From positions 1 through 62,417 of the forward strand of contig CAIUCV010000022.1 in assembly GCA_903897805.1 (NCBI GenBank): DNA of 62,417 nt, written 5' to 3'. The stretch comes from Candidatus Yanofskybacteria bacterium. GTDB lineage: Bacteria; Patescibacteriota; Minisyncoccia; 2-02-FULL-40-12; IGHO2-01-FULL-4-A. The notes below the pieces were generated by a model that was given only the letters and a program-made list of their open reading frames with translations, was not told the DNA's origin and ran no database searches. This document shows, in pieces, positions 1 through 62,417 of the stretch (within the stretch, counting starts at the first letter, position 1; the number at the start of each line of letters is the position of its first letter). Both the position numbers and the translations under genes were made by a program.

Positions 1-79
1 CGCGATCCAAATCAAGGGCAAAAGCAGCGAAGATAATTATTAAATGGTCGGTGTATCCAATTAATCGATTTAAAAAAAT

Positions 80-235
80 ATGATAAAAGGAAACTTTCTT
101 GGCGCGGCGATCGTTGCAATCATCTACACGGTCTATATTGTATGGCATCCCCTTGCATCACGCTCACAAACAGCAATAATATTAGTGGTTCTTAATGCTT
201 TAACTATCGTGTTGATGGCCTTTGCATTCAAATGA
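80..235 (+). CDS. possible 51-aa two-helix membrane peptide (shorter than ORF-track cutoff)
   Basis: ATG at 80, TGA at 233-235. MIKGNFLGAAIVAIIYTVYIVWHPLASRSQTAIILVVLNALTIVLMAFAFK has two hydrophobic stretches. No SD or family recognised. Confidence 0.2.
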   Translation: MIKGNFLGAAIVAIIYTVYIVWHPLASRSQTAIILVVLNALTIVLMAFAFK

Positions 236-398
236 TGATAAAAAAGAGAAATAAGAATTTGCTGCCAAGCACGCTTTTTATTTCGGCTTCTCTAATTTAG
301 GCACATAATACGTCCTATAATTCTCCCTAATCCATGTTCGGACAGTGTCCACGGCTCGGAGCAAAGGTGTTTGGTTCCAAGCGACCGATAAGCATCCT

Positions 399-427
399 AA
401 AAAGTGCTGGTAATTCCAGCACTTTTT
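399..427. terminator. bidirectional stem-loop terminator
   Basis: AAAAAGTGCTGG-TAATT-CCAGCACTTTTT: 12-bp stem including flanking A/T runs. Confidence 0.6.
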
Positions 428-455
428 AGTTTAGTGTCCCGGTTCCGTCGGCCCC

Positions 456-498
456 TTAACACATGTTAACTATTGCGTTGAAGGTTAACATATGCTAA
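456..498 (+). promoter_or_regulatory. two operator-like palindromes upstream of the HTH/Doc pair
   Basis: TTAACA-ca-TGTTAA (456-469) and TTAACA-ta-TGCTAA (485-498), 29 nt apart, ending 10 nt before the ATG at 508. Confidence 0.35.
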
Positions 499-507
499 GC
501 TTGGTAT

Positions 508-765
508 ATGAAAAATAAAGAGTTTCTCTCTACGGCAGAGTTAGCTAAGCTTCTCGGTGTTAGCCGGGTAACTATATTCAAGAAAATTAGGGCCGGTGAA
601 ATAAAGGCTCAAAAAATTGGGCGTAATTTTGCCATTGCCCACAAAGATCTGCCAAAAGCGTTAGGAACAGTAGTCAGTAATGAACAAAAACAAGCCATCA
701 GCCAAGCAGTAAAAAAAGCCGTTAAACAATACGGCGAAACATTTCGTTTGCTGGGCCAAGAATAA
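508..765 (+). CDS. excisionase/MerR-type helix-turn-helix protein, probable antitoxin for the adjacent Doc
   Basis: LSTAELAKLLGVSRVTIFKKIRAGEIKAQKIG is an excisionase-family HTH. Its stop overlaps the next start (TAATG). Confidence 0.75.
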   Translation: MKNKEFLSTAELAKLLGVSRVTIFKKIRAGEIKAQKIGRNFAIAHKDLPKALGTVVSNEQKQAISQAVKKAVKQYGETFRLLGQE

Positions 766-1196
766 TGAAAACAATCCCGATCTCTATCGCGGAAGTGGAG
801 CTGGTGGCATTTGAATTAGCCCACGAACTTTTAAAATACGACGAACCAATACCGGAATTCGGCAGTCGCTTTCCCGGTATTTTGGAGAGTTGTTTGACTG
901 CGCCGTTTCAACAATTTGGCGGCGAATATCTATATGAAGGATTAATTCTAAAAACCGCCGTACTGTTTTATCTAATGATAAAAAATCATCCCTTCAAGAA
1001 TGGCAATAAACGGATTGCCATGATGGCCATGTTTTATCTGCTTCATAAAAATGGCAAATGGTTAGATGTAGATAATCAAGTGCTATATAATTTTGCTAAA
1101 TGGATAGCGGCTAGTGATCCCTCTGTCAAAAACGCAACTACCCAAGCGATCGAGAAATTCCTTGGTGACCACTTGGTGGATCTGCAAAAATCATGA
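765..1196 (+). CDS. doc: Fic/Doc family toxin (death-on-curing type)
   Basis: Fic motif HPFKNGNKRIAMMA. About 140 aa and translationally coupled to the upstream small HTH gene. Confidence 0.85.
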   Translation: MKTIPISIAEVELVAFELAHELLKYDEPIPEFGSRFPGILESCLTAPFQQFGGEYLYEGLILKTAVLFYLMIKNHPFKNGNKRIAMMAMFYLLHKNGKWLDVDNQVLYNFAKWIAASDPSVKNATTQAIEKFLGDHLVDLQKS

Positions 1197-1271
1197 AAAT
1201 CGTGCCACTAGGTCAGAGCCAACAAAATCGCCAAACAAGCGGTTTTTGTTTTCTGCGGCCGGACTCGTCAG

Positions 1272-1292
1272 ACTCGTTCAAAACGAGTTTTT
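1272..1292 (+). terminator. intrinsic terminator after doc
   Basis: ACTCGTT-caa-AACGAGT followed by TTTT. Confidence 0.5.
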
Positions 1293-1390
1293 CCTCCGGT
1301 ATCAACGAGCGGTTTGCATCCGTTTTCTGACCCCTCTAAACCCCCCTTAGATCCTTGCGAAAAATGGTTTTAAGGCGGTCAGCGGAGCAC
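1291..1390. repeat. copy A of a ~93-nt intergenic direct repeat
   Basis: 1298-1390 is about 88% identical (11 differences by hand alignment) to 3528-3619. No conserved reading frame. Confidence 0.85.
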
Positions 1391-1394
1391 AGAT

Positions 1395-1422
1395 TTGACA
1401 AATACCACACGGGTGGTATATT
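1395..1422 (+). promoter_or_regulatory. sigma70-like promoter
   Basis: TTGACA (1395-1400), 16-nt spacer, TATATT (1417-1422). Followed by SD AAGGAG and the ATG at 1457. Confidence 0.5.
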
Positions 1423-1456
1423 AGTTTCAATTCGTTATTTGACAAAGGAGAGAGCA

Positions 1457-2209
1457 ATGGCAAAGAAATGGACGATACTTGTGTTTACCCTTATATTTAT
1501 CCCATGCTGGGCCAAGCTATTAATAGCACAATCTCAGCCAATTCATCCTGAATACAGATCAAAACTTAGTATTGATGTCTCGTTTGATGTCGGGACCAGC
1601 GTAACCTCATACGAACCCGTCCTGCAAAAGGATTGGCAGCAAATGTTTGTACCAGCCTCAAGCGGGATGAAACCCAGCGCCACTACCCATCCGCTAGCTT
1701 CGGGATTCAAAATGGGCATGACCAGAGTGTTAAGCGGTGATGGCAGTTCATGGCAGATCAAGTTGCCTATTTCGTATCAACTGATCGGTCTCAATTTCAA
1801 TGGCGTCCATCCTAAATTCTATTTGTTTAAAAATGGAGTGGCGGGCACGACTCTAAATTGGTGGGACACGGTCATGGTCAACGATATTGTAGCAGAACAC
1901 TTCACTCCCAGGATCGGGATAGAATTTGCCAAGAAGAATCGTTCATTTGCATTATCTGTCCAGCATTATCGTCTTTTGGCGAGGAACTATGTCGGAAAAG
2001 ATTGTGTTAATTGCCAGAATTCTTCCAAAGTCGTGAGCACGCAACAATTGGAAAGCGGCATAAGCCCCAGGCTGGACATATTCTTCGGAAGAACCAAGCC
2101 CGAACGATATAGCCCCCTGTCCGGACTTCGTTATGGAATCTTCGTGGAAGCGGCCGGGCTCAAGACCTTTAGCTTCGGACTAACCGGACAATGGAATAAT
2201 GCCAGATAA
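1457..2209 (+). CDS. secreted hypothetical protein, beta-strand rich
   Basis: The internal ATG at 1457 has SD AAGGAGAGAG. Signal peptide MAKKWTILVFTLIFIPCWAKLLIAQ. No family recognised. Confidence 0.6.
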   Translation: MAKKWTILVFTLIFIPCWAKLLIAQSQPIHPEYRSKLSIDVSFDVGTSVTSYEPVLQKDWQQMFVPASSGMKPSATTHPLASGFKMGMTRVLSGDGSSWQIKLPISYQLIGLNFNGVHPKFYLFKNGVAGTTLNWWDTVMVNDIVAEHFTPRIGIEFAKKNRSFALSVQHYRLLARNYVGKDCVNCQNSSKVVSTQQLESGISPRLDIFFGRTKPERYSPLSGLRYGIFVEAAGLKTFSFGLTGQWNNAR

Positions 2210-2216
2210 ATCCAAA

Positions 2217-2248
2217 GGGTCGGAAACTATTGTTTCCACCCCTTTTTT
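2217..2248 (+). terminator. intrinsic terminator
   Basis: GGGT-c-GGAAAC-tatt-GTTTCC-ACCC followed by a T6 run. Confidence 0.6.
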
Positions 2249-2349
2249 ATATTTAAGTTTTTCTTGGGATTGATTTTTTTATAAAAATTGGTAGAATCTT
2301 TCTTGTAAAAAAGAAACGTTCTTTGACAAATAAAGGAAGGAGATACGGT

Positions 2350-3453
2350 ATGAAAATTGGATTTGTAGGCTGGAGAGGAATGGTCGGTTCCGTTTTAAGA
2401 GAAAGAATGCACGAAGAAGGGGACTTTGAGTATCTACCTGATCGAATTTTCTTCAGTACGTCAAACGTTGGCAGCCAAGGGCCACCCGTTGCAGGGGAGC
2501 AGCCATTGGAAGATGCGAATAGCATTACCGCTCTTAGAAAATGTGATATTATTGTGACCTGTCAAGGAAGCGAATGGACGTCTAGGACGTACCCTCAATT
2601 AAGGAAAAGAGGATGGAAAGGGATCTGGCTTGATACGGCTTCTGCTCTCCGAATGGAGAAAAACAGCGTTATTGTTCTTGACCCCTTAAACAGGGAAATG
2701 ATTAAAGAAGGTCTAAAGAGTGGAATTAAAACTTTCGTTGGGGGAAACTGCACTGTAAGCCTTATGCTTATGGCATGCCACGGACTTTTCAAAAAGAATC
2801 TTGTAGAATGGATAAATTCCGATACCTACCAAGCCGCTTCCGGCGCCGGCGCTAGATATATGCAGGAGCTTATTAAGCAGATGGTATCCATTAGCGAAGT
2901 AAGCAATCCTGTTGCAGATGCACTCGAACTTGATAGGGCAGTTATTGAGCGTTTACGGTCTCCCGATTTCCCAACTGAAAGTTTCGGCGTTCCATTGGCA
3001 TGTAGTTTGATTCCTTGGATCGATCGAGCTGTCAAAGCCGGGCAAATGGGGCAGACAAAAGAAGAGTGGAAGGGTTTTGCTGAGGCAAATAAGATTTTGG
3101 GAACAAAAACGCCTATTCCAATCGGCGGGATATGCGTCCGCATTGGCGCGATGCGTTGCCATAGTCAGGCATTACTAATAAAACTTAAAAACGATATCCC
3201 ACTAAATGAAATTACAAAGATCATCGCGGACGCTAATGAATGGGTCAGGGTTGTTCCTAATAAAGAAGAAACAACTATTGATCAGCTTACTCCTGGGGCC
3301 GTATCGGGAACACTTACTATTGCAATTGGCCGTCTTCATAAAGCGAGAATGGGATCCACGTACCTTAGAGCTTTCACCGTTGGCGATCAACTTCTTTGGG
3401 GAGCCGCCGAACCGATACGGAGAGCTTTACGCATTATTTTAGGAACTTTATAG
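2350..3453 (+). CDS. asd: aspartate-semialdehyde dehydrogenase
   Basis: MKIGFVGWRGMVGSVL N-terminus and active-site GGNCTVS. SD AAGGAAGGAG lies before the ATG at 2350 (the ORF track starts at an upstream TTG). Confidence 0.92.
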   Translation: MKIGFVGWRGMVGSVLRERMHEEGDFEYLPDRIFFSTSNVGSQGPPVAGEQPLEDANSITALRKCDIIVTCQGSEWTSRTYPQLRKRGWKGIWLDTASALRMEKNSVIVLDPLNREMIKEGLKSGIKTFVGGNCTVSLMLMACHGLFKKNLVEWINSDTYQAASGAGARYMQELIKQMVSISEVSNPVADALELDRAVIERLRSPDFPTESFGVPLACSLIPWIDRAVKAGQMGQTKEEWKGFAEANKILGTKTPIPIGGICVRIGAMRCHSQALLIKLKNDIPLNEITKIIADANEWVRVVPNKEETTIDQLTPGAVSGTLTIAIGRLHKARMGSTYLRAFTVGDQLLWGAAEPIRRALRIILGTL

Positions 3454-3519
3454 GACTCTTATTATTAAAAGATTGTTAGCTTTATGCTGCCGGTCTTTTT
3501 TACTGTCTCACTGGTCTCA

Positions 3520-3619
3520 TCCTTCGGGGTATCGGCGAGCGGTTTGTATCCGTTTTCCAGCCCCTCAAAACCCCCTTAAATCCTTGCGAAAAATGGTTCT
3601 AAGGCGGTCAGCGGAGCAT
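3520..3619. repeat. copy B of the ~93-nt intergenic direct repeat
   Basis: See copy A. Lies between the asd stop and the terminator at 3625-3650. Confidence 0.85.
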
Positions 3620-3624
3620 CTATA

Positions 3625-3650
3625 AAAAAGCCAGACAAAACTGGCTTTTT
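3625..3650 (+). terminator. intrinsic terminator
   Basis: AAAAAGCCAG-acaaaa-CTGGCTTTTT. Confidence 0.65.
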
Positions 3651-3699
3651 GGTTTGACCCTTAGTGGACGTTAGATTTTTTTGGTTTTATAATAAGATC

Positions 3700-3882
3700 A
3701 TGGAAAAACGTCCTCTTTGGGTTTACGTAATTGGTGTCATCATCGCGCTTGTGATCGTTAACTATATTGCATGGCTCACGGGCGGTGCAACGAAATTCAA
3801 AACCTCAGAATTGGTCTCCATGGGGTTTTTATTGGGAATGCTGGCAATGTATATAGCGGTGCATCTTTATCGGTGGAAATAA
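3700..3882 (+). CDS. small two-TM membrane protein, possibly leaderless
   Basis: MEKRPLWVYVIGVIIALVIVNY... TATAAT at 3688-3693 ends 6 nt before the ATG at 3700. No family recognised. Confidence 0.45.
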   Translation: MEKRPLWVYVIGVIIALVIVNYIAWLTGGATKFKTSELVSMGFLLGMLAMYIAVHLYRWK

Positions 3883-3973
3883 GGTCTTATTGGAAAGCTG
3901 ATAAAAACCACCTTTTTATTTGGGTGGTTTTTTTGTTTACACTGAGCCTATTGAAGTGATAAGATAGGGGAAT

Positions 3974-4603
3974 ATGAAAAATAACAAAGGTATTGTGCCA
4001 ATTTTTGTAGTTTTAATAATCGTTGGGGTTTTGGCTTTGGGAGGAGGGATATTTTTTTTGGTAAAGAATCTGCAGAAACCAATTGCTTGCACCCAGGAGG
4101 CAAAAATTTGTCCTGACGGCTCTGCTGTTGGCCGCACCGGTCCTAATTGTGAATTTTCTCCCTGTCCGGACCAGACCGCTAATTGGAAAACATCCGTCCC
4201 TACCGATAAGGGCGTCACATTTCGATATCCGGAGAATCTGTTAACCAACTATATCCGTCCTCAAGAATGGCCTCCGAAGTTACTAATAATAGACAATGCC
4301 GGATTTTCATGCGAAGAAGGCGGGCTAGGGATAAATGGTCGTCCCGGCATGACAATACAAAAAAGTATAAATAATACTGTTTATTGCATTGAGAATGTCA
4401 GCGAAGGAGCAGCCGGAACCTTTTATACGGATTATACCTACACGTTCTTAAAAGACGGTAAACTTGTTAAACTTACTTTTACTTTGGCGTATCCGCAGTG
4501 TGATAATTATGACGATCCGCAAAAGACGGAATGCGAGCAGGAGCGCCAGACTTTTGACCTGGATGTATTGATCGGTCGTATCGCGGAAAGTGTGCAGTTA
4601 TAA
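3974..4603 (+). CDS. membrane-anchored or secreted Cys-containing hypothetical protein
   Basis: N-terminal TM/signal IVPIFVVLIIVGVLALGGGIFFLV, with several Cys pairs in the ectodomain. Confidence 0.6.
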   Translation: MKNNKGIVPIFVVLIIVGVLALGGGIFFLVKNLQKPIACTQEAKICPDGSAVGRTGPNCEFSPCPDQTANWKTSVPTDKGVTFRYPENLLTNYIRPQEWPPKLLIIDNAGFSCEEGGLGINGRPGMTIQKSINNTVYCIENVSEGAAGTFYTDYTYTFLKDGKLVKLTFTLAYPQCDNYDDPQKTECEQERQTFDLDVLIGRIAESVQL

Positions 4604-4839
4604 TACTTGCTCAGAAAAAAATTCAGGGAATTAGTATCATTTAGTTCTACAATTGATAGCATTGAAAAAGTAAAAAAGTAAATCATGATGCAAGGTTCTA
4701 AGCGCCCTACGATAACATCGAAGGGCTTTTTTATACCAAACAGGTTCTAACATCGTTCATGCGGGCGAGCCAACGTTCTACTTGACAACGGGTGCTAGGT
4801 CGGCAATGATAGAGGCGCGTAGTACATTAACAAAGGAGC

Positions 4840-5154
4840 ATGGCAATGGACTTCTGGGCCCAGCACTCAATTCTCTTCGTTATTGGCTTAATACTTTGGC
4901 CTCGAATAATCCTTCTCTATTTCGGACATATCCCGTCGTTGTCTTTACCGCCGATTTTTGGATTCATCTTTGTGCCGAGATTGCTGCTGGTCGGTTTTCT
5001 GACTCCCCAGTACTGGGGTACCAACCCATTTTTAATTGCCATTTGCTGGATATTGGCCGTTGTTATTGACGTGTTTGCCCTTATTAGTAAGACAGGAATG
5101 AGCATTAAAATGGCCCAAGAGCATTTCAAAACGGTTCAAGGGCGCCTCTCGTAA
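4840..5154 (+). CDS. small integral membrane protein (3-4 helices)
   Basis: SD AAGGAG lies before the ATG at 4840. Hydrophobic throughout. Terminator follows at 5196-5217. Confidence 0.55.
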   Translation: MAMDFWAQHSILFVIGLILWPRIILLYFGHIPSLSLPPIFGFIFVPRLLLVGFLTPQYWGTNPFLIAICWILAVVIDVFALISKTGMSIKMAQEHFKTVQGRLS

Positions 5155-5195
5155 CATCCGAAAAAGAGGGCTCCTCGCTCTGGAAGTCAAGAGCA

Positions 5196-5217
5196 CCCAC
5201 ATTCGTGTGGGTTTTTT
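5196..5217 (+). terminator. intrinsic terminator
   Basis: CCCACA-ttcg-TGTGGG followed by T6. Confidence 0.7.
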
Positions 5218-5263
5218 CTTGTCTAAAATAGGTTCTAACATCGTCCATCCAACGGCATAAATA

Positions 5264-5287
5264 AAAAAACGCCGATGAGGCGTTTTT
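5264..5287. terminator. bidirectional terminator
   Basis: AAAAAACGCC-gatga-GGCGTTTTT, positioned to end the minus-strand gene 5318-5926. Confidence 0.65.
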
Positions 5288-5317
5288 GTTTTGGAGCTTA
5301 CTAACTCCTAATGGTGT

Positions 5318-5926
5318 CTAGCGAGATTTTGAGCCGCGAGGACTCTGACCGCGCGCAGGAGATTGAGATGGGGCCGGGGGAGCAACTCTAATCGGTTCGG
5401 GTCGGGGAGCTGGCGAAGCCGAAGGTTTGGGTTGTGTATAGCGAGGAGGTGACGGCACGGGGGAGCGCAACTCACGGCTCCTTTGTGGATCTTGCGCGGG
5501 TCCAACAGGTGGTCTGGCTGGTGGCCTAGCCGGAACATAAACGGGAGGTCTGAGCGGAATTGAACGGCGGCCATAACTTGGCGGATAGGACCAATGTCTT
5601 TGCCAATAATATGAAGAATACCAATAACCGCCGTAGAAATAGTAATCATTCCATAGATAAGGATACGGCAAGTATTCTAGGTCGTAATGATGGCGCCGGC
5701 CACAAAGCTGACAGATGAAATCCATCCTGAAATGCCTGTCACCCGGGCATTTGATAACCGTGGTTTCATAAGATGCGCCCACGTAAGGGCATACAAACCG
5801 AACTGTCATTACTTGCACGCCGGGATCTCCGACCAAGCATGGCGTAAGCCGTCTGATGGCACAACCGGCAAAAATGACGCACACAAAGATAGCAAAAGCG
5901 ATAAGTGCAAATCTCCATCGTGACAT
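5318..5926 (-). CDS. predicted lipoprotein with a Cys/aromatic core and a Pro/Arg-rich tail
   Basis: Signal plus lipobox IFAGC. Tyr/Trp-rich segment YYFYGGYWYSSYYWQRHW. The C-terminal 90 aa are P/R/S/A rich. Confidence 0.6.
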   Translation of the reverse strand: MSRWRFALIAFAIFVCVIFAGCAIRRLTPCLVGDPGVQVMTVRFVCPYVGASYETTVIKCPGDRHFRMDFICQLCGRRHHYDLEYLPYPYLWNDYYFYGGYWYSSYYWQRHWSYPPSYGRRSIPLRPPVYVPARPPARPPVGPAQDPQRSRELRSPVPSPPRYTQPKPSASPAPRPEPIRVAPPAPSQSPARGQSPRGSKSR

Positions 5927-6110
5927 AATTCCCCCCTTTTTTTAAATCCTCGGCTTTTTAAGGAGCCATCTTTATATTATATTTGATAAGAACTATCGTC
6001 AAATGTTTGTTCCGCCAGCGCTTAAGCAATCGGTGGCGGCGGGGATTTACAGACGGCGCAGTTTGCGCTATTTTATTTTTAGCTCGCGAACCTTCAAAAA
6101 TAGGAGCCGA

Positions 6111-6662
6111 ATGGGACTATTCTTCACCGCCGATACGCATTTTGGCCATGCGAACATTATCAAGCAATGTCACCGCCCCTTTGAAGATATGTATGAGATG
6201 GACGAGGGCCTTATAGCGAGGTGGAACAGCATTGTGAGCAATGATGATACTGTTTACCATCTTGGCGATTTTGCGTGGAGGATCGGCAAAAAGAAAATGA
6301 CCACGATTTTAACGCGGCTCAATGGTATAAAGTTTTTATGCCGCGGCACTCATGATGGGCGCATACTGAAGCTGGCCAGATATTTTGAGGGAATCAAGGA
6401 CTCGTTTTTTACAGAAATAAACGGGGGCCAATTTGTCTTTATGAGCCATTGCCACCAAGAAGTCTGGCCAGAGATGAATCACGGGAGCTGGCATCTATTT
6501 GGACATTCTCATGGCAAACTGAATACCTACGCGGAACAGCATGGGAAACTACTGGATGTGGGTGTTGATTCTCATGATTTCTGCCCGTGGTCCCTTGCGG
6601 AAGTTGCTCAAGTTATGGCCACCCGACCGCCAAACTTTAATGAATTAAGACAAGCTAAATAA
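6111..6662 (+). CDS. metallophosphoesterase family protein
   Basis: MGLFFTADTHFGH (DxH), LGDF, GHSHG motifs. SD TAGGAG lies before the ATG at 6111. Confidence 0.8.
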   Translation: MGLFFTADTHFGHANIIKQCHRPFEDMYEMDEGLIARWNSIVSNDDTVYHLGDFAWRIGKKKMTTILTRLNGIKFLCRGTHDGRILKLARYFEGIKDSFFTEINGGQFVFMSHCHQEVWPEMNHGSWHLFGHSHGKLNTYAEQHGKLLDVGVDSHDFCPWSLAEVAQVMATRPPNFNELRQAK

Positions 6663-6759
6663 AGTCGGCATAAACCGGGGAAACTCGGTTTTATTTTACA
6701 AATAACGGCCGATATTCTATGGTTGAGAGAGTTCGTTTAAAAAGTGGCTGGAGGTGATA

Positions 6760-8322
6760 ATGGAATTACCCAAAAGCGCCAGTCGGCCTTTGTTTCGTGT
6801 TATTGTGCCGGCTTTTCCGGAGGTTAATATTTTTACCTGGGCGGCAAAAAAGACGACCCCTCTGGGCCCGATAACCGTAGCAACAGCGGCCAGTTCGGTC
6901 TGGGGCTGGCAAGTTGAGGTTATTGACGAAAATAATTATTGCGGCCCCCTAGATGCGGCTGGTTTGCCCGACCATGAGAAATTGCAAAAAGAAAACCCGG
7001 CTTCCGTTGTCGGATTTTATTGCGGACTTTCGTCCACAATAGATAGGGTTTTTGAATTAGCCAGATTTTATCACGAACGCGGGACTTTTAATCTTGCCGG
7101 TAGCTGGCATGCCCATTATCTTCCCGAAGAATCTCTGAAACGGGATATTGATATGGTAATTCATGGCGACGCCGATGACGCAATCAGGCAGATTCTTAGC
7201 CGGATAAGCGAGCGCAAACCGTTTGCCGATGTACCGGGGATTTCTTTTATGGAAAACGGTCTATACAGGAGAAATCCTCCCCAAATGCTTGAGATTGACC
7301 TTAATTCTCTTCCTTCCCCCAATTTCGGACTTTTGAGATATCCGAAAAAATTGAAGACCTATCCGATAAACCGAATTCGCGGATGCGATATGAATTGTGA
7401 ATTTTGCAGCGTAAAAGGCAAACCAAGATGGGCTGAGCCGGAGCGGCTTTTTGAAACTGTGAGTTGGCTGGTTGACACAAGAGGCGCTGACTACTTTTTT
7501 ATTGTTGACGACCGTTTGGAAGAAAATATCGGTGGAACTATCAGATTTTTTGAAATGGTTGCCGAAAAATATGGCAGGAGCTTAGGATTCACTGTTCAGA
7601 TAAGATTGGAATCGGCGAAGAATCAAGTGTTTCTTGAAGCCATGGATAAGGCGGGTGTTAAGATAGTTTGCGTCGGTTTTGAATCGCCGATCGATGAGGA
7701 CTTGAGGGCGATGCAGAAAGGTTATCTTTCAAAAAATATGGTTGAATGGAGCAGAATTTTGCGGCGCTATTTCAAAGTTCACGGAATGTTTATATTCGGC
7801 TATCCTCATAAAAAGAAAGTCACGGAACTTAGCGTGGAAGAGATGATTAAGAGATTCAAAAAATTTATTCACGAAGCCCAAATCAGCACCATCCAGATTT
7901 TGCATCCGGGGCCGGGAGTCGGCTCTGACTTGCGTGATAGGTTGGAAAGAGAAGGCCGGCTTTTCCCGCTGGACGTTGTGCCATGGAGCAATTATGACGG
8001 CAGTTACGTCTGTTTTACTCCGGATAATATGACGCTTGCCGAGCTGCAAGAAACGCCTATTAAGATAATGAAGTGGTTTTATAGCTCGTTGAGTTTTTTC
8101 AGAATACCGCTAAGAACGCTTTCTTTTCCGGCCCATTATCTAATCAAGGGCTGGCGGCATTGGTATTACGGTTGGTGGAGTGACCTCGTAAAATACGGCG
8201 GCCATTTACTCATCAAGCAATGGCTTAAGGGACAAAAGCAAGACCAATTTTTAACCAGAATTAAAAAATATTCCAAAGAAAAAAAATCCAGCCCGGGCAA
8301 TTTTCCAATTATCGGCGGCTAA
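6760..8322 (+). CDS. B12-binding-domain radical SAM protein
   Basis: CxxxCxxC cluster motif CDMNCEFC preceded by a Rossmann-like N-terminal domain. GGAGG SD lies before the ATG at 6760. Confidence 0.8.
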   Translation: MELPKSASRPLFRVIVPAFPEVNIFTWAAKKTTPLGPITVATAASSVWGWQVEVIDENNYCGPLDAAGLPDHEKLQKENPASVVGFYCGLSSTIDRVFELARFYHERGTFNLAGSWHAHYLPEESLKRDIDMVIHGDADDAIRQILSRISERKPFADVPGISFMENGLYRRNPPQMLEIDLNSLPSPNFGLLRYPKKLKTYPINRIRGCDMNCEFCSVKGKPRWAEPERLFETVSWLVDTRGADYFFIVDDRLEENIGGTIRFFEMVAEKYGRSLGFTVQIRLESAKNQVFLEAMDKAGVKIVCVGFESPIDEDLRAMQKGYLSKNMVEWSRILRRYFKVHGMFIFGYPHKKKVTELSVEEMIKRFKKFIHEAQISTIQILHPGPGVGSDLRDRLEREGRLFPLDVVPWSNYDGSYVCFTPDNMTLAELQETPIKIMKWFYSSLSFFRIPLRTLSFPAHYLIKGWRHWYYGWWSDLVKYGGHLLIKQWLKGQKQDQFLTRIKKYSKEKKSSPGNFPIIGG

Positions 8323-8485
8323 TCTCGTAACGCATACGGATGTACGTTACGGGGCTAAGCCGCCTTTTGTTTATTCATGCATTCATGAATAACGCCCCGG
8401 TTCATTTAACAGCTCTTGTTTATTGAGGGGAAACTCGGTTTTTTTTATGTCTTGCCGAATATGTTATTATGATCCTGCAAAGTAT

Positions 8486-9100
8486 ATGCACACTGCTAAT
8501 AAAAAATTCGTTGAACAGCTGGTCCGGCAGGGGCGGATTAAGACCAAGGCAATCATCAGTGCCTTTTTTAAGATTGACAGGATTAATTTCGTGCCCGACG
8601 AATTCAGGGGTGAGGCGTATTTTGATATACCGGTTCCTATTTTCAGCGGTATGACGACGAGTCAGCCTAGCACCATCGCGTTTATGCTTGAAAAATTACA
8701 ACCGCGAAAGGGCGAGAAAGTGCTTGAAGTCGGGACAGGTTCCGGTTACCCTACCGCCCTGCTTTCGGTATTGGTGGGGGAAAGCGGCAAAGTTTTTTCA
8801 ATTGAATATTTTCAGGAACTGAAAGAGTTTGCGGAGTCAAATTTGCGCCGGTATAATTTTAAGAACGTTATGCTTCTGGCCGGCGATGGGAAAGTCGGCT
8901 TCCCGCAGGAGGCTCCTTTTGACAAAATCGTTTCGTCGGCGGAAACAAAAGAAATCCCCAGGGCGTGGGAAGAACAGTTGAAAATCGGCGGCTCAATCCT
9001 TACGCCGATTGATTCAAAAATAGTTCTTGCCAAGAAAGTAGCCAAAAACAAATTTGACGCGGAATTTTTCTCCGCCTTCAGCTTCGTCCCGCTTTTGTAA
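8486..9100 (+). CDS. pcm: protein-L-isoaspartate O-methyltransferase
   Basis: VLEVGTGSGYPTALL SAM motif, about 205 aa, typical PIMT layout. Start taken at the internal ATG at 8486. Confidence 0.85.
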   Translation: MHTANKKFVEQLVRQGRIKTKAIISAFFKIDRINFVPDEFRGEAYFDIPVPIFSGMTTSQPSTIAFMLEKLQPRKGEKVLEVGTGSGYPTALLSVLVGESGKVFSIEYFQELKEFAESNLRRYNFKNVMLLAGDGKVGFPQEAPFDKIVSSAETKEIPRAWEEQLKIGGSILTPIDSKIVLAKKVAKNKFDAEFFSAFSFVPLL

Positions 9101-9152
9101 CAAGTGACCTAGCGACCAGTAAAAATCAATGTCTTGCGATGACGTTGAGATG

Positions 9153-9181
9153 TTGAAAAGATTCTAGAGATATGTTATAAT
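9153..9181 (+). promoter_or_regulatory. sigma70-like promoter
   Basis: TTGAAA, 17-nt spacer, TATAAT, ending 7 nt before the ATG at 9188. Confidence 0.6.
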
Positions 9182-9187
9182 ATTGCC

Positions 9188-9853
9188 ATGGATAACGTTC
9201 ATCAAGCAAAAAGAGTCTTCCTTTGGCTCGGCATTATTGTTCTCATCGGCGGGGCTGTTTTCGGCATGATAAAGCTTGCCGGCAGAACCCCGGCGAATCA
9301 GACAGCCCTTTTGGCCAACGCCGTCTCTACTTCCGACTGGATTCAGGGCAATAAAGATAGCAAAGTCGTTCTAGTTGAATATAGCGATTTTCAATGCCCG
9401 GCCTGCAAGATATTTTATTCTTTTCTCAAAGATATTGAGAGCAAATATGGGAGTAAAATCCAATTTGTCTATCGCAATTTTCCGTTATCACAGCATGCTA
9501 ATGCTATGCTTGCCGCCCAAGCCGCGGGAGCCGCGGGGAAACAGGGAAAGTTCTGGGAGATGCACGATATGATTTTTGAAGGACAGGATACATGGGCCAC
9601 CCAGAGCAGCGCCGACGCAGAAAAAACTTTCGCGTCATATGCCCAATCGCTCCAGCTTAATATCGACCAGTTTAAAAAAGATTTGAACTCAACCGAGATA
9701 AAAGTGAAAATAGAAGATGACTACCAAGGTGGAATAAAATCGGGAATTAATGCCACCCCGACCTTTTTCCTTAACGGGAAAAAACTGCCACCCCCGACAA
9801 GTTATGGAGAATTTGAAAACGCCATCGTCCAAGCAATCAACGCTAATCCCTAA
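9188..9853 (+). CDS. membrane-anchored DsbA-family thiol:disulfide oxidoreductase
   Basis: N-terminal TM helix, CPAC active site, thioredoxin/DsbA fold signature (PTFFLNG). Confidence 0.85.
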   Translation: MDNVHQAKRVFLWLGIIVLIGGAVFGMIKLAGRTPANQTALLANAVSTSDWIQGNKDSKVVLVEYSDFQCPACKIFYSFLKDIESKYGSKIQFVYRNFPLSQHANAMLAAQAAGAAGKQGKFWEMHDMIFEGQDTWATQSSADAEKTFASYAQSLQLNIDQFKKDLNSTEIKVKIEDDYQGGIKSGINATPTFFLNGKKLPPPTSYGEFENAIVQAINANP

Positions 9854-10289
9854 GGGGTTAGTTTGGGCTTTCATCGTAATCGGCTTCCTGGGGTTTTTAG
9901 ACGCCACCTTTTTGACGGCCGAGCATTATCTTGGCTCTCTTCTTAACTGTCCGCTGTTCGGAGATTGCGAGAAAGTAACTACAAGCCCCTACGCGGTTAT
10001 CGGCGGCATACCCGTCGCCTTGATGGGAGCGACTTATTATCTCGCCATTTTTGTTTTAGGCATTGCTTATTTTGATGCCGGGCGCGCGCGGATTTTAAAA
10101 TTCACCGCTAATTTGACCCCGCTTGGCCTTATCGCCTCGCTTTGGTTTTTGTATCTTCAGATTTTTGTGATTAAGGCCCTCTGTTTTTATTGCCTCATTT
10201 CGGCAATAACCTCAACCTTGCTTTTTATTTTGGGGTTAATCTTGCGCCGGGGGACTAAAACTCGTATCATTAACGAAGAACTTTCTTGA
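9804..10289 (+). CDS. vitamin K epoxide reductase (VKOR) family protein
   Basis: Loop Cys pair CPLFGDC and active-site CFYC within 4-5 TM helices. Overlaps the dsbA-like 3' end by 50 nt if the ATG at 9804 is the start. Confidence 0.8.
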   Translation: MENLKTPSSKQSTLIPKGLVWAFIVIGFLGFLDATFLTAEHYLGSLLNCPLFGDCEKVTTSPYAVIGGIPVALMGATYYLAIFVLGIAYFDAGRARILKFTANLTPLGLIASLWFLYLQIFVIKALCFYCLISAITSTLLFILGLILRRGTKTRIINEELS

Positions 10290-10501
10290 TGAATGAGGAG
10301 GGAGTTGTGCCCGAGCGGAATTGTTTTGAGTGCGGAGTACCGCTATGCGAATGTATGGGATCGATAGTCGCTGGAGATTTTCTTGACTTTCTGGAGGGTA
10401 AAATACTTTTTTCTCAAGTTCGCGAGCGTTGCGGCCATTGCGTACTTCGCTGCCAAATTAAGTCTGGGGACTATAATACTCTTCTTGTTAACGCCGGCTA
10501 G
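10289..10501 (+). CDS. small Cys-rich (zinc-ribbon-like) hypothetical protein
   Basis: CFEC...CEC...CGHC..C pattern. The ATG shares a base with the VKOR TGA. No family recognised. Confidence 0.3.
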   Translation: MNEEGVVPERNCFECGVPLCECMGSIVAGDFLDFLEGKILFSQVRERCGHCVLRCQIKSGDYNTLLVNAG

Positions 10502-10559
10502 CCCAGCCGGTTTTCATTTATTGTTTCTATTTTAATTTCTATTTGCTAGAATAGGTGGT

Positions 10560-11489
10560 ATGAAACACAATCCACTTTTTTATCCGACGATTTTGGCCCT
10601 TACTGCGGCTGTGATTTCAGGGGCGAGTAATTTTCTGACTAAGATTGCCGTGACGGCGGTGAAAGACCCGATTATTTTTACCACTCTCAAAAACGCCATC
10701 GTAGCGCTATTTCTTATCGGAATTATTTTGGCCCTGAAAAAATGGCGGGAGGTCAAATCTTTAAATAGGAGCCAAGTTTTTAAATTGCTCGCTATCGGTG
10801 TCATTGGCGGCTCACTACCCTTCGCTCTGTTTTTTTCCGGTCTTGCTCAGACCAGCGCGATTAATGCCTCGCTGATTCATAAGACACTGTTCGTCTGGGT
10901 TTTGCTTTTCGGCATCCCTTTCCTAAAGGAGCGGCTCACAAGATGGCAATGGCTGGGGATAGCGGCGATTTTTGGGGCAAACTTGATGGTCGGTGGCTTT
11001 GGGGGATTTAAATACAACGCGGGCGAGCTTATGATACTAGGCGCGACCGTTTTATGGGCGGTTGAAAATATCATCGCCAAAATTACTCTCCGTGACCTAT
11101 CAAGCTCTCTGGTAGTTGGCGCTAGGATGGTTATCGGTTCACTGGTTCTTTTCTCGTTTGTTGTTTGGCGCGGGGGCGCAAGCGCCGTTTATGTCCTTAA
11201 CTTTCAACAATGGGGGTGGACGATACTAACCAGTGCCCTGCTTTTGGGTTTTGTGCTTACTTGGTATACGGCCTTGAAACACGCGCCGGCAACATATATT
11301 GCTACTTTGCTTGTGCCGGCGACACTGATTACTAATGTGCTCTCCGCAGTTTTTATTACTCATGTCTTTTCCGGCTCGCAAGTCGTCAGTTCTCTTCTTT
11401 TTGCGGGAGGGGTTGCCCTTATGGTAGTTTTTTCTAAGAACGCCACTCAAGATCTATGCAAGGCGACAACCCAACCGATGGAATTTTAA
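10560..11489 (+). CDS. EamA/DMT superfamily transporter
   Basis: About 10 TM helices arranged as two EamA-like halves. Confidence 0.8.
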   Translation: MKHNPLFYPTILALTAAVISGASNFLTKIAVTAVKDPIIFTTLKNAIVALFLIGIILALKKWREVKSLNRSQVFKLLAIGVIGGSLPFALFFSGLAQTSAINASLIHKTLFVWVLLFGIPFLKERLTRWQWLGIAAIFGANLMVGGFGGFKYNAGELMILGATVLWAVENIIAKITLRDLSSSLVVGARMVIGSLVLFSFVVWRGGASAVYVLNFQQWGWTILTSALLLGFVLTWYTALKHAPATYIATLLVPATLITNVLSAVFITHVFSGSQVVSSLLFAGGVALMVVFSKNATQDLCKATTQPMEF

Positions 11490-12205
11490 GATGCAGCCGA
11501 TATGCCTTTGGTCCCAATCGACTCCATTACTGCGGACCCGATGCTAATGCCGAGATTTTGGCTTACATAAATAATGGGGCGACAGATCCGGGCCTAGAAC
11601 AGCTACTAAGCCAGTTCAAAACCCTTTATCCCTACTTACGTCTGATTGCCAAAACTTCTGGTATCGCCGATCCGTTTGATGGGCAGGTGGTAGAGGCATA
11701 TTGGATCGGTAACGAACTTTTGGAGAATGTCGGTCGTCGGCAGTTGTATGATCATTTGATTGATGAGCAGGAAATAAAAAAGCGACTGGGGAGTAAAGAC
11801 TTCCGCTGGATTGAAAAGAAAATTGCTCAATATGCCATGCCGCACCACTCTTTTCATGTGCTGAATGTCTGGATGCGCACCGGGCATCTGGAGCGTCCCC
11901 ATACTTTAGGAAGCATGGATGCCTGCCGAGTGTCATGGGGCAAAGTGATAAAAATAGACGGCCCGACTATTACAGTAGAAACGCCTCCTCTGGTTTTTCA
12001 GGGCGAGAAGCTCGCCTTGGGCGATCCGATTCAAAAGAAACTGATCCGTCGGCTGGAGTCAACCTTAGATATTGAACAGCTGAAAGTTGGTGAAATTGTA
12101 TCTATCCATTGGGACGTACCCTGCGAGGTTATTACTCCAGCCCAATTACAACAGTTGAAGAAATATACCCTTAAAAGTATTGTATTGGCCAACCAAACTA
12201 TATGA
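11456..12205 (+). CDS. conserved hypothetical protein with a possible HypC/HupF-like C-terminal domain
   Basis: RCSRYAFGPNRLHYCGPD N-terminus. The C-terminus, ACRVSWGKVIKIDG...VGEIVSIHWDVPCEVI, resembles the HypC pattern. Sits next to a hydrogenase protease-like gene. Confidence 0.4.
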   Translation: MQGDNPTDGILRCSRYAFGPNRLHYCGPDANAEILAYINNGATDPGLEQLLSQFKTLYPYLRLIAKTSGIADPFDGQVVEAYWIGNELLENVGRRQLYDHLIDEQEIKKRLGSKDFRWIEKKIAQYAMPHHSFHVLNVWMRTGHLERPHTLGSMDACRVSWGKVIKIDGPTITVETPPLVFQGEKLALGDPIQKKLIRRLESTLDIEQLKVGEIVSIHWDVPCEVITPAQLQQLKKYTLKSIVLANQTI

Positions 12206-12588
12206 TTGTTTTTGTCTTCGGGAATCAAGATATTGATGTAGATTCTCTTTCCCTGAAAATCCTGCCGGAATTGCGAAAAAAAATTCCGGAAATCAGTTTT
12301 CTAGTAAGGGACCCGAATGAAGATTTTGAGCTGCCTGAAAATGCGACTATTATTGACGTCGTCGCAGGTCTAAAAAAAGTCTGTGTTTTTAATTCGCTTG
12401 ATAATTTTCAGGCACCGCCCCAGATGACCCTCCATGATTTTGACTTATTTAGCCATCTTCAGCTCCTGAAAAAGCTCGGCAAGCTTCCGTCAAAAATAAA
12501 AATCATCGGTCTTCCACCGACGATTTCCGAAGAAAAAGCCCTGAATTCGGTCACTGCTATTCTTTTGTATTCCAAGAATTCAGTATGA
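12202..12588 (+). CDS. probable hydrogenase maturation endopeptidase (HycI/HoxW-like, divergent)
   Basis: FGNQDIDVDS, IIDVVAG and TLHDFD align with the GNxxxxDD / DA / H metal-ligand pattern. 4-nt overlap with the upstream gene. Confidence 0.5.
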   Translation: MIVFVFGNQDIDVDSLSLKILPELRKKIPEISFLVRDPNEDFELPENATIIDVVAGLKKVCVFNSLDNFQAPPQMTLHDFDLFSHLQLLKKLGKLPSKIKIIGLPPTISEEKALNSVTAILLYSKNSV

Positions 12589-12590
12589 CT

Positions 12591-12908
12591 TCAGTGATGA
12601 TGGTCGTGCGGAATGTCCCCGTCGCTAAGTGAAGTTGTAATGTAGACATATTCAACAGAGCTGTCTGTTTCATTCAAGACGTTATGTGTTTTGTCGCGTG
12701 GTATGTAAGCGAGTTGCTTTTCGCCAACCGCGAATTTTTCTTCCTCGCATATAACCGTAGCCGTGCCACGCAAAACAATTATTGCTTCTTCTTTGCCATC
12801 GGTTCGGTGCTCTCCGATTTCTTCGCCCGGACCCAGAACGACGCTGCCCGAACGCAAGCGTTCAGAAAATGGCGGTTTGAGCAATGAACGCTTTCCGTCA
12901 ATCGCCAT
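12591..12908 (-). CDS. cupin-domain protein with a His-rich C-terminus
   Basis: Cupin motifs GEEIGEH and PRDKTHNVLN. Ends ...DGDIPHDHHH. Last gene of the hydrogenase operon. Confidence 0.7.
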   Translation of the reverse strand: MAIDGKRSLLKPPFSERLRSGSVVLGPGEEIGEHRTDGKEEAIIVLRGTATVICEEEKFAVGEKQLAYIPRDKTHNVLNETDSSVEYVYITTSLSDGDIPHDHHH

Positions 12909-12945
12909 AACTAATGGGGAGTGGTCACATGGATCAATATCTATT

Positions 12946-14232
12946 TTATTCCCACTTAACTTTCAAAAAATGAGCGGCGCAACTGATGCAAGGGTCGTAG
13001 GCGCGGATGAGTTTTTCAATTTCAAACTGGATTTCCTCTTTTGATTTCGTCGAGAGAGATTCTTCAACCAGCCGGGCGATATCCTCTTCCATATTGACCT
13101 GATTTTGGCCCGTCGGCACAATAACTTCTCCTCCTTTTACGATTCCATCGCTTCCGAGTTCTACTTTGTGATAAAGCGTGCCTCTGGGCGCTTCAATTAC
13201 CCCAATACCCACCGCCTCTTGCGGCGGTTTTGTTATAACCGGCTCCGGCGTAAATTCACGGCCGGAAAGAATTTCAGTTGCGTCGTTAACGGAATGAAGG
13301 ATCTCTATCGCTTGAGCCAAATTGTTATGATAAATATTAGTGGAAGGAAAAATGGCCAGGGCGGTCTTTGCCGATTCTTTAGTGTGGGGATGGAGAAGGT
13401 CTTTGGCGACATTTATGCGGGCAAGCGCTCCAACCATATATGATTCCTGCTCGTGCTTGTAGGCGGAGGCCTGGGAATAGGGCAGGACTATGCGCTCAAG
13501 ATGACTCCTGAAATCACTCTCGTTGATTATCTCTCCATTACTGCTTTTGATCTGGCCGTTTAAAAAGCCGAAGCGCTCGGAGACCAGAGCCATATAATTG
13601 GTTTTTCTATCAAAACGCCAGGGCAGTTCCTCAAAAATTTTTATAAGACGCAGAACCGCTGGTCTTATTTCTTCCAGTTTTTTTATTGCTTCTCCGATGC
13701 CCTCTTTTTCGGGGAAGTGGAGAAAGCCGCCGATCGTCGGATGAAGAGCGTGGACGGAACGGCCGGCAATTAAAGTGCTCAAAAAATTCCCGGCTGCTTT
13801 TATATCAAAAGCGTCGTGTAGAAGCTGGTGCTCCTCGGGCTTGTTCTCGTCAAAATCAAGGAAATTATCTTTGCCATAGACATCAGGCATTACGAAGAGA
13901 TAAAGATGCAGGGCGTGGTCTCTGATCATGAGACCATAACTGGTAAGGTATCGCAGAAGCATTGTTTGCTCGGATGGCTGGATTTCCAAAGCGTGCTCGC
14001 AGGCCTCAATGGCGCATAAAATATGGGCGTTAGAGCAAGTGCCGCAGATCCTCGCTAAAAGCTGGGGGATTGCGGCAATCGGTTTTCCCTCCATCGCATT
14101 GGTGAAAAACCGCTTGTAATCCACGGCTTTAAAATGGACATATTCAACTTTTCCGTTGCTGACCTTTATTTCCACAGAAACTGCACCTTCCACTTTCGCC
14201 AGATTTTCGATTGTAAGATCTAAAGTATGCAT
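12946..14232 (-). CDS. [NiFe] hydrogenase large subunit (cytoplasmic group-3-like)
   Basis: N-terminal RICGTCSNAH and C-terminal DPCISCAAH Ni-Fe ligand motifs, followed by a short cleavable tail FLKVKWE. Confidence 0.9.
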   Translation of the reverse strand: MHTLDLTIENLAKVEGAVSVEIKVSNGKVEYVHFKAVDYKRFFTNAMEGKPIAAIPQLLARICGTCSNAHILCAIEACEHALEIQPSEQTMLLRYLTSYGLMIRDHALHLYLFVMPDVYGKDNFLDFDENKPEEHQLLHDAFDIKAAGNFLSTLIAGRSVHALHPTIGGFLHFPEKEGIGEAIKKLEEIRPAVLRLIKIFEELPWRFDRKTNYMALVSERFGFLNGQIKSSNGEIINESDFRSHLERIVLPYSQASAYKHEQESYMVGALARINVAKDLLHPHTKESAKTALAIFPSTNIYHNNLAQAIEILHSVNDATEILSGREFTPEPVITKPPQEAVGIGVIEAPRGTLYHKVELGSDGIVKGGEVIVPTGQNQVNMEEDIARLVEESLSTKSKEEIQFEIEKLIRAYDPCISCAAHFLKVKWE

Positions 14233-14239
14233 TGGGAAT

Positions 14240-14725
14240 CTACGATTTTAGCTCGGCTACTAGCTCATTAACTACTTTTAGAAAAATATTTGGGTCCATC
14301 GGACAGCCGGGGACTTCAGCATCAACTTTGACCACCTCCGAGACCCTCAGAACCTTGGGCAGGGCTGCAAAGCGTGCTATCAGGGCTTCAATTTCCTCTT
14401 TCTGTTTTTCGTCAAAAAAATTGCGCTGGCCTGCCGGCATACCCTGAACGGCGCAGGCGCCAACTGCTACCAGCTTTTTGGATTTTTGCCGGATTTCTTT
14501 AAGTTGCTCGGCGTACTTATCGGAGGTAATCGCGCCCTCAATGAAAGCAATATCAAACTCATCCATAATGTTTTTAGATTTCAGAACTCTTACATGCCGG
14601 AAATCAAACATCTTTTTCCATTCCTGCCAGTGTTCGTTCATCAGCTCGGTGAACACGATCGTACTATCTTCGGAACAAGAAAATGAAAACCAGCCGATTT
14701 TTAATTTTTTGTTTTCCTCTGCCAT
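14240..14725 (-). CDS. [NiFe] hydrogenase small (delta/HoxY-like) subunit
   Basis: GACAVQG and GCPMD cluster motifs. The first motif reads SCSED where CGGC is usual. Confidence 0.8.
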   Translation of the reverse strand: MAEENKKLKIGWFSFSCSEDSTIVFTELMNEHWQEWKKMFDFRHVRVLKSKNIMDEFDIAFIEGAITSDKYAEQLKEIRQKSKKLVAVGACAVQGMPAGQRNFFDEKQKEEIEALIARFAALPKVLRVSEVVKVDAEVPGCPMDPNIFLKVVNELVAELKS

Positions 14726-15972
14726 TAAGAGGGGGCTAGTGTTTTAAGGTCAAAATTCGGGTCAGCCAATTCCGCGTGATGTGCCGACAGGTCAACGTCT
14801 TTTTCAATTAATTTTGAGATCGGAGCCATTTCCGGAGTGCGATTCAGCAAAGTAGCGCCGACCAGTTCCTTATCTTTTAATAAAAGGCGGCCGTATGATT
14901 TTAATTCTTTTGAACCGCGAGTGATAATTGTGCGGTCGGGCAGGGGGCGCACATCTCCTACAAAAGCGATAGTAAGACCAAAGCCTTGAGCCGTGTAAAA
15001 CGAGACCATTCTAAATTGCTGTTTTTTGCCGAACATATTTAAGGCGGCGACACGTCCTTGCGTCTGCGCATTGACCCAGTTCCCGGCCTGCGCCGGTTCG
15101 CCGACCACTACATCATAAAATTCCGCTGCGTCGCCGGCCGCCCACACGTCGGGAAGATTGGTTTCCAGATACTCATTGGTTTTTATACCGCGTCCGCAGT
15201 CCAGACCGCAGGTCTTGAACGGCTCAACGGGGTAAGTAATGCCGATGCCGACAACAACCATCTGGCAGGGGAGCTCTTTGCCCGATTTTGTTCTGATACC
15301 CTCCACTTGATCCGCGCCGAGAACTTTTTCTGTCTCCTCGTTTTTTAAAATATTGACTCCGCCTTGACGCAGATATTCTTCAACAATCAATCCCGAGGTC
15401 TCGTCCCAGATGTTTGCCCAATAATACGGCTCCAGAATCAGAAGGGTGGTGTCAATATTTTTCATCCGCAGGAGTTCGCAGGTTTCAAAACTCACGAATC
15501 CTCCGCCGACGCACACCGCGCTTTTCGCAGTTTTAATGGTTTGGATGATCGCTTTGGCGTCTTCCAGTACGCGCAAATTGTATATTCCTTGTTTGTCAGC
15601 CCCTTCAATTTTTTGCGGGTCCCACTTTCGGGGATAGCCGCCGACTGCCAAAAGAAGTTTTTCGTATTGCAAAATCACGCCGTCATCCAAAGACACTGTT
15701 TTTTCCGTGGGGTTAAGGCCGGTTGCTTTCTTTCCGCCAAGAAATGTAATGTTTTGTTCCGTATACCACGACTCTTTTTTTAGAAAAATCTGCTCAAAAG
15801 GGATCTTCTCAAGAAAAAAATTGGGCTTGGAAAGCATTACGCGGGAATAAAAAACATGCGGCTCGTCGCTGACAATGGCAATTGAGCCGGTCGGGTCGCT
15901 TTGCCTCAAGGTTTCGGCGGCAGTAGTTCCAGCTACTCCTCCGCCGATGATCAGGTATTTAAACTGGGTCAT
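14725..15972 (-). CDS. FAD-dependent pyridine nucleotide-disulfide oxidoreductase
   Basis: IIGGGVAGTTAAE FAD fold, second dinucleotide fold VCVGGGFVSFE, and AAGDAA motif. Confidence 0.85.
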   Translation of the reverse strand: MTQFKYLIIGGGVAGTTAAETLRQSDPTGSIAIVSDEPHVFYSRVMLSKPNFFLEKIPFEQIFLKKESWYTEQNITFLGGKKATGLNPTEKTVSLDDGVILQYEKLLLAVGGYPRKWDPQKIEGADKQGIYNLRVLEDAKAIIQTIKTAKSAVCVGGGFVSFETCELLRMKNIDTTLLILEPYYWANIWDETSGLIVEEYLRQGGVNILKNEETEKVLGADQVEGIRTKSGKELPCQMVVVGIGITYPVEPFKTCGLDCGRGIKTNEYLETNLPDVWAAGDAAEFYDVVVGEPAQAGNWVNAQTQGRVAALNMFGKKQQFRMVSFYTAQGFGLTIAFVGDVRPLPDRTIITRGSKELKSYGRLLLKDKELVGATLLNRTPEMAPISKLIEKDVDLSAHHAELADPNFDLKTLAPS

Positions 15973-16470
15973 TTACGGATAAATTTGTTTTCCTTCCTTG
16001 TCAAAAAGGAGGATTGCTTTTGTGGGGCAGGATTGGGCCGCTTGTTTCAGAGTTTCGTCGTCAACCGCGTTGGCGTCAATTACGATGACCTTGTTTTCAG
16101 CATCCAGTTCAAAAATCGCCGGCGCGACGGCAACGCAGGAAGCCGCTCCGATGCAAAGGTCGCGGTCAATGACTATTTTGCCGATATTTGAACCCTCTTT
16201 TGCCCTTGGGTATTCTTTTTGGTTTGCCATAATATGTTTTTTGGATTTTTTAAAAATTACTTTTTCGACCTCGGGGACTTTTTCTTTAATGAGATCCCTT
16301 ACTACTTTATTATAAGTTAATTTAGCCAATGGGCAACTGGCGCAAACTCCCCCTACCTCTAAAGTTACGGTTTTGCCTTTGATTTCGGTTAACTCCACGT
16401 CGCCGCCATGCGATTTGATATAAGGTCTGACTTTAGACAAAATCCGTTTTATTTTATTTGTCCTGTCCAA
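15973..16470 (-). CDS. Nfu (NifU C-terminal-like) domain fused to a 4Fe-4S ferredoxin domain
   Basis: HGGDVEL...CASCPLA Nfu motif, then DRDLCIGAASCVAVAP ferredoxin-like motif. Confidence 0.8.
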   Translation of the reverse strand: MDRTNKIKRILSKVRPYIKSHGGDVELTEIKGKTVTLEVGGVCASCPLAKLTYNKVVRDLIKEKVPEVEKVIFKKSKKHIMANQKEYPRAKEGSNIGKIVIDRDLCIGAASCVAVAPAIFELDAENKVIVIDANAVDDETLKQAAQSCPTKAILLFDKEGKQIYP

Positions 16471-17122
16471 AATACTTTTCTTTATAAAAATGTATTAATT
16501 TTTCAACTTCTGGAAGGCATTGAGGGTAGCCGGCTCCCACCTTTGTTCTTTGCTGAACATCTTTAAGGGTAAGAGCGCCTTCAATGACCGCCTCCTCAAT
16601 ATCGGCTTCGGTAACTTTGGTGAAGGGGTCAATAATCCGCGAACCCTCTATCATTATCCGGTCATACTGGCTGGTTTTTTTGAACCAATTGTTGATGGCG
16701 GCTCGCAGGGCTTTATCGCCCAAAACCGAGCAATGGATTTTGCGGTCGGGCAAACCGCCGAGCCGCTTGATAATATCCTGCGGTTTGATTTTCATTGCTT
16801 TGTCCAATTTCATCCCGCCTTTTTCAGTTGCCATTACCGAAAGCGCGGAAGTCGCGGCAATGGCGCTGGCGCAGCCGAAAGTCCGCCATTTACAGGAGGT
16901 TATTCTGTCTTTTTTCTGGTTTATTTTTAGCCACATTCTCATCACATCGCCGCATGCTGGACTGCCGACAATTCCTTCGGCGTCAAATTCCGATTTTTTG
17001 GGATCGCACGCCAGAAAATTCCGCGGCTTAAAAAAATGGTTTTTGACGGCTTTAGAATAAACCCACTTTGCGCCGGTAAATTTATTCACAATATCCGATT
17101 TGTACTTTTTTATCTTTCTCAT
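16454..17122 (-). CDS. nifU: NifU/IscU-type Fe-S scaffold with a BFD-like 2Fe-2S domain
   Basis: GSPACGDVM, FGCASAIA and HCSVL scaffold cysteines. The C-terminal domain has GAGYPQC. Confidence 0.85.
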   Translation of the reverse strand: MRKIKKYKSDIVNKFTGAKWVYSKAVKNHFFKPRNFLACDPKKSEFDAEGIVGSPACGDVMRMWLKINQKKDRITSCKWRTFGCASAIAATSALSVMATEKGGMKLDKAMKIKPQDIIKRLGGLPDRKIHCSVLGDKALRAAINNWFKKTSQYDRIMIEGSRIIDPFTKVTEADIEEAVIEGALTLKDVQQRTKVGAGYPQCLPEVEKLIHFYKEKYFGQDK

Positions 17123-17125
17123 TAT

Positions 17126-18406
17126 TTATTTAGATTTTCGTTTTCTTAAAAAATGCGGGGTTTGACCGCTGACGAAGGCTTTGGGCAGCGATATTTCTTT
17201 TTCTTTGCCGATTTTCAGATTTACCGGCGACATTTGGCGCAGTTTTTTCACTATCGGCGGCAGATATTTGAGCAGATATTTTACCGATTCCCGTGTCGTA
17301 TATTTTCCCAAAGTGAATCTCAAACTGCCATGGGCGTATTCATAGGGCCGTCCCAGAGCTAGTATAACATGCGACGGCTCCAGTGTTTGAGAATCGCATG
17401 CTGAGCCGGTGCTGGCGAAGATACCTTTTTGGTCAAGGTATAACAATGCCGCCTCGCCTTCAATGTCTAGAATTGAAACATTTAGGAAATTAGGCAGCCG
17501 TTTTTGCGGGTGACCGTTAAGAACGACTTTGGGGATAAGTTTAAATATTTCCTGCTCCAATTCGTTTCTTAATTTTTCAACCCGCACGCATTCCCTGTTT
17601 TTATTTTTTTCCGCCAGTGCCAATGCCTCCGCAAAACCTACAATTGAAGGAACATTTTCCGTGCCCGAGCGCATATTATTTTGCTGGCCGCCGCCAAAGA
17701 TTATCGGTTTTATCTTTACCTCCTTTCTGATGTAAAGTCCGCCTATTCCTTTCGGGCCGTAAAGTTTATGAGACGATACAGTCATCAAGTCCACTCCCAA
17801 TTTTTCCACATTAATGTCGCAATATTGGGCCGCCTGACTTGCGTCGACGTGGAAATAGGGGAGAGCGGTATTATTTTGGACGCGAAACTTTTTGATTACT
17901 TTGGCGATTTCTCTAATTGGCTGAATTGTGCCGGTTTCGTTGTCCGCATATATTATGGAGACCAAAATTGTATTTGAGTCCAAGAGTTTAGCAATATCGG
18001 CGGGGTTAACAAGGCCAGTTTTATCAACTTTGAGTTTTATTATTTCAAAACCTTCTTCTGCCAGCGCATTACAAGGGGCCAGAACGGCCTTATGCTCAAT
18101 GGCCGAAACTATTATTTTTTTTCCCATCGCTTTGTTAGCCTTAACCATACCGAAAATTGCGAAATTATCTGCTTCAGTGGCCGAACCGGTGAAAATAAAC
18201 TCTTTGGAGCGGCAGTGGAGAATTGAAGCTATTTTTGCCGACGCTTTCTCAATTGCCTCTTTTGTTTTTCGGCCCGCATCGTGTATACTTCCCGGATTTC
18301 CGAACTTTTGGGAAAAATAGGGCCTCATAGCTCTAAAAACCCTCGGTTCAAGAGGGGTGGTCGCGGCATAGTCAAAATAGTATTTTAAGGTCATTTTCAT
18401 ATACAT
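17126..18406 (-). CDS. nifS: cysteine desulfurase (NifS/IscS class)
   Basis: PLP lysine motif SSHKLYGPKG and active-site SGSAC. The start could be one of three close Met codons. Confidence 0.9.
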   Translation of the reverse strand: MYMKMTLKYYFDYAATTPLEPRVFRAMRPYFSQKFGNPGSIHDAGRKTKEAIEKASAKIASILHCRSKEFIFTGSATEADNFAIFGMVKANKAMGKKIIVSAIEHKAVLAPCNALAEEGFEIIKLKVDKTGLVNPADIAKLLDSNTILVSIIYADNETGTIQPIREIAKVIKKFRVQNNTALPYFHVDASQAAQYCDINVEKLGVDLMTVSSHKLYGPKGIGGLYIRKEVKIKPIIFGGGQQNNMRSGTENVPSIVGFAEALALAEKNKNRECVRVEKLRNELEQEIFKLIPKVVLNGHPQKRLPNFLNVSILDIEGEAALLYLDQKGIFASTGSACDSQTLEPSHVILALGRPYEYAHGSLRFTLGKYTTRESVKYLLKYLPPIVKKLRQMSPVNLKIGKEKEISLPKAFVSGQTPHFLRKRKSK

Positions 18407-18450
18407 ATTCGCAGTTTATACCGTGAATGTAAAGAGCGGTCTTTAAAACT

Positions 18451-18480
18451 TTGACTGGCGCAGGGGAGGACTGGTATAAT
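18451..18480 (+). promoter_or_regulatory. sigma70-like promoter
   Basis: TTGACT, 18-nt spacer, TATAAT, upstream of the gene at 18520. Confidence 0.55.
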
Positions 18481-18519
18481 AAAGAAAAATACGAGGTCTA
18501 TGCCTCGCTCATTTATTAA

Positions 18520-19185
18520 ATGAATATTATCCCAATTTTAGGAGCTGCAGCCCTGATCAGCGGTCTTAACCCCTGCGGTCTTTCTATTCTGCTTTTGACG
18601 ATTGCGTTTCTTTTCAGCATCGGTCGGACGCGAGCCGGTATTTTGAAAGTCGGCGGTTCATTCATTTTAGGGATTTTCATCGTTTATATTTTGATTGGCC
18701 TAGGTCTGTTGCGGACTCTTCAGATTTTCAATATCCCCAATTTTGTAGCGAAAATCGGCGCGTTGATATTAATAATTGTGGGAACTGTTAATCTGACGAA
18801 TATATTTTTACCCGCATTTCCGATAAAACTGAAAATACCCCAGGCTGCTCATCATAAAATAGCGGGGCTGATGGAAAAAAATTCTGTGCCGGCGGCGTCG
18901 CTCCTAGGAGTACTGGTTGGTCTTTTTGAATTCCCTTGTTCCGGTGGGCCTTATTTGTTAGTGTTGGGCCTATTGCACGACGGGACGACATACATACAGG
19001 GCTTCATTTATCTTTTGTTCTATAATATTGTATTTATTTTGCCGCTTATCGTTGTCCTCTTAATAGCCAGCAATGATCTTGTGCTGGAGAAGGTCCGGCA
19101 ATGGAAAAAAGATAATATCCGCCGGATGAAATTGTGGAGCGGCTTGGCTATGATAGCCCTTGGTGTTATTATTTTCTTATTATAG
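18520..19185 (+). CDS. CcdA/DsbD-like thiol-disulfide electron-transfer membrane protein
   Basis: Six TM helices with NPCG and FPCSGGP cysteine motifs. Confidence 0.7.
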   Translation: MNIIPILGAAALISGLNPCGLSILLLTIAFLFSIGRTRAGILKVGGSFILGIFIVYILIGLGLLRTLQIFNIPNFVAKIGALILIIVGTVNLTNIFLPAFPIKLKIPQAAHHKIAGLMEKNSVPAASLLGVLVGLFEFPCSGGPYLLVLGLLHDGTTYIQGFIYLLFYNIVFILPLIVVLLIASNDLVLEKVRQWKKDNIRRMKLWSGLAMIALGVIIFLL

Positions 19186-19203
19186 TATTAATTTGTATAA
19201 ACA

Positions 19204-19731
19204 ATGGAAGAATCGGAAAAGTTCCAAAAACTCGTAGAAAAAATTCAGGAAGCCAAAAAGGGCGGAAAACTTGATTTGTCTTCGGAAGAGGACCTTAGCA
19301 TTGCCATTATGAACCTCGTCAGCTTGGAAGAGCACTTTTTCTTTACGGCTGAAAAAACAGAAAAACGCGAGTACCTTAATTTACTGAATGAAACGAGAGC
19401 CATCCGCAAGTCATTATTGGCGCGGATGATTGACAGCCATGAGGGCGAGACCTGGTGCATCTCTAAACATCTTCTGGCGGCCACGATGCGTATGATAGAG
19501 GTGGGTACAAAATATCTGTCGGATAAAAAACAGAAAGAAGCCGAGGAGATTTTTGACCAGGCGTATAAAATATATTCGCTTTTTTGGGGATTGCGTCTGA
19601 AACTGATGGATGTTTCTGATTTGAAGAAAATACCGGACGGGAAATTAAACATTCACGACAAGAACGAAACGAACCAGCCGTGGAAATTAGGAGATATAGT
19701 AAAAAAATTAGTGGATTGCTGCGATGAATAG
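19204..19731 (+). CDS. hypothetical cytoplasmic protein
   Basis: Intact 175-aa ORF overlapping the next gene by 8 nt. No motif recognised. Confidence 0.5.
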   Translation: MEESEKFQKLVEKIQEAKKGGKLDLSSEEDLSIAIMNLVSLEEHFFFTAEKTEKREYLNLLNETRAIRKSLLARMIDSHEGETWCISKHLLAATMRMIEVGTKYLSDKKQKEAEEIFDQAYKIYSLFWGLRLKLMDVSDLKKIPDGKLNIHDKNETNQPWKLGDIVKKLVDCCDE

Positions 19732-20095
19732 AAGCTTTCTTTTAAAATCAGGGATCATAATAGTAGCTGTTTTATTAATTGTGGGGACTTGGCTGATTTT
19801 GCGTAATTACAAACAGCCCGTTGCCAATCTGGACGAATTTGCCCAATGTTTGGCCCAGAAAGGCGCGACGATGTACGGTGCTTATTGGTGCCCCCATTGT
19901 CAGAATGAAAAACAGGCCTTCGGCGACTCTTTCCGTTTTGTTCCCTACGTTGAGTGCTCCACCGAATCCAAGAAGTGTCTTGATGCTGGCGTAAACGGAT
20001 TCCCCACCTGGATATTCACTGATGGCAGGAAATTTGAGGGTGAGCAGGGGATAGAGAAATTGTCGCAGGAAAGCGGCTGCCCGCTTAATCTTTAA
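19724..20095 (+). CDS. membrane-anchored thioredoxin-fold protein
   Basis: N-terminal TM helix and WCPHC redox motif. Resembles Trx-like partners of VKOR/CcdA. Confidence 0.75.
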   Translation: MNRSFLLKSGIIIVAVLLIVGTWLILRNYKQPVANLDEFAQCLAQKGATMYGAYWCPHCQNEKQAFGDSFRFVPYVECSTESKKCLDAGVNGFPTWIFTDGRKFEGEQGIEKLSQESGCPLNL

Positions 20096-20118
20096 AGTCA
20101 GGCCTGATAGCCAATAAT

Positions 20119-20150
20119 AAAAATGCCTCCGCCTAGGCGGAGGCATTTTT
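20119..20150. terminator. bidirectional terminator
   Basis: Perfect 32-nt palindrome AAAAATGCCTCCGCCT/AGGCGGAGGCATTTTT between convergent genes. Confidence 0.75.
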
Positions 20151-20153
20151 ATT

Positions 20154-20693
20154 TTAATATTTCCAGAAAACCCTTATTAGGTCCTCTTCGTGGCTATGTT
20201 TGATTTCCAGTGTGCCGCCCTTGAAAGCGGATTCAAGTTTTTTCCCGATTCTCACGGCAAGCTGGTTTTCCGAAGTGAGAACCCGGATTTTGCCACTCTC
20301 GTTTTCCATCCACAGAACTCTGTCTAGCGGGTCGTGCGCTCGCGCCTGTTCGTCGGAATTTTTAACTACGTTTATAATTTCATTTTTTTCTGCCAACTTT
20401 TCTTTTGATAGCGAAATTACCAGCTCTCCTTCAAAGGTCCGGTCTTTTGCCATCTGGCAGGCCGGGCAGATTTTGAATCGGATATTTTTCCTATCAGTCA
20501 AATGCTTTGCGTCTTCTTCCAAGCTGTGATGCCACGCCTTGTCAAAAAACACGCAATTGCAGTTGGGGCAGATTATAAATTTCTTCTTGGCCAAACCAAA
20601 TTCTTGCTCGTCTTTTTTGGAGCGTTGGCGGCGGGGAGCGTTTGTCCCCATCCTAACCGCTTTTGATTTTGAGACATTTTGATATCTTGGCAT
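20154..20693 (-). CDS. zinc-ribbon protein, Nmd3-N-terminal-like, function unknown
   Basis: Basic N-terminus plus CPNC...CPAC cysteine pairs. Family assignment is tentative. Confidence 0.45.
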   Translation of the reverse strand: MPRYQNVSKSKAVRMGTNAPRRQRSKKDEQEFGLAKKKFIICPNCNCVFFDKAWHHSLEEDAKHLTDRKNIRFKICPACQMAKDRTFEGELVISLSKEKLAEKNEIINVVKNSDEQARAHDPLDRVLWMENESGKIRVLTSENQLAVRIGKKLESAFKGGTLEIKHSHEEDLIRVFWKY

Positions 20694-20707
20694 ATTTTAA
20701 TTTTAAC

Positions 20708-21886
20708 CTATATACCTAAATTTTTGAAATTTTTCTTCATTGCGGAAAATTTTTGTTCTATTATAGCTTCTCTTATCTTAGCCATTAATTTCAAGTAAAA
20801 CCGCAGATTGTGTTCGGTTAGGAGGCGTATTGCCAAAATTTCCCCCGATTTAAAGAGATGATGAATATAAGCCCTTGAATGATTTTGGCAGGCGAAGCAG
20901 TCACAATTTTTATACAATGGTCTTAAGTCTTCTTTGAATTTTGATTTGGCAATGTCCATTGTTTTGTAACCGTTTTTTTCTGAAATGTAGACCTTGCCGT
21001 GGCGGGCTTCGCGGGTAGGGATGACGCAATCAAAACTGTCGCAACCGCGGGCAACGGCCTGAACTATGTTTTCCGGTGTGCCTACGCCAAGTAAATGCCG
21101 GAATTTATTTTCTTCCAAAAAGGGAACGCAAGTGTCAACCGCTTTGTACATTTCTTCAGCCGATTCGCCGACAGCAACCCCGCCGATGGCATAACCATCA
21201 AAGCCGAGAGCTGATATTTCTTCTGCCGACTTTTTTCTCAAATCGGGAAATGACGCGCCCTGGATTATCCCAAAGAGCATTTGCCCGGGATTTATTTGTT
21301 TTCTTTTTTTGAGCCGCGAAAATTCTTCTTTTACTCTTTTTGCCCAGCGGGTTGTGCGTTCCACCGCCTTTTTTGTTTTTTCGTATTCAAAAGGATAGCC
21401 GGGGAATTCGTCCAAAACTAAAACAACGTCGCTGCCGAGGTTGCTTTGTATTTGAACGGACAATTCCGGCGTCAGTTCTTTTTTCTCGCCGCTTGAGCCG
21501 GATTGAAAAGAAACGCCGGATTCTTTTACTTTAACGTTAAAAGAATTTCGTTCGTCAGAATCGGCTCTTTTTTGGGCCTTCTTGCTCAGTGAAAATATCT
21601 GAAAACCGCCGCTATCGGTAAAAATCGGTCCATCCCAGCTCATAAAGCGATGCAAGCCGCCGGCTTTTTTAATTAACTCATCGCCCGGCTGTAGCCAGAG
21701 ATGATAAGTGTTGGCCAGCACCATCTGAACACCCCAATTTTTAAGTTCGTCATTCCTTGCCGACTTAACCGTTCCTTTTGTGCCGACCGGCAAAAAAACC
21801 GGAGTCATTACGTCTCCGTGAGCGGTATGCAATATACCAGCCCGCGCCCGGCTGGATTTATCTTTTTTAGTTATTTCAAATGCCAT
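20708..21886 (-). CDS. tgt: tRNA-guanine transglycosylase
   Basis: PVFLPVGT, LANTYHL, DSGGFQ and zinc site CDCFACQNHSRAYIHH. Confidence 0.93.
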   Translation of the reverse strand: MAFEITKKDKSSRARAGILHTAHGDVMTPVFLPVGTKGTVKSARNDELKNWGVQMVLANTYHLWLQPGDELIKKAGGLHRFMSWDGPIFTDSGGFQIFSLSKKAQKRADSDERNSFNVKVKESGVSFQSGSSGEKKELTPELSVQIQSNLGSDVVLVLDEFPGYPFEYEKTKKAVERTTRWAKRVKEEFSRLKKRKQINPGQMLFGIIQGASFPDLRKKSAEEISALGFDGYAIGGVAVGESAEEMYKAVDTCVPFLEENKFRHLLGVGTPENIVQAVARGCDSFDCVIPTREARHGKVYISEKNGYKTMDIAKSKFKEDLRPLYKNCDCFACQNHSRAYIHHLFKSGEILAIRLLTEHNLRFYLKLMAKIREAIIEQKFSAMKKNFKNLGI

Positions 21887-22027
21887 CCCCGTTCAATATA
21901 TCAATAATATTGATAAATTTAAAGTAACATGTTAAAGTAAATATTACTAAAAAACTTTGCGAGAGGCGGGTTTGGGTCCTTCGAGAAGTCCTCAGGACAC
22001 AAAGTCGAGGGTAGCAAAGCGCAACTT

Positions 22028-22738
22028 ATGACAAAAATAACATTGCAGGCGGAGACGCGGAATATCACCGGCAGAAAGGTTAAATCGTTGAGGCGGGAAG
22101 GTTTTGTGCCGGCCGTAATTTACGGCCACAATTTTGAGTCGCTGCCAATACAGGTACCGGTCAAGGATTTTGAAAAAGTATATGCGGAAGCGGGGGAGTC
22201 GTCTGTTGTTTATCTGAATCTGGGGGAAAATAATTATCCCACTATCATTCAGGACGTTGCCCGCGACCCGGTGAGCGACAAGTTTCTGCACGCCGATTTT
22301 TACAAAGTCCGCTTGGATGAAAAAATCAAAGCCAAGATACCGCTTAATTTCATAGGCGAATCATTGGCCGTGAAAGAGCTAGCGGGCATTTTGGTGAAGA
22401 ATGTTTCTGAAATTGAAGTTGAGGGGTTCCCGCAGGACTTGCCCCACCAGCTTGATGTTGATATTTCTTCGCTGAAAGAATTTAAGGACCACATTTTAGT
22501 CAAAGACCTTTCCATTTCCAACAAGCTGGAAATGAAAGCCGATTCCGAGACGATAATCGTATTGGTGCAAGAGCCGATTTCCGAAGAGGAATTGAAGGCT
22601 CAGCTTGAAACGCCGACTGTCGCGCCGGAAGAAGTTGAGGTAGTTAAGAAAGAAAAAGCCGAGGAGGAAGTCTCGGCCGTAGAGGAAACGACACCGGCTG
22701 CGAAGACGGAGGAGAAGAAGGTAGAAGAGAAAAAATAA
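22028..22738 (+). CDS. rplY: ribosomal protein L25/Ctc
   Basis: RKVKSLRREGFVPAVIYG N-terminus, Ctc-type second domain and an acidic tail. Confidence 0.9.
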   Translation: MTKITLQAETRNITGRKVKSLRREGFVPAVIYGHNFESLPIQVPVKDFEKVYAEAGESSVVYLNLGENNYPTIIQDVARDPVSDKFLHADFYKVRLDEKIKAKIPLNFIGESLAVKELAGILVKNVSEIEVEGFPQDLPHQLDVDISSLKEFKDHILVKDLSISNKLEMKADSETIIVLVQEPISEEELKAQLETPTVAPEEVEVVKKEKAEEEVSAVEETTPAAKTEEKKVEEKK

Positions 22739-22740
22739 CC

Positions 22741-22940
22741 GCGACCCCTCCCCAATTTCCCCTCCGATGTTCTCGCAGACAAATAATATTTCGATTTTCT
22801 TATTTCCCTAGATAAAAAATCGTACCCCTTCCGTCCCGCCAAGGCGGGACTACGTCCCAATTTATTTATCACGGGAAATATCAAAAATCTCAATATATTT
22901 GTTACTGCTCGCCCATATAGGGGAAATCGGGAGGGGTCGC
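22741..22940. repeat. 200-nt imperfect palindrome (long hairpin)
   Basis: GCGACCCCTCCCCAATTTCCCCT (22741-22763) pairs with AGGGGAAATCGGGAGGGGTCGC (22919-22940). Inner arms are also complementary. Apex is GTCCCGCC-aa-GGCGGGAC. Confidence 0.7.
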
Positions 22941-22976
22941 TTATACCCCGATGCGAGGTCGTGCAAATCTGAAATG

Positions 22977-23155
22977 GTGGACCCGGGGAGAATCGGCTTC
23001 GCCTCTCGTCGTCTTCCGACGACTCGGGCTAGCCACCGCCTCACTGCCTCACTCGCCGATTGCTCGCTCGGCATCGTTCCGGCGTTCTCATCTCCCACGC
23101 AAGACAATCAATTGTCTTGCTCGTTCCACAAAATTAAAAACTGTTTTTAATTTTG
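22977..23155 (-). other. tRNA-linked structured element ending in a duplicate of the tRNA-Ala(CGC) 3' end
   Basis: The 19 nt GTGGACCCGGGGAGAATCG occur at 22977-22995 and at 23155-23173 (inside the tRNA). Hairpins lie at 23126-23158, 23099-23120 and 23008-23023 (GGAA loop). Confidence 0.6.
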
Positions 23156-23226
23156 TGGACCCGGGGAGAATCGAACTCCCGACCCGGCAATGCGAATGCC
23201 GTATAATGCCACTTTACGACGGGCCC
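23156..23226 (-). tRNA. tRNA-Ala (anticodon CGC)
   Basis: Hand-folded cloverleaf: acceptor GGGCCCG/CGGGTCC with G3:U70, anticodon loop TTCGCAT, T-loop TTCGATT. No encoded CCA. Confidence 0.88.
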
Positions 23227-23726
23227 TAATTCTTAATATTTATCTTGGTATCCGGATGGCAAGTTTTCAGAACCTCTAGCAAGTCCGGCAACGACAAAGC
23301 AATGCAACCGGCCGTTGGCGAATAACTGGCTCGGGCAACATGCATAAAAATAGTGCTTCCCTTGCCAGCAACCGGCGGATTGTCATTATAGCCGAGCACA
23401 ACTATAACGTCGTATAAATCATCGTCTCGCCAAAGATTCTCATGACTAGCCACATATGGGAGTTTTACAAATTGGTTGTATTTCGGATCATTAACGTCGT
23501 CGCACCAGCCGTCATTCGATCCAAGGGCAACTGTTTCAAAAGGCGACTCGGGCTTTTCAATTTTGTCTGCACGATAAAATATCATCCGAATCGGGAAAAT
23601 CCCGGCTGGCGTGGCGCCATCGCCTTCTCTCTTTTGTTCAGCCGAAACCACGCCACCCTTTCCGATTGCACATTTATATTCCTTACCGCCAAATTTCAAA
23701 AAACCATTTTCGTATTTAATATCCAT
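23226..23726 (-). CDS. L,D-transpeptidase (YkuD) family protein
   Basis: Catalytic motif HVARASYSPTAGCIAL. Start taken at the ATG at 23726 because the longer ORF would run through tRNA-Pro. Confidence 0.8.
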   Translation of the reverse strand: MDIKYENGFLKFGGKEYKCAIGKGGVVSAEQKREGDGATPAGIFPIRMIFYRADKIEKPESPFETVALGSNDGWCDDVNDPKYNQFVKLPYVASHENLWRDDDLYDVIVVLGYNDNPPVAGKGSTIFMHVARASYSPTAGCIALSLPDLLEVLKTCHPDTKINIKN

Positions 23727-23745
23727 TAGTTTGTCGATTTCGTTG

Positions 23746-23816
23746 TCGGGCCGCCGGGAATCGAACCCGGTCTTCACGCACCCGAAGCGTACGTACTACC
23801 GGTATACTACGGCCCG
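23746..23816 (-). tRNA. tRNA-Pro (anticodon CGG)
   Basis: Acceptor CGGGCCG/CGGCCCG (C1:G72), anticodon loop TTCGGGT with G37, T-arm CCGGG-TTCGATT-CCCGG. Confidence 0.9.
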
Positions 23817-23819
23817 ATT

Positions 23820-25268
23820 TTACTCCACTAAGTATTGCTCCTTTATTTTTTGAACTTCTTTTTCTTCCTCCTCGGCAATTTTCAATTTGCCCCGTTTCCC
23901 TAATTCGGCCAACTCGCTTTCCGATAACCCGCTTAATTCCAAAACTCTTTTCTCCAAATACCCCTGCGTATTCTTACCCGGGTCATCAAGAACTTCATCC
24001 ATCAACGCTCCGATTATCATTCCAACTTTCAGCCCTGGTTTTATACCAATCAGCTTCATAACATCATTACCGTCTACTTTCAGCATCTTCGGCGATATCG
24101 GGTCGCGTGAAACCTTGTCAATCATAAACTGCAAGTGCCTCAATTTATAAGGTTTGGCTTTAGCCACGTCCGAGCCGATGCGGTCGGCTTCTCTCAATTT
24201 AATCAGGTCTTCAACGTTTTCCCTTCCGATATTTGCCACCAATCTCCTGACCGATGATTCGGTCACCTCGCCGACATTATAGTAAAACATATGCCATCGC
24301 ACCAGTTTTATGATTTTTTCCGCCTGAGCTTTCGGGAATTTCAAACGGTCAAGCGCTTGGGCCGTCATCTTGGCGCTTATTATCTGATGGCCGTAAAAGG
24401 TCGCGTCCGGTCCCTCCCCTCTTTTTGAACGCGGCTTACCGACATCGTGAAGCAAAGAGGCGAGCCGCACTTCGGCCGAGCAATTCTCGTCAACGGCATA
24501 CTTTAGTGCCTTGAGGTCATGCTCCCATACGTCATATTTATGATGCTTGTTCTGCGTAACTCCCGCCCCCTCCAACAGTTCAGGCAAAACATATTTTAAC
24601 AATTCTGTTTCGCGAAGCAGTTCTATCCCTTGATCGGCACTGGCCGAATTTATAATTTTCAAAAATTCGTCCCGCACGCGTTCTTTTGATATCGCCTGCA
24701 AAAAGCCGTGATTCTTCTTAATCGCCTCTAGCGTTTTGGCCTCTATCTCAAATCCCAGCGTCGTCGCGAATCTCACCGCTCGCATCATCCGCAAAGCATC
24801 TTCGTAAAAACGCTCTTCCGGTTTCCCAACTGCTCTTACTATTTTGTTTTCAATGTCGCTTCTCCCGCCGAACAAATCAACTATTTCGCCATCAGCGCTC
24901 ATTGCCAGCGCGTTAATCGTGAAATCCCGCCTTTTCAAATCGTCTTCCGGCTTCTCGGCGAATTTTACTTCGTCGGGGTGCCTTTTGTCGGTATATTTGG
25001 ACTCAATCCTGTAAGTGGTCGCTTCAATCACTTTTAATGTTCCGTCCTCCGAATCCGTCTTAATGCCGACGGTTCCGAACTCGTTTTCATAAAAACTGTC
25101 AGGAAAAATTTTCTGTATCTCCTCCGGCTTGGCGTTGGTCGTTACATCCCAATCCTGCGGCGATTTATCCATAATAAAATCCCGCACGCATCCGCCGACA
25201 ACATAGGCCTCGTATCCGGCCTTTTCCAATTTTTCTATGATTTGTATTACCTCTTTCGGTAGTTTCAT
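23820..25268 (-). CDS. cca: CCA-adding tRNA nucleotidyltransferase with HD domain
   Basis: GGCVRD polymerase-beta head motif, RRDFTINA, and HD motif LLHDVGK. Confidence 0.9.
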   Translation of the reverse strand: MKLPKEVIQIIEKLEKAGYEAYVVGGCVRDFIMDKSPQDWDVTTNAKPEEIQKIFPDSFYENEFGTVGIKTDSEDGTLKVIEATTYRIESKYTDKRHPDEVKFAEKPEDDLKRRDFTINALAMSADGEIVDLFGGRSDIENKIVRAVGKPEERFYEDALRMMRAVRFATTLGFEIEAKTLEAIKKNHGFLQAISKERVRDEFLKIINSASADQGIELLRETELLKYVLPELLEGAGVTQNKHHKYDVWEHDLKALKYAVDENCSAEVRLASLLHDVGKPRSKRGEGPDATFYGHQIISAKMTAQALDRLKFPKAQAEKIIKLVRWHMFYYNVGEVTESSVRRLVANIGRENVEDLIKLREADRIGSDVAKAKPYKLRHLQFMIDKVSRDPISPKMLKVDGNDVMKLIGIKPGLKVGMIIGALMDEVLDDPGKNTQGYLEKRVLELSGLSESELAELGKRGKLKIAEEEEKEVQKIKEQYLVE

Positions 25269-25276
25269 TCTTTCTG

Positions 25277-25348
25277 TGCCCCCGCCAGGAATCGGACCTG
25301 GATTTACGCGTTAGGAGTGCGCCGTTCTATCCGTTGAACTACGAGGGC
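25277..25348 (-). tRNA. tRNA-Arg (anticodon CCU)
   Basis: Acceptor GCCCTCG/CGGGGGC, D-arm GTTC/GAAC, loop CTCCTAA. One A31-C39 mismatch in the anticodon stem. Confidence 0.8.
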
Positions 25349-25406
25349 TTATTTATACTTAACATTGTTATATTATCACTTTTATGGTATTTTTCAACTG
25401 TTTTCT

Positions 25407-26618
25407 ATGGCTCGGATTATAATAAACGGGGGTAAAAAACTTAGTGGCATTTGGCATCCGTCCGGCAATAAGAATGAGGTCCTACCCTTGATTGCCGCCT
25501 CTTTGCTTTTTAGGGGCGGCTTGAAATTAAAAGATTCGCCAGATATCAGTGATGTCAGGATAATGCTTGAAATTGCTAAGACCCTAGAAAAAGGCGGAGA
25601 ATTGCCCTCTGATTTATGTTCTAAAGTCAGAGGTTCGCTGCTTTTTCTGGGACCGCTTTTAGCGACCAGGGGCAAAACAAAAATTCCGAGAAGCGGTGGT
25701 GACAAAATTGGCTTGAGAAAAATTGACGCCCATTTAGAAGTATTCAAGGCGTTTAATTGCAAAATCAATAACGACGAGGTTACGTTAGACCGAAATTTCT
25801 ATAACAATCCGCGTCCGATTACGATCTGGCTTTCTGAACCAAGCGTTACTGCCACTGAAAATGCTTTGTTGCTGACCGCTCTTCGGGAAGGAACAACTAT
25901 AATTAAAAATGCCGCCTCGGAACCCCACGTGGCAAATCTTGGCAAAGCGCTAACTAGGGGCGGAGTTAAGATTAGCGGTCTAGACACCAATCTTCTGACC
26001 ATCAGGGGTATAAAAAGATTAAAGCCGGTTACTCACACAATCGGAGAAGATTTTATGGAGTTGGGCAGCGTTCTGGTTCTGTCAGCAATTTTTGGCGGTA
26101 AAATTAAGATCAAATCTAATTCTGTTGATGACTATCCCAAGATTTTTGAAATTTTTGAAAAATTTGGGAAAAAGGTCGCATATGAAAACGGTTATCTTAG
26201 AACGGTAAACATCAAAACATCTCAAAGACCGGTTATTCATGAAATATCTAACGGCCCATGGCCCAGTTTCCCTTCCGATTTGATAAGTCCGATGGTAATC
26301 CTGGCAACCCAAAGCAGGGGGCAATTTCTTTTTCACGAGAAGATGTTTGAATCAAGGCTTTATTTTACTGACCAATTAAAAAACCTTGGCGCTCAGCTGG
26401 TTCTTTGCGACCCCCATCGGGTTTTGGTGACCGGCTCGACAAAACTGCACGGCGCTCACCTAGTCAGCCCCGATATTCGTGCCGGTATGGCTCTGGTTAT
26501 TGCCGCCCTTGCCGCCAAAGGCAAAAGCATTATTGACAATGCCGAACAGCTAGACAGGGGTTATGAAAAATTGGTAGAGAAACTTAGAGGTGTAGGAGCG
26601 GATATTAGAGAAGGGTAA
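25407..26618 (+). CDS. murA: UDP-N-acetylglucosamine 1-carboxyvinyltransferase
   Basis: EPSP-synthase-fold MurA pattern. The active-site loop reads PRSGGDKIGLRKID, with Asp where E. coli has Cys115. Confidence 0.88.
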   Translation: MARIIINGGKKLSGIWHPSGNKNEVLPLIAASLLFRGGLKLKDSPDISDVRIMLEIAKTLEKGGELPSDLCSKVRGSLLFLGPLLATRGKTKIPRSGGDKIGLRKIDAHLEVFKAFNCKINNDEVTLDRNFYNNPRPITIWLSEPSVTATENALLLTALREGTTIIKNAASEPHVANLGKALTRGGVKISGLDTNLLTIRGIKRLKPVTHTIGEDFMELGSVLVLSAIFGGKIKIKSNSVDDYPKIFEIFEKFGKKVAYENGYLRTVNIKTSQRPVIHEISNGPWPSFPSDLISPMVILATQSRGQFLFHEKMFESRLYFTDQLKNLGAQLVLCDPHRVLVTGSTKLHGAHLVSPDIRAGMALVIAALAAKGKSIIDNAEQLDRGYEKLVEKLRGVGADIREG

Positions 26619-26661
26619 TCGGCCGATTTGAATTTTTGTGATATTTTTCAATTTAAATAAC

Positions 26662-26732
26662 GGGCCCATAGTATAGCGGTAAAACACTTCCATGGCATGG
26701 AAGAGTCGGGGGTTCAACTCCCCCTGGGTCCA
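26662..26732 (+). tRNA. tRNA-Ala (anticodon GGC)
   Basis: Acceptor GGGCCCA/TGGGTCC with G3:U70, anticodon stem CTTCC/GGAAG, loop ATGGCAT. Confidence 0.88.
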
Positions 26733-26743
26733 CAAATTAAAAT

Positions 26744-27871
26744 ATGTCCAGAGCAAAACAATTTGTCAAAAAAATTCTAAGCCAGGCCGGTATTACCATT
26801 AATGGTTCTGATCCGTGGGACATCCAGGTGAAAGACGAGCGTTTTTATGACCGGGTACTGGCTGGTGGGTCACTCGCGGTCGGCGAAGCTTATATGGACG
26901 GCTGGTGGGACGCGCTACAGCTTGATGAATTTTTTGCTCGAGTATCGTCAGCGGAATTAGAAAAGAAAATTGTTCCTACTGGTGCGCTTCTTTGGGAAGC
27001 GGTGCGATCTAAAATTTTTAACTACCAGAAAAAATCTCGCGCTTTTGAAATTGGGAAACGCCACTATGACATCGGCAACGACCTCTACCAAGCCATGCTC
27101 GACAAGCGGCTTACCTACACGTGCGGTTATTGGAAAAATTTGGAACAAAAACCAGAAAATTTAGACGCTGCCCAGGAAGCAAAGCTTGACCTGGTCTGCC
27201 GGAAACTCGGGCTAAAAAATGGCGACACGGTGCTCGATATTGGCTGTGGCTGGGGTAGCTTTGCTAAATTTGCTGCTGAAAAATATGGTGCAAAGGTAAT
27301 GGGTATCACCGTCTCTAAAGAACAGGCAGAACTTGCTCGAGAACTTTGCCAGGGTTTACCAGTAGAAATTAAATTGATCGATTATCGAGAAGTAACTGGA
27401 GAATTTGACCATGTCGTTTCGCTCGGTATGTTTGAACATGTTGGCTATAAAAATTATCGCAAGTATATGAATGTGGTAAGCCGATGTTTGAAAGATAGCG
27501 GTTTATTTCTTCTCCACACTATCGGTAGCAACCAAAGCACCACTAATACCGACCCGTGGATTGAGAAATATATTTTCCCTAATTCTATGCTTCCTTCGAT
27601 TGCCCAGATTAGTAAGAGTATCGAAAAATTATTTGTGATGGAAGACTGGCACAATTTTAGTTTTTATTATTACCCCACCCTGATCGCTTGGTTTACCAAC
27701 TTCAACCGGGCTTGGCCGAAGTTAAAAGAAAAATATGGCGAGAGATTTTATCGCCAATGGAAATATTATCTCCTGGCATCAGCCGGCAACTTCAAGGCCC
27801 GCAAAAATCAATTGTGGCAAGTTGTATTATCGAAGAAAGGCGTGCCGGGCGGATACGAGCTGATTACATAA
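26744..27871 (+). CDS. cfa: cyclopropane-fatty-acyl-phospholipid synthase
   Basis: VLDIGCGWGSFAKFAAEKYGAKV SAM motif and CFA-synthase C-terminal pattern. Confidence 0.9.
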   Translation: MSRAKQFVKKILSQAGITINGSDPWDIQVKDERFYDRVLAGGSLAVGEAYMDGWWDALQLDEFFARVSSAELEKKIVPTGALLWEAVRSKIFNYQKKSRAFEIGKRHYDIGNDLYQAMLDKRLTYTCGYWKNLEQKPENLDAAQEAKLDLVCRKLGLKNGDTVLDIGCGWGSFAKFAAEKYGAKVMGITVSKEQAELARELCQGLPVEIKLIDYREVTGEFDHVVSLGMFEHVGYKNYRKYMNVVSRCLKDSGLFLLHTIGSNQSTTNTDPWIEKYIFPNSMLPSIAQISKSIEKLFVMEDWHNFSFYYYPTLIAWFTNFNRAWPKLKEKYGERFYRQWKYYLLASAGNFKARKNQLWQVVLSKKGVPGGYELIT

Positions 27872-27892
27872 AAACGGCCGATGGCCGTTTTT
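27870..27892 (+). terminator. intrinsic terminator
   Basis: AAAAACGGCC-gat-GGCCGTTTTT. Confidence 0.75.
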
Positions 27893-27941
27893 GAGTTTGA
27901 AAAAAATCGGCAATATGCTATAATAACTTTGCAACTAAAAT

Positions 27942-28472
27942 ATGCAAAAACAGCCGGATAGAAGGCCCAGATTAAATAACCAGATTCGAGAATCCCAAAT
28001 TCAGGTAATTGATTTTGATGGCAAACAGCTGGGCGTAATGACGGTTCAGGAAGCTCTTAAAATATCCAACGAGCGCGGTCTTGATTTGGTGGAGGTAGGC
28101 CCGTCTGCCAAGCCCCCGATTGCAAAAGTAATGGATTATGGTAAATATATTTACCAGAAAGAAAAGAAAGAGAGGCATTCCGGGGCCGGCAAATCCGCCG
28201 CTCAAGAGGTCAAAACCGTAAAAATCGGCTTTAAGACCGGCGTTCATGATTTGGCAATCAGGGCCGGACAAACTGATAAATTTCTTCAAAAAGGTTATCG
28301 GGTCAAAGTTGAATTGACATTGAGGGGCAGGGAAAAGGGCATGGCTGATTTGGGCCGGGTCAAACTGGGAGAGTTCTCCAAATTTATTACCGTGCCCTAT
28401 ATCATGGAAGACGCCGTTAAACGCTCACCTGCCGGCTTGGGAATGCTGATAAAGCCGGAAAATAAGAAATAA
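27942..28472 (+). CDS. infC: translation initiation factor IF-3
   Basis: INNQIRESQIQVIDFDGKQLGV... N- and C-domain pattern. First gene of infC-rpmI-rplT. Confidence 0.92.
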   Translation: MQKQPDRRPRLNNQIRESQIQVIDFDGKQLGVMTVQEALKISNERGLDLVEVGPSAKPPIAKVMDYGKYIYQKEKKERHSGAGKSAAQEVKTVKIGFKTGVHDLAIRAGQTDKFLQKGYRVKVELTLRGREKGMADLGRVKLGEFSKFITVPYIMEDAVKRSPAGLGMLIKPENKK

Positions 28473-28536
28473 TTTTGCCTTTTAGCGATTCCCCGCCAAG
28501 GCATTGACGGGGAATCGTTTATTACTAAAATCTAAA

Positions 28537-28740
28537 ATGATGAAACTAAAACTAAAAACATCAAAGTCAGCGCTCAAGCGTTTTAGATTTTCGTCAAAAG
28601 GAAAAATCCAGCGCCGGCGTGTCCATATGAATCACTTTAACGCCAAAGAAAGCGGCAGCGAGAAGCGGGACAAGAGATCGCAAAGACCACTGGCGAAGTC
28701 AAACGAGAAAGATATTAAAAATTTAATGCCTTATGCCTAG
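28537..28740 (+). CDS. rpmI: ribosomal protein L35
   Basis: MMKLKLKTSKSALKRFRFSSKGKIQRRR. Start taken at the ATG at 28537. Confidence 0.9.
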   Translation: MMKLKLKTSKSALKRFRFSSKGKIQRRRVHMNHFNAKESGSEKRDKRSQRPLAKSNEKDIKNLMPYA

Positions 28741-29089
28741 AGTCAAAAGAGGAAAAACAGCTAATAAGCGCCGCAAAAATTTGCTCAAACATGCAAAAGG
28801 TTTCATGTGGACCAGAAAGAGCAAATACCGCCAAGCGAAGGAGGCCTTGCTTCACGCATGGACTTTCCAATTTAACGACAGGCGAAAGAAAAAGGGTTAC
28901 GCCCGCCGGCTATGGCAAATCCAGATTGGCGCCGCTACCAAAATTGAAGGTCTTCCATACAACAAGTTTATCAGCGGGCTGAAAAAGGCGCATATTGAAC
29001 TGGATCGCAAAATTCTTTCCGGTCTTGCCCAAAACGAACCGGAAATTTTCAAGAAACTCGTAGAAATTTCGCAAGCTCAAACTAAATAG
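28733..29089 (+). CDS. rplT: ribosomal protein L20
   Basis: MPRVKRGKTANKRRKNLLKHAKGF. 8-nt overlap with rpmI. Confidence 0.93.
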   Translation: MPRVKRGKTANKRRKNLLKHAKGFMWTRKSKYRQAKEALLHAWTFQFNDRRKKKGYARRLWQIQIGAATKIEGLPYNKFISGLKKAHIELDRKILSGLAQNEPEIFKKLVEISQAQTK

Positions 29090-29093
29090 CAGC

Positions 29094-29132
29094 AAAACCA
29101 AAAAGCGGGCCGTAAGCCCGCTTTTTGGTTTT
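29094..29132. terminator. bidirectional terminator
   Basis: AAAACCAAAAAGCGGGC-cgtaa-GCCCGCTTTTTGGTTTT. Confidence 0.8.
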
Positions 29133-29151
29133 GTCTAAACTCTATCCTTGC

Positions 29152-29484
29152 TCATTCTCCAGCCTCCAGCTTATTCATCTCTGCCATAATTGCTTGGTAA
29201 AGTTCTTCTCTATTCTCATTCCGGGTTTGCATTCGGGCGGTTTCAAAGCTTTCAAGCGCTTCATCCGCATACCCAGCCGCAAAATACAATCGTGCTCTCC
29301 GAAGATTGAGCTCAATTGCCGCTGTTGCGGGATCGCTAGATTTTTTAACCCTGCCTTCTTGTTCCCGCGTCCAACCATCTAATAAGCTTCTGGCTTCAGG
29401 GTTTTCTACTCCCTTTTCTTCGAGCACCTGAATAAGATGCCGTTCTGCATTCTCCTTGTCCTTAAATATTGGTAATTTTTCCAT
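29152..29484 (-). CDS. hypothetical helical protein
   Basis: Intact 110-aa ORF between the terminator and tRNA-Glu. No motif recognised. Confidence 0.45.
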   Translation of the reverse strand: MEKLPIFKDKENAERHLIQVLEEKGVENPEARSLLDGWTREQEGRVKKSSDPATAAIELNLRRARLYFAAGYADEALESFETARMQTRNENREELYQAIMAEMNKLEAGE

Positions 29485-29491
29485 AATTTTG

Positions 29492-29566
29492 TAGCGCCAA
29501 CGGGATTTGAACCCGTGTTACAGGGATGAAAACCCTGCGTCCTGGACCAGGCTAGACGATGGCGCC
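29492..29566 (-). tRNA. tRNA-Glu (anticodon UUC)
   Basis: Anticodon stem CAGGG/CCCTG, loop TTTTCAT, T-arm ACGGG-TTCAAAT-CCCGT. G1-U72 wobble at the acceptor end. Confidence 0.85.
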
Positions 29567-29634
29567 ATTTTTATACTTTCAACAATTTTACCTCAAAAAT
29601 TGAAAAAAATCAAGAAAAATGGTAAAAATAGGCC

Positions 29635-30699
29635 ATGCTTATTCTCGGAATTGAAACTTCTTGCGATGAAACAGCGGCTTCTTTGGTTAAAGTCGAAAAT
29701 GGAAAAATCAAAGTCTTGTCCAGCGTGGTCTCTTCACAAGTAAAACTCCACGCAAAATACGGCGGGGTTGTCCCCTCTCTTGCCGCCCGCGAGCATGTTA
29801 AGAACCTGGGGTCCGTCTTGGAATTGACAACGAAAGGCGTCGTCCTGAAAAAGGTTGATTTAATCGCGGTTACAGCGGGGCCGGGACTGGTTTCGTCGCT
29901 TCTTGTCGGAACTGCATTCGCAAAAACTCTGGCCTGGAAATTAAACAAACCGATCATTGGAGTAAATCACGTGGAAGGACATATCTCCTCCAATTTTCTA
30001 CCGCCAATTGGAGAAGCTCATACTCTATACCCTATTCCCTATACCCTATTCCCCGCCCTCTGTCTGGTTGTTTCCGGAGGACATACTCAACTGATATTGA
30101 TGAAAGGTTTGGGCAAGTACAAAACAGTCGGGGAAACCTTGGATGACGCAGCCGGAGAAGCTTTTGATAAAATCGCCAGAATTCTTGGGCTCGGTTATCC
30201 CGGAGGTCCGGCCATCTCGGCTGCCGCTGAAAAGCTACTCACTACTCACTACAAACTACAAACTAATCTGCCACGGCCGATGATAAATTCTAAGAATTTT
30301 GATTTCTCTTTTTCCGGACTGAAAACCGCCGTTCTCTATTTAGACAGGGATTTGAAGAAAAAATTGGGCAAAAACAAACTGCCGAAAGAACTGATTTCCC
30401 AAATCGCAGCCGAAGCCCAGATGGCAATTGTAGACGTATTGGTATCTAAAACCGTAAAAGCTGCCCAAAAATACGAAGCCAAATCAATAATGCTGTCGGG
30501 CGGCGTTTCGGCAAATAAATTGCTCCGGTCGGAGTTAAAAAAGAATGCCGAGCAAAGGGAGATTAAGTACCTCCAGCCTTTACCGGAGTATACTACCGAC
30601 AACGCCGCTATGATTGCTATGGCTGGCTACCTTAATCATTCCAAAAATAGAAAAACCGACTGGCGGTCGGTTCAAGTTGACGCAAATCTAACCATCTAA
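29635..30699 (+). CDS. tsaD: tRNA N6-adenosine threonylcarbamoyltransferase
   Basis: MLILGIETSCDETAAS, HVEGH metal site, VSGGHT. Confidence 0.92.
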   Translation: MLILGIETSCDETAASLVKVENGKIKVLSSVVSSQVKLHAKYGGVVPSLAAREHVKNLGSVLELTTKGVVLKKVDLIAVTAGPGLVSSLLVGTAFAKTLAWKLNKPIIGVNHVEGHISSNFLPPIGEAHTLYPIPYTLFPALCLVVSGGHTQLILMKGLGKYKTVGETLDDAAGEAFDKIARILGLGYPGGPAISAAAEKLLTTHYKLQTNLPRPMINSKNFDFSFSGLKTAVLYLDRDLKKKLGKNKLPKELISQIAAEAQMAIVDVLVSKTVKAAQKYEAKSIMLSGGVSANKLLRSELKKNAEQREIKYLQPLPEYTTDNAAMIAMAGYLNHSKNRKTDWRSVQVDANLTI

Positions 30700-31127
30700 A
30701 GGCTGAGAAAGGATCGCAATCTCTTGGGCCAGCTTGTTTCTCCAATAGCAATGACTATAGGCCCGTCCTTGGGTGTAATTTTTTTAATTTCTCTTTTCCT
30801 TTCCCTTAGAGTCGGCAGGGGTAGCGGCATTTCCTCTTTCCGATAAATCTCCTCATTTTGGGGCACCTCCAATGGCAATACCCTGTTGCAAACATTGCAT
30901 TTTAGATAGAGCAGCCCAAAATCGGTGTAGCCATGGGGATAGTCCAACGAAACCATTTCACAATCAGGACATTTAAAGACGTAGAAAGACAAATGGCCGG
31001 TCCATCCTGGTAAAGTGAAAAAACCAACAAAGCTTGGCTTAACCGTCGTGTTTCTAACAACTTCGGGGTCAACATAGATGGCTTCTCTTGAAGCAACAAA
31101 GGTACAACCATCACATTCGTGGCCCAT
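30696..31127 (-). CDS. Cys-rich zinc-ribbon hypothetical protein
   Basis: CDGC, CPDC and CNVC pairs. SD AAGGAG lies before the ATG at 31127. Confidence 0.5.
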   Translation of the reverse strand: MGHECDGCTFVASREAIYVDPEVVRNTTVKPSFVGFFTLPGWTGHLSFYVFKCPDCEMVSLDYPHGYTDFGLLYLKCNVCNRVLPLEVPQNEEIYRKEEMPLPLPTLRERKREIKKITPKDGPIVIAIGETSWPKRLRSFLSL

Positions 31128-31191
31128 TTGAGAAACTCCTTTTTTAAGATACAATAAAAATACTGTTTTAGATTAGGATAATTACAAAAAT

Positions 31192-33260
31192 ATGTCAACA
31201 GAACTGCCAAAAGCATACAACCCAAAAGAAACCGAGGACAAAATCTACAAATTCTGGACAGATTCCGGATTTTTCACGCCCGAAAACCTGCCTGGAAAAA
31301 GAAAAGAAAAATTTGTTACTTGTATCGCTCCCCCCAATATCACTGGCGAGCTCCATATGGGCCATGCTCTTGAACTGACCTTGCAGGACATAATCGTAAG
31401 AACGAAAAGAATGCAAGGATACAAAACTCTTTGGCTTCCGGGCACGGACCACGCCGGCATTGCCGCCCAGAACGCCGTTGAAAACAATTGGCCAAAGAGG
31501 GGCTGGACAGGCACAAACTCGGCAAAGAAAAATTTCTTGAAAGAATGTGGCAGTGGAAAGAGCAATACGGGAGCGCGATTTTGAACCAATTCAAAAAATT
31601 GGGGCTTTCTTTGGATTGGACGCGCACGAGGTTTACCATGGACCCTGAATACCAAAAAGCGGTAGAAGAAGCATTCAGACACTATCACAAAAAGGGCTGG
31701 ATTTATCAGGGTGAGAGAGTGATCAATTGGTGCGTCCGCTGTTCTACTTCTATTTCGGACCTAGAGGTAAATTACGTCCCGGAAAAAACCAAACTTTATT
31801 ACATAAAATACGGACCGTTCACGCTTGCCACAACCCGGCCGGAAACAAAGCTTGGCGACACCGCGCTCGCCGTTCATCCGGACGACAAACGCTACAAAGA
31901 ATGCGTCGGCAAAAACTTAGAAATCGAATCCGTGGATAACGACATCCCGGCCGACCAGCCGGCTAAAAAGAAGAGGATAAAAATAGCGGTTGTAGCCGAT
32001 CAAGCCGTGGATCCGGAGTTTGGCACTGGCATTGTCAAGGTTACGCCGGCTCATGATATTACAGACTTTGAGATAAGTCAGAGGCACAACTTGCCATCAG
32101 TAAAAATCATTGATGAACACGGCAAGATGAGCAAAAACGCCGGCATCAGATATCAGAGCATGAAAACCGCTCAAGCCAGAGAGCAAATCGTCAAAGATTT
32201 GGAGGAATTAGGCCTGATGGAGAAAATCGAGGACTACGAACATAATATCGCCCGCTGCGACAGGTGCAATTCGGTCATAGAACCTCTGCCGTCAAAACAA
32301 TGGTTTCTGAAAATGGACGAATTGGCAAAGTTGGCCCTAGAGTCTCTTGAAAGGGGGGAAATTAAACTAATCCCCGAGCGCTGGAACATCCCATATGAAA
32401 ACTGGTTAAAAAATATCCGCGATTGGAACATTTCAAGACAACTTTGGTGGGGCCATAAAATCCCGATTGAGGACGAGGAGGATGTTTTGGATACTTGGTT
32501 CTCGTCCGCCCTTTGGCCGTTCGCGACTTTGGGTTGGCCCAAGAAGACAAAAGATTTTAAAGAATACTACCCTACCGATTTCATTACTTCCGACAGGGGT
32601 ATCCTTATCCTGTGGCAAGTACGGATGGTTTTTTCCGCCAAAGAATTCACCGGCAGAGCACCGTTTAAAAAAATTTTTATACACCCGACGATCTTAACCA
32701 AAGACGGCAAGAGAATGTCCAAATCTTTGGGCACAGGGATAAATCCGCTTGAACTGATAGAAAAATACGGAACGGATGCTTTGCGTTTCGGCCTTGCCTA
32801 TCAAACCACCGGTTTACAGGATATGCGCTTCAATGAAGATGTCATTTTAATGGGACAGAAATTTGCTAACAAGATTTGGAACATTGCCCGTTTTGTAATC
32901 GGGAAGGTGGGAGAAAATTATGAATGGAAAATATTAAAAGCCTCTGCCGACATTCGCAATGAATGGGCCGCCAAAATGGACGGCACGGCAGATTACGTTA
33001 CCGGCCAGATTGAAAAATGCAATTTTGCTGAAGCGGCCAATTGTCTTTATCATTTCGTCTGGCACGAATTTGCCGACAAGTACATTGAAGAGTCAAAAGA
33101 CAAGGAGGATTTGGATACAAAGAACACTCTCGCTTATTTATTGCTCAATTCTCTTAAACTTCTCCATCCATTCATGCCTTTTGTAACCGAGGAAATTTAT
33201 TCTAACCTCCCTCTCAAAAACAAAAAAATGCTTCTTGTGGAAGAATGGCCCCGCCCTTGA
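31192..33260 (+). pseudogene. valS: valine--tRNA ligase with its frame broken by a missing base in an A4 run
   Basis: HMGHAL (HIGH) and KMSKS are present. Frame 1 reads ...NAVENNW and then stops. Frame 0 resumes [19 protein letters not shown]. Adding one A at 31481-31484 restores VEKQLAKEG. Confidence 0.85.
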
Positions 33261-33303
33261 ACATGTCTTTCCCTTTTCAAGGGCGGGGTGTTAAAATATT
33301 TAT

Positions 33304-34056
33304 ATGGAGGGGATTTCCACGTCGGCACTCTTGGTAGGTATGGGTTTTGCCCCCAGCTTGATTTGGCTTGCCTATTATCTCAGAAAAGATCCGCGGCCAG
33401 AACCAAAATACATGATTTCGCGCGTTTTTTTTCTGGGAATAGTTTTGGCGCCTCTTGCCGTTATTGCTCAGTGGGCCTTTCAGGAAGCGGCCCTTTCGTT
33501 TCATTCTAATTTTCAGGCCTCTTCCTCCGTTGCTTTCTTTTTATGGGCGGCATTCATTGAAGAAGCGGTAAAATTCCTGCCAGTCAAGTTCGCCGTCTTA
33601 CACAACCCGGAATTTGACGAACCCGTGGACGGCATGATTTACATGATTGCGGCAGCGCTTGGATTCGCAGCAATTGAAAATATTCTGGTGCTCTTTCAGA
33701 CAATTCCCAACGGCGCCGAGCTTGCTTTGCAAACGTGGGCGTTAAGATTCGTCGGCGCCACGTTATTGCATGCGGTATCCTCGGCCATGGTGGGCTATTT
33801 TCTGGCATTGTCGTGGTTCTATCACAGACATAGCGGCAAATTAATATTCACGGGCATTGCCATTGCTTCTGTTTTTCATTTCCTATTCAACGTCACGCTT
33901 CTGAAAGGTAACGGGCCGGAGGGATTTTTTTACTCCACAATTCTGTTAATAGTTGTGGCTGTTATTATCTCTTTTCTTTTTGCCAAAATAAAAAGGCGGG
34001 CAAGCGGCACGACGGCTCAAAAGAGCAGCTTATCAACCGAGGCCGCTTTGCCCTGA
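33304..34056 (+). CDS. prsW: PrsW-family intramembrane protease
   Basis: Multi-TM protein with FIEEAVKF and HAVSSAMVGY motifs. Confidence 0.8.
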   Translation: MEGISTSALLVGMGFAPSLIWLAYYLRKDPRPEPKYMISRVFFLGIVLAPLAVIAQWAFQEAALSFHSNFQASSSVAFFLWAAFIEEAVKFLPVKFAVLHNPEFDEPVDGMIYMIAAALGFAAIENILVLFQTIPNGAELALQTWALRFVGATLLHAVSSAMVGYFLALSWFYHRHSGKLIFTGIAIASVFHFLFNVTLLKGNGPEGFFYSTILLIVVAVIISFLFAKIKRRASGTTAQKSSLSTEAALP

Positions 34057-34127
34057 TAAAATTCGCCCGGTCAAATAATTTTAATTATCCACCTCCTATT
34101 TGACGGGATAAATGGTATAATTAGGGA

Positions 34128-34541
34128 ATGGATGACTTCTTTGGAGAACAATTGGACGGTGATGAGGCCTCGCTGACAGCGACCAAAAGCGTCAGCAAGA
34201 CAAAGCAAAAAGAAGAAGAAGGCCAACTAACCGTAGACGTCTATCAGACCGATGACGAAATCGTCATAAAATCAACTATTGCCGGAGTAACCGCCGACGA
34301 TTTGGACATTTCCATCACGAACGATATGGTAACCATTAAAGGCAGCCGCAGCTCTGAGGAAAAAATCAAACAACCGGATTATTATTATCAAGAACTGTAT
34401 TGGGGAGCATTTTCGCGGTCAGTCATACTCCCCGAGGAGATAGATGCCGACAACGCAAAGGCATCAATGAAGAATGGGGTTCTGACTATAAGGTTGCCCA
34501 AACTGGCGAAAAGCAGGACTAAGAAAATTAAGATAACATAA
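34128..34541 (+). CDS. Hsp20/alpha-crystallin small heat-shock protein
   Basis: VDVYQTDDEIVIKSTIAGV...GVLTIRLPK alpha-crystallin domain. Confidence 0.9.
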   Translation: MDDFFGEQLDGDEASLTATKSVSKTKQKEEEGQLTVDVYQTDDEIVIKSTIAGVTADDLDISITNDMVTIKGSRSSEEKIKQPDYYYQELYWGAFSRSVILPEEIDADNAKASMKNGVLTIRLPKLAKSRTKKIKIT

Positions 34542-34566
34542 GTCGCCTAATCAGCCGATTGGACGA

Positions 34567-34604
34567 CAACATCGCCCGGCTTACCAGTCGGGCGTTGTTG
34601 TTTT
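34567..34604 (+). terminator. intrinsic terminator
   Basis: CAACATCGCCCG-loop-CGGGCGTTGTTG followed by TTTT. Confidence 0.65.
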
Positions 34605-34656
34605 AATAGCTAGTCGGTCAACTAGCAGCCGCTTTGTGTTAAAATAAGAATAGTAA

Positions 34657-35862
34657 ATGAAATCCACGGAGAAAACCTGGGTTGGGATAACGATAGCACT
34701 GGCAATCCCCGTAATTTTAGGGCTGGCTTTCGTGTACGGTCAAATTTACTTTCTTAACAGGCAAAGCGCTGCGTCTTTTACGCCAATAACTACAAATAGC
34801 ATTGTCAGCACTAAATTGGCGGATCTTACCGATAAGGGGTTAGTCCTCGTCTTTAAAGAAAAGAGATTTATCGTCAGTCCTGAAGAGTTCAAAATGTGGG
34901 TTGAAAAATATAACCGCTCTTTTACCGGCAAACAAGAATACAGAATCAACCAGCAAAAAATTACATCATACCTGGAAAATATCGCAAAAGAAATAAACGT
35001 TCCTCCGCTCGACGCCCGTTTTTCTGTAAACAACGGTAAAATCACAGAATTTTCGACAGCTCAAAGAGGTCAGCTTCTGAATGTCCCGGAGTCGCGGGCC
35101 AATATAATTTCGGCTCTCACGCAAAACACAAATTCCTTAGCCAAGACTCCTAATGGCGAAAGCATGGTAGATCTGGTAATTGACGAGATAGAACCGAAAC
35201 TTACTCTTGATAAGGTCAACGATCTTGGCATAAACACCCTGCTTGGCCGCGGTGAATCAAATTTCACCGGTTCGCCAAATCCGCGAATCCACAATATCGA
35301 CATAGGCGCAAAAACATTCAGCGGGGTGCTTTTGGGGCCCGGGCAGGAATTTTCTTTCAATCAGACGCTGGGAACCATTGACGCTTCATCCGGCTACTTG
35401 CCGGAGCTTGTCATTAAAGGCGGCAAAATAATACCAGAATATGGCGGCGGGCTCTGTCAGGTATCAACCACTCTTTTTAGGGCGGCCGTAGCGTCAGGGC
35501 TGGTTATATTGGAACGCCATCCCCACTCAATACCTGTCCGCTACTACAATCCCCAAGGATTTGACGCCGCGATTTACCCCGGCGTCTCTGACCTCAAATT
35601 TAAAAATGACACTCCTGCCTATATTTTAATTCAATCAAGCATTTCCGGCTCTAAATTGTATTTTGAAATTTACGGCACAAGCGACGGCCGAAAGGTGGCA
35701 ATTGACGGCCCGCATCAGTACGACATTAAATCAAGCGGGGCACTCAAGGCAGTTCTAACGCGGACAATTACCTATGTGGATGGAACAGAAAAAAAAGACG
35801 TGTTCAATTCGTCTTACCAATCAAATTCGGCGTTTGTGACGATTAGAAATCCGCTTGAGTAA
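34657..35862 (+). CDS. VanW-family protein
   Basis: N-terminal TM helix and VanW core GGGLCQVSTTLFRAA. Confidence 0.85.
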   Translation: MKSTEKTWVGITIALAIPVILGLAFVYGQIYFLNRQSAASFTPITTNSIVSTKLADLTDKGLVLVFKEKRFIVSPEEFKMWVEKYNRSFTGKQEYRINQQKITSYLENIAKEINVPPLDARFSVNNGKITEFSTAQRGQLLNVPESRANIISALTQNTNSLAKTPNGESMVDLVIDEIEPKLTLDKVNDLGINTLLGRGESNFTGSPNPRIHNIDIGAKTFSGVLLGPGQEFSFNQTLGTIDASSGYLPELVIKGGKIIPEYGGGLCQVSTTLFRAAVASGLVILERHPHSIPVRYYNPQGFDAAIYPGVSDLKFKNDTPAYILIQSSISGSKLYFEIYGTSDGRKVAIDGPHQYDIKSSGALKAVLTRTITYVDGTEKKDVFNSSYQSNSAFVTIRNPLE

Positions 35863-35866
35863 AATG

Positions 35867-36012
35867 TGCGGGTAGGAGGACTTGCCTACAATTTGAGCCG
35901 CCTTCCGGCGGCTCATCGCAGGCCGCTCCTCGCGGTTTGGTTCGCCCATTGCTCACCAAACATCGCTATGGCCTTCTCGCCCTCACGTGAGCAAATAAAT
36001 TTGCTCACTCCT
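35867..36012 (-). other. tRNA-linked structured element ending in a degenerate tRNA 3'-end-like module
   Basis: Hairpins at 35987-36008 and 35895-35914 (GGAA loop). Block 35941-35978 resembles 23052-23089. Ends ...CAAGTCCTCCTACCCGCA on the tRNA strand. Confidence 0.5.
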
Positions 36013-36099
36013 TGGTGCCCTCGGGAGGGCTCGAACCTCCAATCCCTTGCGAGAACAGCGTCCTAAGCGCTGCGCGTATCCCAATTCCGCCACGAGGGC
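36013..36099 (-). tRNA. tRNA-Leu (anticodon UAG)
   Basis: Type II tRNA with a long variable arm. Anticodon stem CAGCG/CGCTG, loop CTTAGGA. CCA is encoded. Confidence 0.9.
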
Positions 36100-36100
36100 C

Positions 36101-36673
36101 TCATATTTTCTCGTACAAATATGCGGTTATTCTACCTATTTTTTCGGATTTTAGCAATTTGAATCCTGGATGCTTGGCAATATCAATCGGGAAACTCGGG
36201 CATAAAATTTTGGTTCCTACTTGGCACTCGCCGGCAATTTTATAAGCCAATTTATCAACCAGTTTCGGAAAAAGATACATATAGATGAAATTGGCGCCCG
36301 ACAAATTATCCTTGAAAAAGTTTTTCCTGCGAACATCGATACGGCCGTCTAGGCAGGAGCGTTTGATTAAAAATTTGGATTTTAAATAAGGCCATAGTGC
36401 AACTTCGTAACCAATTGCCTTTTGGACTCGGAAGTTTTTTGCCGCCGAGATTAAAATACGTCCGTCGCCCGAACCGAGATCATAAAAGACATCACCCGCC
36501 GACAACCCACCGAAAAATAGTAAATCTTTTGTCAGTTTTTTTCTGATAGGCACATACGGGGCGCCGTGAATGGAAGAAATGAGGCCTGAAACAAGAATTA
36601 AAATAACCGCAATAGTAATCGCAAATTCAGCAGCTAACAAAATTAGTAGTGAGATCTGTTCAACTATGTACAT
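36101..36673 (-). CDS. membrane-anchored class I SAM-dependent methyltransferase
   Basis: N-terminal TM helix and FYDLGSGDGRILISAAK motif. Confidence 0.75.
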   Translation of the reverse strand: MYIVEQISLLILLAAEFAITIAVILILVSGLISSIHGAPYVPIRKKLTKDLLFFGGLSAGDVFYDLGSGDGRILISAAKNFRVQKAIGYEVALWPYLKSKFLIKRSCLDGRIDVRRKNFFKDNLSGANFIYMYLFPKLVDKLAYKIAGECQVGTKILCPSFPIDIAKHPGFKLLKSEKIGRITAYLYEKI

Positions 36674-36696
36674 ATCTCCACTTTAAAGGACGGGCG

Positions 36697-36744
36697 AAAT
36701 AATCACAAACCCCCCGCAAGCTTGCGGGGGGTTTGTGATTATTT
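36697..36744. terminator. perfect 48-nt palindrome terminator
   Basis: AAATAATCACAAACCCCCCGCAAG/CTTGCGGGGGGTTTGTGATTATTT, 24 bp paired, downstream of the pilin gene. Confidence 0.8.
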
Positions 36745-36757
36745 GGTACAAAATAGT

Positions 36758-37123
36758 TTACTGACCGGCGCCAAAGAAAGTTCTTGTTACTAATGCCGCT
36801 GTCGTCCTCAATATTACACCTACACCCAATACAACCGCTGCCCCGATAACGCCATTTACTATATGGTCTTTCGCTTTCGTAGCCTTCGCAGCGTCGCCTC
36901 TGGCGGCCATATAACTGACTCCGCCCCAAATTATGTATATGACGGCAATAACAATACCCACAATAATCAGCCAATTGGCAACGGTTTCAATCAACTGCTG
37001 AATTTTGGTCAGGGTTAACTCTGTCCCCACCGGCAAATTAACGTCCGCAAAAGCCAAAATCGGCAAGGAAACCAAGGCCGCCGGAACCGCTAACCTCCGT
37101 ACCCATGTTTTTAATTTCTCCAT
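36758..37123 (-). CDS. VirB2/TrbC-like (T4SS-type) pilin
   Basis: Signal peptide ...LPILAFA, then two hydrophobic helices separated by ARGDAAKATKAKD. SD AAGGAGG. Confidence 0.65.
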   Translation of the reverse strand: MEKLKTWVRRLAVPAALVSLPILAFADVNLPVGTELTLTKIQQLIETVANWLIIVGIVIAVIYIIWGGVSYMAARGDAAKATKAKDHIVNGVIGAAVVLGVGVILRTTAALVTRTFFGAGQ

Positions 37124-37219
37124 AAAACACCTCCTTCTTTTTTGGCAAAAGAACGAACCTAGGATAACGCTTAAGCTAGATTCTATCCTTGCTTCGCTCT
37201 TGCACCATTATTAATTTTA

Positions 37220-37930
37220 TTAGCACACCAAAGGAATCAACGAAAAATCAGTCCTGCCCACGGCGTGCGCGACTGTCGCTATTATAACATACACCGCCAT
37301 TATTACTAAAATGCCTATCAACACATGCTGAAAATTTTTGACGGCTGTCTGATAAGCGGTTGGGTTGCCCCGGGCGTTCATAAACCTCAGTCCAGCTATA
37401 ACCAGAAAAATGACCATAATGGCCGTGGCAATACGGGTTAGCCAACAGGCAAGACCATTGATAATATTTGCAACATCTTGAATTGAAAGGTCTATGCCCA
37501 TCCAGTTGCTCCCACTGCCAGCGGGAACCATGCTTACAGACGGGGATGGGGTAACACTTACGGATGGGGTAGCGCTCACGGTAGCAGCTACTTCGCATAT
37601 ACCTCTCGTACCGCACGTCAAGCCACTTTTACAGTTACTGCTACTGGCGCACAAATCACCGGCATTATTGCCACTGGGCAGAGTGCAAATGCCTCCGGTG
37701 CATGCTTCGTTTAGTTGACTATCGCAATGATCAGCGCTAACGCACTCAACGCATTTACCGCTGCTATCGCAAAAAAACGGGTACTGGCAAGCGGCAACTC
37801 CTGTGCCGCACGCCTCGCCAAAACCGGCCTCAACCGGCAGGGCGGCCCTAACCGTCTTAAAACCAAAAACAGAAGCGGCGACTACGAGAAACAGGATTAA
37901 TCCAAATTTCAGGAGGGTTTTTGTTAGCAT
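37220..37930 (-). CDS. secreted Cys-rich protein with a C-terminal T4SS-pilin-like domain
   Basis: Signal peptide, about 18 Cys in 90 aa, a Ser/Thr/Val linker, then WLTRIATAIMVIFLVIAGLRFMNARGNPTAYQ...LIGILVIMAVYVII. Confidence 0.65.
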   Translation of the reverse strand: MLTKTLLKFGLILFLVVAASVFGFKTVRAALPVEAGFGEACGTGVAACQYPFFCDSSGKCVECVSADHCDSQLNEACTGGICTLPSGNNAGDLCASSSNCKSGLTCGTRGICEVAATVSATPSVSVTPSPSVSMVPAGSGSNWMGIDLSIQDVANIINGLACWLTRIATAIMVIFLVIAGLRFMNARGNPTAYQTAVKNFQHVLIGILVIMAVYVIIATVAHAVGRTDFSLIPLVC

Positions 37931-37937
37931 AATAAAA

Positions 37938-38879
37938 TTATTTATTCCTTAAAGACAAAATGCTTTGTATTAAAGTAACAAAGCCCTTGCCAATAAGCAC
38001 AATCGCAAGGCCGATTACCGCGTACCAAAGGGCCTTTGCGCCTTTTTGAAATTTGGCAGGAACGCCGCCCGCGGTCAACATCAGCACTCCGGCATAGATG
38101 ATTATAATCACCGCAATTGGAATGGCCAGATTAAAAATCCAGACACCGATGATATTGATGAGGTCTTGGAAATTCGTTACGCCAATCGGATTTGGAAGAT
38201 TAAAGACGTTGGTGCCGGAGGAAGGAGTACTGGGGGTAGGAGTGGGGGTAGTAGCAACACAAACGCTCCCCGTCCATCTGCAAGCCGGACTAAGGTTACA
38301 CCTGTTTCCGGTACAATCATTCTGCACCGGATAATTAGAACAGCTGGTGATTTTACTACAGTCGGGGTTAATCGTAGTTGCTCTTGTTTGTATGTTGAAC
38401 TCTGGTGATGACCAGGTCTGGCCTTGAGTGCCCAACGTGCCAAGCAGTAAATCGAGGCTTCCTTTGTCCGTCCCTTGCGAAGACGTCCAGCAATAAAAAA
38501 CTCCGACATATCGGTTATTCTGCTGGTCTACACCGGAATTAAAAGTATATTGGATGTTCTGCCCGGAACCGGCAGACAAGTATTCGTAATCAGTTGCACT
38601 ACCGGCAATGTAATGCCTAACCGCATAAAAAAGCTGTCGGCTTCCATTGCAATCCGGTGGGTCGAATGTATCTTTTTTATCAACCGAGAAGCCTAGGTTA
38701 ACTGTTTGAGCCGGATTAATACCCGTGGCTCCATCGGCCAAATCATCACTCACATTAGTACACACCGTGCCACCATTGAAACTGCAGCTCTCTCTCGAAT
38801 TAGTAGCAAAAGCTTCTTGTCCCCAATACAAAACCGACAACATGAATACAACGATTAAAATTTTATAAATCTTTCTCAT
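37938..38879 (-). CDS. secreted Cys-containing protein with a C-terminal T4SS-pilin-like domain
   Basis: Signal peptide, TPTPTPSTP linker, then WIFNLAIPIAVIIIIYAGVLMLTAGGVPAKFQKGAKALWYAVIGLAIVLIG. Confidence 0.65.
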   Translation of the reverse strand: MRKIYKILIVVFMLSVLYWGQEAFATNSRESCSFNGGTVCTNVSDDLADGATGINPAQTVNLGFSVDKKDTFDPPDCNGSRQLFYAVRHYIAGSATDYEYLSAGSGQNIQYTFNSGVDQQNNRYVGVFYCWTSSQGTDKGSLDLLLGTLGTQGQTWSSPEFNIQTRATTINPDCSKITSCSNYPVQNDCTGNRCNLSPACRWTGSVCVATTPTPTPSTPSSGTNVFNLPNPIGVTNFQDLINIIGVWIFNLAIPIAVIIIIYAGVLMLTAGGVPAKFQKGAKALWYAVIGLAIVLIGKGFVTLIQSILSLRNK

Positions 38880-39559
38880 TGACTAATGGGCGGGACAGGC
38901 GGAACCTCAATAGGAACCTCTGGCGGCAAGGTTCCCCCGCCTGATTTCCTTTTTCTAATTATAGCCCAAACTACCCAAATAACAACTATTAATACTGCGG
39001 CCCCCGCAAAAATCAATATCAATTTTAAGCTTGAAATTCCTGCCGACGGTGTAACGCTTGGTACGGGCGTTGGCGTTGCCGGCTTCGGGCAGTCGTTCGG
39101 GCAATTTTGATAATTTTCCCCCACATCAGAATTACAAGTACCGTCGTCGTTGCAGAAAGAACTACCACTGACATCCAGAGCCAGGAGCAACAGATTCTTG
39201 TCGTCGTAAAAATTAACCTTGGCCGCATCGGCAAAATAGGGAGCGTCAACTGCGACTCCGCCTTTTTTGAAAGCCAGGTTGCCTTTTTGCGGGTCAAATT
39301 GGAACGAATACAGAACTTCATTTATGACCGAGACAACCTCCCCCCTGAAAGGATTCGCAATGGAAATGACTTCGGGGATAAAATTATCCGAAACTATGTC
39401 ATATTTGAACTTAAAATCCCTGTTAGCAAGAAGCTGGCCATTATCGTAATAAAGGTGGAATCTGTAGATGAACTTGTCCTGCCGGGAAACCGTGTCGGCC
39501 AAAGCAAAAACACCAATTCCCCAAATTACCAACCCCAATAAAATTATTTTTTTAATCAT
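38876..39559 (-). CDS. type I membrane protein, hypothetical
   Basis: Signal peptide, Cys-rich patch CNDDGTCNSDVGENYQNCPNDC, C-terminal TM helix and a Pro-rich tail. 4-nt overlap with the downstream gene. Confidence 0.55.
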   Translation of the reverse strand: MIKKIILLGLVIWGIGVFALADTVSRQDKFIYRFHLYYDNGQLLANRDFKFKYDIVSDNFIPEVISIANPFRGEVVSVINEVLYSFQFDPQKGNLAFKKGGVAVDAPYFADAAKVNFYDDKNLLLLALDVSGSSFCNDDGTCNSDVGENYQNCPNDCPKPATPTPVPSVTPSAGISSLKLILIFAGAAVLIVVIWVVWAIIRKRKSGGGTLPPEVPIEVPPVPPISQ

Positions 39560-39572
39560 TTTGGTAATAGGC

Positions 39573-41081
39573 CTAGAACCCCGGATGTTCTACGCAATAA
39601 AGCTTGCTAACCACCGAATACCTGGTCTCATTATACCCGGAGGCCGGACCAATTACAGTATCGGTGCCATTACAAGTGGTGTGCGCCGGATTATCATACA
39701 AACATTCCCATTTTCTGACGGCGCTACCATCGCAGCTTGTCTCGCTGGCACAATCTTGGCTTGTCTGGCACGCGGTTGTCCCGCCGCTATAACCGGCTAA
39801 AATATTCCGGGGGGAATTTCCGCAACCGCCATCCGCTAATGACTTATAAAAATAGGCAGCGATACAAATAACTTTACTAGAATTAGCCGAATTAGTAAGC
39901 CAAGACGAGGTAATTGTTTCCGTTACGCCGCAATAGCTTTTAAAAGCGTTGGCAGTGCCGGGCTGCATTTGCATCAAACCCCAAGAATCACCGGAGCCAT
40001 AATAGGGAGGGTTAGTTTGGCAACCGGACTCCTTATACATAGTGGCTTTTAGTAGATTGATTGAAATGCCGGTCTTATTGGCCGCATCTTGAAGCGCCGG
40101 CAAAAACTGGCTGCAAGCGGAAACGCCGCAAACGGGGGCGCTATCGGGCACCAAGGTACCGCCGCTTAATTTTAACGACTGGCCTTGGCACAAGTTAATC
40201 CCGCTAAACAAGCAGGCTGTACCGGAGGGCGTCGGAGTTGGAGTAGGGGTTGGCGTAGGCGTGGGTGTTAAGTTTGTCGCCACGACTTTTATGCTCAATT
40301 GCTTTGTCGCCGATTGCTTGGTTGGAGTGGTGGAGTCTTCGACTTTTACAGTAAATGTATAAGTGCCTGCTGTGGTCGGGGTTCCGGTGATTGTACCAAA
40401 TTGCCCTAATGACAAACCGGGAGGCAAGGAATCGGCGGTGGAAAAAATTTCAGGGAAGGCCCCTCCGGTAACAATAATTTGCTGGGCGTATGGTGTATTT
40501 AAAACGGCGTCGGGCAGCGAACTTGTGACAAAACTCAGTATTTTGCCGCACTCATTGCCACAGTCCGAAACGAGATATGATCCGTTTTGATCAGCCACGC
40601 ATTGATTTGAGGTATTGCAAGCATATTTTGTTACGGTAACAGGTGGTTGTTGGACAACGCCTGTGCATTCTATTCGGAACCAGTTATTTGAGATATCGCT
40701 GTCGCCGACAAGAGATTTAAGCACCGTATTGGTTATCATCCAAGCACCGAAAATTATAAAAAGTCCTATCGTTGTATTCCAGAAAAAATTCTTACCAGTA
40801 GTAACGAGACCTGGCTTGGCACCGCCTAAAAGAATCATGAGGCCGCCTATCAGATAAAAAAGCACCGCAACCGCCGGTACAACGGTGAAAAGAACAAAAT
40901 TAAGGACATTGCTTGCAAGGGCAAAGATATCGCAGGTGGTGCAGGCCTTCATTTCTGCGGGAGTTCCGCTTGAACGGCCGCACGGCACAAGACCCGCGGC
41001 ATTAACGGTTGGGTAAATTAAAAATAGCCCCACGAGGACGAGCAGGAACACAAGAAAAATTTTGGAAAAACGGTTAGGCAT
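39573..41081 (-). CDS. T4SS-pilin-like domain fused to an Ig-like domain and a lytic transglycosylase (SLT)
   Basis: N-terminal pilin-type double helix (LIGGLMILLGGAKPG...), LPPGLSLGQFGTITGTPTTAGTYTFTV Ig-like motif, (TP)n linker, and SLT motifs YKESG...GLMQM. Confidence 0.7.
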   Translation of the reverse strand: MPNRFSKIFLVFLLVLVGLFLIYPTVNAAGLVPCGRSSGTPAEMKACTTCDIFALASNVLNFVLFTVVPAVAVLFYLIGGLMILLGGAKPGLVTTGKNFFWNTTIGLFIIFGAWMITNTVLKSLVGDSDISNNWFRIECTGVVQQPPVTVTKYACNTSNQCVADQNGSYLVSDCGNECGKILSFVTSSLPDAVLNTPYAQQIIVTGGAFPEIFSTADSLPPGLSLGQFGTITGTPTTAGTYTFTVKVEDSTTPTKQSATKQLSIKVVATNLTPTPTPTPTPTPTPSGTACLFSGINLCQGQSLKLSGGTLVPDSAPVCGVSACSQFLPALQDAANKTGISINLLKATMYKESGCQTNPPYYGSGDSWGLMQMQPGTANAFKSYCGVTETITSSWLTNSANSSKVICIAAYFYKSLADGGCGNSPRNILAGYSGGTTACQTSQDCASETSCDGSAVRKWECLYDNPAHTTCNGTDTVIGPASGYNETRYSVVSKLYCVEHPGF

Positions 41082-41093
41082 TATTTGCCAAAC

Positions 41094-42422
41094 TCAGAAA
41101 CTGCCTCCTTGGGCACGAGTCATTAAGACATTGACCTCGCTCTCCACGGCCTCAAGCGCGTCACGCGCCGACATGCGGCCAAAATTGACATTATCAATCA
41201 TCTCCGCAAAAATCGTTTCTATCGCGGAATTGTCAATTTGATACCACGACCTTGCGGATAACGCCTGAACTGCAAAAACTCCGAGGTCGGGATCGATTTT
41301 TTGCTGCTCTATCAGATCGCGCCGCGCCGACGGGCGGTCAGAGGCATTAACATACGATGTTGCCCCTTGCGTTGAACTTAGATAAACCAAAAATTTCCAG
41401 GCGACTACCGGATTTGCGGATTGCTTAGACACGGTTGGAGCCCAGTAATTGGCGAAGTTCACGGCCACTGGCGTCCCTGTGATTTGCGGAACCGGCGCGA
41501 TGCCGAAATTAAACCGGGCTGATTTTGAACGCAATGTTGCAATTTGGTGGGAATAATTAAACATCATCGCCACATTGCCCTCGGTAAAAGCGTCTATGGA
41601 ATAGTGCTGCTGGCCATTCCAAGTGTAAACACTCTTGGCAGGGTCTGCAAAGCTCGTGTAATACTGGAGGGCCGTTTCGCCTACATTTTGCCCCCCAACC
41701 TGCTGGCTGAAAGTGGCGCTTCTGTGTGCGCTATCGGTCATCTGGACTCCGCTTTGGAGCATTAAAAGCATCAAAATATCCGTTGAGCGATTAATATTCT
41801 CGGCCGTGCCAATGGCGGCTCCCGATTTTACTATGTTCCCTCGCTGGTCAATCGTCGTAAGTTTTTTTACATCGTTGTTGAATTCGTCCCATGTCGCCGG
41901 CGGACTGGCAATGCCAGCGGTATTAAAAAGGTCTTTGTTGTAATAAAGGCCGAGGGTGTCAACATAGATCGGCAGAGCGTAGATTTGGCTATTCTGCGTT
42001 AAATCAGCCAGAGTAACATCCAAAAACTGGTCCTGAAAATCTTTTATGGTAAAGAGGGGATTCTTTTCTCCTTTCAGAACCTCCTGTGGTAACGGCTGAA
42101 TTTTGTCGGCATGTTTGGGGAGCCACGTATTGTGCATCAGCCAAATATCCGGTCCGGTGCCCGCGGCAAAGGAATTCACAAGTTCTTTTTCGTAGTCCTC
42201 AAAGGGAAACGACTTATAGATAATTTTAACGTTGGGGTAAACTTTTTGAAACGCCGAAATCGCGGAATTATAAAAACTAAGGTCATCAAAAGTGCCCCAA
42301 AATTGCAAAGTCACCTGCTGCTGCACGCCGCCTCCAAAACTCCCCAAAACCAGAAATAAAAGCAATACAACTACGGCAAGACCGGTAACACCGCCGATTA
42401 TTAAAAGTTTAGTTTGAGACAT
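41094..42422 (-). CDS. extracellular solute-binding protein (ABC family 1), orphan
   Basis: N-terminal anchor and typical SBP_bac_1 length and pattern. No permease or ATPase genes nearby. Confidence 0.7.
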   Translation of the reverse strand: MSQTKLLIIGGVTGLAVVVLLLFLVLGSFGGGVQQQVTLQFWGTFDDLSFYNSAISAFQKVYPNVKIIYKSFPFEDYEKELVNSFAAGTGPDIWLMHNTWLPKHADKIQPLPQEVLKGEKNPLFTIKDFQDQFLDVTLADLTQNSQIYALPIYVDTLGLYYNKDLFNTAGIASPPATWDEFNNDVKKLTTIDQRGNIVKSGAAIGTAENINRSTDILMLLMLQSGVQMTDSAHRSATFSQQVGGQNVGETALQYYTSFADPAKSVYTWNGQQHYSIDAFTEGNVAMMFNYSHQIATLRSKSARFNFGIAPVPQITGTPVAVNFANYWAPTVSKQSANPVVAWKFLVYLSSTQGATSYVNASDRPSARRDLIEQQKIDPDLGVFAVQALSARSWYQIDNSAIETIFAEMIDNVNFGRMSARDALEAVESEVNVLMTRAQGGSF

Positions 42423-42426
42423 TTGA

Positions 42427-42981
42427 CTAGATCTTCTTGAATATTAATCCAAAGTGATAGTTCCCGGCATCAATTTCACTGGCGAACTGAAAGTCGTTAC
42501 CAACAAGCTGGCGTATCTCTTCAGGGCTTGTCCTCAAATTATCGGGAGGGCCAAACCCGCTGTTCCCCTTTTGCCAATCAATGACGACAAGAGTTCCGTT
42601 GGGCTTCAGGACTCTCTTTGCTTCGGCGACGATCGGGGCTTTGTTTGTATTCTGAAAGAGAATGTTAGCCAGTAAAACCATGTCCTGCGAATCGTTGCCC
42701 AATCCTGAACCGCCCGGGATTTCCAGATTAGACCTGATGGTTTCTATGTTTCTTAATCCCTCGGCCTTGGCTTTTGCCCGCAGGGTTTCAAGCGCCGAAT
42801 CCATAACATCAATCGCGGAAACCGTACCGTTTTCGCCCACTATTTTTCCAAGAATAATTGCGAAATAACCGGCACCGGAACCAAAGTCGGCAATTTTCAT
42901 TCCCGGCGTAACCCCAAAATAGCCCGCAATTCTTTGGGGATCCATAAACCCCCCGCTTCCGGGAACGGGAGGAGAAAACAC
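42427..42981 (-). CDS. class I SAM-dependent methyltransferase
   Basis: IADFGSGAGYFAIILG motif. The ORF starts at GTG; an internal ATG at 42945 is an alternative. Confidence 0.75.
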   Translation of the reverse strand: MFSPPVPGSGGFMDPQRIAGYFGVTPGMKIADFGSGAGYFAIILGKIVGENGTVSAIDVMDSALETLRAKAKAEGLRNIETIRSNLEIPGGSGLGNDSQDMVLLANILFQNTNKAPIVAEAKRVLKPNGTLVVIDWQKGNSGFGPPDNLRTSPEEIRQLVGNDFQFASEIDAGNYHFGLIFKKI

Positions 42982-43143
42982 AGTTGTATTTAGTTGGGCT
43001 TCTATGTCTTTATTCTACCACCGGCAAAATTAAACAAAAAGCCGCGTTGTGAACAACGCGTCCGCGACAATCGCTTTACGCGGACTTCAAGATCTAACCT
43101 TGAGCGGTTGAGTATAGAGTTAGAAAAGGAGGAGGGCGAGTGA

Positions 43144-45582
43144 CTACACCACGACTACCGATGCCACCGTATCCCCTGTCTCCATTTTCATTATGCGAAC
43201 GCCTTGAGTGGCGCGGCCGAGTACCGAGATGCTCCCTAATTCCATACGAATTACTTGCCCCTTGCGAGAGATAGCTATTACTTCTTTATTTTCTTCGCTT
43301 GTAACATGAGCTGACACAAGATTTCCGGTCTTGCTGGTAATTTTGGCGGTCAATATTCCTTTCCCGCCGCGTTTTTGGACTTTGTAAGCGGAAAGGTCGG
43401 TTCTCTTGCCGTAACCATTGGCCATAACTGCAAGAAGTCGTAATCCATTTCCTCCTTTAGACGGGATGACTTCCGCTCCAACGATTTTAGCCCCGGCGTC
43501 TAGGCGCATGCCAATGACGCCACCGGCGCCTCTTCCCATAGGACGGACATCTTTCTCCTTGAACCTGACAGCCGAACCGTCAGAGGTAACTAATATCATC
43601 TCATCGGAGCCGGAGCTTATCTTAACCCACTTTAGTTCGTCGTCTTTTTTGAGTTTTATCGCAATCATGCCGTTGCGACGGACTTGCGAGAATTCGGAAA
43701 CGCTGACTTTTTTGATTATACCGTTAGCCGTTGCCATAACCAGATAACCGGTTTTTTCTATCTTTTTAGAAATCGGAACCATCGCTGTTATGCGATCCTG
43801 CGGCGATACCTGCAAGAAGTTGACTATCGCTTTCCCCTTGGCCTGGCGGGTTGATTCCGGAACTTCATATCCCTTGGTCTGAAATATCTTGCCAGAGTTA
43901 GTAAAAAACATCAGCTGGTCGTGAGTATTGGCGACAAAGAATTGGCTCACGGCATCTTCTTCTTTCGTCGCCATACCGACGAGTCCCTTGCCGCCGCGTT
44001 TTTGCGCCTTCAAAACATCGGGCGGCATACGTTTGATATATCCGCCATAAGTCATCATGAATAACGAATCCGCTTCCGGTATGAGCTCTTCCTCGCCTAC
44101 CTCCTGAAGGGCCGATTTAATAATCCTCGTTCGGCGTTCATCCGAATATTTTTCTTTGATTTCTTTAAACTCCTGCTTGACCGCTTCCAGAATTTTCTTG
44201 GGGCGGGCCAACAGATCTTCAAGGCGGGCAATCAGGTCTTTTTTCTCTTTCAGTTCATCTTCTATCTTTTTCCGTTCAAGACCGGCCAATGTTTGAAGGC
44301 GCATTTCAAGTATCGCCGTCGCCTGTTTATCGGAAAATTTGTATTGTTTGATCAGGTTTCTGAAGGCATCTTCTTTTGACTCTGATCTCTTAATAAGTTT
44401 TATAATTTCGTCAATGTGGTCAAGGGCTTTTTTTAATCCCTCAAGAATGTGCGCCCGCTCCTGCGCCTTGCGCAGATCAAACTGCGCCCGCCGGCGCGCT
44501 ACAACCTCGCGGTGCTCAATAAATTTCTCAAGTAACGTTTTTAAATCAAGGATCTGGGGCTGAATGCCGTCAACCAGGGCCAAAGCATTAACATGGAAAG
44601 ATTTTTGAAGTTCGGTGTACCTGAAAAGCTGGTTCAAAACTTTGCGCGGGAAAGCGTCTTGTTTCAGATCAATGGCGATGCGGAGACCGTCCTTGTCCGA
44701 CTCATCGCGGACATCTTTTATCCCGTCCACTTTTTTCTCTTTGACCAAATCGGCAATCTTTATTATCAGCTCCGATTTATTGACCTGATACGGAATTTCG
44801 GAAACTATGATCTGAAATCCTCTTTTCTCCGATTCAACTATCTCGGCTTGGGCCCGCATTATGATCGGCCCCTTGCCGGTGGCATAAGCGTTCAGAATGT
44901 CTTTCTCGTTGTAAATCGTACCGCCGGTCGGGAAGTCCGGCCCTTTGACAAACTGCATCAAGTCGTTAACGTCGGCATCGGGGTTGTCAATCAGATGAAC
45001 CAAGCCGTCCAAAATCTCGCCCAAATTATGGGGTGGAATGTTAGTTGCCATCCCGACCGCAATGCCCATTGAACCGTTGATCAAGAGGCTGGGGATTTTC
45101 GCCGGCAAAACAGTCGGTTCCTGCCTTGAACCGTCATAGTTGTCTCTGAAATCCACGGTTTCCCTTTCTATATCCGAAAGCATTTCTTCCGAAATATCAG
45201 TCAGCCGACACTCCGTGTACCGCATTGCCGCTGGCCGGTCGCCGTCAATTGAACCCCAATTCCCCTGTCCGTCTATAAACGGGTAGCGCAAAGAAAAATC
45301 TTGGGCCATTCTGGCCATTGAATCATAGACGGCAACGTCTCCGTGAGGATGGTAGTTGCCCAAGACCTGGCCGACTACTTTGGCGGACTTTACGAGCTTA
45401 CTATTATGACGAATGCCCATTTCGTGCATGGCGAAAAGTATCCGTCTGTGCACCGGCTTGAGTCCGTCCCGAACGTCCGGCAGGGCGCGCGCAACAATTA
45501 CGCTCATCGCGTAATTAAGATAGGATTCCTGCATCTCCTGCACTATTTCCCGCGGCTTGATTGTACCCGATAAGGTAGCCAT
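43144..45582 (-). CDS. gyrA: DNA gyrase subunit A
   Basis: AAMRYTE active-site Tyr motif, GNYHPHGD, and C-terminal beta-pinwheel repeats. Confidence 0.95.
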
Positions 45583-45590
45583 AAAATAAA

Positions 45591-45662
45591 ATTTTCAATT
45601 CTCAATTCTCAATTTTCAATCAAAACTCCGCTTTGAAAATTGAAAACTAAAAATTGAAAATT
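45591..45662. repeat. AT-rich heptamer repeats arranged as an imperfect palindrome
   Basis: TTTTCAA TTCTCAA TTCTCAA TTTTCAA ... TTGAAAA TTGAAAA CTAAAAA TTGAAAA, directly upstream of the gyrA start. Confidence 0.7.
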
Positions 45663-45664
45663 AC

Positions 45665-46021
45665 TTACTGCGATAACGGTAATTTCTGCGGAGGGAGAGG
45701 TTCTTCTTTCGGCCCGGTTCCGCCATTACCCACGTTAAATTCTGACTGCCTGCCCAGGATTAATTCCGAAATATTTGCTTTCAAACCGTTCCAAACATTA
45801 AAAATCGTTGCAAACGGCGAGGGGGTCTGGATTTTTGTTTTTTCGGCTAAAGCCCTTTCTTCTTGGGCCTGTCCGGGGTTAAGCAGGGCAACGAATCTTT
45901 GTTCCGTATTCCTGAACCCAACGAAGCCGACAACCGAAAAAGTTATAACCACCAAAACCCACATAAATGCTTTTCTTATGTGCTCCGGCTGCTGCTTGAT
46001 TTCGTATAAAATGCCTCGCAT
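45665..46021 (-). CDS. single-pass membrane protein, hypothetical
   Basis: One TM helix, FMWVLVVITFSVVGFVGF. 1-nt overlap with the upstream gene. Confidence 0.5.
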   Translation of the reverse strand: MRGILYEIKQQPEHIRKAFMWVLVVITFSVVGFVGFRNTEQRFVALLNPGQAQEERALAEKTKIQTPSPFATIFNVWNGLKANISELILGRQSEFNVGNGGTGPKEEPLPPQKLPLSQ

Positions 46022-46656
46022 TAAAGTTTAAAAATGACCAGTTTAATTTCTTCCTGCGGCAATGTTTTCTTGGCAATTCTTAAGGTTTCCACTTCTTCCG
46101 GTTTTATCCCCATCTCTTTAAGGAATTTCTGCGGCCCTTCAATGTCCATGTTAAGGCCGGGGATGTTGTAATGCATCGGGATGACGATTTTGGGCTCTAT
46201 CTCTCTGACAATGTCCGCCGCCTCACTACCATTAATTGTATACTTTCCGCCGACAGGAATAAACAGCATGTCAACGTCGCCAATGGCCTCAAGTTGCTCA
46301 TCGGTTAATTTGGCCTGTCCGAAATCGCCCATATGGCACAATCTCATATCCTCCATCCTTACGACATAAATGGTATTTAATCCTCTCTCAATGCCCTGTG
46401 AATTATCATGATAAGAAAGAATCCCTTCCACATAGACACCGGATTTTTCGTATTCCCCCGGACCGCGGATTACAAACGCCTCGCCCGGCGCACCTTCCAC
46501 GTTATCGTGGTCATAATGCTCGTGGGTAACCAAAAAAATGTTGTCATTAAGCCGCGGAGCACGCAGGCCGATTTCTTTGGAAAAAGGGTCAAAAAGCAGA
46601 CTGACGCCCTTTGACTCTACCCTAAAGCATGACTGTCCGTACCAGCTGATTGTCAT
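46021..46656 (-). CDS. MBL-fold metal-dependent hydrolase (UPF0173-like)
   Basis: MTISWYGQSCFRVE N-terminus and THEHYDH metal motif. Confidence 0.85.
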   Translation of the reverse strand: MTISWYGQSCFRVESKGVSLLFDPFSKEIGLRAPRLNDNIFLVTHEHYDHDNVEGAPGEAFVIRGPGEYEKSGVYVEGILSYHDNSQGIERGLNTIYVVRMEDMRLCHMGDFGQAKLTDEQLEAIGDVDMLFIPVGGKYTINGSEAADIVREIEPKIVIPMHYNIPGLNMDIEGPQKFLKEMGIKPEEVETLRIAKKTLPQEEIKLVIFKL

Positions 46657-46740
46657 AACTAAATTATATCAAAAATGAAAGGCAAATTCAATTGTTTGCC
46701 AAGTCCAATTAAAGGTGTTACGCTTTTGATTACTAACGGG

Positions 46741-47916
46741 ATGGAAATCAAAGAACAAATAAATTCGCCTGACTTTTCAATGAAGGACCTGCTTGCCAAG
46801 TCCGAATTTGACTTGCCGAAAGTCGGCCAGGTTTTGACCGGCGAGATTATAGGCATCAGCAAAAATTCGGTCCTGATTGACTTGGGCGCGCTTGGCACGG
46901 GGATAATTTATCCCGGGGAATTTTATGACAATCCCAATCTGCAAAAAGCCCTCAAGGCGGGCCAGCAGGTCTCGGCAATCCTATTGGACCTTGAAAACGA
47001 GGAGGGTTATCGCGAGCTTTCGCTAAGACAAGCCCAGATGACCACGGCTTGGCAAGATATTAAAAATAAAAAGGAGAGCGGCGAGATCATTGACACTAAA
47101 GTGATCAACATAAACAAGGGGGGGCTGATAGTAGAAATAAACGGCATTCAAGGATTCCTGCCCCTGTCGCAACTGCTGGCGGAACATTACCCGAAAGTTG
47201 AAGGCGGCGACACGGCGAAAATCGTGCAGGCGCTTCAAAAATTCCGCAATCAAGACATTAAAGTCAAAATCATAGATTTTTCGGAAGGCGATAACAAACT
47301 TATAGTTTCAGAAAGAGCGATCACCGACACCCAGCTGAAAGAAGAAATAGCAAAACTTAAAATCGGCGATGTTGTTGATGCTGAAATCACAGACGTTACC
47401 GATTTCGGGGCATTCGCGCTGATAGGATCCCCCGCCGCATCCCAAACGGACGTTACGGCGGAACAGAAATTACTCTTGGAGGAGGGCCGAGAAACCGGTG
47501 GCAGAGGGAAAATTGAAGGACTCATTCATATTTCGGAGATTGATTGGAAGCTTATTGAAAACCCCCGCGATTTTTTGCAAGCCGGCCAAATCGTGAAAGC
47601 AAAAATAGTAAACATCGAGGGTAATAAGGTCTCGTTGTCACTCAAGGCGTTAAAGCCGGACCCCTGGGAAAAGATCGAAGAAAAATATACGGTAGGACAA
47701 ACGATAAACGGAGATATCGCCAAAATAACCAATTATGGGGTGCTGGTCCAACTGGGCGAGGAAATCTATGGTCTGGTGCCGGTGTCAGAATTTGGAGACA
47801 AAAAACCCGGCGAATCATTAAAGATCGGCGACAAACTGAACGTAGCTATCGTCTCAATTGACCCGAAAGAGCACAAATTACTCTTAACTCTTCAAGAAGA
47901 AAAAAATGACAAATAA
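46741..47916 (+). CDS. rpsA: ribosomal protein S1 (four S1 domains)
   Basis: Repeated S1 OB-fold motifs (GQVLTGEIIGI, GEIIDTKVINI, GDVVDAEITDV, GQTINGDIAKI). Start taken at the ATG at 46741. Confidence 0.85.
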   Translation: MEIKEQINSPDFSMKDLLAKSEFDLPKVGQVLTGEIIGISKNSVLIDLGALGTGIIYPGEFYDNPNLQKALKAGQQVSAILLDLENEEGYRELSLRQAQMTTAWQDIKNKKESGEIIDTKVININKGGLIVEINGIQGFLPLSQLLAEHYPKVEGGDTAKIVQALQKFRNQDIKVKIIDFSEGDNKLIVSERAITDTQLKEEIAKLKIGDVVDAEITDVTDFGAFALIGSPAASQTDVTAEQKLLLEEGRETGGRGKIEGLIHISEIDWKLIENPRDFLQAGQIVKAKIVNIEGNKVSLSLKALKPDPWEKIEEKYTVGQTINGDIAKITNYGVLVQLGEEIYGLVPVSEFGDKKPGESLKIGDKLNVAIVSIDPKEHKLLLTLQEEKNDK

Positions 47917-48055
47917 AAAGCGGGGGGCAGGCAAAATCATCACGATTGTACGCGGACCGATGAAGTTAAAACCTACTCAAGCGCACAAAAACAAAAGAGC
48001 ATACAGCCGCAAAAATGAAAAAATGAAATTAAAATCTTTGATTGAAACTTCATAA
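47906..48055 (+). CDS. 49-aa basic peptide, weakly ArfA-like
   Basis: MTNKKRGAGKIITIVRGPMKLKPTQAHKNKRAYSRKNEKMKLKSLIETS. The ATG overlaps the rpsA stop by 11 nt. A terminator follows. Confidence 0.35.
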   Translation: MTNKKRGAGKIITIVRGPMKLKPTQAHKNKRAYSRKNEKMKLKSLIETS

Positions 48056-48066
48056 ACAAACCCCCG

Positions 48067-48084
48067 CCCCGCGTAAACGCGGGG
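48067..48084 (+). terminator. GC hairpin terminator
   Basis: CCCCGCG-taaa-CGCGGGG followed by a weak T tract. Confidence 0.5.
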
Positions 48085-48090
48085 CTTCTC

Positions 48091-48119
48091 TTGACAATCG
48101 CTTACTATTAATGTAAAAT
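48091..48119 (+). promoter_or_regulatory. near-consensus sigma70 promoter
   Basis: TTGACA, 17-nt spacer, TAAAAT. SD AAAGGAGG lies before the ATG at 48176. Confidence 0.7.
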
Positions 48120-48175
48120 TAAGGCGACCTAACTGCCCCGTTATTTCAAAACTAAAAAGAGGGAAAAGGAGGAAG

Positions 48176-48925
48176 ATGGCAGAAACCCAGACAAATGGCG
48201 GCTTGCCGCCGCAAATTTTAAAACAGCTTCGCCTGATCAGAGAGAAATTCTCGCGGGATATTCTCCCGCAGATAAAAGCAAAAAGATCCTTTGTAAGCAA
48301 CGGCGAAAAAAGACGGGAAAAGACAAGAAGACCTTCTTGCCAAAAGTCCGCCATCAGATTCAGCACCTTCGCCATGACTTTGAGCAACGATTTGCCGGAC
48401 GTCCAATCTCCCATTTCTAAGAACCGACCCGTTCGGATGACGGCTATACCGAGCCAGACAGGCCAACTCGTCAGTGTCTTCGTCGTCGCCATAGTTACGA
48501 CCGATCCTCCGATTTATGTCTTCCAGAAAATTCAAAAAAAATCCGCCCCGGGTTTCCCCGGCGGCGGAATTGAAAACGGCGAGACAATACTCCAGGCCGC
48601 AGTGAGGGAATTTCTGGAAGAAAGCAATGGCGGAGATCTCACCAAAGGCATCAACATCGTTTCCTACAATCCTCTCTGCATCGGGAAATTCGTTCTTGAC
48701 AGAGCGGTGAACGGCGAACAGGGAGCGATAGTTCTCGTAGAAATCCCCGAAAGCGAAATTGCAGACCTCAAAGCCGGCGGCGGCGTTGAAGACGGGGAAG
48801 TAGTTGAAAAATTGTTCTTTTGGACCTTTGATGAGGTCTCGGAGAAAGCGGAGAGTAGAGTTATCCTCCCGAATGCAGTCAAGATTTGGGATCTATACTG
48901 TGATCATCTGGTCAACGCGCCATAA
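48176..48925 (+). CDS. Nudix hydrolase with a ~90-aa basic N-terminal extension
   Basis: Nudix box GGGIENGETILQAAVREFLEESNG. Promoter and SD support the long start. Confidence 0.8.
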   Translation: MAETQTNGGLPPQILKQLRLIREKFSRDILPQIKAKRSFVSNGEKRREKTRRPSCQKSAIRFSTFAMTLSNDLPDVQSPISKNRPVRMTAIPSQTGQLVSVFVVAIVTTDPPIYVFQKIQKKSAPGFPGGGIENGETILQAAVREFLEESNGGDLTKGINIVSYNPLCIGKFVLDRAVNGEQGAIVLVEIPESEIADLKAGGGVEDGEVVEKLFFWTFDEVSEKAESRVILPNAVKIWDLYCDHLVNAP

Positions 48926-48957
48926 TTCTTTGTTCCGGTTTCTACTGAAAAAGTCAA

Positions 48958-48978
48958 AGCCCCGACACTATCGGGGCT
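48958..48978. terminator. bidirectional terminator between convergent genes
   Basis: AGCCCCGA-cacta-TCGGGGCT flanked by A/T tracts. Confidence 0.6.
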
Positions 48979-49013
48979 GTTTAATTTCAAAAAAACAAAA
49001 AAGTACTAAAGAA

Positions 49014-50393
49014 CTATAGACTGATCACGGTACTAATCTGGCCCGGAATCAGAGAATCCGCAAACGGCCTGAAGACATCCATCGCCAACCGTTTGGATTC
49101 TTGAGTACCGTGAGTTGCCACGATTTTCTCAAGTTTTTTCCCTCGCCGGCTGATGATTTTCTTCACCATCTCAACCGTTTCCCCCAGCCCGCCATGAGCG
49201 GAGAGATGAAAATGGCAAGCACCGCATTTTACTTCATATCTCTTCTTTATGTTGCCTTGTTCGTCTTCCAACACGACGTGGGTAACACGACCAGTTTCTT
49301 TTCTTTTCTCAATCTTCTGTAGCAACTTCTCCATTGTACACCCGGGCACAAGCCACGAGGTGGCGACAAACTCAAAGTTCGGATTTTCCAGACCTTCCTC
49401 AAGATAATATCTGACCGGCCCGCCATCGCCGAAACCGGCAGGGGTTACGATAACCAGCGGCCCGCCGTTCGCAAGCAATTTCTCTCTTTGGGCATTACCG
49501 CCTTCAATGAACTCCACGTCTTCAAGAGAAAAATCCTTGTCACGGGGCGACCATCGGTTTTCTTTGAAAGTTCTGAACATCCTAACACCGCTACCATCGG
49601 CATAGACGGGTCTGATGCCGGCTTTGGCCAAGGCCAGAGCGACGTTCTGCTCCCGGCCAACGGCAAAAGCAGCGATGATCACAACTTTCTTTTCTGTTAA
49701 GGACTCGCCGACACGATTTACTAACCGCCCCATTTCCAAATCGTAATCCAATCGGGTTAGGGACGGGTTGGTCAAATCGGTCACGGCAATTATGTCAGGC
49801 AGCCATGAATCGGGAATTCCGTCGGGCAGTGAACTACTGCCGACGACTTCCTGTTCGTGCCAGCCCATGTCCCCGCAAAAAAGAATCTTTTTGCCCGAAG
49901 GCATTTTAATAATCAGAAACAGCGCGCCGGGAATGTGGCCAGCCGCACCCGTGAAAGCCCGAACGCCGGGCAGAATTTCAAATTCCCCAAAGGGAATATT
50001 TTTCAGCATCTCGGCGGTTCTGTTAATTGAAGAATGAAAATCGCTACCGACGCCGCGACACCACGTTTCATACAGAACCGCGGGCAGAATAGCATTCGTC
50101 TGGGGCGAGCCGTAAATTGGCGCTCCTTCGGCGAAAAGGTTATTCTCCGAGGCAAGACCGACACAACCCACATGGTCAAGATGGGCATGAGTCAGAACCA
50201 GCGCCGAGAATTTCAACCCTTCTGATTTCATCAAAGAAAAATCCGGGAATCCGTATCTGCCTCTCGGCAATAATTCAAGACCGCAGTCCACTCCAATGGC
50301 TTGGTCTCCGATCTGGAGCGCCACAGAGGATGGACCTAGGCCGTCATTTTTATTTAACGAACTGCCTCCAATGTAAAGTAACCTTTCGCTCAT
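49014..50393 (-). CDS. beta-CASP family MBL-fold nuclease
   Basis: HAHLDH motif, later CGDMG, HLSAHGG and ATHG motifs in beta-CASP order. SD AAGGAG lies before the ATG at 50393. Confidence 0.75.
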   Translation of the reverse strand: MSERLLYIGGSSLNKNDGLGPSSVALQIGDQAIGVDCGLELLPRGRYGFPDFSLMKSEGLKFSALVLTHAHLDHVGCVGLASENNLFAEGAPIYGSPQTNAILPAVLYETWCRGVGSDFHSSINRTAEMLKNIPFGEFEILPGVRAFTGAAGHIPGALFLIIKMPSGKKILFCGDMGWHEQEVVGSSSLPDGIPDSWLPDIIAVTDLTNPSLTRLDYDLEMGRLVNRVGESLTEKKVVIIAAFAVGREQNVALALAKAGIRPVYADGSGVRMFRTFKENRWSPRDKDFSLEDVEFIEGGNAQREKLLANGGPLVIVTPAGFGDGGPVRYYLEEGLENPNFEFVATSWLVPGCTMEKLLQKIEKRKETGRVTHVVLEDEQGNIKKRYEVKCGACHFHLSAHGGLGETVEMVKKIISRRGKKLEKIVATHGTQESKRLAMDVFRPFADSLIPGQISTVISL

Positions 50394-50419
50394 TTCTCTC
50401 CTTTCTCTTGTTTTTGAGA

Positions 50420-50570
50420 GGTGAATAGTATCTTCTAGCACCGTTGAAAGGGTGGATTGCATGGTCGCCGAGCAGTATAATATCTCATCACTGCGAGGCG
50501 AATCCACGCTTTCAACGGAAGGCAGTCCGCTCGCTGGGCGGATAAATGGTGATAGAAGATACTATTCACC
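50420..50570 (-). promoter_or_regulatory. 151-nt palindromic leader in the 5' UTR of the beta-CASP gene
   Basis: Perfect 18-bp arms GGTGAATAGTATCTTCTA (50420-50437) and TAGAAGATACTATTCACC (50553-50570). Inner arms 50439-50460 / 50498-50518. A 32-nt bulge lies on one arm. Confidence 0.6.
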
Positions 50571-50598
50571 GAGCCTAGTTTTTAATGGACTTTCTGTC

Positions 50599-50627
50599 AT
50601 TTTAGCATACCTATTGACATAGGTCAA
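50599..50627 (-). promoter_or_regulatory. near-consensus sigma70 promoter for the beta-CASP gene
   Basis: On the minus strand: TTGACC (50627-50622), 17-nt spacer, TAAAAT (50604-50599). Confidence 0.6.
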
Positions 50628-50642
50628 GGGTTTTGCTATAAT
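50614..50642 (+). promoter_or_regulatory. consensus sigma70 promoter for the high-GC operon
   Basis: TTGACA, 17-nt spacer, TATAAT. Its spacer overlaps the -35 of the divergent promoter. Confidence 0.7.
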
Positions 50643-50709
50643 CAAAGTGGATGATGGAAAGCGCATCAGCTGAGCGCTTTTCTCATATCTTTCACAAAGG
50701 AGGCCAGAA

Positions 50710-51702
50710 ATGGCCAGCAACCAGAACCCGTCGACGAAAGCCGGCGAAACCGAAATCATCACTGCCCGCCGCGAGGCGGCAGCAAAGCTACTTCCCCTAT
50801 TCGGCGGAACAACCGCCGATGGGAAAGAAGCCGTGGGAGTGTTCCACACCCACGGCATCGCGGCCGTAATCGGCTCCGGTGCCGAAAACAAGAAACTTGT
50901 GGACGAACTGCGGAGCAATCCGCACGCTAAGACACTGGCAGTTATTGCCGCGGCCCGCGGCAACAAGAACTTCTCGCCGGCGCTGGTTGCGGAACTCTTT
51001 TCCCGACCCGAAGTGGACGAGGACAATGACTGGTTCGCCAAGGTTTTCTTGGGCGGGCTGGCCGAGATCTTTGACGCAACTGGTGTCGCCCTGATACTAC
51101 CGCCCAGCCAAGCCGGGTTGGACATGGTTCGCGGCGCATACAACGTCGTCAGCCACCTTTCCGAGGAGGAAAGGAAAAAGCTCGGCCTCTGCGAGGCCGA
51201 CGAAGCCCCCCGCCGCCAACTGGCGGTGGATTTGATGGCCATCCTCGATGAGGAGAAGCCGGCTCCGCTGACTCCGGCTCAGCAGTTGTACCGCTGGGCA
51301 GTACGGAAGTGGAATGCTCGGCAGGTCCGGCGGGATGTGAATGCTGCCGCCAATGATGCCGCTGCGGCTCTGCCGTCGGCGACGCCAGCCCCCGAGCCGG
51401 CCCCGGCACCTGCCGGACCGGCCATTCCCGACCTCACTGCCCTCACCGGCGGCGACAAGTCTCTGGCCAGGGTGCCCTGGGGAGTTAAGAAGGTTGCCGT
51501 GCCCCCGGCCGCCCCGCCGGCCGAGGCGCCCAAGCCCGCCGCTCCCACGGCGGAGGACGAGGACCGCGAGCTCGTGCTCGCAGCCATTCAAAAGGCAGCG
51601 GATAGCGGAGACGTTCCCGCGAAAGCCTTCCTCAAAGTGAAGGGTGAGAGGGCTACCATAGCCGAGATGACGGCTTTTGCCACCCGCAAGGGCCTTCTCT
51701 AA
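50710..51702 (+). CDS. ORFan protein 1 (330 aa) of the high-GC island
   Basis: SD AAAGGAGG. 61 G+C in the first 100 nt, GC3-rich codons. PAPEPAPAPAGPA linker. No motif recognised. Confidence 0.7.
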   Translation: MASNQNPSTKAGETEIITARREAAAKLLPLFGGTTADGKEAVGVFHTHGIAAVIGSGAENKKLVDELRSNPHAKTLAVIAAARGNKNFSPALVAELFSRPEVDEDNDWFAKVFLGGLAEIFDATGVALILPPSQAGLDMVRGAYNVVSHLSEEERKKLGLCEADEAPRRQLAVDLMAILDEEKPAPLTPAQQLYRWAVRKWNARQVRRDVNAAANDAAAALPSATPAPEPAPAPAGPAIPDLTALTGGDKSLARVPWGVKKVAVPPAAPPAEAPKPAAPTAEDEDRELVLAAIQKAADSGDVPAKAFLKVKGERATIAEMTAFATRKGLL

Positions 51703-51781
51703 CGCTTTCCGCCCCCGCCCTTTTGACGACAACGCCAAAAGGGCGGGGCGCTCGACCTGTTCTTTCTGACAACTTGACTCC

Positions 51782-51816
51782 GACCCACGGTCCGCCTGCC
51801 GTGGGTCTCTTTTTTT
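51782..51816 (+). terminator. intrinsic terminator
   Basis: GACCCACGG-loop-CCGTGGGTC followed by TCTTTTTTT. A second GC hairpin lies at 51712-51749. Confidence 0.75.
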
Positions 51817-51833
51817 GTCCAAAACACCAGCCC

Positions 51834-51862
51834 TTTACAAAGCCCTTATTTTGATATATAAT
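51834..51862 (+). promoter_or_regulatory. near-consensus sigma70 promoter
   Basis: TTTACA, 17-nt spacer, TATAAT. SD GAAGGAGA lies before the ATG at 51904. Confidence 0.65.
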
Positions 51863-51903
51863 ATAACTAAGGCTTTGATTTACATACACAGAGAAGGAGA
51901 CCC

Positions 51904-53373
51904 ATGAAAGAAGAAGCCGCTGTCGCCAAGCGCGATGGCGAGGAAGAAACCAGACGAAAAGAAGGCAACGAGAGCCAACTTGTAACGGCTCTCGCCGAAA
52001 TCTTGGGGTCACCCGACCCCGAGACTGTCTTCCTAGATGCCGTCAGTAACGGTGTCGTCCCAGACGATGCTTGTCTGGAACTCGCCGAGCACCTCGGTGA
52101 GTTGGTCAAAGCTGTGAACTTTGACAACCGCGTTGAGATTGTCTTCGCTCTCCACGAGGGCGGGGCGATCTCCGGAAAGACCGAGCAGTACCTCTTGCTT
52201 GCCATTTTGGAAATGGATGAGCAGGAGGAGGGTTGGGCTACAGACGATCCCGAAATCACAATTCAAACGCCAACGTTTGAATCCCCCGCTCCGGCGCTCC
52301 AAGCACCGCTGGCAAATCCTGTTGCCGACCTCATCAGGTCGGCGGCCGAACTGCAAACGCAGTTCGGTACTGCCACTGCTGTGCCAGAGGAGAAACTCTC
52401 CGAAATCCGGCAAGCGGTCGGGAAATTGGCGGAGGAGGAATTTAGTTCTCTCCGTCAAATCCTCGGCTCGGCGATCCTCGCCCAAGCTGAGGTTCCGGCT
52501 GCAGAGCGAACGGTTGATGTCGCCGCTAGTTTAGACATCGTGGGAATCCTCCTCGGCCAGAGGCAGACAGAGCTGACCGCTGCCGCATTCGCTGTTTACG
52601 AGGCCTTGGTTCGTGAGGGCTTCCGCTTGACCCATCGCAATGAGTTTGACCGCCCGTTGATGACGGTCAGCTCAATCACTTTGCTCCGGAACCGTTTCCA
52701 AAGGTGGCTGGATTCACACGAGCCCGGTCTCGGCGTAGACGAATTGGTTTTGGCCCAAAGAGCTAATGCTACGCTTGAGAATTTTTTGCTGGCCGCCGCG
52801 GACGACTACATCAAAGCAACTATTCGCCGCGACCACGCAACTCGGTTACGCGAGCGAATCATCTCCTCCCATATCCGCATCCTAGACGAGGTCAACGAGG
52901 AGCTGATCGCCGCCCAACCGGCAACTAAGGAGGAGGCCCTTCAGCAAGTTCAGGACAACCTCCACGCGAAGCGGACCGAACTCGCTTCCGAGCTCCGGGC
53001 CGCAGGTTCCGCAATCCTCGGTGAGGCCGAGGCGGTGATCCGGCGGGTTCTTGACCTTCACTCGGCAAATACCGCTTTGCGGCACGAATTGGCCGAGTTG
53101 GAAGCCAACGATTACGACCCGCTATCCCAGCGGCCAATACTCTTGGGCCGTGACAAGCAGTTGGCCTACTTCGAGCTTGAGCGGAAGGAACTTGATTCCA
53201 TCCGACTTGAGCTGGAAACGGCCCTGAAGGAAGGGCCTGATGCCAACCGTAACGGCGACCGAAAAAAGCTTCAGATCCTGTCGGTCATCACGGCCGGCAA
53301 GCTTCAGGAGCTTGACCAATTGATCGCGGGTCTTCGGCCCGCACCGACAGTACTGGAGGTTCGTCATGGCTAA
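51904..53373 (+). CDS. ORFan protein 2 (489 aa), acidic and helix-rich
   Basis: High-GC coding frame. Long Ala/Glu/Leu/Arg segments suggest coiled coil. No catalytic motif recognised. Confidence 0.7.
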   Translation: MKEEAAVAKRDGEEETRRKEGNESQLVTALAEILGSPDPETVFLDAVSNGVVPDDACLELAEHLGELVKAVNFDNRVEIVFALHEGGAISGKTEQYLLLAILEMDEQEEGWATDDPEITIQTPTFESPAPALQAPLANPVADLIRSAAELQTQFGTATAVPEEKLSEIRQAVGKLAEEEFSSLRQILGSAILAQAEVPAAERTVDVAASLDIVGILLGQRQTELTAAAFAVYEALVREGFRLTHRNEFDRPLMTVSSITLLRNRFQRWLDSHEPGLGVDELVLAQRANATLENFLLAAADDYIKATIRRDHATRLRERIISSHIRILDEVNEELIAAQPATKEEALQQVQDNLHAKRTELASELRAAGSAILGEAEAVIRRVLDLHSANTALRHELAELEANDYDPLSQRPILLGRDKQLAYFELERKELDSIRLELETALKEGPDANRNGDRKKLQILSVITAGKLQELDQLIAGLRPAPTVLEVRHG

Positions 53374-54607
53374 AAACGCCGACCGCAAGCAGAATAAGCC
53401 TGCCGCCGCCGTCAAAGCAACAGGCAAGGGCAAAAAAGAGCGAGAACCAGTAAACCGCAAAGAGCGCCGGGAATTGGGTAAGACAAGGGCCGCCAAAAAG
53501 GCGGCTGGAGCCAAGTCCGCTCCGCCAGTCCACGAGCCGGTTGGGCTTACCCTCGCCCAGCTTGAGGCCTCGGGGCTTACCACCACGAAACAGTCAGCCG
53601 GCCCAACCTTCGAGCAAGCCCTGCTTGAGGTAATCGCCGACCAGGCCCGGCAATTCGAATCCACCGAGCCGGTTTCTCTGCCGGCCACGCTCAACCCAGA
53701 AGTCCGTATTTTCATCAGCGGGCAGACTTACACGCTCGCTGATTACGAGGCAGTTGAGGAGCCGTTTGGATCTACCGCTAGCCGCAAGGTGGTGGCAGCC
53801 GAGATCCACTCTCTTCTCAAAAAGACCGGGCTCATTTTCAATGCATATCGCGAGTCCGGTACCATCGCGGCACAGTTGGCCGCCGGGGAGACCTTCGAGA
53901 AAGAACCAGAAGATTCGCCTCTCAAACTCCAGCTCGCTGAAGTCGTCCTCACTGACGACCCAGCGGCTGTTGGGGACTTTCTTGAGGAGGTCTGGGGTAG
54001 AGTGGTGGAGCTTCAGCTCATCGCAGGGTCGTTTGAACCTGAGAGTGAATTGGAGAAATCCGCTCGGCTCGGCCTCGTTGACGAGGCCACAGCTGACCGT
54101 CTCAAAAGGGCGGTGACTGAAGAAGCCATCCGGCTTGACCTTTCCCAGCGGCTTGCGGGACTGACCGTGAGCGCCACCACACCGACAGCGGAGGTTGATG
54201 AGACCTTTGCCGTCATCATCGCCGAGGCCGCGCAGGCAGCCAAGGTTCAACGGCGCGAGCGCGCCACCTTCCGCCAGACGCTGTCGCAGAGATTGCGAGG
54301 ACGGAAAGAGCGTGAGGGCCAGCGAGTTTCTTCTAAGTCATCGGAGGAATCCGGCGACGAGGAATTTGTCCAGTTCCTCGCGTCCCATCGAGAAGAACCG
54401 GGCGCGAAACAAGCCCTGCTTGCCCTCCATCTCGAGGCGGAAATAGCCGCCGCCGAGAAGCGCTGGGCGGATCTGAAATCCCGTCTGGCCGCCGGGGCCA
54501 GCCACCCCGAAACCACCGTTGCACAGAACGCCACGGCAATGAAGGATCTGCTGGGCGCCTTAGCCCAGATCGGAGCCCTTCATCAACAGCTTGAAGCGCT
54601 GGGCTAG
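53366..54607 (+). CDS. ORFan protein 3 (413 aa) with a Lys/Arg/Ala-rich N-terminal tail
   Basis: ATGGCTAA overlap with ORF 2, and GGAGG SD. N-terminus KQNKPAAAVKATGKGKKE...AAKKAAGAK. Confidence 0.7.
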   Translation: MAKNADRKQNKPAAAVKATGKGKKEREPVNRKERRELGKTRAAKKAAGAKSAPPVHEPVGLTLAQLEASGLTTTKQSAGPTFEQALLEVIADQARQFESTEPVSLPATLNPEVRIFISGQTYTLADYEAVEEPFGSTASRKVVAAEIHSLLKKTGLIFNAYRESGTIAAQLAAGETFEKEPEDSPLKLQLAEVVLTDDPAAVGDFLEEVWGRVVELQLIAGSFEPESELEKSARLGLVDEATADRLKRAVTEEAIRLDLSQRLAGLTVSATTPTAEVDETFAVIIAEAAQAAKVQRRERATFRQTLSQRLRGRKEREGQRVSSKSSEESGDEEFVQFLASHREEPGAKQALLALHLEAEIAAAEKRWADLKSRLAAGASHPETTVAQNATAMKDLLGALAQIGALHQQLEALG

Positions 54608-54653
54608 CCCCAGACCCAGAGCTGCTGGCCTCAAACTCAAGTTCTTCCTATCC

Positions 54654-54698
54654 CCCTGCACGGACCGCGCATTTTGCGGACCGTGCAGGGCTTTTTTT
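54654..54698 (+). terminator. intrinsic terminator
   Basis: CCCTGCACGGACCGC-loop-GCGGACCGTGCAGGG (one mismatch) followed by CTTTTTTT. Confidence 0.8.
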
Positions 54699-54767
54699 GT
54701 CAAACTTATACGAGGGTGCAAAGTAAAATTTGCCTACCTTCATTTTTCGTGTTAAACTTATACGACT

Positions 54768-56588
54768 ATGAAATCTCTAATCAAATACGTTCTAATTGTC
54801 TTTCTGGTACTGCTTTTGGTTTCCGGATTGATCGCCGCTTTTGGCTATCCGTTTTCCCAAAATAAAACCGAAGTTTCTCTGACCCAGCTGGTCAGCCAGA
54901 TAAACAGCTCGCAGGTCAAAGGAATTATCGTCCAAGGCGACATCATAGAAATAACCCTGAATAACGACAGCAAGGAACTGACTAATAAGGAACCCAACGT
55001 TTCCATCGCCGAAATCTTGGTTAATCTGGGGGCAGACAAAACCAAACTGAATCAGATTAGCGTGGACGTAAAAAGCGATAGCGGTTTTACTTATTATCTG
55101 GTAAATTTCCTGCCGATTATTCTTACTTTTCTTTTTATCATCTTTATTTTCTGGTTTATGTTCCGCCAAACCCAGCGCGGCACGATGCAGGCATTCAGTT
55201 TCGGTAAAACAAAAGCGCGCCTCGCCGGCGGAGACGACGGCAAGAAAAAAGTGACTTTTGACGATGTCGCTGGCTTGACCGAGGCCAAGGAAGAGATTTC
55301 AGAGGTGGTGGAGTTTCTAAGCGACCCAAAGAAGTTCCAGAAGCTGGGGGCGAGAATCCCCCGCGGCATTTTGCTCATCGGCGCTCCAGGAACGGGCAAA
55401 ACTTTGCTTGCCAAGGCAGTAGCAAACGAAGCCAACGTTCCTTTCTATTTCGTCTCCGGTTCGGAATTCGTTGAAATGTTCGTCGGCGTCGGCGCCAACC
55501 GCGTGAGAGACACTTTTGAAATGGCTAAAAAAACCGCGCCGTCAATAATCTTTATAGATGAAATAGACGCCGTCGGGCGCCACCGCGGAGCGGGACTCGG
55601 GGGCGGACACGATGAGCGAGAACAAACGCTCAACCAAATTTTGGTTGAAATGGATGGTTTCGACACTAACGATGCCGTCATTGTTATGGCAGCGACTAAC
55701 CGCCCTGATATCTTAGATCCGGCCTTGCTTCGTCCAGGCAGATTTGACAGGCGCGTAACGCTGGACGAACCGTCCATGAAAGACCGTGAAGCCATATTAA
55801 AAATACACGCGCTGGACAAACCGCTCGCCAAAGACGTTAATTTTAAGGTGGTTGCTGAAAGAACTCCGGGCTTCTCCGGCGCCGACCTGGCCAATCTTTT
55901 AAATGAGGCGGCGATACTCGCGGTCCGCAAAAACCAAAAAGAGATCATTCAATTAAATCTTCTGCAGGCAATTGAAAAGGTTATGCTCGGTCCCGAGCGC
56001 CGTTCACACATACTCACTAAAAAAGAAAAAGAAATTGCCGCGTATCACGAAGCGGGCCACGCGCTGGTGGCAGTATTTCTACCGTATACCGACCCAATAC
56101 ATAAAATTTCCGTTGTTTCGCGCGGCCAGGTGGGTGGATACACGCTTAAACTTCCGACAGAAGACAGGCATCTTCGTTCCAAATCAGAATTTGAATCGGA
56201 ACTAGCTGTCTTACTCGGCGGTTACGCCGCAGAACGGCTGGTGTTCAACGAACTCACCACCGGCGCCGCAAACGATTTGAAAATAGCTTCTGAACTTGCA
56301 CGTAAAATGGTCACTCAATTTGGCATGTCCGATAAACTGGGACCGGTTACATTCGGCGAAAAAGAGGAGCTGGTATTTTTGGGAAGGGAAATCGCTACCG
56401 AAAAAAATTACTCAAACGAAATTGCCTTCCAAATAGACAGCGAGATCAAAGCGTTGATCTCCAGGGCCCTAAAAAAAGCAAAGGAGACCCTGGCTAAAAA
56501 GATGGCGACTCTTACCAAAATAGCCACCGAACTTATTACTAAAGAAACCCTTGAGCAGAAAGAGTTTTACGCTCTTCTGAAAACATAA
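54768..56588 (+). CDS. ftsH: ATP-dependent zinc metalloprotease FtsH
   Basis: GAPGTGKT Walker A, AAA+ SRH region, HEAGHA zinc motif. 37 G+C in the first 100 nt. Confidence 0.95.
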
Positions 56589-56607
56589 ATTCGGCACCTA
56601 TTAAAAC

Positions 56608-56637
56608 AAAACCCCGCCGTCGGCGGGGTTTTGTTTT
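56608..56637 (+). terminator. intrinsic terminator
   Basis: AAAACCCCGCC-gtc-GGCGGGGTTTT followed by GTTTT. Confidence 0.8.
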
Positions 56638-56639
56638 GG

Positions 56640-56668
56640 TTGACTAAAACTTGCAAAAAACTTAAAAT
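56640..56668 (+). promoter_or_regulatory. near-consensus sigma70 promoter for the tRNA operon
   Basis: TTGACT, 17-nt spacer, TAAAAT, ending 10 nt before the tRNA 5' end. Confidence 0.7.
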
Positions 56669-56678
56669 ACTAGCAATC

Positions 56679-56750
56679 GCGTCCGTAGCTCAACGGTGGA
56701 GCAAGGTCCTTATAAGACCGAGGTTCCTGGTTCGAATCCAGGCGGACGCA
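56679..56750 (+). tRNA. tRNA-Ile (anticodon UAU)
   Basis: Acceptor GCGTCCG/CGGACGC, D-arm GCTC/GAGC, loop CTTATAA, T-arm CCTGG-TTCGAAT-CCAGG. The 27-43 pair is an A-G mismatch. Confidence 0.8.
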
Positions 56751-56936
56751 CAAATAGAATTGGTTTGGTGTTTCAGCGCCAAACTAATTCTATGCGGCTG
56801 GATTTGAACCCAACGAAGGGGTCGGGGAACGATGATGGTTCCCCGATGTGGAAGCATTGAAACCGCAAGGTTTCAAAGAGCGAACGCGAGTCCACTTGGT
56901 TGAGCGTTCGCGAGTTCGATTCCAGGCGGACGCACA
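56751..56936 (+). other. tRNA-linked structured element ending in a duplicate of the tRNA-Ile 3' end
   Basis: GTTCGAtTCCAGGCGGACGCACA (56914-56936) matches 56730-56752 at 22 of 23 positions. Hairpins at 56754-56793, 56824-56844 and 56859-56874 (GCAA loop). Confidence 0.6.
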
Positions 56937-56944
56937 TAGGCCCC

Positions 56945-57016
56945 GGGCGCGTAGTTCAGTGGTAGAATGTCCGCCCTACACGCGGAAGGTCCCTGGTTCG
57001 AATCCAGGCGCGCCCA
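56945..57016 (+). tRNA. tRNA-Val (anticodon UAC)
   Basis: Acceptor GGGCGCG/CGCGCCC, anticodon stem TCCGC/GCGGA, loop CCTACAC. Confidence 0.9.
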
Positions 57017-57026
57017 CATATCTCTC

Positions 57027-57737
57027 TTGAACGAAATTAAAATAATCTACGAGGATAATGACATTTTAATAATCGACAAGCCGTCGGGCCTGTTGACGCA
57101 TCCTAAGAATAAAAACGACCAGAGCGAAAGTGTCGTCAGCTGGCTTTTGAAAAACCGGCCATCGGTTAAAGATATCGGGGAGGATAAAATTCGCCCCGGA
57201 ATCGTTCACCGTCTGGACAAAGAAACCTCGGGGCTATTGCTGATTGCCAAGAATCAAAAATCTTTTGAATATCTGAAAGAGCTTTTTCAAAAAAGGGAAA
57301 TCGTAAAAACATATATTGCCCTGGTCTACGGCCAGCTTAAAAACAAAAGGGGCGTCATAGAAACACCACTGGGTAAGTTGGGGACCAGACAGACAATCAG
57401 AATCCACGGTAAGCATGAACTCAAAGAAAAAAACGCAATCACTGAATATAGGATGCTCAGAGAATATGCCGGCTACAACTTGCTTGAAATAACGCCCAAA
57501 ACCGGGCGCACTCATCAGATAAGGGTTCACTTGAAATCAATAGGCCATCCTGTGGTCTGCGACCCGCTTTACGCCGGCAAAAAACTGGTTTGCCCACCGG
57601 AATTGAATCGCCTTTTTCTGCACGCTCAAAAATTGTCTTTCGTATCCCCCGCCGGCGAATCATTAACCATAGAAGTTGATTTGCCGCCAGAGCTGGATAA
57701 TTTTCTGAATGAGATGATTTCAAAACCCCTTTCGTAG
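57027..57737 (+). CDS. RluA-family pseudouridine synthase (no S4 domain)
   Basis: IIYEDNDILIIDKPSG and HRLDKETSGLL motifs. Start assumed at the TTG at 57027, because the longer ORF overlaps tRNA-Val. Confidence 0.85.
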   Translation: MNEIKIIYEDNDILIIDKPSGLLTHPKNKNDQSESVVSWLLKNRPSVKDIGEDKIRPGIVHRLDKETSGLLLIAKNQKSFEYLKELFQKREIVKTYIALVYGQLKNKRGVIETPLGKLGTRQTIRIHGKHELKEKNAITEYRMLREYAGYNLLEITPKTGRTHQIRVHLKSIGHPVVCDPLYAGKKLVCPPELNRLFLHAQKLSFVSPAGESLTIEVDLPPELDNFLNEMISKPLS

Positions 57738-57887
57738 CGAAATCTCTGATTTTTGGATAGGGTAAGGAAGATGAGTAAAATGCCCGGAAACGTAGCAGTA
57801 GCTACGGTGAGGACATTTTACGAAATCTGACACAGCCACAGTCAAAAATCAGAGATTGCAGTAGAAATGGGGTTTTAAAATCATCTC
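57711..57887. repeat. 177-nt imperfect palindrome between rluA-like and rplS
   Basis: ~45-nt arms GAGATGATTTCAAAACCCC...AATCTCTGATTTTTG and CAAAAATCAGAGATT...GGGGTTTTAAAATCATCTC. Inner pairs GTAAAATG/CATTTTAC and CGTAGC/GCTACG. Confidence 0.65.
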
Positions 57888-57926
57888 AATTGCCAAAAAA
57901 CATAGAATGAGCTATTATTGTCAATT

Positions 57927-58343
57927 ATGATTACGCTTCAAACATTCAACTCAAAAATGGCATCGGCGTTAAACTTACCCGACATTAGGCCGGGCATGAC
58001 CATTAAGGTTCACCAAAAAATAAAAGAGGGCAATAAAACCCGGGTACAGATTTTTGAAGGGATAGTTATCGCCCGTAAACACGGTTCCGGGCCAAGCGCC
58101 ACCATTACTGTCAGAAAAATATCAAATGGTATTGGTGTTGAAAGGATTTTCCCCCTGCACCTGCCCACAATAGAAAAGTTTGAGATTGTGAAAACTTCAA
58201 AAGTCCGTCGGGCAAAACTTTACTATCTCCGGGGAAAAACCGCCCGCGAAACCAGGAAAAAGACAAAACTCATAGAAACAAAGATCTCGGCTCCCCAAAT
58301 TGAAACCGAGGAGGCAACTCCAACTCAAGAACCTCAACAATAA
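57927..58343 (+). CDS. rplS: ribosomal protein L19
   Basis: [38 protein letters not shown]-terminal extension. Start taken at the ATG at 57927. Confidence 0.9.
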
Positions 58344-59940
58344 ATCCGTATGCGGACGTGGTGGAACTAGGCAGACACGCTACCTTGAGGTGGTAGTGGG
58401 CGCAAGCCCGTGGAGGTTCGAGTCCTCTCGTCCGCACCATAGTAGATACAGAGGAAGAAACAGAATTTTTTTGATGGACTGCCGCAAGGGCAGTCCATTG
58501 ATTTTGAGCCACGCCGCGCGCTTCGCGCGATTGTAGTGTGAGGTTGGAGCCGAAGATTTTTTGGAGGGAGTGTTTTTTGGAGGGGAGGTCGTCGGTTTTT
58601 AGTATTTCGCCAAGCGTTTGCGCGTCTTTAATCCAATCTCGCAGGGGTTGGAGCCAAGCGGTGGCGTTCCGTTCAAGACGGGCTATTTGCCCCTCTACCG
58701 ACTTTCGCTCGGACATAAGCGCGCGCTTCCGCACAAGGTAAGCGTCGCGGTCTATGTCCTGTTCAACATAGACGTCGGTTAGGCGGGCAATACGGGTGTC
58801 TATATCCGCCAAAGTAGCCCGTAGCTCGCGGACGGACGCCACCGCCACGCTTCGGGCTTCCCGCTCGTCTTTGTCGGCCATAAGGAGCATTTCTTTGCCC
58901 CATTCTTGGGGCAGGACAAAGCGGGATAGCAGATCGGATAGTTGGACATTTAGCACCTCCTCGCGGACGTAGGACTGCGAGCAGGGGCCGCGCTTCTTCG
59001 TACAGCGATAGTAAATATATCGGTGGACGTTGCCGTTCTTCTGCCGTTTCGTTATCGCCTCGGCGGTAATGGAACACCCGCACTCGCCACACCGGAGGAG
59101 GCCACATAGAGCTTGCGGGTCTTTGTGTGCTTTCTGCCTCCTGCCTCGCATTTCTATAGCCGTCTGAACTCTGTCAAAGAGTTGCTTGGAAATAATCGGC
59201 GTGTGCGTTCCGTGATGTATCTCTCCGGCGTATTCAAAATCGCCGTAGTAAAAAGTGTCGGTAAGGACGCGCTTCGCTCTGTTCTTTGACCACGCCTTAC
59301 CGCCTCCGCTACCGCTCCGGCTTCCGGTGCGTATGCCGTTGTCGGAAAAAAAGTTGGCGATGTCTTCAAAGCGCGACTGGCCTTCGGCGTATAACTCAAA
59401 GGCACGGACGACGATAGGAGCTTTGTGCCTATCAACATCGTGCCGCTTGGTGTGCGGATTGTTTATATAACCGACACGCGCGGGGCCGGGATACTCTCCA
59501 CGCCGCGCCTTCGCCCTCAATCCGCGCCGCGTGTTATACGCCAAGTCGCGGACGTATTGTGTCGCCATGCCAAACTCAACGGCCATCAAAAGCACGCTGT
59601 CTTTTGAGTAGTAGCTACGCTCCGGCGTTAGTATGTGTTGGATTGCTCCCTGTTGGAGCAACCAACTAACTTGCCCGTTATCAACCGGATTGCGACCCAA
59701 GCGATCAAGTTTCCAACAGACAACGCCTTGCGCTTCGCCGCGCTGTATCCGTTCAACCATTTCGTTGAAGTGAGGACGGCCCGGCGTTTTCGCCGATTTC
59801 TTTTCTATAAACTCCGCCGCAATCTCCAAACCCTCGCGCTGGGCGAGCGAGCGCAATTCAGATAATTGCGATTCTATGGAGAGGACTTGTTTGTCCTCAA
59901 CATCGGTGCTTTTGCGGGCGTAGATAAAATATGTGGTCAT
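58270..59940 (-). CDS. large serine recombinase; the annotated 3' end runs antisense through tRNA-Leu and the rplS tail
   Basis: [19 protein letters not shown] catalytic-Ser domain, recombinase domain, zinc ribbon CGECGCS...YYRC, coiled coil. The last ~56 codons (RTRGLEPP...) are antisense tRNA, so the true C-terminus is uncertain. Confidence 0.8.
58352..58439 (+). tRNA. tRNA-Leu (anticodon GAG)
   Basis: Type II tRNA. Anticodon stem CTACC/GGTAG, loop TTGAGGT, long variable arm. CCA is encoded. Confidence 0.9.
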
Positions 59941-60026
59941 AGAATTGCTGAAAGGCGTTTTATTTGCTAATATCGTAATATAAGAGATGACGCTATTATA
60001 GCACAATACTTATATTATAGTATAAC

Positions 60027-60224
60027 ATGTCCACAATAGGCAAAAACATAAAACGGCTTCGCCGAGCAAAAGGAATATCGCAAGACAAGCTATCAAAACT
60101 TGCCGATGTCTCGCTTCAAACCATTGTTAAAATGGAGCTTGACGACAAACCGAATCCAACCATTGAGACAGTTCAGAAAATCTCCAAGGCGTTGGGTATT
60201 AGTATTGACGATTTGATGAAGTAA
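60027..60224 (+). CDS. XRE-family HTH regulator (possible controller protein of the R-M unit)
   Basis: IKRLRRAKGISQDKLSKLADVSLQTIVKME HTH. Ends 5 nt before mod. Confidence 0.8.
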   Translation: MSTIGKNIKRLRRAKGISQDKLSKLADVSLQTIVKMELDDKPNPTIETVQKISKALGISIDDLMK

Positions 60225-60229
60225 TTTTT

Positions 60230-61972
60230 ATGATTAAAAGGAATTATAAAGGATCACTACGACTGGATTGGATAAATAAAGACCTTTCACTTTACTACGA
60301 GATAGACGAGAAAGAAGGTAAGGGTGTCCGGCCGGTATGGGTTAAGAAAAATGACATTCGCGTTGCCGAGCCGCGGATTTTGCGTTTCGCAAAAAGTTAT
60401 GGCGAAGCAACTAGCGAGAATATGCTCATCAAGGGCGACAATCTTTTAGTCCTGCGGAGTTTAGTTGAGATGTTTAAGGGAAAGCAGGAAAAAGAAAGGG
60501 TAAAGTGTATTTATATTGACCCGCCGTATAATAGTGGAAATGCTTTTGAACACTACGATGATAATCTGAAACATTCTGAATGGTTGACGATGATGCGAGA
60601 TAGGTTATCTCTACTCAAAAAATTATTGCGGAAAGACGGACTAATTTTTGTACAAATCAGTGAGGATGAGCACGCCTATCTAAAATGTTTAATGGACGAA
60701 GTTTTTGGTAGAGATAAATATATATCTACGATAGTTGTAAAAACAAAAACTGCTTCTGGAGTTGGTCAAGAAGGTTTTTTAATGACCATAAATGAATATA
60801 TCTTAGTGTATGCTTCTACTGATAAAAAATTAGTAGAAAATTATCAAAAATATATTGAAGTTCCAATTGAAGAAAATGTTACAGATACTTACAACATCGT
60901 CCTCATGAATACGGGGAAGGAAAAACAAATCAAAGTTATAGGGGGCTCTAGGGTTGGCGAAATTAAGGTTTTTTCTCATGCAAATTTTAAAATAGTAAAA
61001 CTAAATAAATCAGAAAGAACACGGGAATCTTATTATAAATATTTTGAAAAGATTTTTAGAACAACTAATCCGAAAGGTGGCCTAATGCAAAAAATTATGC
61101 CGCAATTACCAAAAGCAGAATTAGTATCTATTGAATACGTACCATCAAAAGGTAGAAATGCAGGCAAAGTACACAGAGAATATTTTTACAAAGGGGCTAT
61201 TATTGTTTGGCTTCATGACACAGCTATTAAAGATATAATTGATAAATCCGTTAACAAGTTGATTAAAAACAACAGTTTTTGGGAGCAAAACCTTTGGCAA
61301 GGAATTGATCCAGAAGGTGGAGTTAAGTTTCCCCAAAGTAAAAAACCGGAAAAATTACTTGAGCGTATTTTAAAAATGTCAACAAAAGAGGATGACCTAG
61401 TATTAGATTCTTTTGCGGGGTCAGGAACCACTGGTGCTGTAGCTCATAAGATGCGCCGCAAGTGGCTTATGGTGGAAGTCGGTAGGCATACAGAAGAAAA
61501 AATCATACCACGCTTACAAAATATTATTTTTGGTAAAGATTTGTCTGGTGTTAGTAAAGATATGGATTGGAAAGGTGGCGGAGGGTTTAAATACTTCAAA
61601 CTCGGTGATAGTGTCATACACGAGCAGGATATGAATTGGAAATTGAAAGCCGGAGAGATGGCAGAAGCGGTTTTTCTACACTTCCAATACAGACCGATTA
61701 AGGCGGAATGGTTGGAAAAAGAAAATATATATCTTGGTAGGCATCAATCAGCTCGTTATCACTTTGCCCTCTCGTTCGCTTCGCGCGAGGTAAAAACAAT
61801 TACCGAGGATTTATACGAAAAAATAGTAGCTGGACTGGATAAGGAAAAGTTTAAACACCTGACCATTTTTACCAATGTCGCGGTGGCCGTTCCCCCAGAT
61901 TCTTTTGATAAAGAGAAAATACTCGTTAAGAAGATACCTGCCGCAATTTTAAGAGAATACAATTTATTATGA
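60230..61972 (+). CDS. mod: type III restriction-modification methyltransferase (Mod)
   Basis: DPPYNSG (motif IV) precedes DSFAGSGTTG (motif I), the beta-class order. ATGA overlap with res. Confidence 0.85.
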   Translation: MIKRNYKGSLRLDWINKDLSLYYEIDEKEGKGVRPVWVKKNDIRVAEPRILRFAKSYGEATSENMLIKGDNLLVLRSLVEMFKGKQEKERVKCIYIDPPYNSGNAFEHYDDNLKHSEWLTMMRDRLSLLKKLLRKDGLIFVQISEDEHAYLKCLMDEVFGRDKYISTIVVKTKTASGVGQEGFLMTINEYILVYASTDKKLVENYQKYIEVPIEENVTDTYNIVLMNTGKEKQIKVIGGSRVGEIKVFSHANFKIVKLNKSERTRESYYKYFEKIFRTTNPKGGLMQKIMPQLPKAELVSIEYVPSKGRNAGKVHREYFYKGAIIVWLHDTAIKDIIDKSVNKLIKNNSFWEQNLWQGIDPEGGVKFPQSKKPEKLLERILKMSTKEDDLVLDSFAGSGTTGAVAHKMRRKWLMVEVGRHTEEKIIPRLQNIIFGKDLSGVSKDMDWKGGGGFKYFKLGDSVIHEQDMNWKLKAGEMAEAVFLHFQYRPIKAEWLEKENIYLGRHQSARYHFALSFASREVKTITEDLYEKIVAGLDKEKFKHLTIFTNVAVAVPPDSFDKEKILVKKIPAAILREYNLL

Positions 61973-62417
61973 GCGCAAAAAAATCACAAACATTTTACGA
62001 TTTAGTAAGCCAAGATCAGCGATACAAAATCGCTGTTGGTTCGCCGTCGCCTAAAACGATTGAGAACTATGATAAAATCCAACACTTGCTCAAGTTTGCT
62101 TTGCGTCCATATCAAGTGGAGGCATTGAGCGCGTTTCAACTCTTTTGGAAAGATGGGTTTGATAGCCGGAGTTTAAAACAAAAAACCGCCCAATCAGAAA
62201 AAAACGACGAAGGCAAAGATGTTGTATGGAATAAAGTAGGTTTTGAGATGGCAACCGGCTCGGGTAAGACGCTTCTCATGGGCGCAACGATTCTGGATTT
62301 GTGGCATAGAGGATATAAAGATTTTCTGATTTTAACCCCAAACACTATTTTATTTGACAAGACAATAGAAAACTTTACCCCGCGTGCAGTAAAAAGCATT
62401 TTTGGCGACGGCTGGAA
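61969..62417 (+). CDS. res: type III restriction enzyme Res subunit, N-terminal fragment (runs off the window)
   Basis: My own translation from the ATG at 61969: ...LRPYQVEAL...FEMATGSGKTLLMG (helicase motifs Q and I). Absent from the ORF track because there is no stop in the window. Confidence 0.8.
   Translation, partial: MSAKKSQTFYDLVSQDQRYKIAVGSPSPKTIENYDKIQHLLKFALRPYQVEALSAFQLFWKDGFDSRSLKQKTAQSEKNDEGKDVVWNKVGFEMATGSGKTLLMGATILDLWHRGYKDFLILTPNTILFDKTIENFTPRAVKSIFGDGW

What the first reader, a model, noticed from the sequence alone, without database searches (positions are those of the whole stretch)
50710..54607. Compositionally foreign three-gene ORFan operon, the best candidate for an undescribed system
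Three plus-strand ORFs of 330, 489 and 413 aa run at about 60% GC. I counted 61 G+C in the first 100 nt of ORF 1, against 37 in ftsH next door, with GC3-rich codons. Yet they sit in AT-rich, host-like intergenic DNA with near-consensus promoters, strong SD sites and clean intrinsic terminators. ORFs 2 and 3 overlap by ATGGCTAA. None of the three has a signal peptide, TM helix, Walker motif or nuclease/peptidase signature that I can see. ORF 1 has a PAPEPAPAPAGPA-type linker. ORF 2 is acidic with long Ala/Glu/Leu/Arg helices. ORF 3 opens with a Lys/Arg/Ala tail (AAKKAAGAK) like H1/HupB-type DNA-binding tails of high-GC Gram-positives. The serine recombinase 4 kb downstream has the same ~61% GC, hinting at a common foreign source. 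An actinobacterial host of an episymbiont is one possible donor, but that is speculation.
Basis: partly seen in the sequence, partly recalled or inferred. Interest (0 to 1): 0.8.

Follow-up and report, generated by a model that had tools for sequence, protein, structure and literature searches.

The report
Native hairpin-packed GC-rich gene trio
Three strongly promoted genes of unknown function that looked like imported DNA are an old, native feature of an uncultivated groundwater bacterial lineage, and their high G+C comes with an unusual density of hairpins, some of them conserved, inside the coding sequence.

Summary
Three + strand ORFs (330, 489 and 413 aa) sit at 59.8% GC in a 45.5% GC window, with near-consensus promoters, strong SD sites, terminators and an ATGGCTAA overlap. 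No known domain, solved structure or fold matches them.

The "foreign island" reading is not supported. The trio occupies the same slot (rpsA-Nudix-beta-CASP(-)-trio-ftsH) in every related contig that extends beyond the trio. Its synonymous divergence equals that of ftsH, and dN/dS is 0.2-0.65. It has no phage, plasmid, viral-contig or GTDB-representative relatives. The GC excess recurs everywhere, including a clade whose backbone GC3 is about 0.33 while the trio stays at 0.57-0.71.

In the window, part of the excess is amino-acid composition (Ala 13-20%). The rest goes with a newly found property: the coding sequences are packed with hairpins. With protein sequence and codon usage fixed, gene-level z is -3.9 to -9.3, against about 0 for ftsH. 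Five ORF2 hairpins are conserved with compensatory changes, some of which force amino-acid replacements. In relatives, GC-rich palindromic mini-elements are inserted in frame in ORF2.

Protein function remains unknown. My best guess is abundant all-alpha cytoplasmic proteins made from unusually structured messages, possibly linked to the divergent beta-CASP ribonuclease.

The parts
50614..50642 (+). Promoter of ORF1: TTGACA-17-TGnTATAAT, 12 of 12 with an extended -10
   Evidence: An identical 12/12 consensus lies upstream of ORF1 in 10 of 11 non-redundant lineages, and 11/12 in the other.
50710..51702 (+). ORF1, 330 aa. N-terminal conserved domain of about 200 aa, a variable Pro/Ala-rich linker, and a conserved C-terminal domain of about 45 aa ending in KGLL. 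GC 0.64.
   Evidence: Alignment A2 has 25 homologues. Only 22 representatives exist among 1.84 billion proteins. dN/dS is 0.20-0.65. Hairpin density is 9.1 per kb. Synonymous-shuffle z is -6.2.
51713..51748 (.). GC-rich perfect hairpin just after the ORF1 stop (CCCCGCCCTTTTG...CAAAAGGGCGGGG). Its outer stem resembles the hairpin mini-elements found in relatives.
   Evidence: A similar copy lies at 33249-33288.
51782..51817 (+). Intrinsic terminator of the ORF1 transcript: a 10-bp stem followed by a T-run
51834..51862 (+). Promoter of ORF2-ORF3: TTTACA-17-TATAAT, 11 of 12
   Evidence: An 11-12/12 match is present upstream of ORF2 in all 18 lineages checked.
51904..53373 (+). ORF2, 489 aa, acidic and all-alpha. 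A five-helix N-terminal domain (residues 22-111), a disordered linker (112-137), and a large helical domain (139-477).
   Evidence: Alignment A1 has 33 homologues. The AlphaFold2 model has pLDDT 80. No fold match in PDB or BFVD. Synonymous-shuffle z is -8.2.
52060..52125 (+). Three adjacent conserved hairpins inside ORF2: 52060-52078, 52079-52103 and 52105-52125
   Evidence: Alignment A4: 96.5% of cells are paired, against 22-40% when partners are slid. Five pairs have changes on both sides, giving 13 compensatory cells (0 of 500 shuffles reach this). RNAalifold predicts the same hairpins.
52324..52367 (+). Two further conserved hairpins inside ORF2 (52324-52343 and 52346-52367). The second encodes the near-invariant motif ELQxQFG.
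   Evidence: Alignment A5: 91% of cells are paired, against 15-49% when slid. Six pairs have changes on both sides, reached by 1 of 500 shuffles.
53366..54607 (+). ORF3, 413 aa, translationally coupled to ORF2 by the 8-nt overlap ATGGCTAA. Basic disordered N-terminal tail, then long helices.
   Evidence: Alignment A3 has 21 homologues. The AlphaFold2 model has pLDDT 61. The 8-nt overlap is conserved in relatives. Synonymous-shuffle z is -3.9.
54654..54698 (+). Intrinsic terminator of the ORF2-ORF3 transcript: a long GC-rich hairpin followed by T7
   Evidence: Equivalent hairpins of -19 to -35 kcal/mol plus a T-run follow ORF3 in 13 of 14 lineages.
49014..50507 (-). Divergently transcribed beta-CASP metallo-beta-lactamase ribonuclease (aCPSF1/RNase J-like). 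The true start is probably the Met at about 50396, which gives about 460 aa as in relatives. It is a possible functional partner.
   Evidence: Its pairing with the ORF1-like gene is kept in L034 although ftsH has moved. GC3 and hairpin excess are intermediate.
50599..50627 (-). Promoter-like site on the minus strand (TTGACC-17-TAAAAT, 10 of 12) facing the beta-CASP gene, back to back with the ORF1 promoter

Best explanation
SHOWN.
1. The trio is a native, vertically inherited cassette restricted to one lineage. It has two transcription units (ORF1 alone, and ORF2-ORF3 translationally coupled). Each has a consensus-grade sigma-70 promoter, a strong SD site and a strong terminator, and this design is conserved in all relatives.
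2. The proteins are real: dN/dS is below 1 and they are conserved along their full length. They evolve fast, are essentially all-alpha with disordered Pro/Ala or basic segments, and have no detectable relative of known function or fold.
3. The GC excess is not a leftover of transfer. It recurs in every lineage regardless of host GC. It has two parts: an Ala/Glu/Leu/Arg-rich, Ile/Lys/Asn/Tyr-poor protein composition, and a constraint or process at the nucleic-acid level that fills the coding sequence with short GC-rich hairpins.
4. The placement of synonymous codons creates far more base-pairing than the same protein with the same codon usage would have.
5. Five hairpins in the 5' third of ORF2 are conserved with compensatory substitutions. 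Hairpins in ORF1 and ORF3 turn over between lineages.

INFERRED (most likely mechanism).
These are very highly expressed messages selected for dense internal structure. GC-rich hairpins would extend their functional lifetime against the cell's RNase J/CPSF-type decay machinery, whose beta-CASP nuclease is encoded divergently next door and stays paired with the cassette through rearrangement. The products would be abundant cytoplasmic helical proteins: ORF2 and ORF3 as a roughly 1:1 complex carrying a basic, nucleic-acid-binding tail, and ORF1 as a separately dosed partner with a tethered C-terminal docking domain. Their molecular role is unknown; an RNA- or nucleoid-associated scaffold is my guess.
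For: Native and vertical.
- Same slot in all informative loci.
- Four-fold-site identity within the main clade is 0.63-0.69 for ORF2 and ORF3 and 0.66-0.68 for ftsH. dS is 0.6-0.9 for both.
- ORF2 and ORF3 distance matrices follow the backbone clades.
- No mobile-element, viral, plasmid or GTDB-representative relatives.

Coding.
- dN/dS is 0.20-0.65, against 0.04-0.07 for ftsH and 0.23-0.38 for Nudix.

High-expression design conserved.
-.

GC excess conserved and independent of the host.
- Trio GC3 is 0.51-0.80 in all loci.
- In five independent contigs of a low-GC clade, ftsH GC3 is 0.29-0.34 and the trio 0.57-0.71, with sharp steps at gene borders.
- Distant lineages L034 and L035 show ORF1-like GC3 of 0.69-0.78, against 0.30-0.53 for neighbours.

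Amino-acid share.
- Host codon usage applied to the trio's proteins predicts GC 0.54-0.59, against 0.58-0.64 observed. Ala is 13-20% against 6.7%.

Hairpins.
- MFE z against dinucleotide shuffles is -1.3 to -2.3 in the window and down to -3.6 in relatives, against about 0 for ftsH and rpsA, in four clades.
- Stems of 7 bp or more: 4.8-9.1 per kb, against 1.3-4.0.
- Synonymous-codon shuffles give gene-level z of -6.2/-8.2/-3.9 (window) and -6.6/-9.3/-5.0 (L006), against -1.2/+1.1 for ftsH.
- ORF2 and ORF3 are the two most extreme of 55 genes in the window.

Covariation.
-. In ORF2, 72% of pairs are kept when both sides changed, against 22% in the slid control.

Beta-CASP link.
-, plus intermediate GC3 and structure signals.
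Against: - No expression data were available. High expression is inferred from promoter, SD and terminator quality only.
- RNA-level and DNA-level constraint are not separated. Antisense strands are also over-structured. Sense-specific G·U and antisense-type A·C mismatches are balanced overall (122 against 122), and only ORF2's own hairpins lean to G·U, 97 against 56.
- GC outside the stems is still 0.55-0.61, so hairpins do not explain all of the excess.
- At four-fold sites in the window itself, the trio barely differs from host genes (0.66 against 0.63).
- ORF1 and ORF3 hairpins show no positional conservation. That fits generic selection for structure, but it fits neutral accretion equally well.
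- A few other genes in the window also have strongly negative z: the recombinase -3.9 and rpsA -3.6.
- The beta-CASP adjacency could be plain synteny.
- ORF1 has two deep allele classes that cut across backbone clades, and dS is mosaic inside ORF2. Recombination therefore also shapes the locus.
- Protein function is a guess. The ORF3 model is of low confidence (pLDDT 61), and ORF1 was not modelled.
Confidence: 0.55

Rival explanations
1. Neutral accretion. The GC-richness and hairpin density are by-products of repeated in-frame insertion of GC-rich palindromic mini-elements, together with template-switch 'quasi-palindrome correction', into fast-evolving tolerant genes. The hairpins have no function. 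Apparent compensatory changes arise in single mutational events.
For: - In relatives, a family of 31-40-nt nested hairpins (CCCCG(T/A)...(T/A)CGGGG) is inserted in frame in ORF2 in both orientations.
- These inserts are 96-100% identical between clades whose ORF2 proteins are about 60% identical.
- 12 of 19 strict matches lie in ORF2.
- 56% of ORF2 inserted segments have z below -2, against 20% of control segments.
- Hairpins in ORF1 and ORF3 turn over rather than being conserved.
- Both strands are over-structured and wobble asymmetry is absent overall.
- The neighbouring beta-CASP gene, transcribed from the other strand, shows a weaker version of the same signal. This fits a regional DNA-level process.
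Against: - The window's own trio holds no intact copy of the element family, yet is as over-structured as the relatives.
- The five ORF2 hairpins sit in a well-folded, conserved protein domain and have been kept across all clades, with several independent compensatory events. Decaying selfish inserts should lose pairing.
- ORF1 and ORF3 have few indel blocks, and those are not hairpins.
- This model does not explain why the locus alone is targeted over such deep time, or why its expression signals are so strongly conserved.
Confidence: 0.25
2. One reading: a recently acquired foreign island from a high-GC donor (for example an actinobacterial host), not yet ameliorated and possibly brought in together with the serine recombinase.
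For: - GC is 59.8% against 45.5%, with sharp borders.
- No homologues of known function.
- ORF1 shows allele classes that are incongruent with the backbone.
Against: - The trio is present in the same slot in every related contig that extends beyond it, including distant ones.
- Its synonymous divergence equals that of the backbone.
- No mobility genes, tRNA or repeats lie at the borders.
- The recombinase is 53% GC and sits at a separate tRNA-Leu site.
- No homologue was found in 185,579 GTDB species representatives, IMG/VR, phage or plasmid collections.
- At four-fold sites the window's trio is host-like (0.66 against 0.63).
Confidence: 0.03
3. A conflict locus: an undescribed anti-phage or host-interaction system. 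Rapid protein evolution, allele shuffling and recombination would reflect an arms race, and recombination-driven GC-biased gene conversion would raise the GC.
For: - The proteins evolve 4-8 times faster than the housekeeping flanks at equal dS.
- ORF1 has two deep allele classes that cut across clades.
- dS is mosaic within ORF2, from 0.05 to 1.6.
- Contigs often break at the locus.
- An adjacent fast-evolving beta-CASP nuclease is distantly similar to Cas14 of type VII CRISPR systems.
Against: - No PADLOC hit for the trio.
- No enzymatic, sensor, ATPase or nuclease domain in the trio.
- dN/dS is below 1 everywhere, and similar to the neighbouring Nudix.
- The cassette is universal and fixed in position among housekeeping genes, unlike the patchy distribution typical of defence systems.
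- Constitutive consensus promoters.
- GC-biased gene conversion in bacteria is usually a small effect and would not create hairpins.
Confidence: 0.08
4. A self-recognising ribonucleoprotein or nucleoid element. The hairpins are cis-acting binding sites for the encoded proteins (basic tail on ORF3). This would give autoregulation, or assembly of the transcript or the DNA segment with its own products.
For: - A dense array of hairpins is conserved in the 5' third of ORF2.
- A basic disordered tail occurs on ORF3, and at the C-terminus of the positional counterpart in L035.
- ORF2 and ORF3 are translationally coupled.
- Both DNA strands are palindromic.
Against: - No sequence motif is shared among the hairpins.
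- No known nucleic-acid-binding fold was detected.
- Hairpins in ORF1 and ORF3 are not conserved in position.
Confidence: 0.07

Closest known systems
Rickettsia palindromic elements (RPEs): selfish palindromic DNA inserted in frame into protein-coding genes (Ogata et al. 2000 and 2002, as summarised in PMC10969869)
   Same: Palindromic repeat elements are inserted in frame in either orientation, adding peptide segments to otherwise functional proteins. Near-identical copies occur in diverged genes.
   Different: The elements here are 31-48 nt, not about 100-150 bp. They are GC-rich nested hairpins. In the DNA surveyed they are concentrated in one gene (ORF2) rather than scattered over many unrelated genes. 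The window's own trio has no intact copy, yet is still hairpin-dense. Some hairpins are conserved with covariation, which is not a feature of RPEs.
[quoted passage not shown]
   Same: Coding DNA with dyad symmetry that encodes amphipathic helical protein segments in proteins of unknown function.
   Different: PARCELs are tandem arrays of a 25-residue motif. They are often in membrane-targeted proteins, are distributed patchily by HGT, and are associated with mobile elements. The trio has no tandem repeats, no membrane-targeting signal and is inherited vertically.
REP/BIME-type extragenic palindromes and other mRNA-stabilising stem-loops (established knowledge of E. coli REP elements)
   Same: Short GC-rich hairpins are associated with strongly expressed transcripts. 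The proposed role is protection of the mRNA from ribonucleases.
   Different: REPs are intergenic or at the 3' end. Here the hairpins lie inside the reading frames at 5-9 per kb and are partly shaped through synonymous codon choice and co-varying amino-acid replacements.
Horizontally acquired genomic island
   Same: Sharp compositional contrast with the flanking DNA, and ORFan content.
   Different: Universal presence in a fixed syntenic slot, the same synonymous age as the backbone, no mobility genes at the borders, no detectable donor, and a compositional contrast that is itself conserved across lineages.
Histone H1 / HupB-type Lys/Ala-rich DNA-binding tails of high-GC Gram-positives
   Same: ORF3 begins with a disordered, strongly basic segment (+12 in 60 residues).
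   Different: No HU/Bac_DNA_binding or other DNA-binding domain is present. The AAKKAAGAK string is specific to the window's copy; homologues have a different basic sequence (KPPKKKGGKEQQPLNREERKK...) without PAKKA-type repeats.

Membership tests
Horizontally acquired genomic island | Composition atypical for the host genome | tested here: met
   GC is 0.598 against 0.455. However, four-fold-site GC is only 0.66 against 0.63 in the window, and about half of the excess is explained by amino-acid composition.
Horizontally acquired genomic island | Patchy presence or absence among close relatives | tested here: not met
   Present in the same slot in every related contig that extends beyond the trio, across backbone FtsH identities from 95% down to 71%.
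Horizontally acquired genomic island | Mobility genes, a tRNA or direct repeats at the borders | tested here: not met
   The borders are a beta-CASP gene and ftsH. Direct-repeat and tandem-repeat scans show nothing flanking. The serine recombinase is 3.7 kb away at tRNA-Leu, at 53% GC.
Horizontally acquired genomic island | Divergence or phylogeny decoupled from the host backbone | tested here: inconclusive
   ORF2 and ORF3 follow the backbone clades, with the same dS as ftsH. ORF1 has two allele classes that cut across clades, and ORF2 has mosaic dS. This indicates recombination within the lineage, not import from outside.
Known anti-phage defence systems (PADLOC models) | A match to a defence-protein model, or a recognisable effector or sensor domain | tested here: not met
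   No PADLOC, Pfam or NCBIfam hit for any of the three proteins.
Phage or plasmid gene cassette | Homologues on viral contigs, phage genomes or plasmids | tested here: not met
   IMG/VR scans with all three profiles found nothing. tblastn of ORF2 against phage and plasmid records found nothing. PHROGs gave no hit, and BFVD gave no fold match.
RPE-like in-frame palindromic elements | Palindromic repeat copies inserted in frame in ORFs | tested here: met
   Met in relatives (ORF2). No intact copy lies inside the window's trio; only a related hairpin lies at 51713-51748, after the ORF1 stop.
RPE-like in-frame palindromic elements | Copies dispersed through many unrelated genes; element length about 100-150 bp | tested here: not met
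   12 of 19 strict matches are in one gene, and the length is 31-48 nt. Only about 255 kb of DNA from the lineage was available, so genome-wide dispersal is not fully testable.
PARCEL | Tandem arrays of a 25-residue amphipathic repeat | tested here: not met
   TRF finds only one 23-nt array in the region, and there are no direct-repeat families of note.
P-loop NTPase (for ORF2, string GGAISGKT) | A conserved Walker A motif in a beta-strand-loop-helix context | tested here: not met
   The Gly of GK[ST] is Glu in most homologues. The model has no beta-strands.
HU/H1-like nucleoid protein (for ORF3) | An HU fold or Lys/Ala/Pro repeat tail conserved across the family | tested here: not met
   No Bac_DNA_binding hit. 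The tail is basic, but its sequence is not a conserved repeat.
Structured functional RNA families (Rfam) | A match to a curated covariance model | tested here: not met
   Only tRNAs reach gathering score in the window. In 50400-54800 there are three chance-level hits with E of 0.2-0.6.
RNase J / CPSF-type beta-CASP ribonuclease (the neighbour at 49014-50507, not the trio) | MBL plus beta-CASP domains, scoring at family level | tested here: inconclusive
   Lactamase_B scores above its cut-off. Beta-Casp scores 20.8 bits against a cut-off of 27.7. aCPSF1 gives E = 1e-19, RNase J 1.7e-6 and Cas14 2.4e-12, all far below the equivalog cut-offs. It is a divergent beta-CASP enzyme whose subfamily is not assigned.
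Coiled-coil cytoskeletal proteins (crescentin, FilP or Scy type) | A long uninterrupted heptad-repeat rod | not tested
   No coiled-coil predictor was run. The AlphaFold2 models show helices of at most about 40 residues packed into bundles rather than a single long rod.

The most novel reading that the evidence does not exclude
The roughly 4-kb segment is a dual-use locus. It would be a coding region that is also selected as a structured nucleic acid. Its dense, partly co-varying hairpins would work together with its own three all-alpha products and the adjacent beta-CASP nuclease. Candidate roles are a self-encoded ribonucleoprotein, an RNA-decay-regulating assembly or a nucleoid-organising assembly, specific to an ultra-small groundwater (probably CPR/Patescibacteria) lineage. 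The structural requirement would be strong enough to dictate amino-acid replacements and to hold local GC up to about 30 points of GC3 above the genome.
Probability: 0.12. Interest if true: 0.85.

Novelty: categorically new. Interest (0 to 1): 0.62.

Why it matters
1. It is a clean counter-example for detecting horizontal transfer from composition. A sharply GC-deviant ORFan block turns out to be ancient, syntenic and vertically inherited, and the deviation itself is the conserved trait.
2. It shows nucleic-acid structure constraining protein-coding DNA at one locus, strongly enough to be seen when the protein and its codon usage are held fixed, and to drive coupled amino-acid changes (Phe/Leu with a Lys codon; Leu to Gln with a Pro codon). 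If this acts on the mRNA, it offers a natural system for studying how very small, slow-growing cells with few ribosomes keep key messages alive.
3. The three proteins are probably among the most strongly expressed in these cells, yet they have no known fold relatives. They are obvious targets for understanding the cell biology of an uncultivated lineage.
4. The in-frame GC-rich hairpin mini-elements extend the Rickettsia "protein-coding palindrome" phenomenon to a new lineage, a new size class and a single-locus pattern.

Tried and rejected
- Domain and family searches of the three proteins, and of every member of their alignments, found nothing above noise. Libraries were Pfam, NCBIfam, PHROGs and PADLOC. 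DUF5788 appeared in 9 of 33 ORF2 members, below its cut-off.
- Profile searches against PDB sequences found nothing.
- Foldseek of the ORF2 model against PDB and BFVD, and of the ORF3 model against PDB, gave a best E of 0.0095, TM below 0.2 and designed helical proteins as top hits. I rejected these as generic helix matches.
- Paralogy among the three families was rejected (hhalign E of 0.06-0.19).
- A remote link between the L035 downstream genes and ORF2/ORF3 was suggestive at best for ORF2 (E = 0.067) and absent for ORF3.
- Both GTDB genome scans found nothing, so I could not name the organism. Cluster names and a search for the assembly accessions in the literature also gave nothing.
- The phage, plasmid and viral-contig origin was rejected.
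- Chimeric assembly as the cause of the GC step in L006 was rejected. Four further independent contigs from other samples show the same step.
- Amino-acid composition alone as the cause of the GC excess was rejected. It explains roughly half in the window and far less in the low-GC clade.
- Translational codon bias of highly expressed genes was rejected. rpsA and rplS have ordinary GC3.
- Gene-wide positive selection was rejected (dN/dS below 1).
- The sense-against-antisense wobble test, meant to decide between RNA-level and DNA-level hairpins, was inconclusive.
- Rfam scans for a known structured RNA found nothing.
- Tandem repeats, as expected for PARCELs, were absent.

Full report
1. THE OBSERVATION

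The region is 59.8% GC and the rest of the window is 45.5%. The hand counts of 61 and 37 G+C in the first 100 nt of ORF1 and ftsH are exact, and the ORF2/ORF3 overlap reads ATGGCTAA.

GC is raised at all three codon positions. GC3 is 0.73/0.64/0.66 in the trio and 0.44-0.55 in neighbours.

A perfect extended -10 promoter (TTGACA-17-TGnTATAAT) precedes ORF1. A terminator follows ORF1. An 11/12 promoter precedes ORF2, and a long hairpin with a T-run follows ORF3. There are therefore two transcription units, not one operon.

None of the three proteins has a TM-like segment. ORF2 is acidic (net -34), and ORF3 opens with a basic tail.

Two details were wrong. The serine recombinase is 53.4% GC, not about 61%. 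ORF2 has a Walker-A-like string, but it is not conserved and lies in an all-alpha protein.

2. NO KNOWN RELATIVES

Pfam, NCBIfam, PHROGs and PADLOC give nothing, whether for the window proteins or for every member of the three family alignments. Profile searches against PDB sequences give nothing.

AlphaFold2 with the family alignment gives a confident all-alpha model for ORF2 (pLDDT 80). It has an N-terminal five-helix domain, a disordered linker and a large helical domain. The ORF3 model has low confidence and is mostly helical (pLDDT 61).

Foldseek against PDB and BFVD returns only generic helical matches, with E of 0.0095 or more and TM below 0.2.

The three families are not paralogues. 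They are small: 26, 34 and 22 clusters among 5.8 billion proteins, all unnamed and metagenomic. An ORF1 profile finds only 22 representatives among 1.84 billion.

3. NOT FOREIGN

Every related contig that extends beyond the trio shows the same order: (gyrA ... MBL) rpsA - Nudix - beta-CASP(-) - ORF1 - ORF2/ORF3 - ftsH (- HAD) - rluA - rplS. The 8-nt ORF2/ORF3 overlap is kept throughout. This holds from relatives with 95% identical FtsH down to those with 43-46% identical ORF2.

In still more distant lineages (FtsH 71%, beta-CASP 40-46%), an ORF1-like gene is still divergently paired with the beta-CASP gene. In L034 this holds even though ftsH-rluA-rplS has been inverted to the other side. In L035 the ORF1-like gene is followed by two overlapping genes, one with a Lys-rich tail. 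Their similarity to ORF2 and ORF3 is at most suggestive.

Within the main clade, four-fold-site identity is 0.63-0.69 for ORF2 and ORF3 and 0.66-0.68 for ftsH, and dS is comparable. The cassette is therefore as old as its surroundings.

No relative exists in IMG/VR, in phage or plasmid records, or in one genome per GTDB species.

The recombinase belongs to a separate element at tRNA-Leu.

4. FAST BUT CONSTRAINED PROTEINS, WITH RECOMBINATION

Where GyrA and FtsH are 93-96% identical to the window, ORF1 is 32-55%, ORF2 59-73% and ORF3 39-57% identical.

| Gene | dN/dS |
|---|---|
| ORF1 | 0.20-0.65 |
| ORF2 | 0.25-0.42 |
| ORF3 | 0.25-0.37 |
| ftsH | 0.04-0.07 |
| Nudix | 0.23-0.38 |

These are real genes under relaxed purifying selection, with no gene-wide positive selection.

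ORF2 and ORF3 follow the backbone clades. ORF1 has two deep allele classes that cut across them. dS inside ORF2 is mosaic, from 0.05 to 1.6 in one close pair. Alleles are therefore exchanged within the lineage.

5. THE GC EXCESS IS ITSELF CONSERVED

Trio GC3 is 0.51-0.80 in all loci.

In one clade the backbone has drifted to GC3 of about 0.33, but the trio stays at 0.57-0.71 and the beta-CASP gene at 0.47-0.52, with steps at gene borders. Five independent contigs from different samples show this, which excludes chimeric assembly.

In the distant lineages, the ORF1-like gene has GC3 of 0.69-0.78 and its neighbours 0.30-0.53.

In the window, host codon usage applied to the trio's amino-acid sequences predicts GC of 0.54-0.59, and 0.58-0.64 is observed. 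Roughly half of the excess is therefore protein composition: Ala is 13-20% against 6.7%, with few Ile, Lys, Asn and Tyr. At four-fold sites the window's trio is nearly host-like (0.66 against 0.63). In the low-GC clade the synonymous component dominates (0.63 against 0.35).

Codon bias of highly expressed genes is not the cause, since rpsA and rplS are ordinary.

6. NEW FINDING: THE CODING SEQUENCES ARE PACKED WITH HAIRPINS

In 120-nt windows, folding energies of the trio lie well below dinucleotide shuffles. Mean z is -1.3 to -2.3, and 33-52% of windows fall below -2. For rpsA, Nudix, ftsH and rluA, mean z is -0.06 to -0.6.

The same holds in three other clades. The antisense strand is usually weaker but also negative, and the beta-CASP gene is intermediate.

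Stems of at least 7 bp occur at 4.8-9.1 per kb in the trio and at 1.3-4.0 per kb in the flanks. The means over relatives are 8.8, 9.1 and 6.3 per kb, against 3.2 for ftsH.

The decisive control is shuffling synonymous codons among identical amino acids, which fixes protein, codon usage and GC3:

| Gene | z, window | z, L006 |
|---|---|---|
| ORF1 | -6.2 | -6.6 |
| ORF2 | -8.2 | -9.3 |
| ORF3 | -3.9 | -5.0 |
| beta-CASP | -3.2 | -2.7 |
| ftsH | -1.2 | +1.1 |

In a coarser scan of 55 genes of the window, ORF2 and ORF3 are the two extremes (-5.2 and -4.8). The other 52 genes have mean -0.44 and sd 1.3. The recombinase (-3.9) and rpsA (-3.6) also lie in the tail.

7. CONSERVED HAIRPINS WITH COMPENSATION IN ORF2

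Three adjacent hairpins at 52060-52125 are present in all 18 distinct sequences.
- 96.5% of cells are paired, against 22-40% when partners are slid.
- Five pairs have changes on both sides, giving 13 compensatory cells, a count reached by 0 of 500 shuffles.
- RNAalifold predicts the same hairpins.

Several compensations couple a synonymous change to an amino-acid replacement:
- Lys-AAA with Phe-TTT becomes Lys-AAG with Leu-CTT (seven sequences).
- Pro CCA>CCT is coupled with Leu CTG>Gln CAG.
- Asp GAC>Gly GGC is coupled with Cys TGT>TGC.
- Ala GCC>Val GTC is coupled with Gly GGC>Asp GAC.

Two more hairpins at 52324-52367 behave alike: 91% of cells are paired against 15-49% when slid, and six pairs have changes on both sides, reached by 1 of 500 shuffles.

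Over all hairpins of the window's ORF2, 72% of pairs are kept when both sides changed, against 22% in the slid control. For ORF1 and ORF3 there is no such signal (39-41% against 34-52%). Their hairpins turn over between lineages while the density stays high.

Caveats. The structures were derived from one of the sequences, the sequences are related, and template-switch mutation could create compensations in one step.

8. RNA OR DNA?

This is undecided. Sense strands are more structured in 9 of 12 comparisons. ORF2's own hairpins contain more G·T than A·C mismatches (97 against 56). Overall the two are balanced (122 against 122), and ORF1 and ORF3 show no bias. GC outside stems is still 0.55-0.61.

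9. PALINDROMIC MINI-ELEMENTS IN RELATIVES

Sporadic in-frame inserts in ORF2 homologues (for example SPVKSPSGDHGVKKEG, CPVAPLEADGTGAP, PIPSASGGATGQAS, GPPNQSLRDATGQV and VKLALPVTGQEV) are encoded by a family of 31-40-nt nested GC-rich hairpins, CCCCG(T/A)...(T/A)CGGGG. They are inserted in either orientation and are 96-100% identical between clades whose ORF2 proteins are about 60% identical. Of 19 strict matches, 12 lie in ORF2.

56% of ORF2 inserted segments have z below -2, against 20% of control segments.

The window's trio has no intact copy. A related hairpin lies just after the ORF1 stop at 51713-51748. The elements were not found on viral contigs.

This resembles the Rickettsia RPEs (PMC10969869), but the elements are much shorter and concentrated at one locus. 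PARCELs (PMC2996958) are excluded because there are no tandem repeats.

10. EXPRESSION DESIGN

The 12/12 extended -10 promoter of ORF1 is present in 10 of 11 lineages. An 11-12/12 promoter precedes ORF2 in all 18. AAGGAGG-type SD sites are present, and strong terminators follow ORF3 in 13 of 14. Very high, constitutive expression is inferred from this, not measured.

11. INTERPRETATION

Shown:
- a native, ancient, lineage-restricted cassette encoding three fast-evolving all-alpha proteins of unknown fold family;
- a GC excess that is a conserved property of the locus;
- a density of hairpins in the coding sequence that exceeds what the proteins and their codon usage require, some of them conserved with covariation.

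Inferred, at about one chance in three: the hairpins act in the mRNA to prolong the life of very abundant messages against RNase J/CPSF-type decay. The beta-CASP nuclease of that type is the conserved divergent neighbour, and it shows a weaker version of the same compositional and structural signature.

The main rival is neutral accretion of GC-rich palindromic elements and template-switch mutation in tolerant genes. A conflict or defence locus, and a self-recognising RNP or nucleoid element, remain possible at low probability. Recent horizontal acquisition is essentially excluded.

The organism could not be named. A group-3b-type [NiFe] hydrogenase, a small housekeeping repertoire and enrichment in 0.1-µm groundwater filtrates point to a Patescibacteria/CPR-like bacterium. 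This is an inference.

12. VERDICT

Its ORFan claim stands and its foreign-origin claim fails. The protein function remains unknown, which limits the score.

Noticed in passing
window 58270-61972: A large serine recombinase (Resolvase + Recombinase + Zn-ribbon) whose listed ORF runs antisense through tRNA-Leu(GAG) at 58352-58439 and into the 3' end of rplS. It is followed by an HTH_3 regulator (60027-60224) and an N6/N4 DNA methyltransferase (60230-61972, GC 0.36). This looks like a separate integrated element at tRNA-Leu. The recombinase is 53.4% GC and is itself over-structured (synonymous-shuffle z -3.9).
   Followed up: partly
relatives: L002 10054-10085, L015 2368-2399 and 3838-3868, L024 4606-4694, L011 4614-4661, and others: A family of 31-40-nt GC-rich nested hairpins, CCCCG(T/A)...(T/A)CGGGG, is inserted in frame in ORF2 homologues in both orientations. 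Copies are nearly identical between clades whose surrounding gene is about 60% identical at the protein level. A few copies lie in intergenic DNA (L001 6835, L011 1136).
   Followed up: yes
window 33249-33288 and 51713-51748: Two similar perfect hairpins, CCCCGCCCTT...AAGGGCGGGG. One lies at the 3' end of the valS-like ORF and one just after the ORF1 stop. They may be REP-like or terminator-like elements of this genome.
   Followed up: no
L002 9590-9716: A MITE-like insert of about 130 nt with 22-nt terminal inverted repeats (TTATCCAGCACCACTTTTACCA) lies in the ORF1-ORF2 spacer of a relative. It accounts for that relative's longer spacer (519 against 201 nt).
   Followed up: no
L032 3616-4503 and L033 231-1118: An rve-family (IS-type) integrase gene is inserted between rpsA and Nudix in two NCBI assemblies of a close relative. 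The otherwise fixed synteny is therefore occasionally hit by IS elements.
   Followed up: no
window 56679-56751: A tRNA-Ile with anticodon UAU, which is uncommon in bacteria, where AUA is usually read by a lysidine-modified CAU tRNA.
   Followed up: no
window 31192-33260: The valS reading frame looks split. The 590-aa ORF matches ValRS models only from model position 93, and a 130-aa ORF overlaps its start. This could be a frameshift, an assembly error or an unusual start.
   Followed up: no
window 12946-14232: A group-3b-type (sulfhydrogenase-like) [NiFe] hydrogenase large subunit, next to further subunit-sized ORFs. It is part of the basis for guessing a CPR/Patescibacteria-like fermentative organism.
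   Followed up: no
loci L008-L026 (metagenome contigs): Most metagenome contigs carrying the trio are shorter than 7 kb and end inside or next to it. This assembly fragmentation fits strain-level microdiversity at the locus.
   Followed up: no
protein P0093 (432 aa): In one distant ORF1-family member, the N-terminal domain is followed by a UvrB/UvrC-type UVR motif instead of the usual Pro/Ala linker and C-terminal domain. This suggests that the C-terminal part is an exchangeable interaction module.
   Followed up: no
window 46675-47916 and 16454-17122: rpsA (z -3.6) and a 222-aa ORF (z -3.3) also show more mRNA structure than synonymous shuffles in the coarse window-wide scan, though rpsA was only -2.0 in the finer test.
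   Followed up: partly
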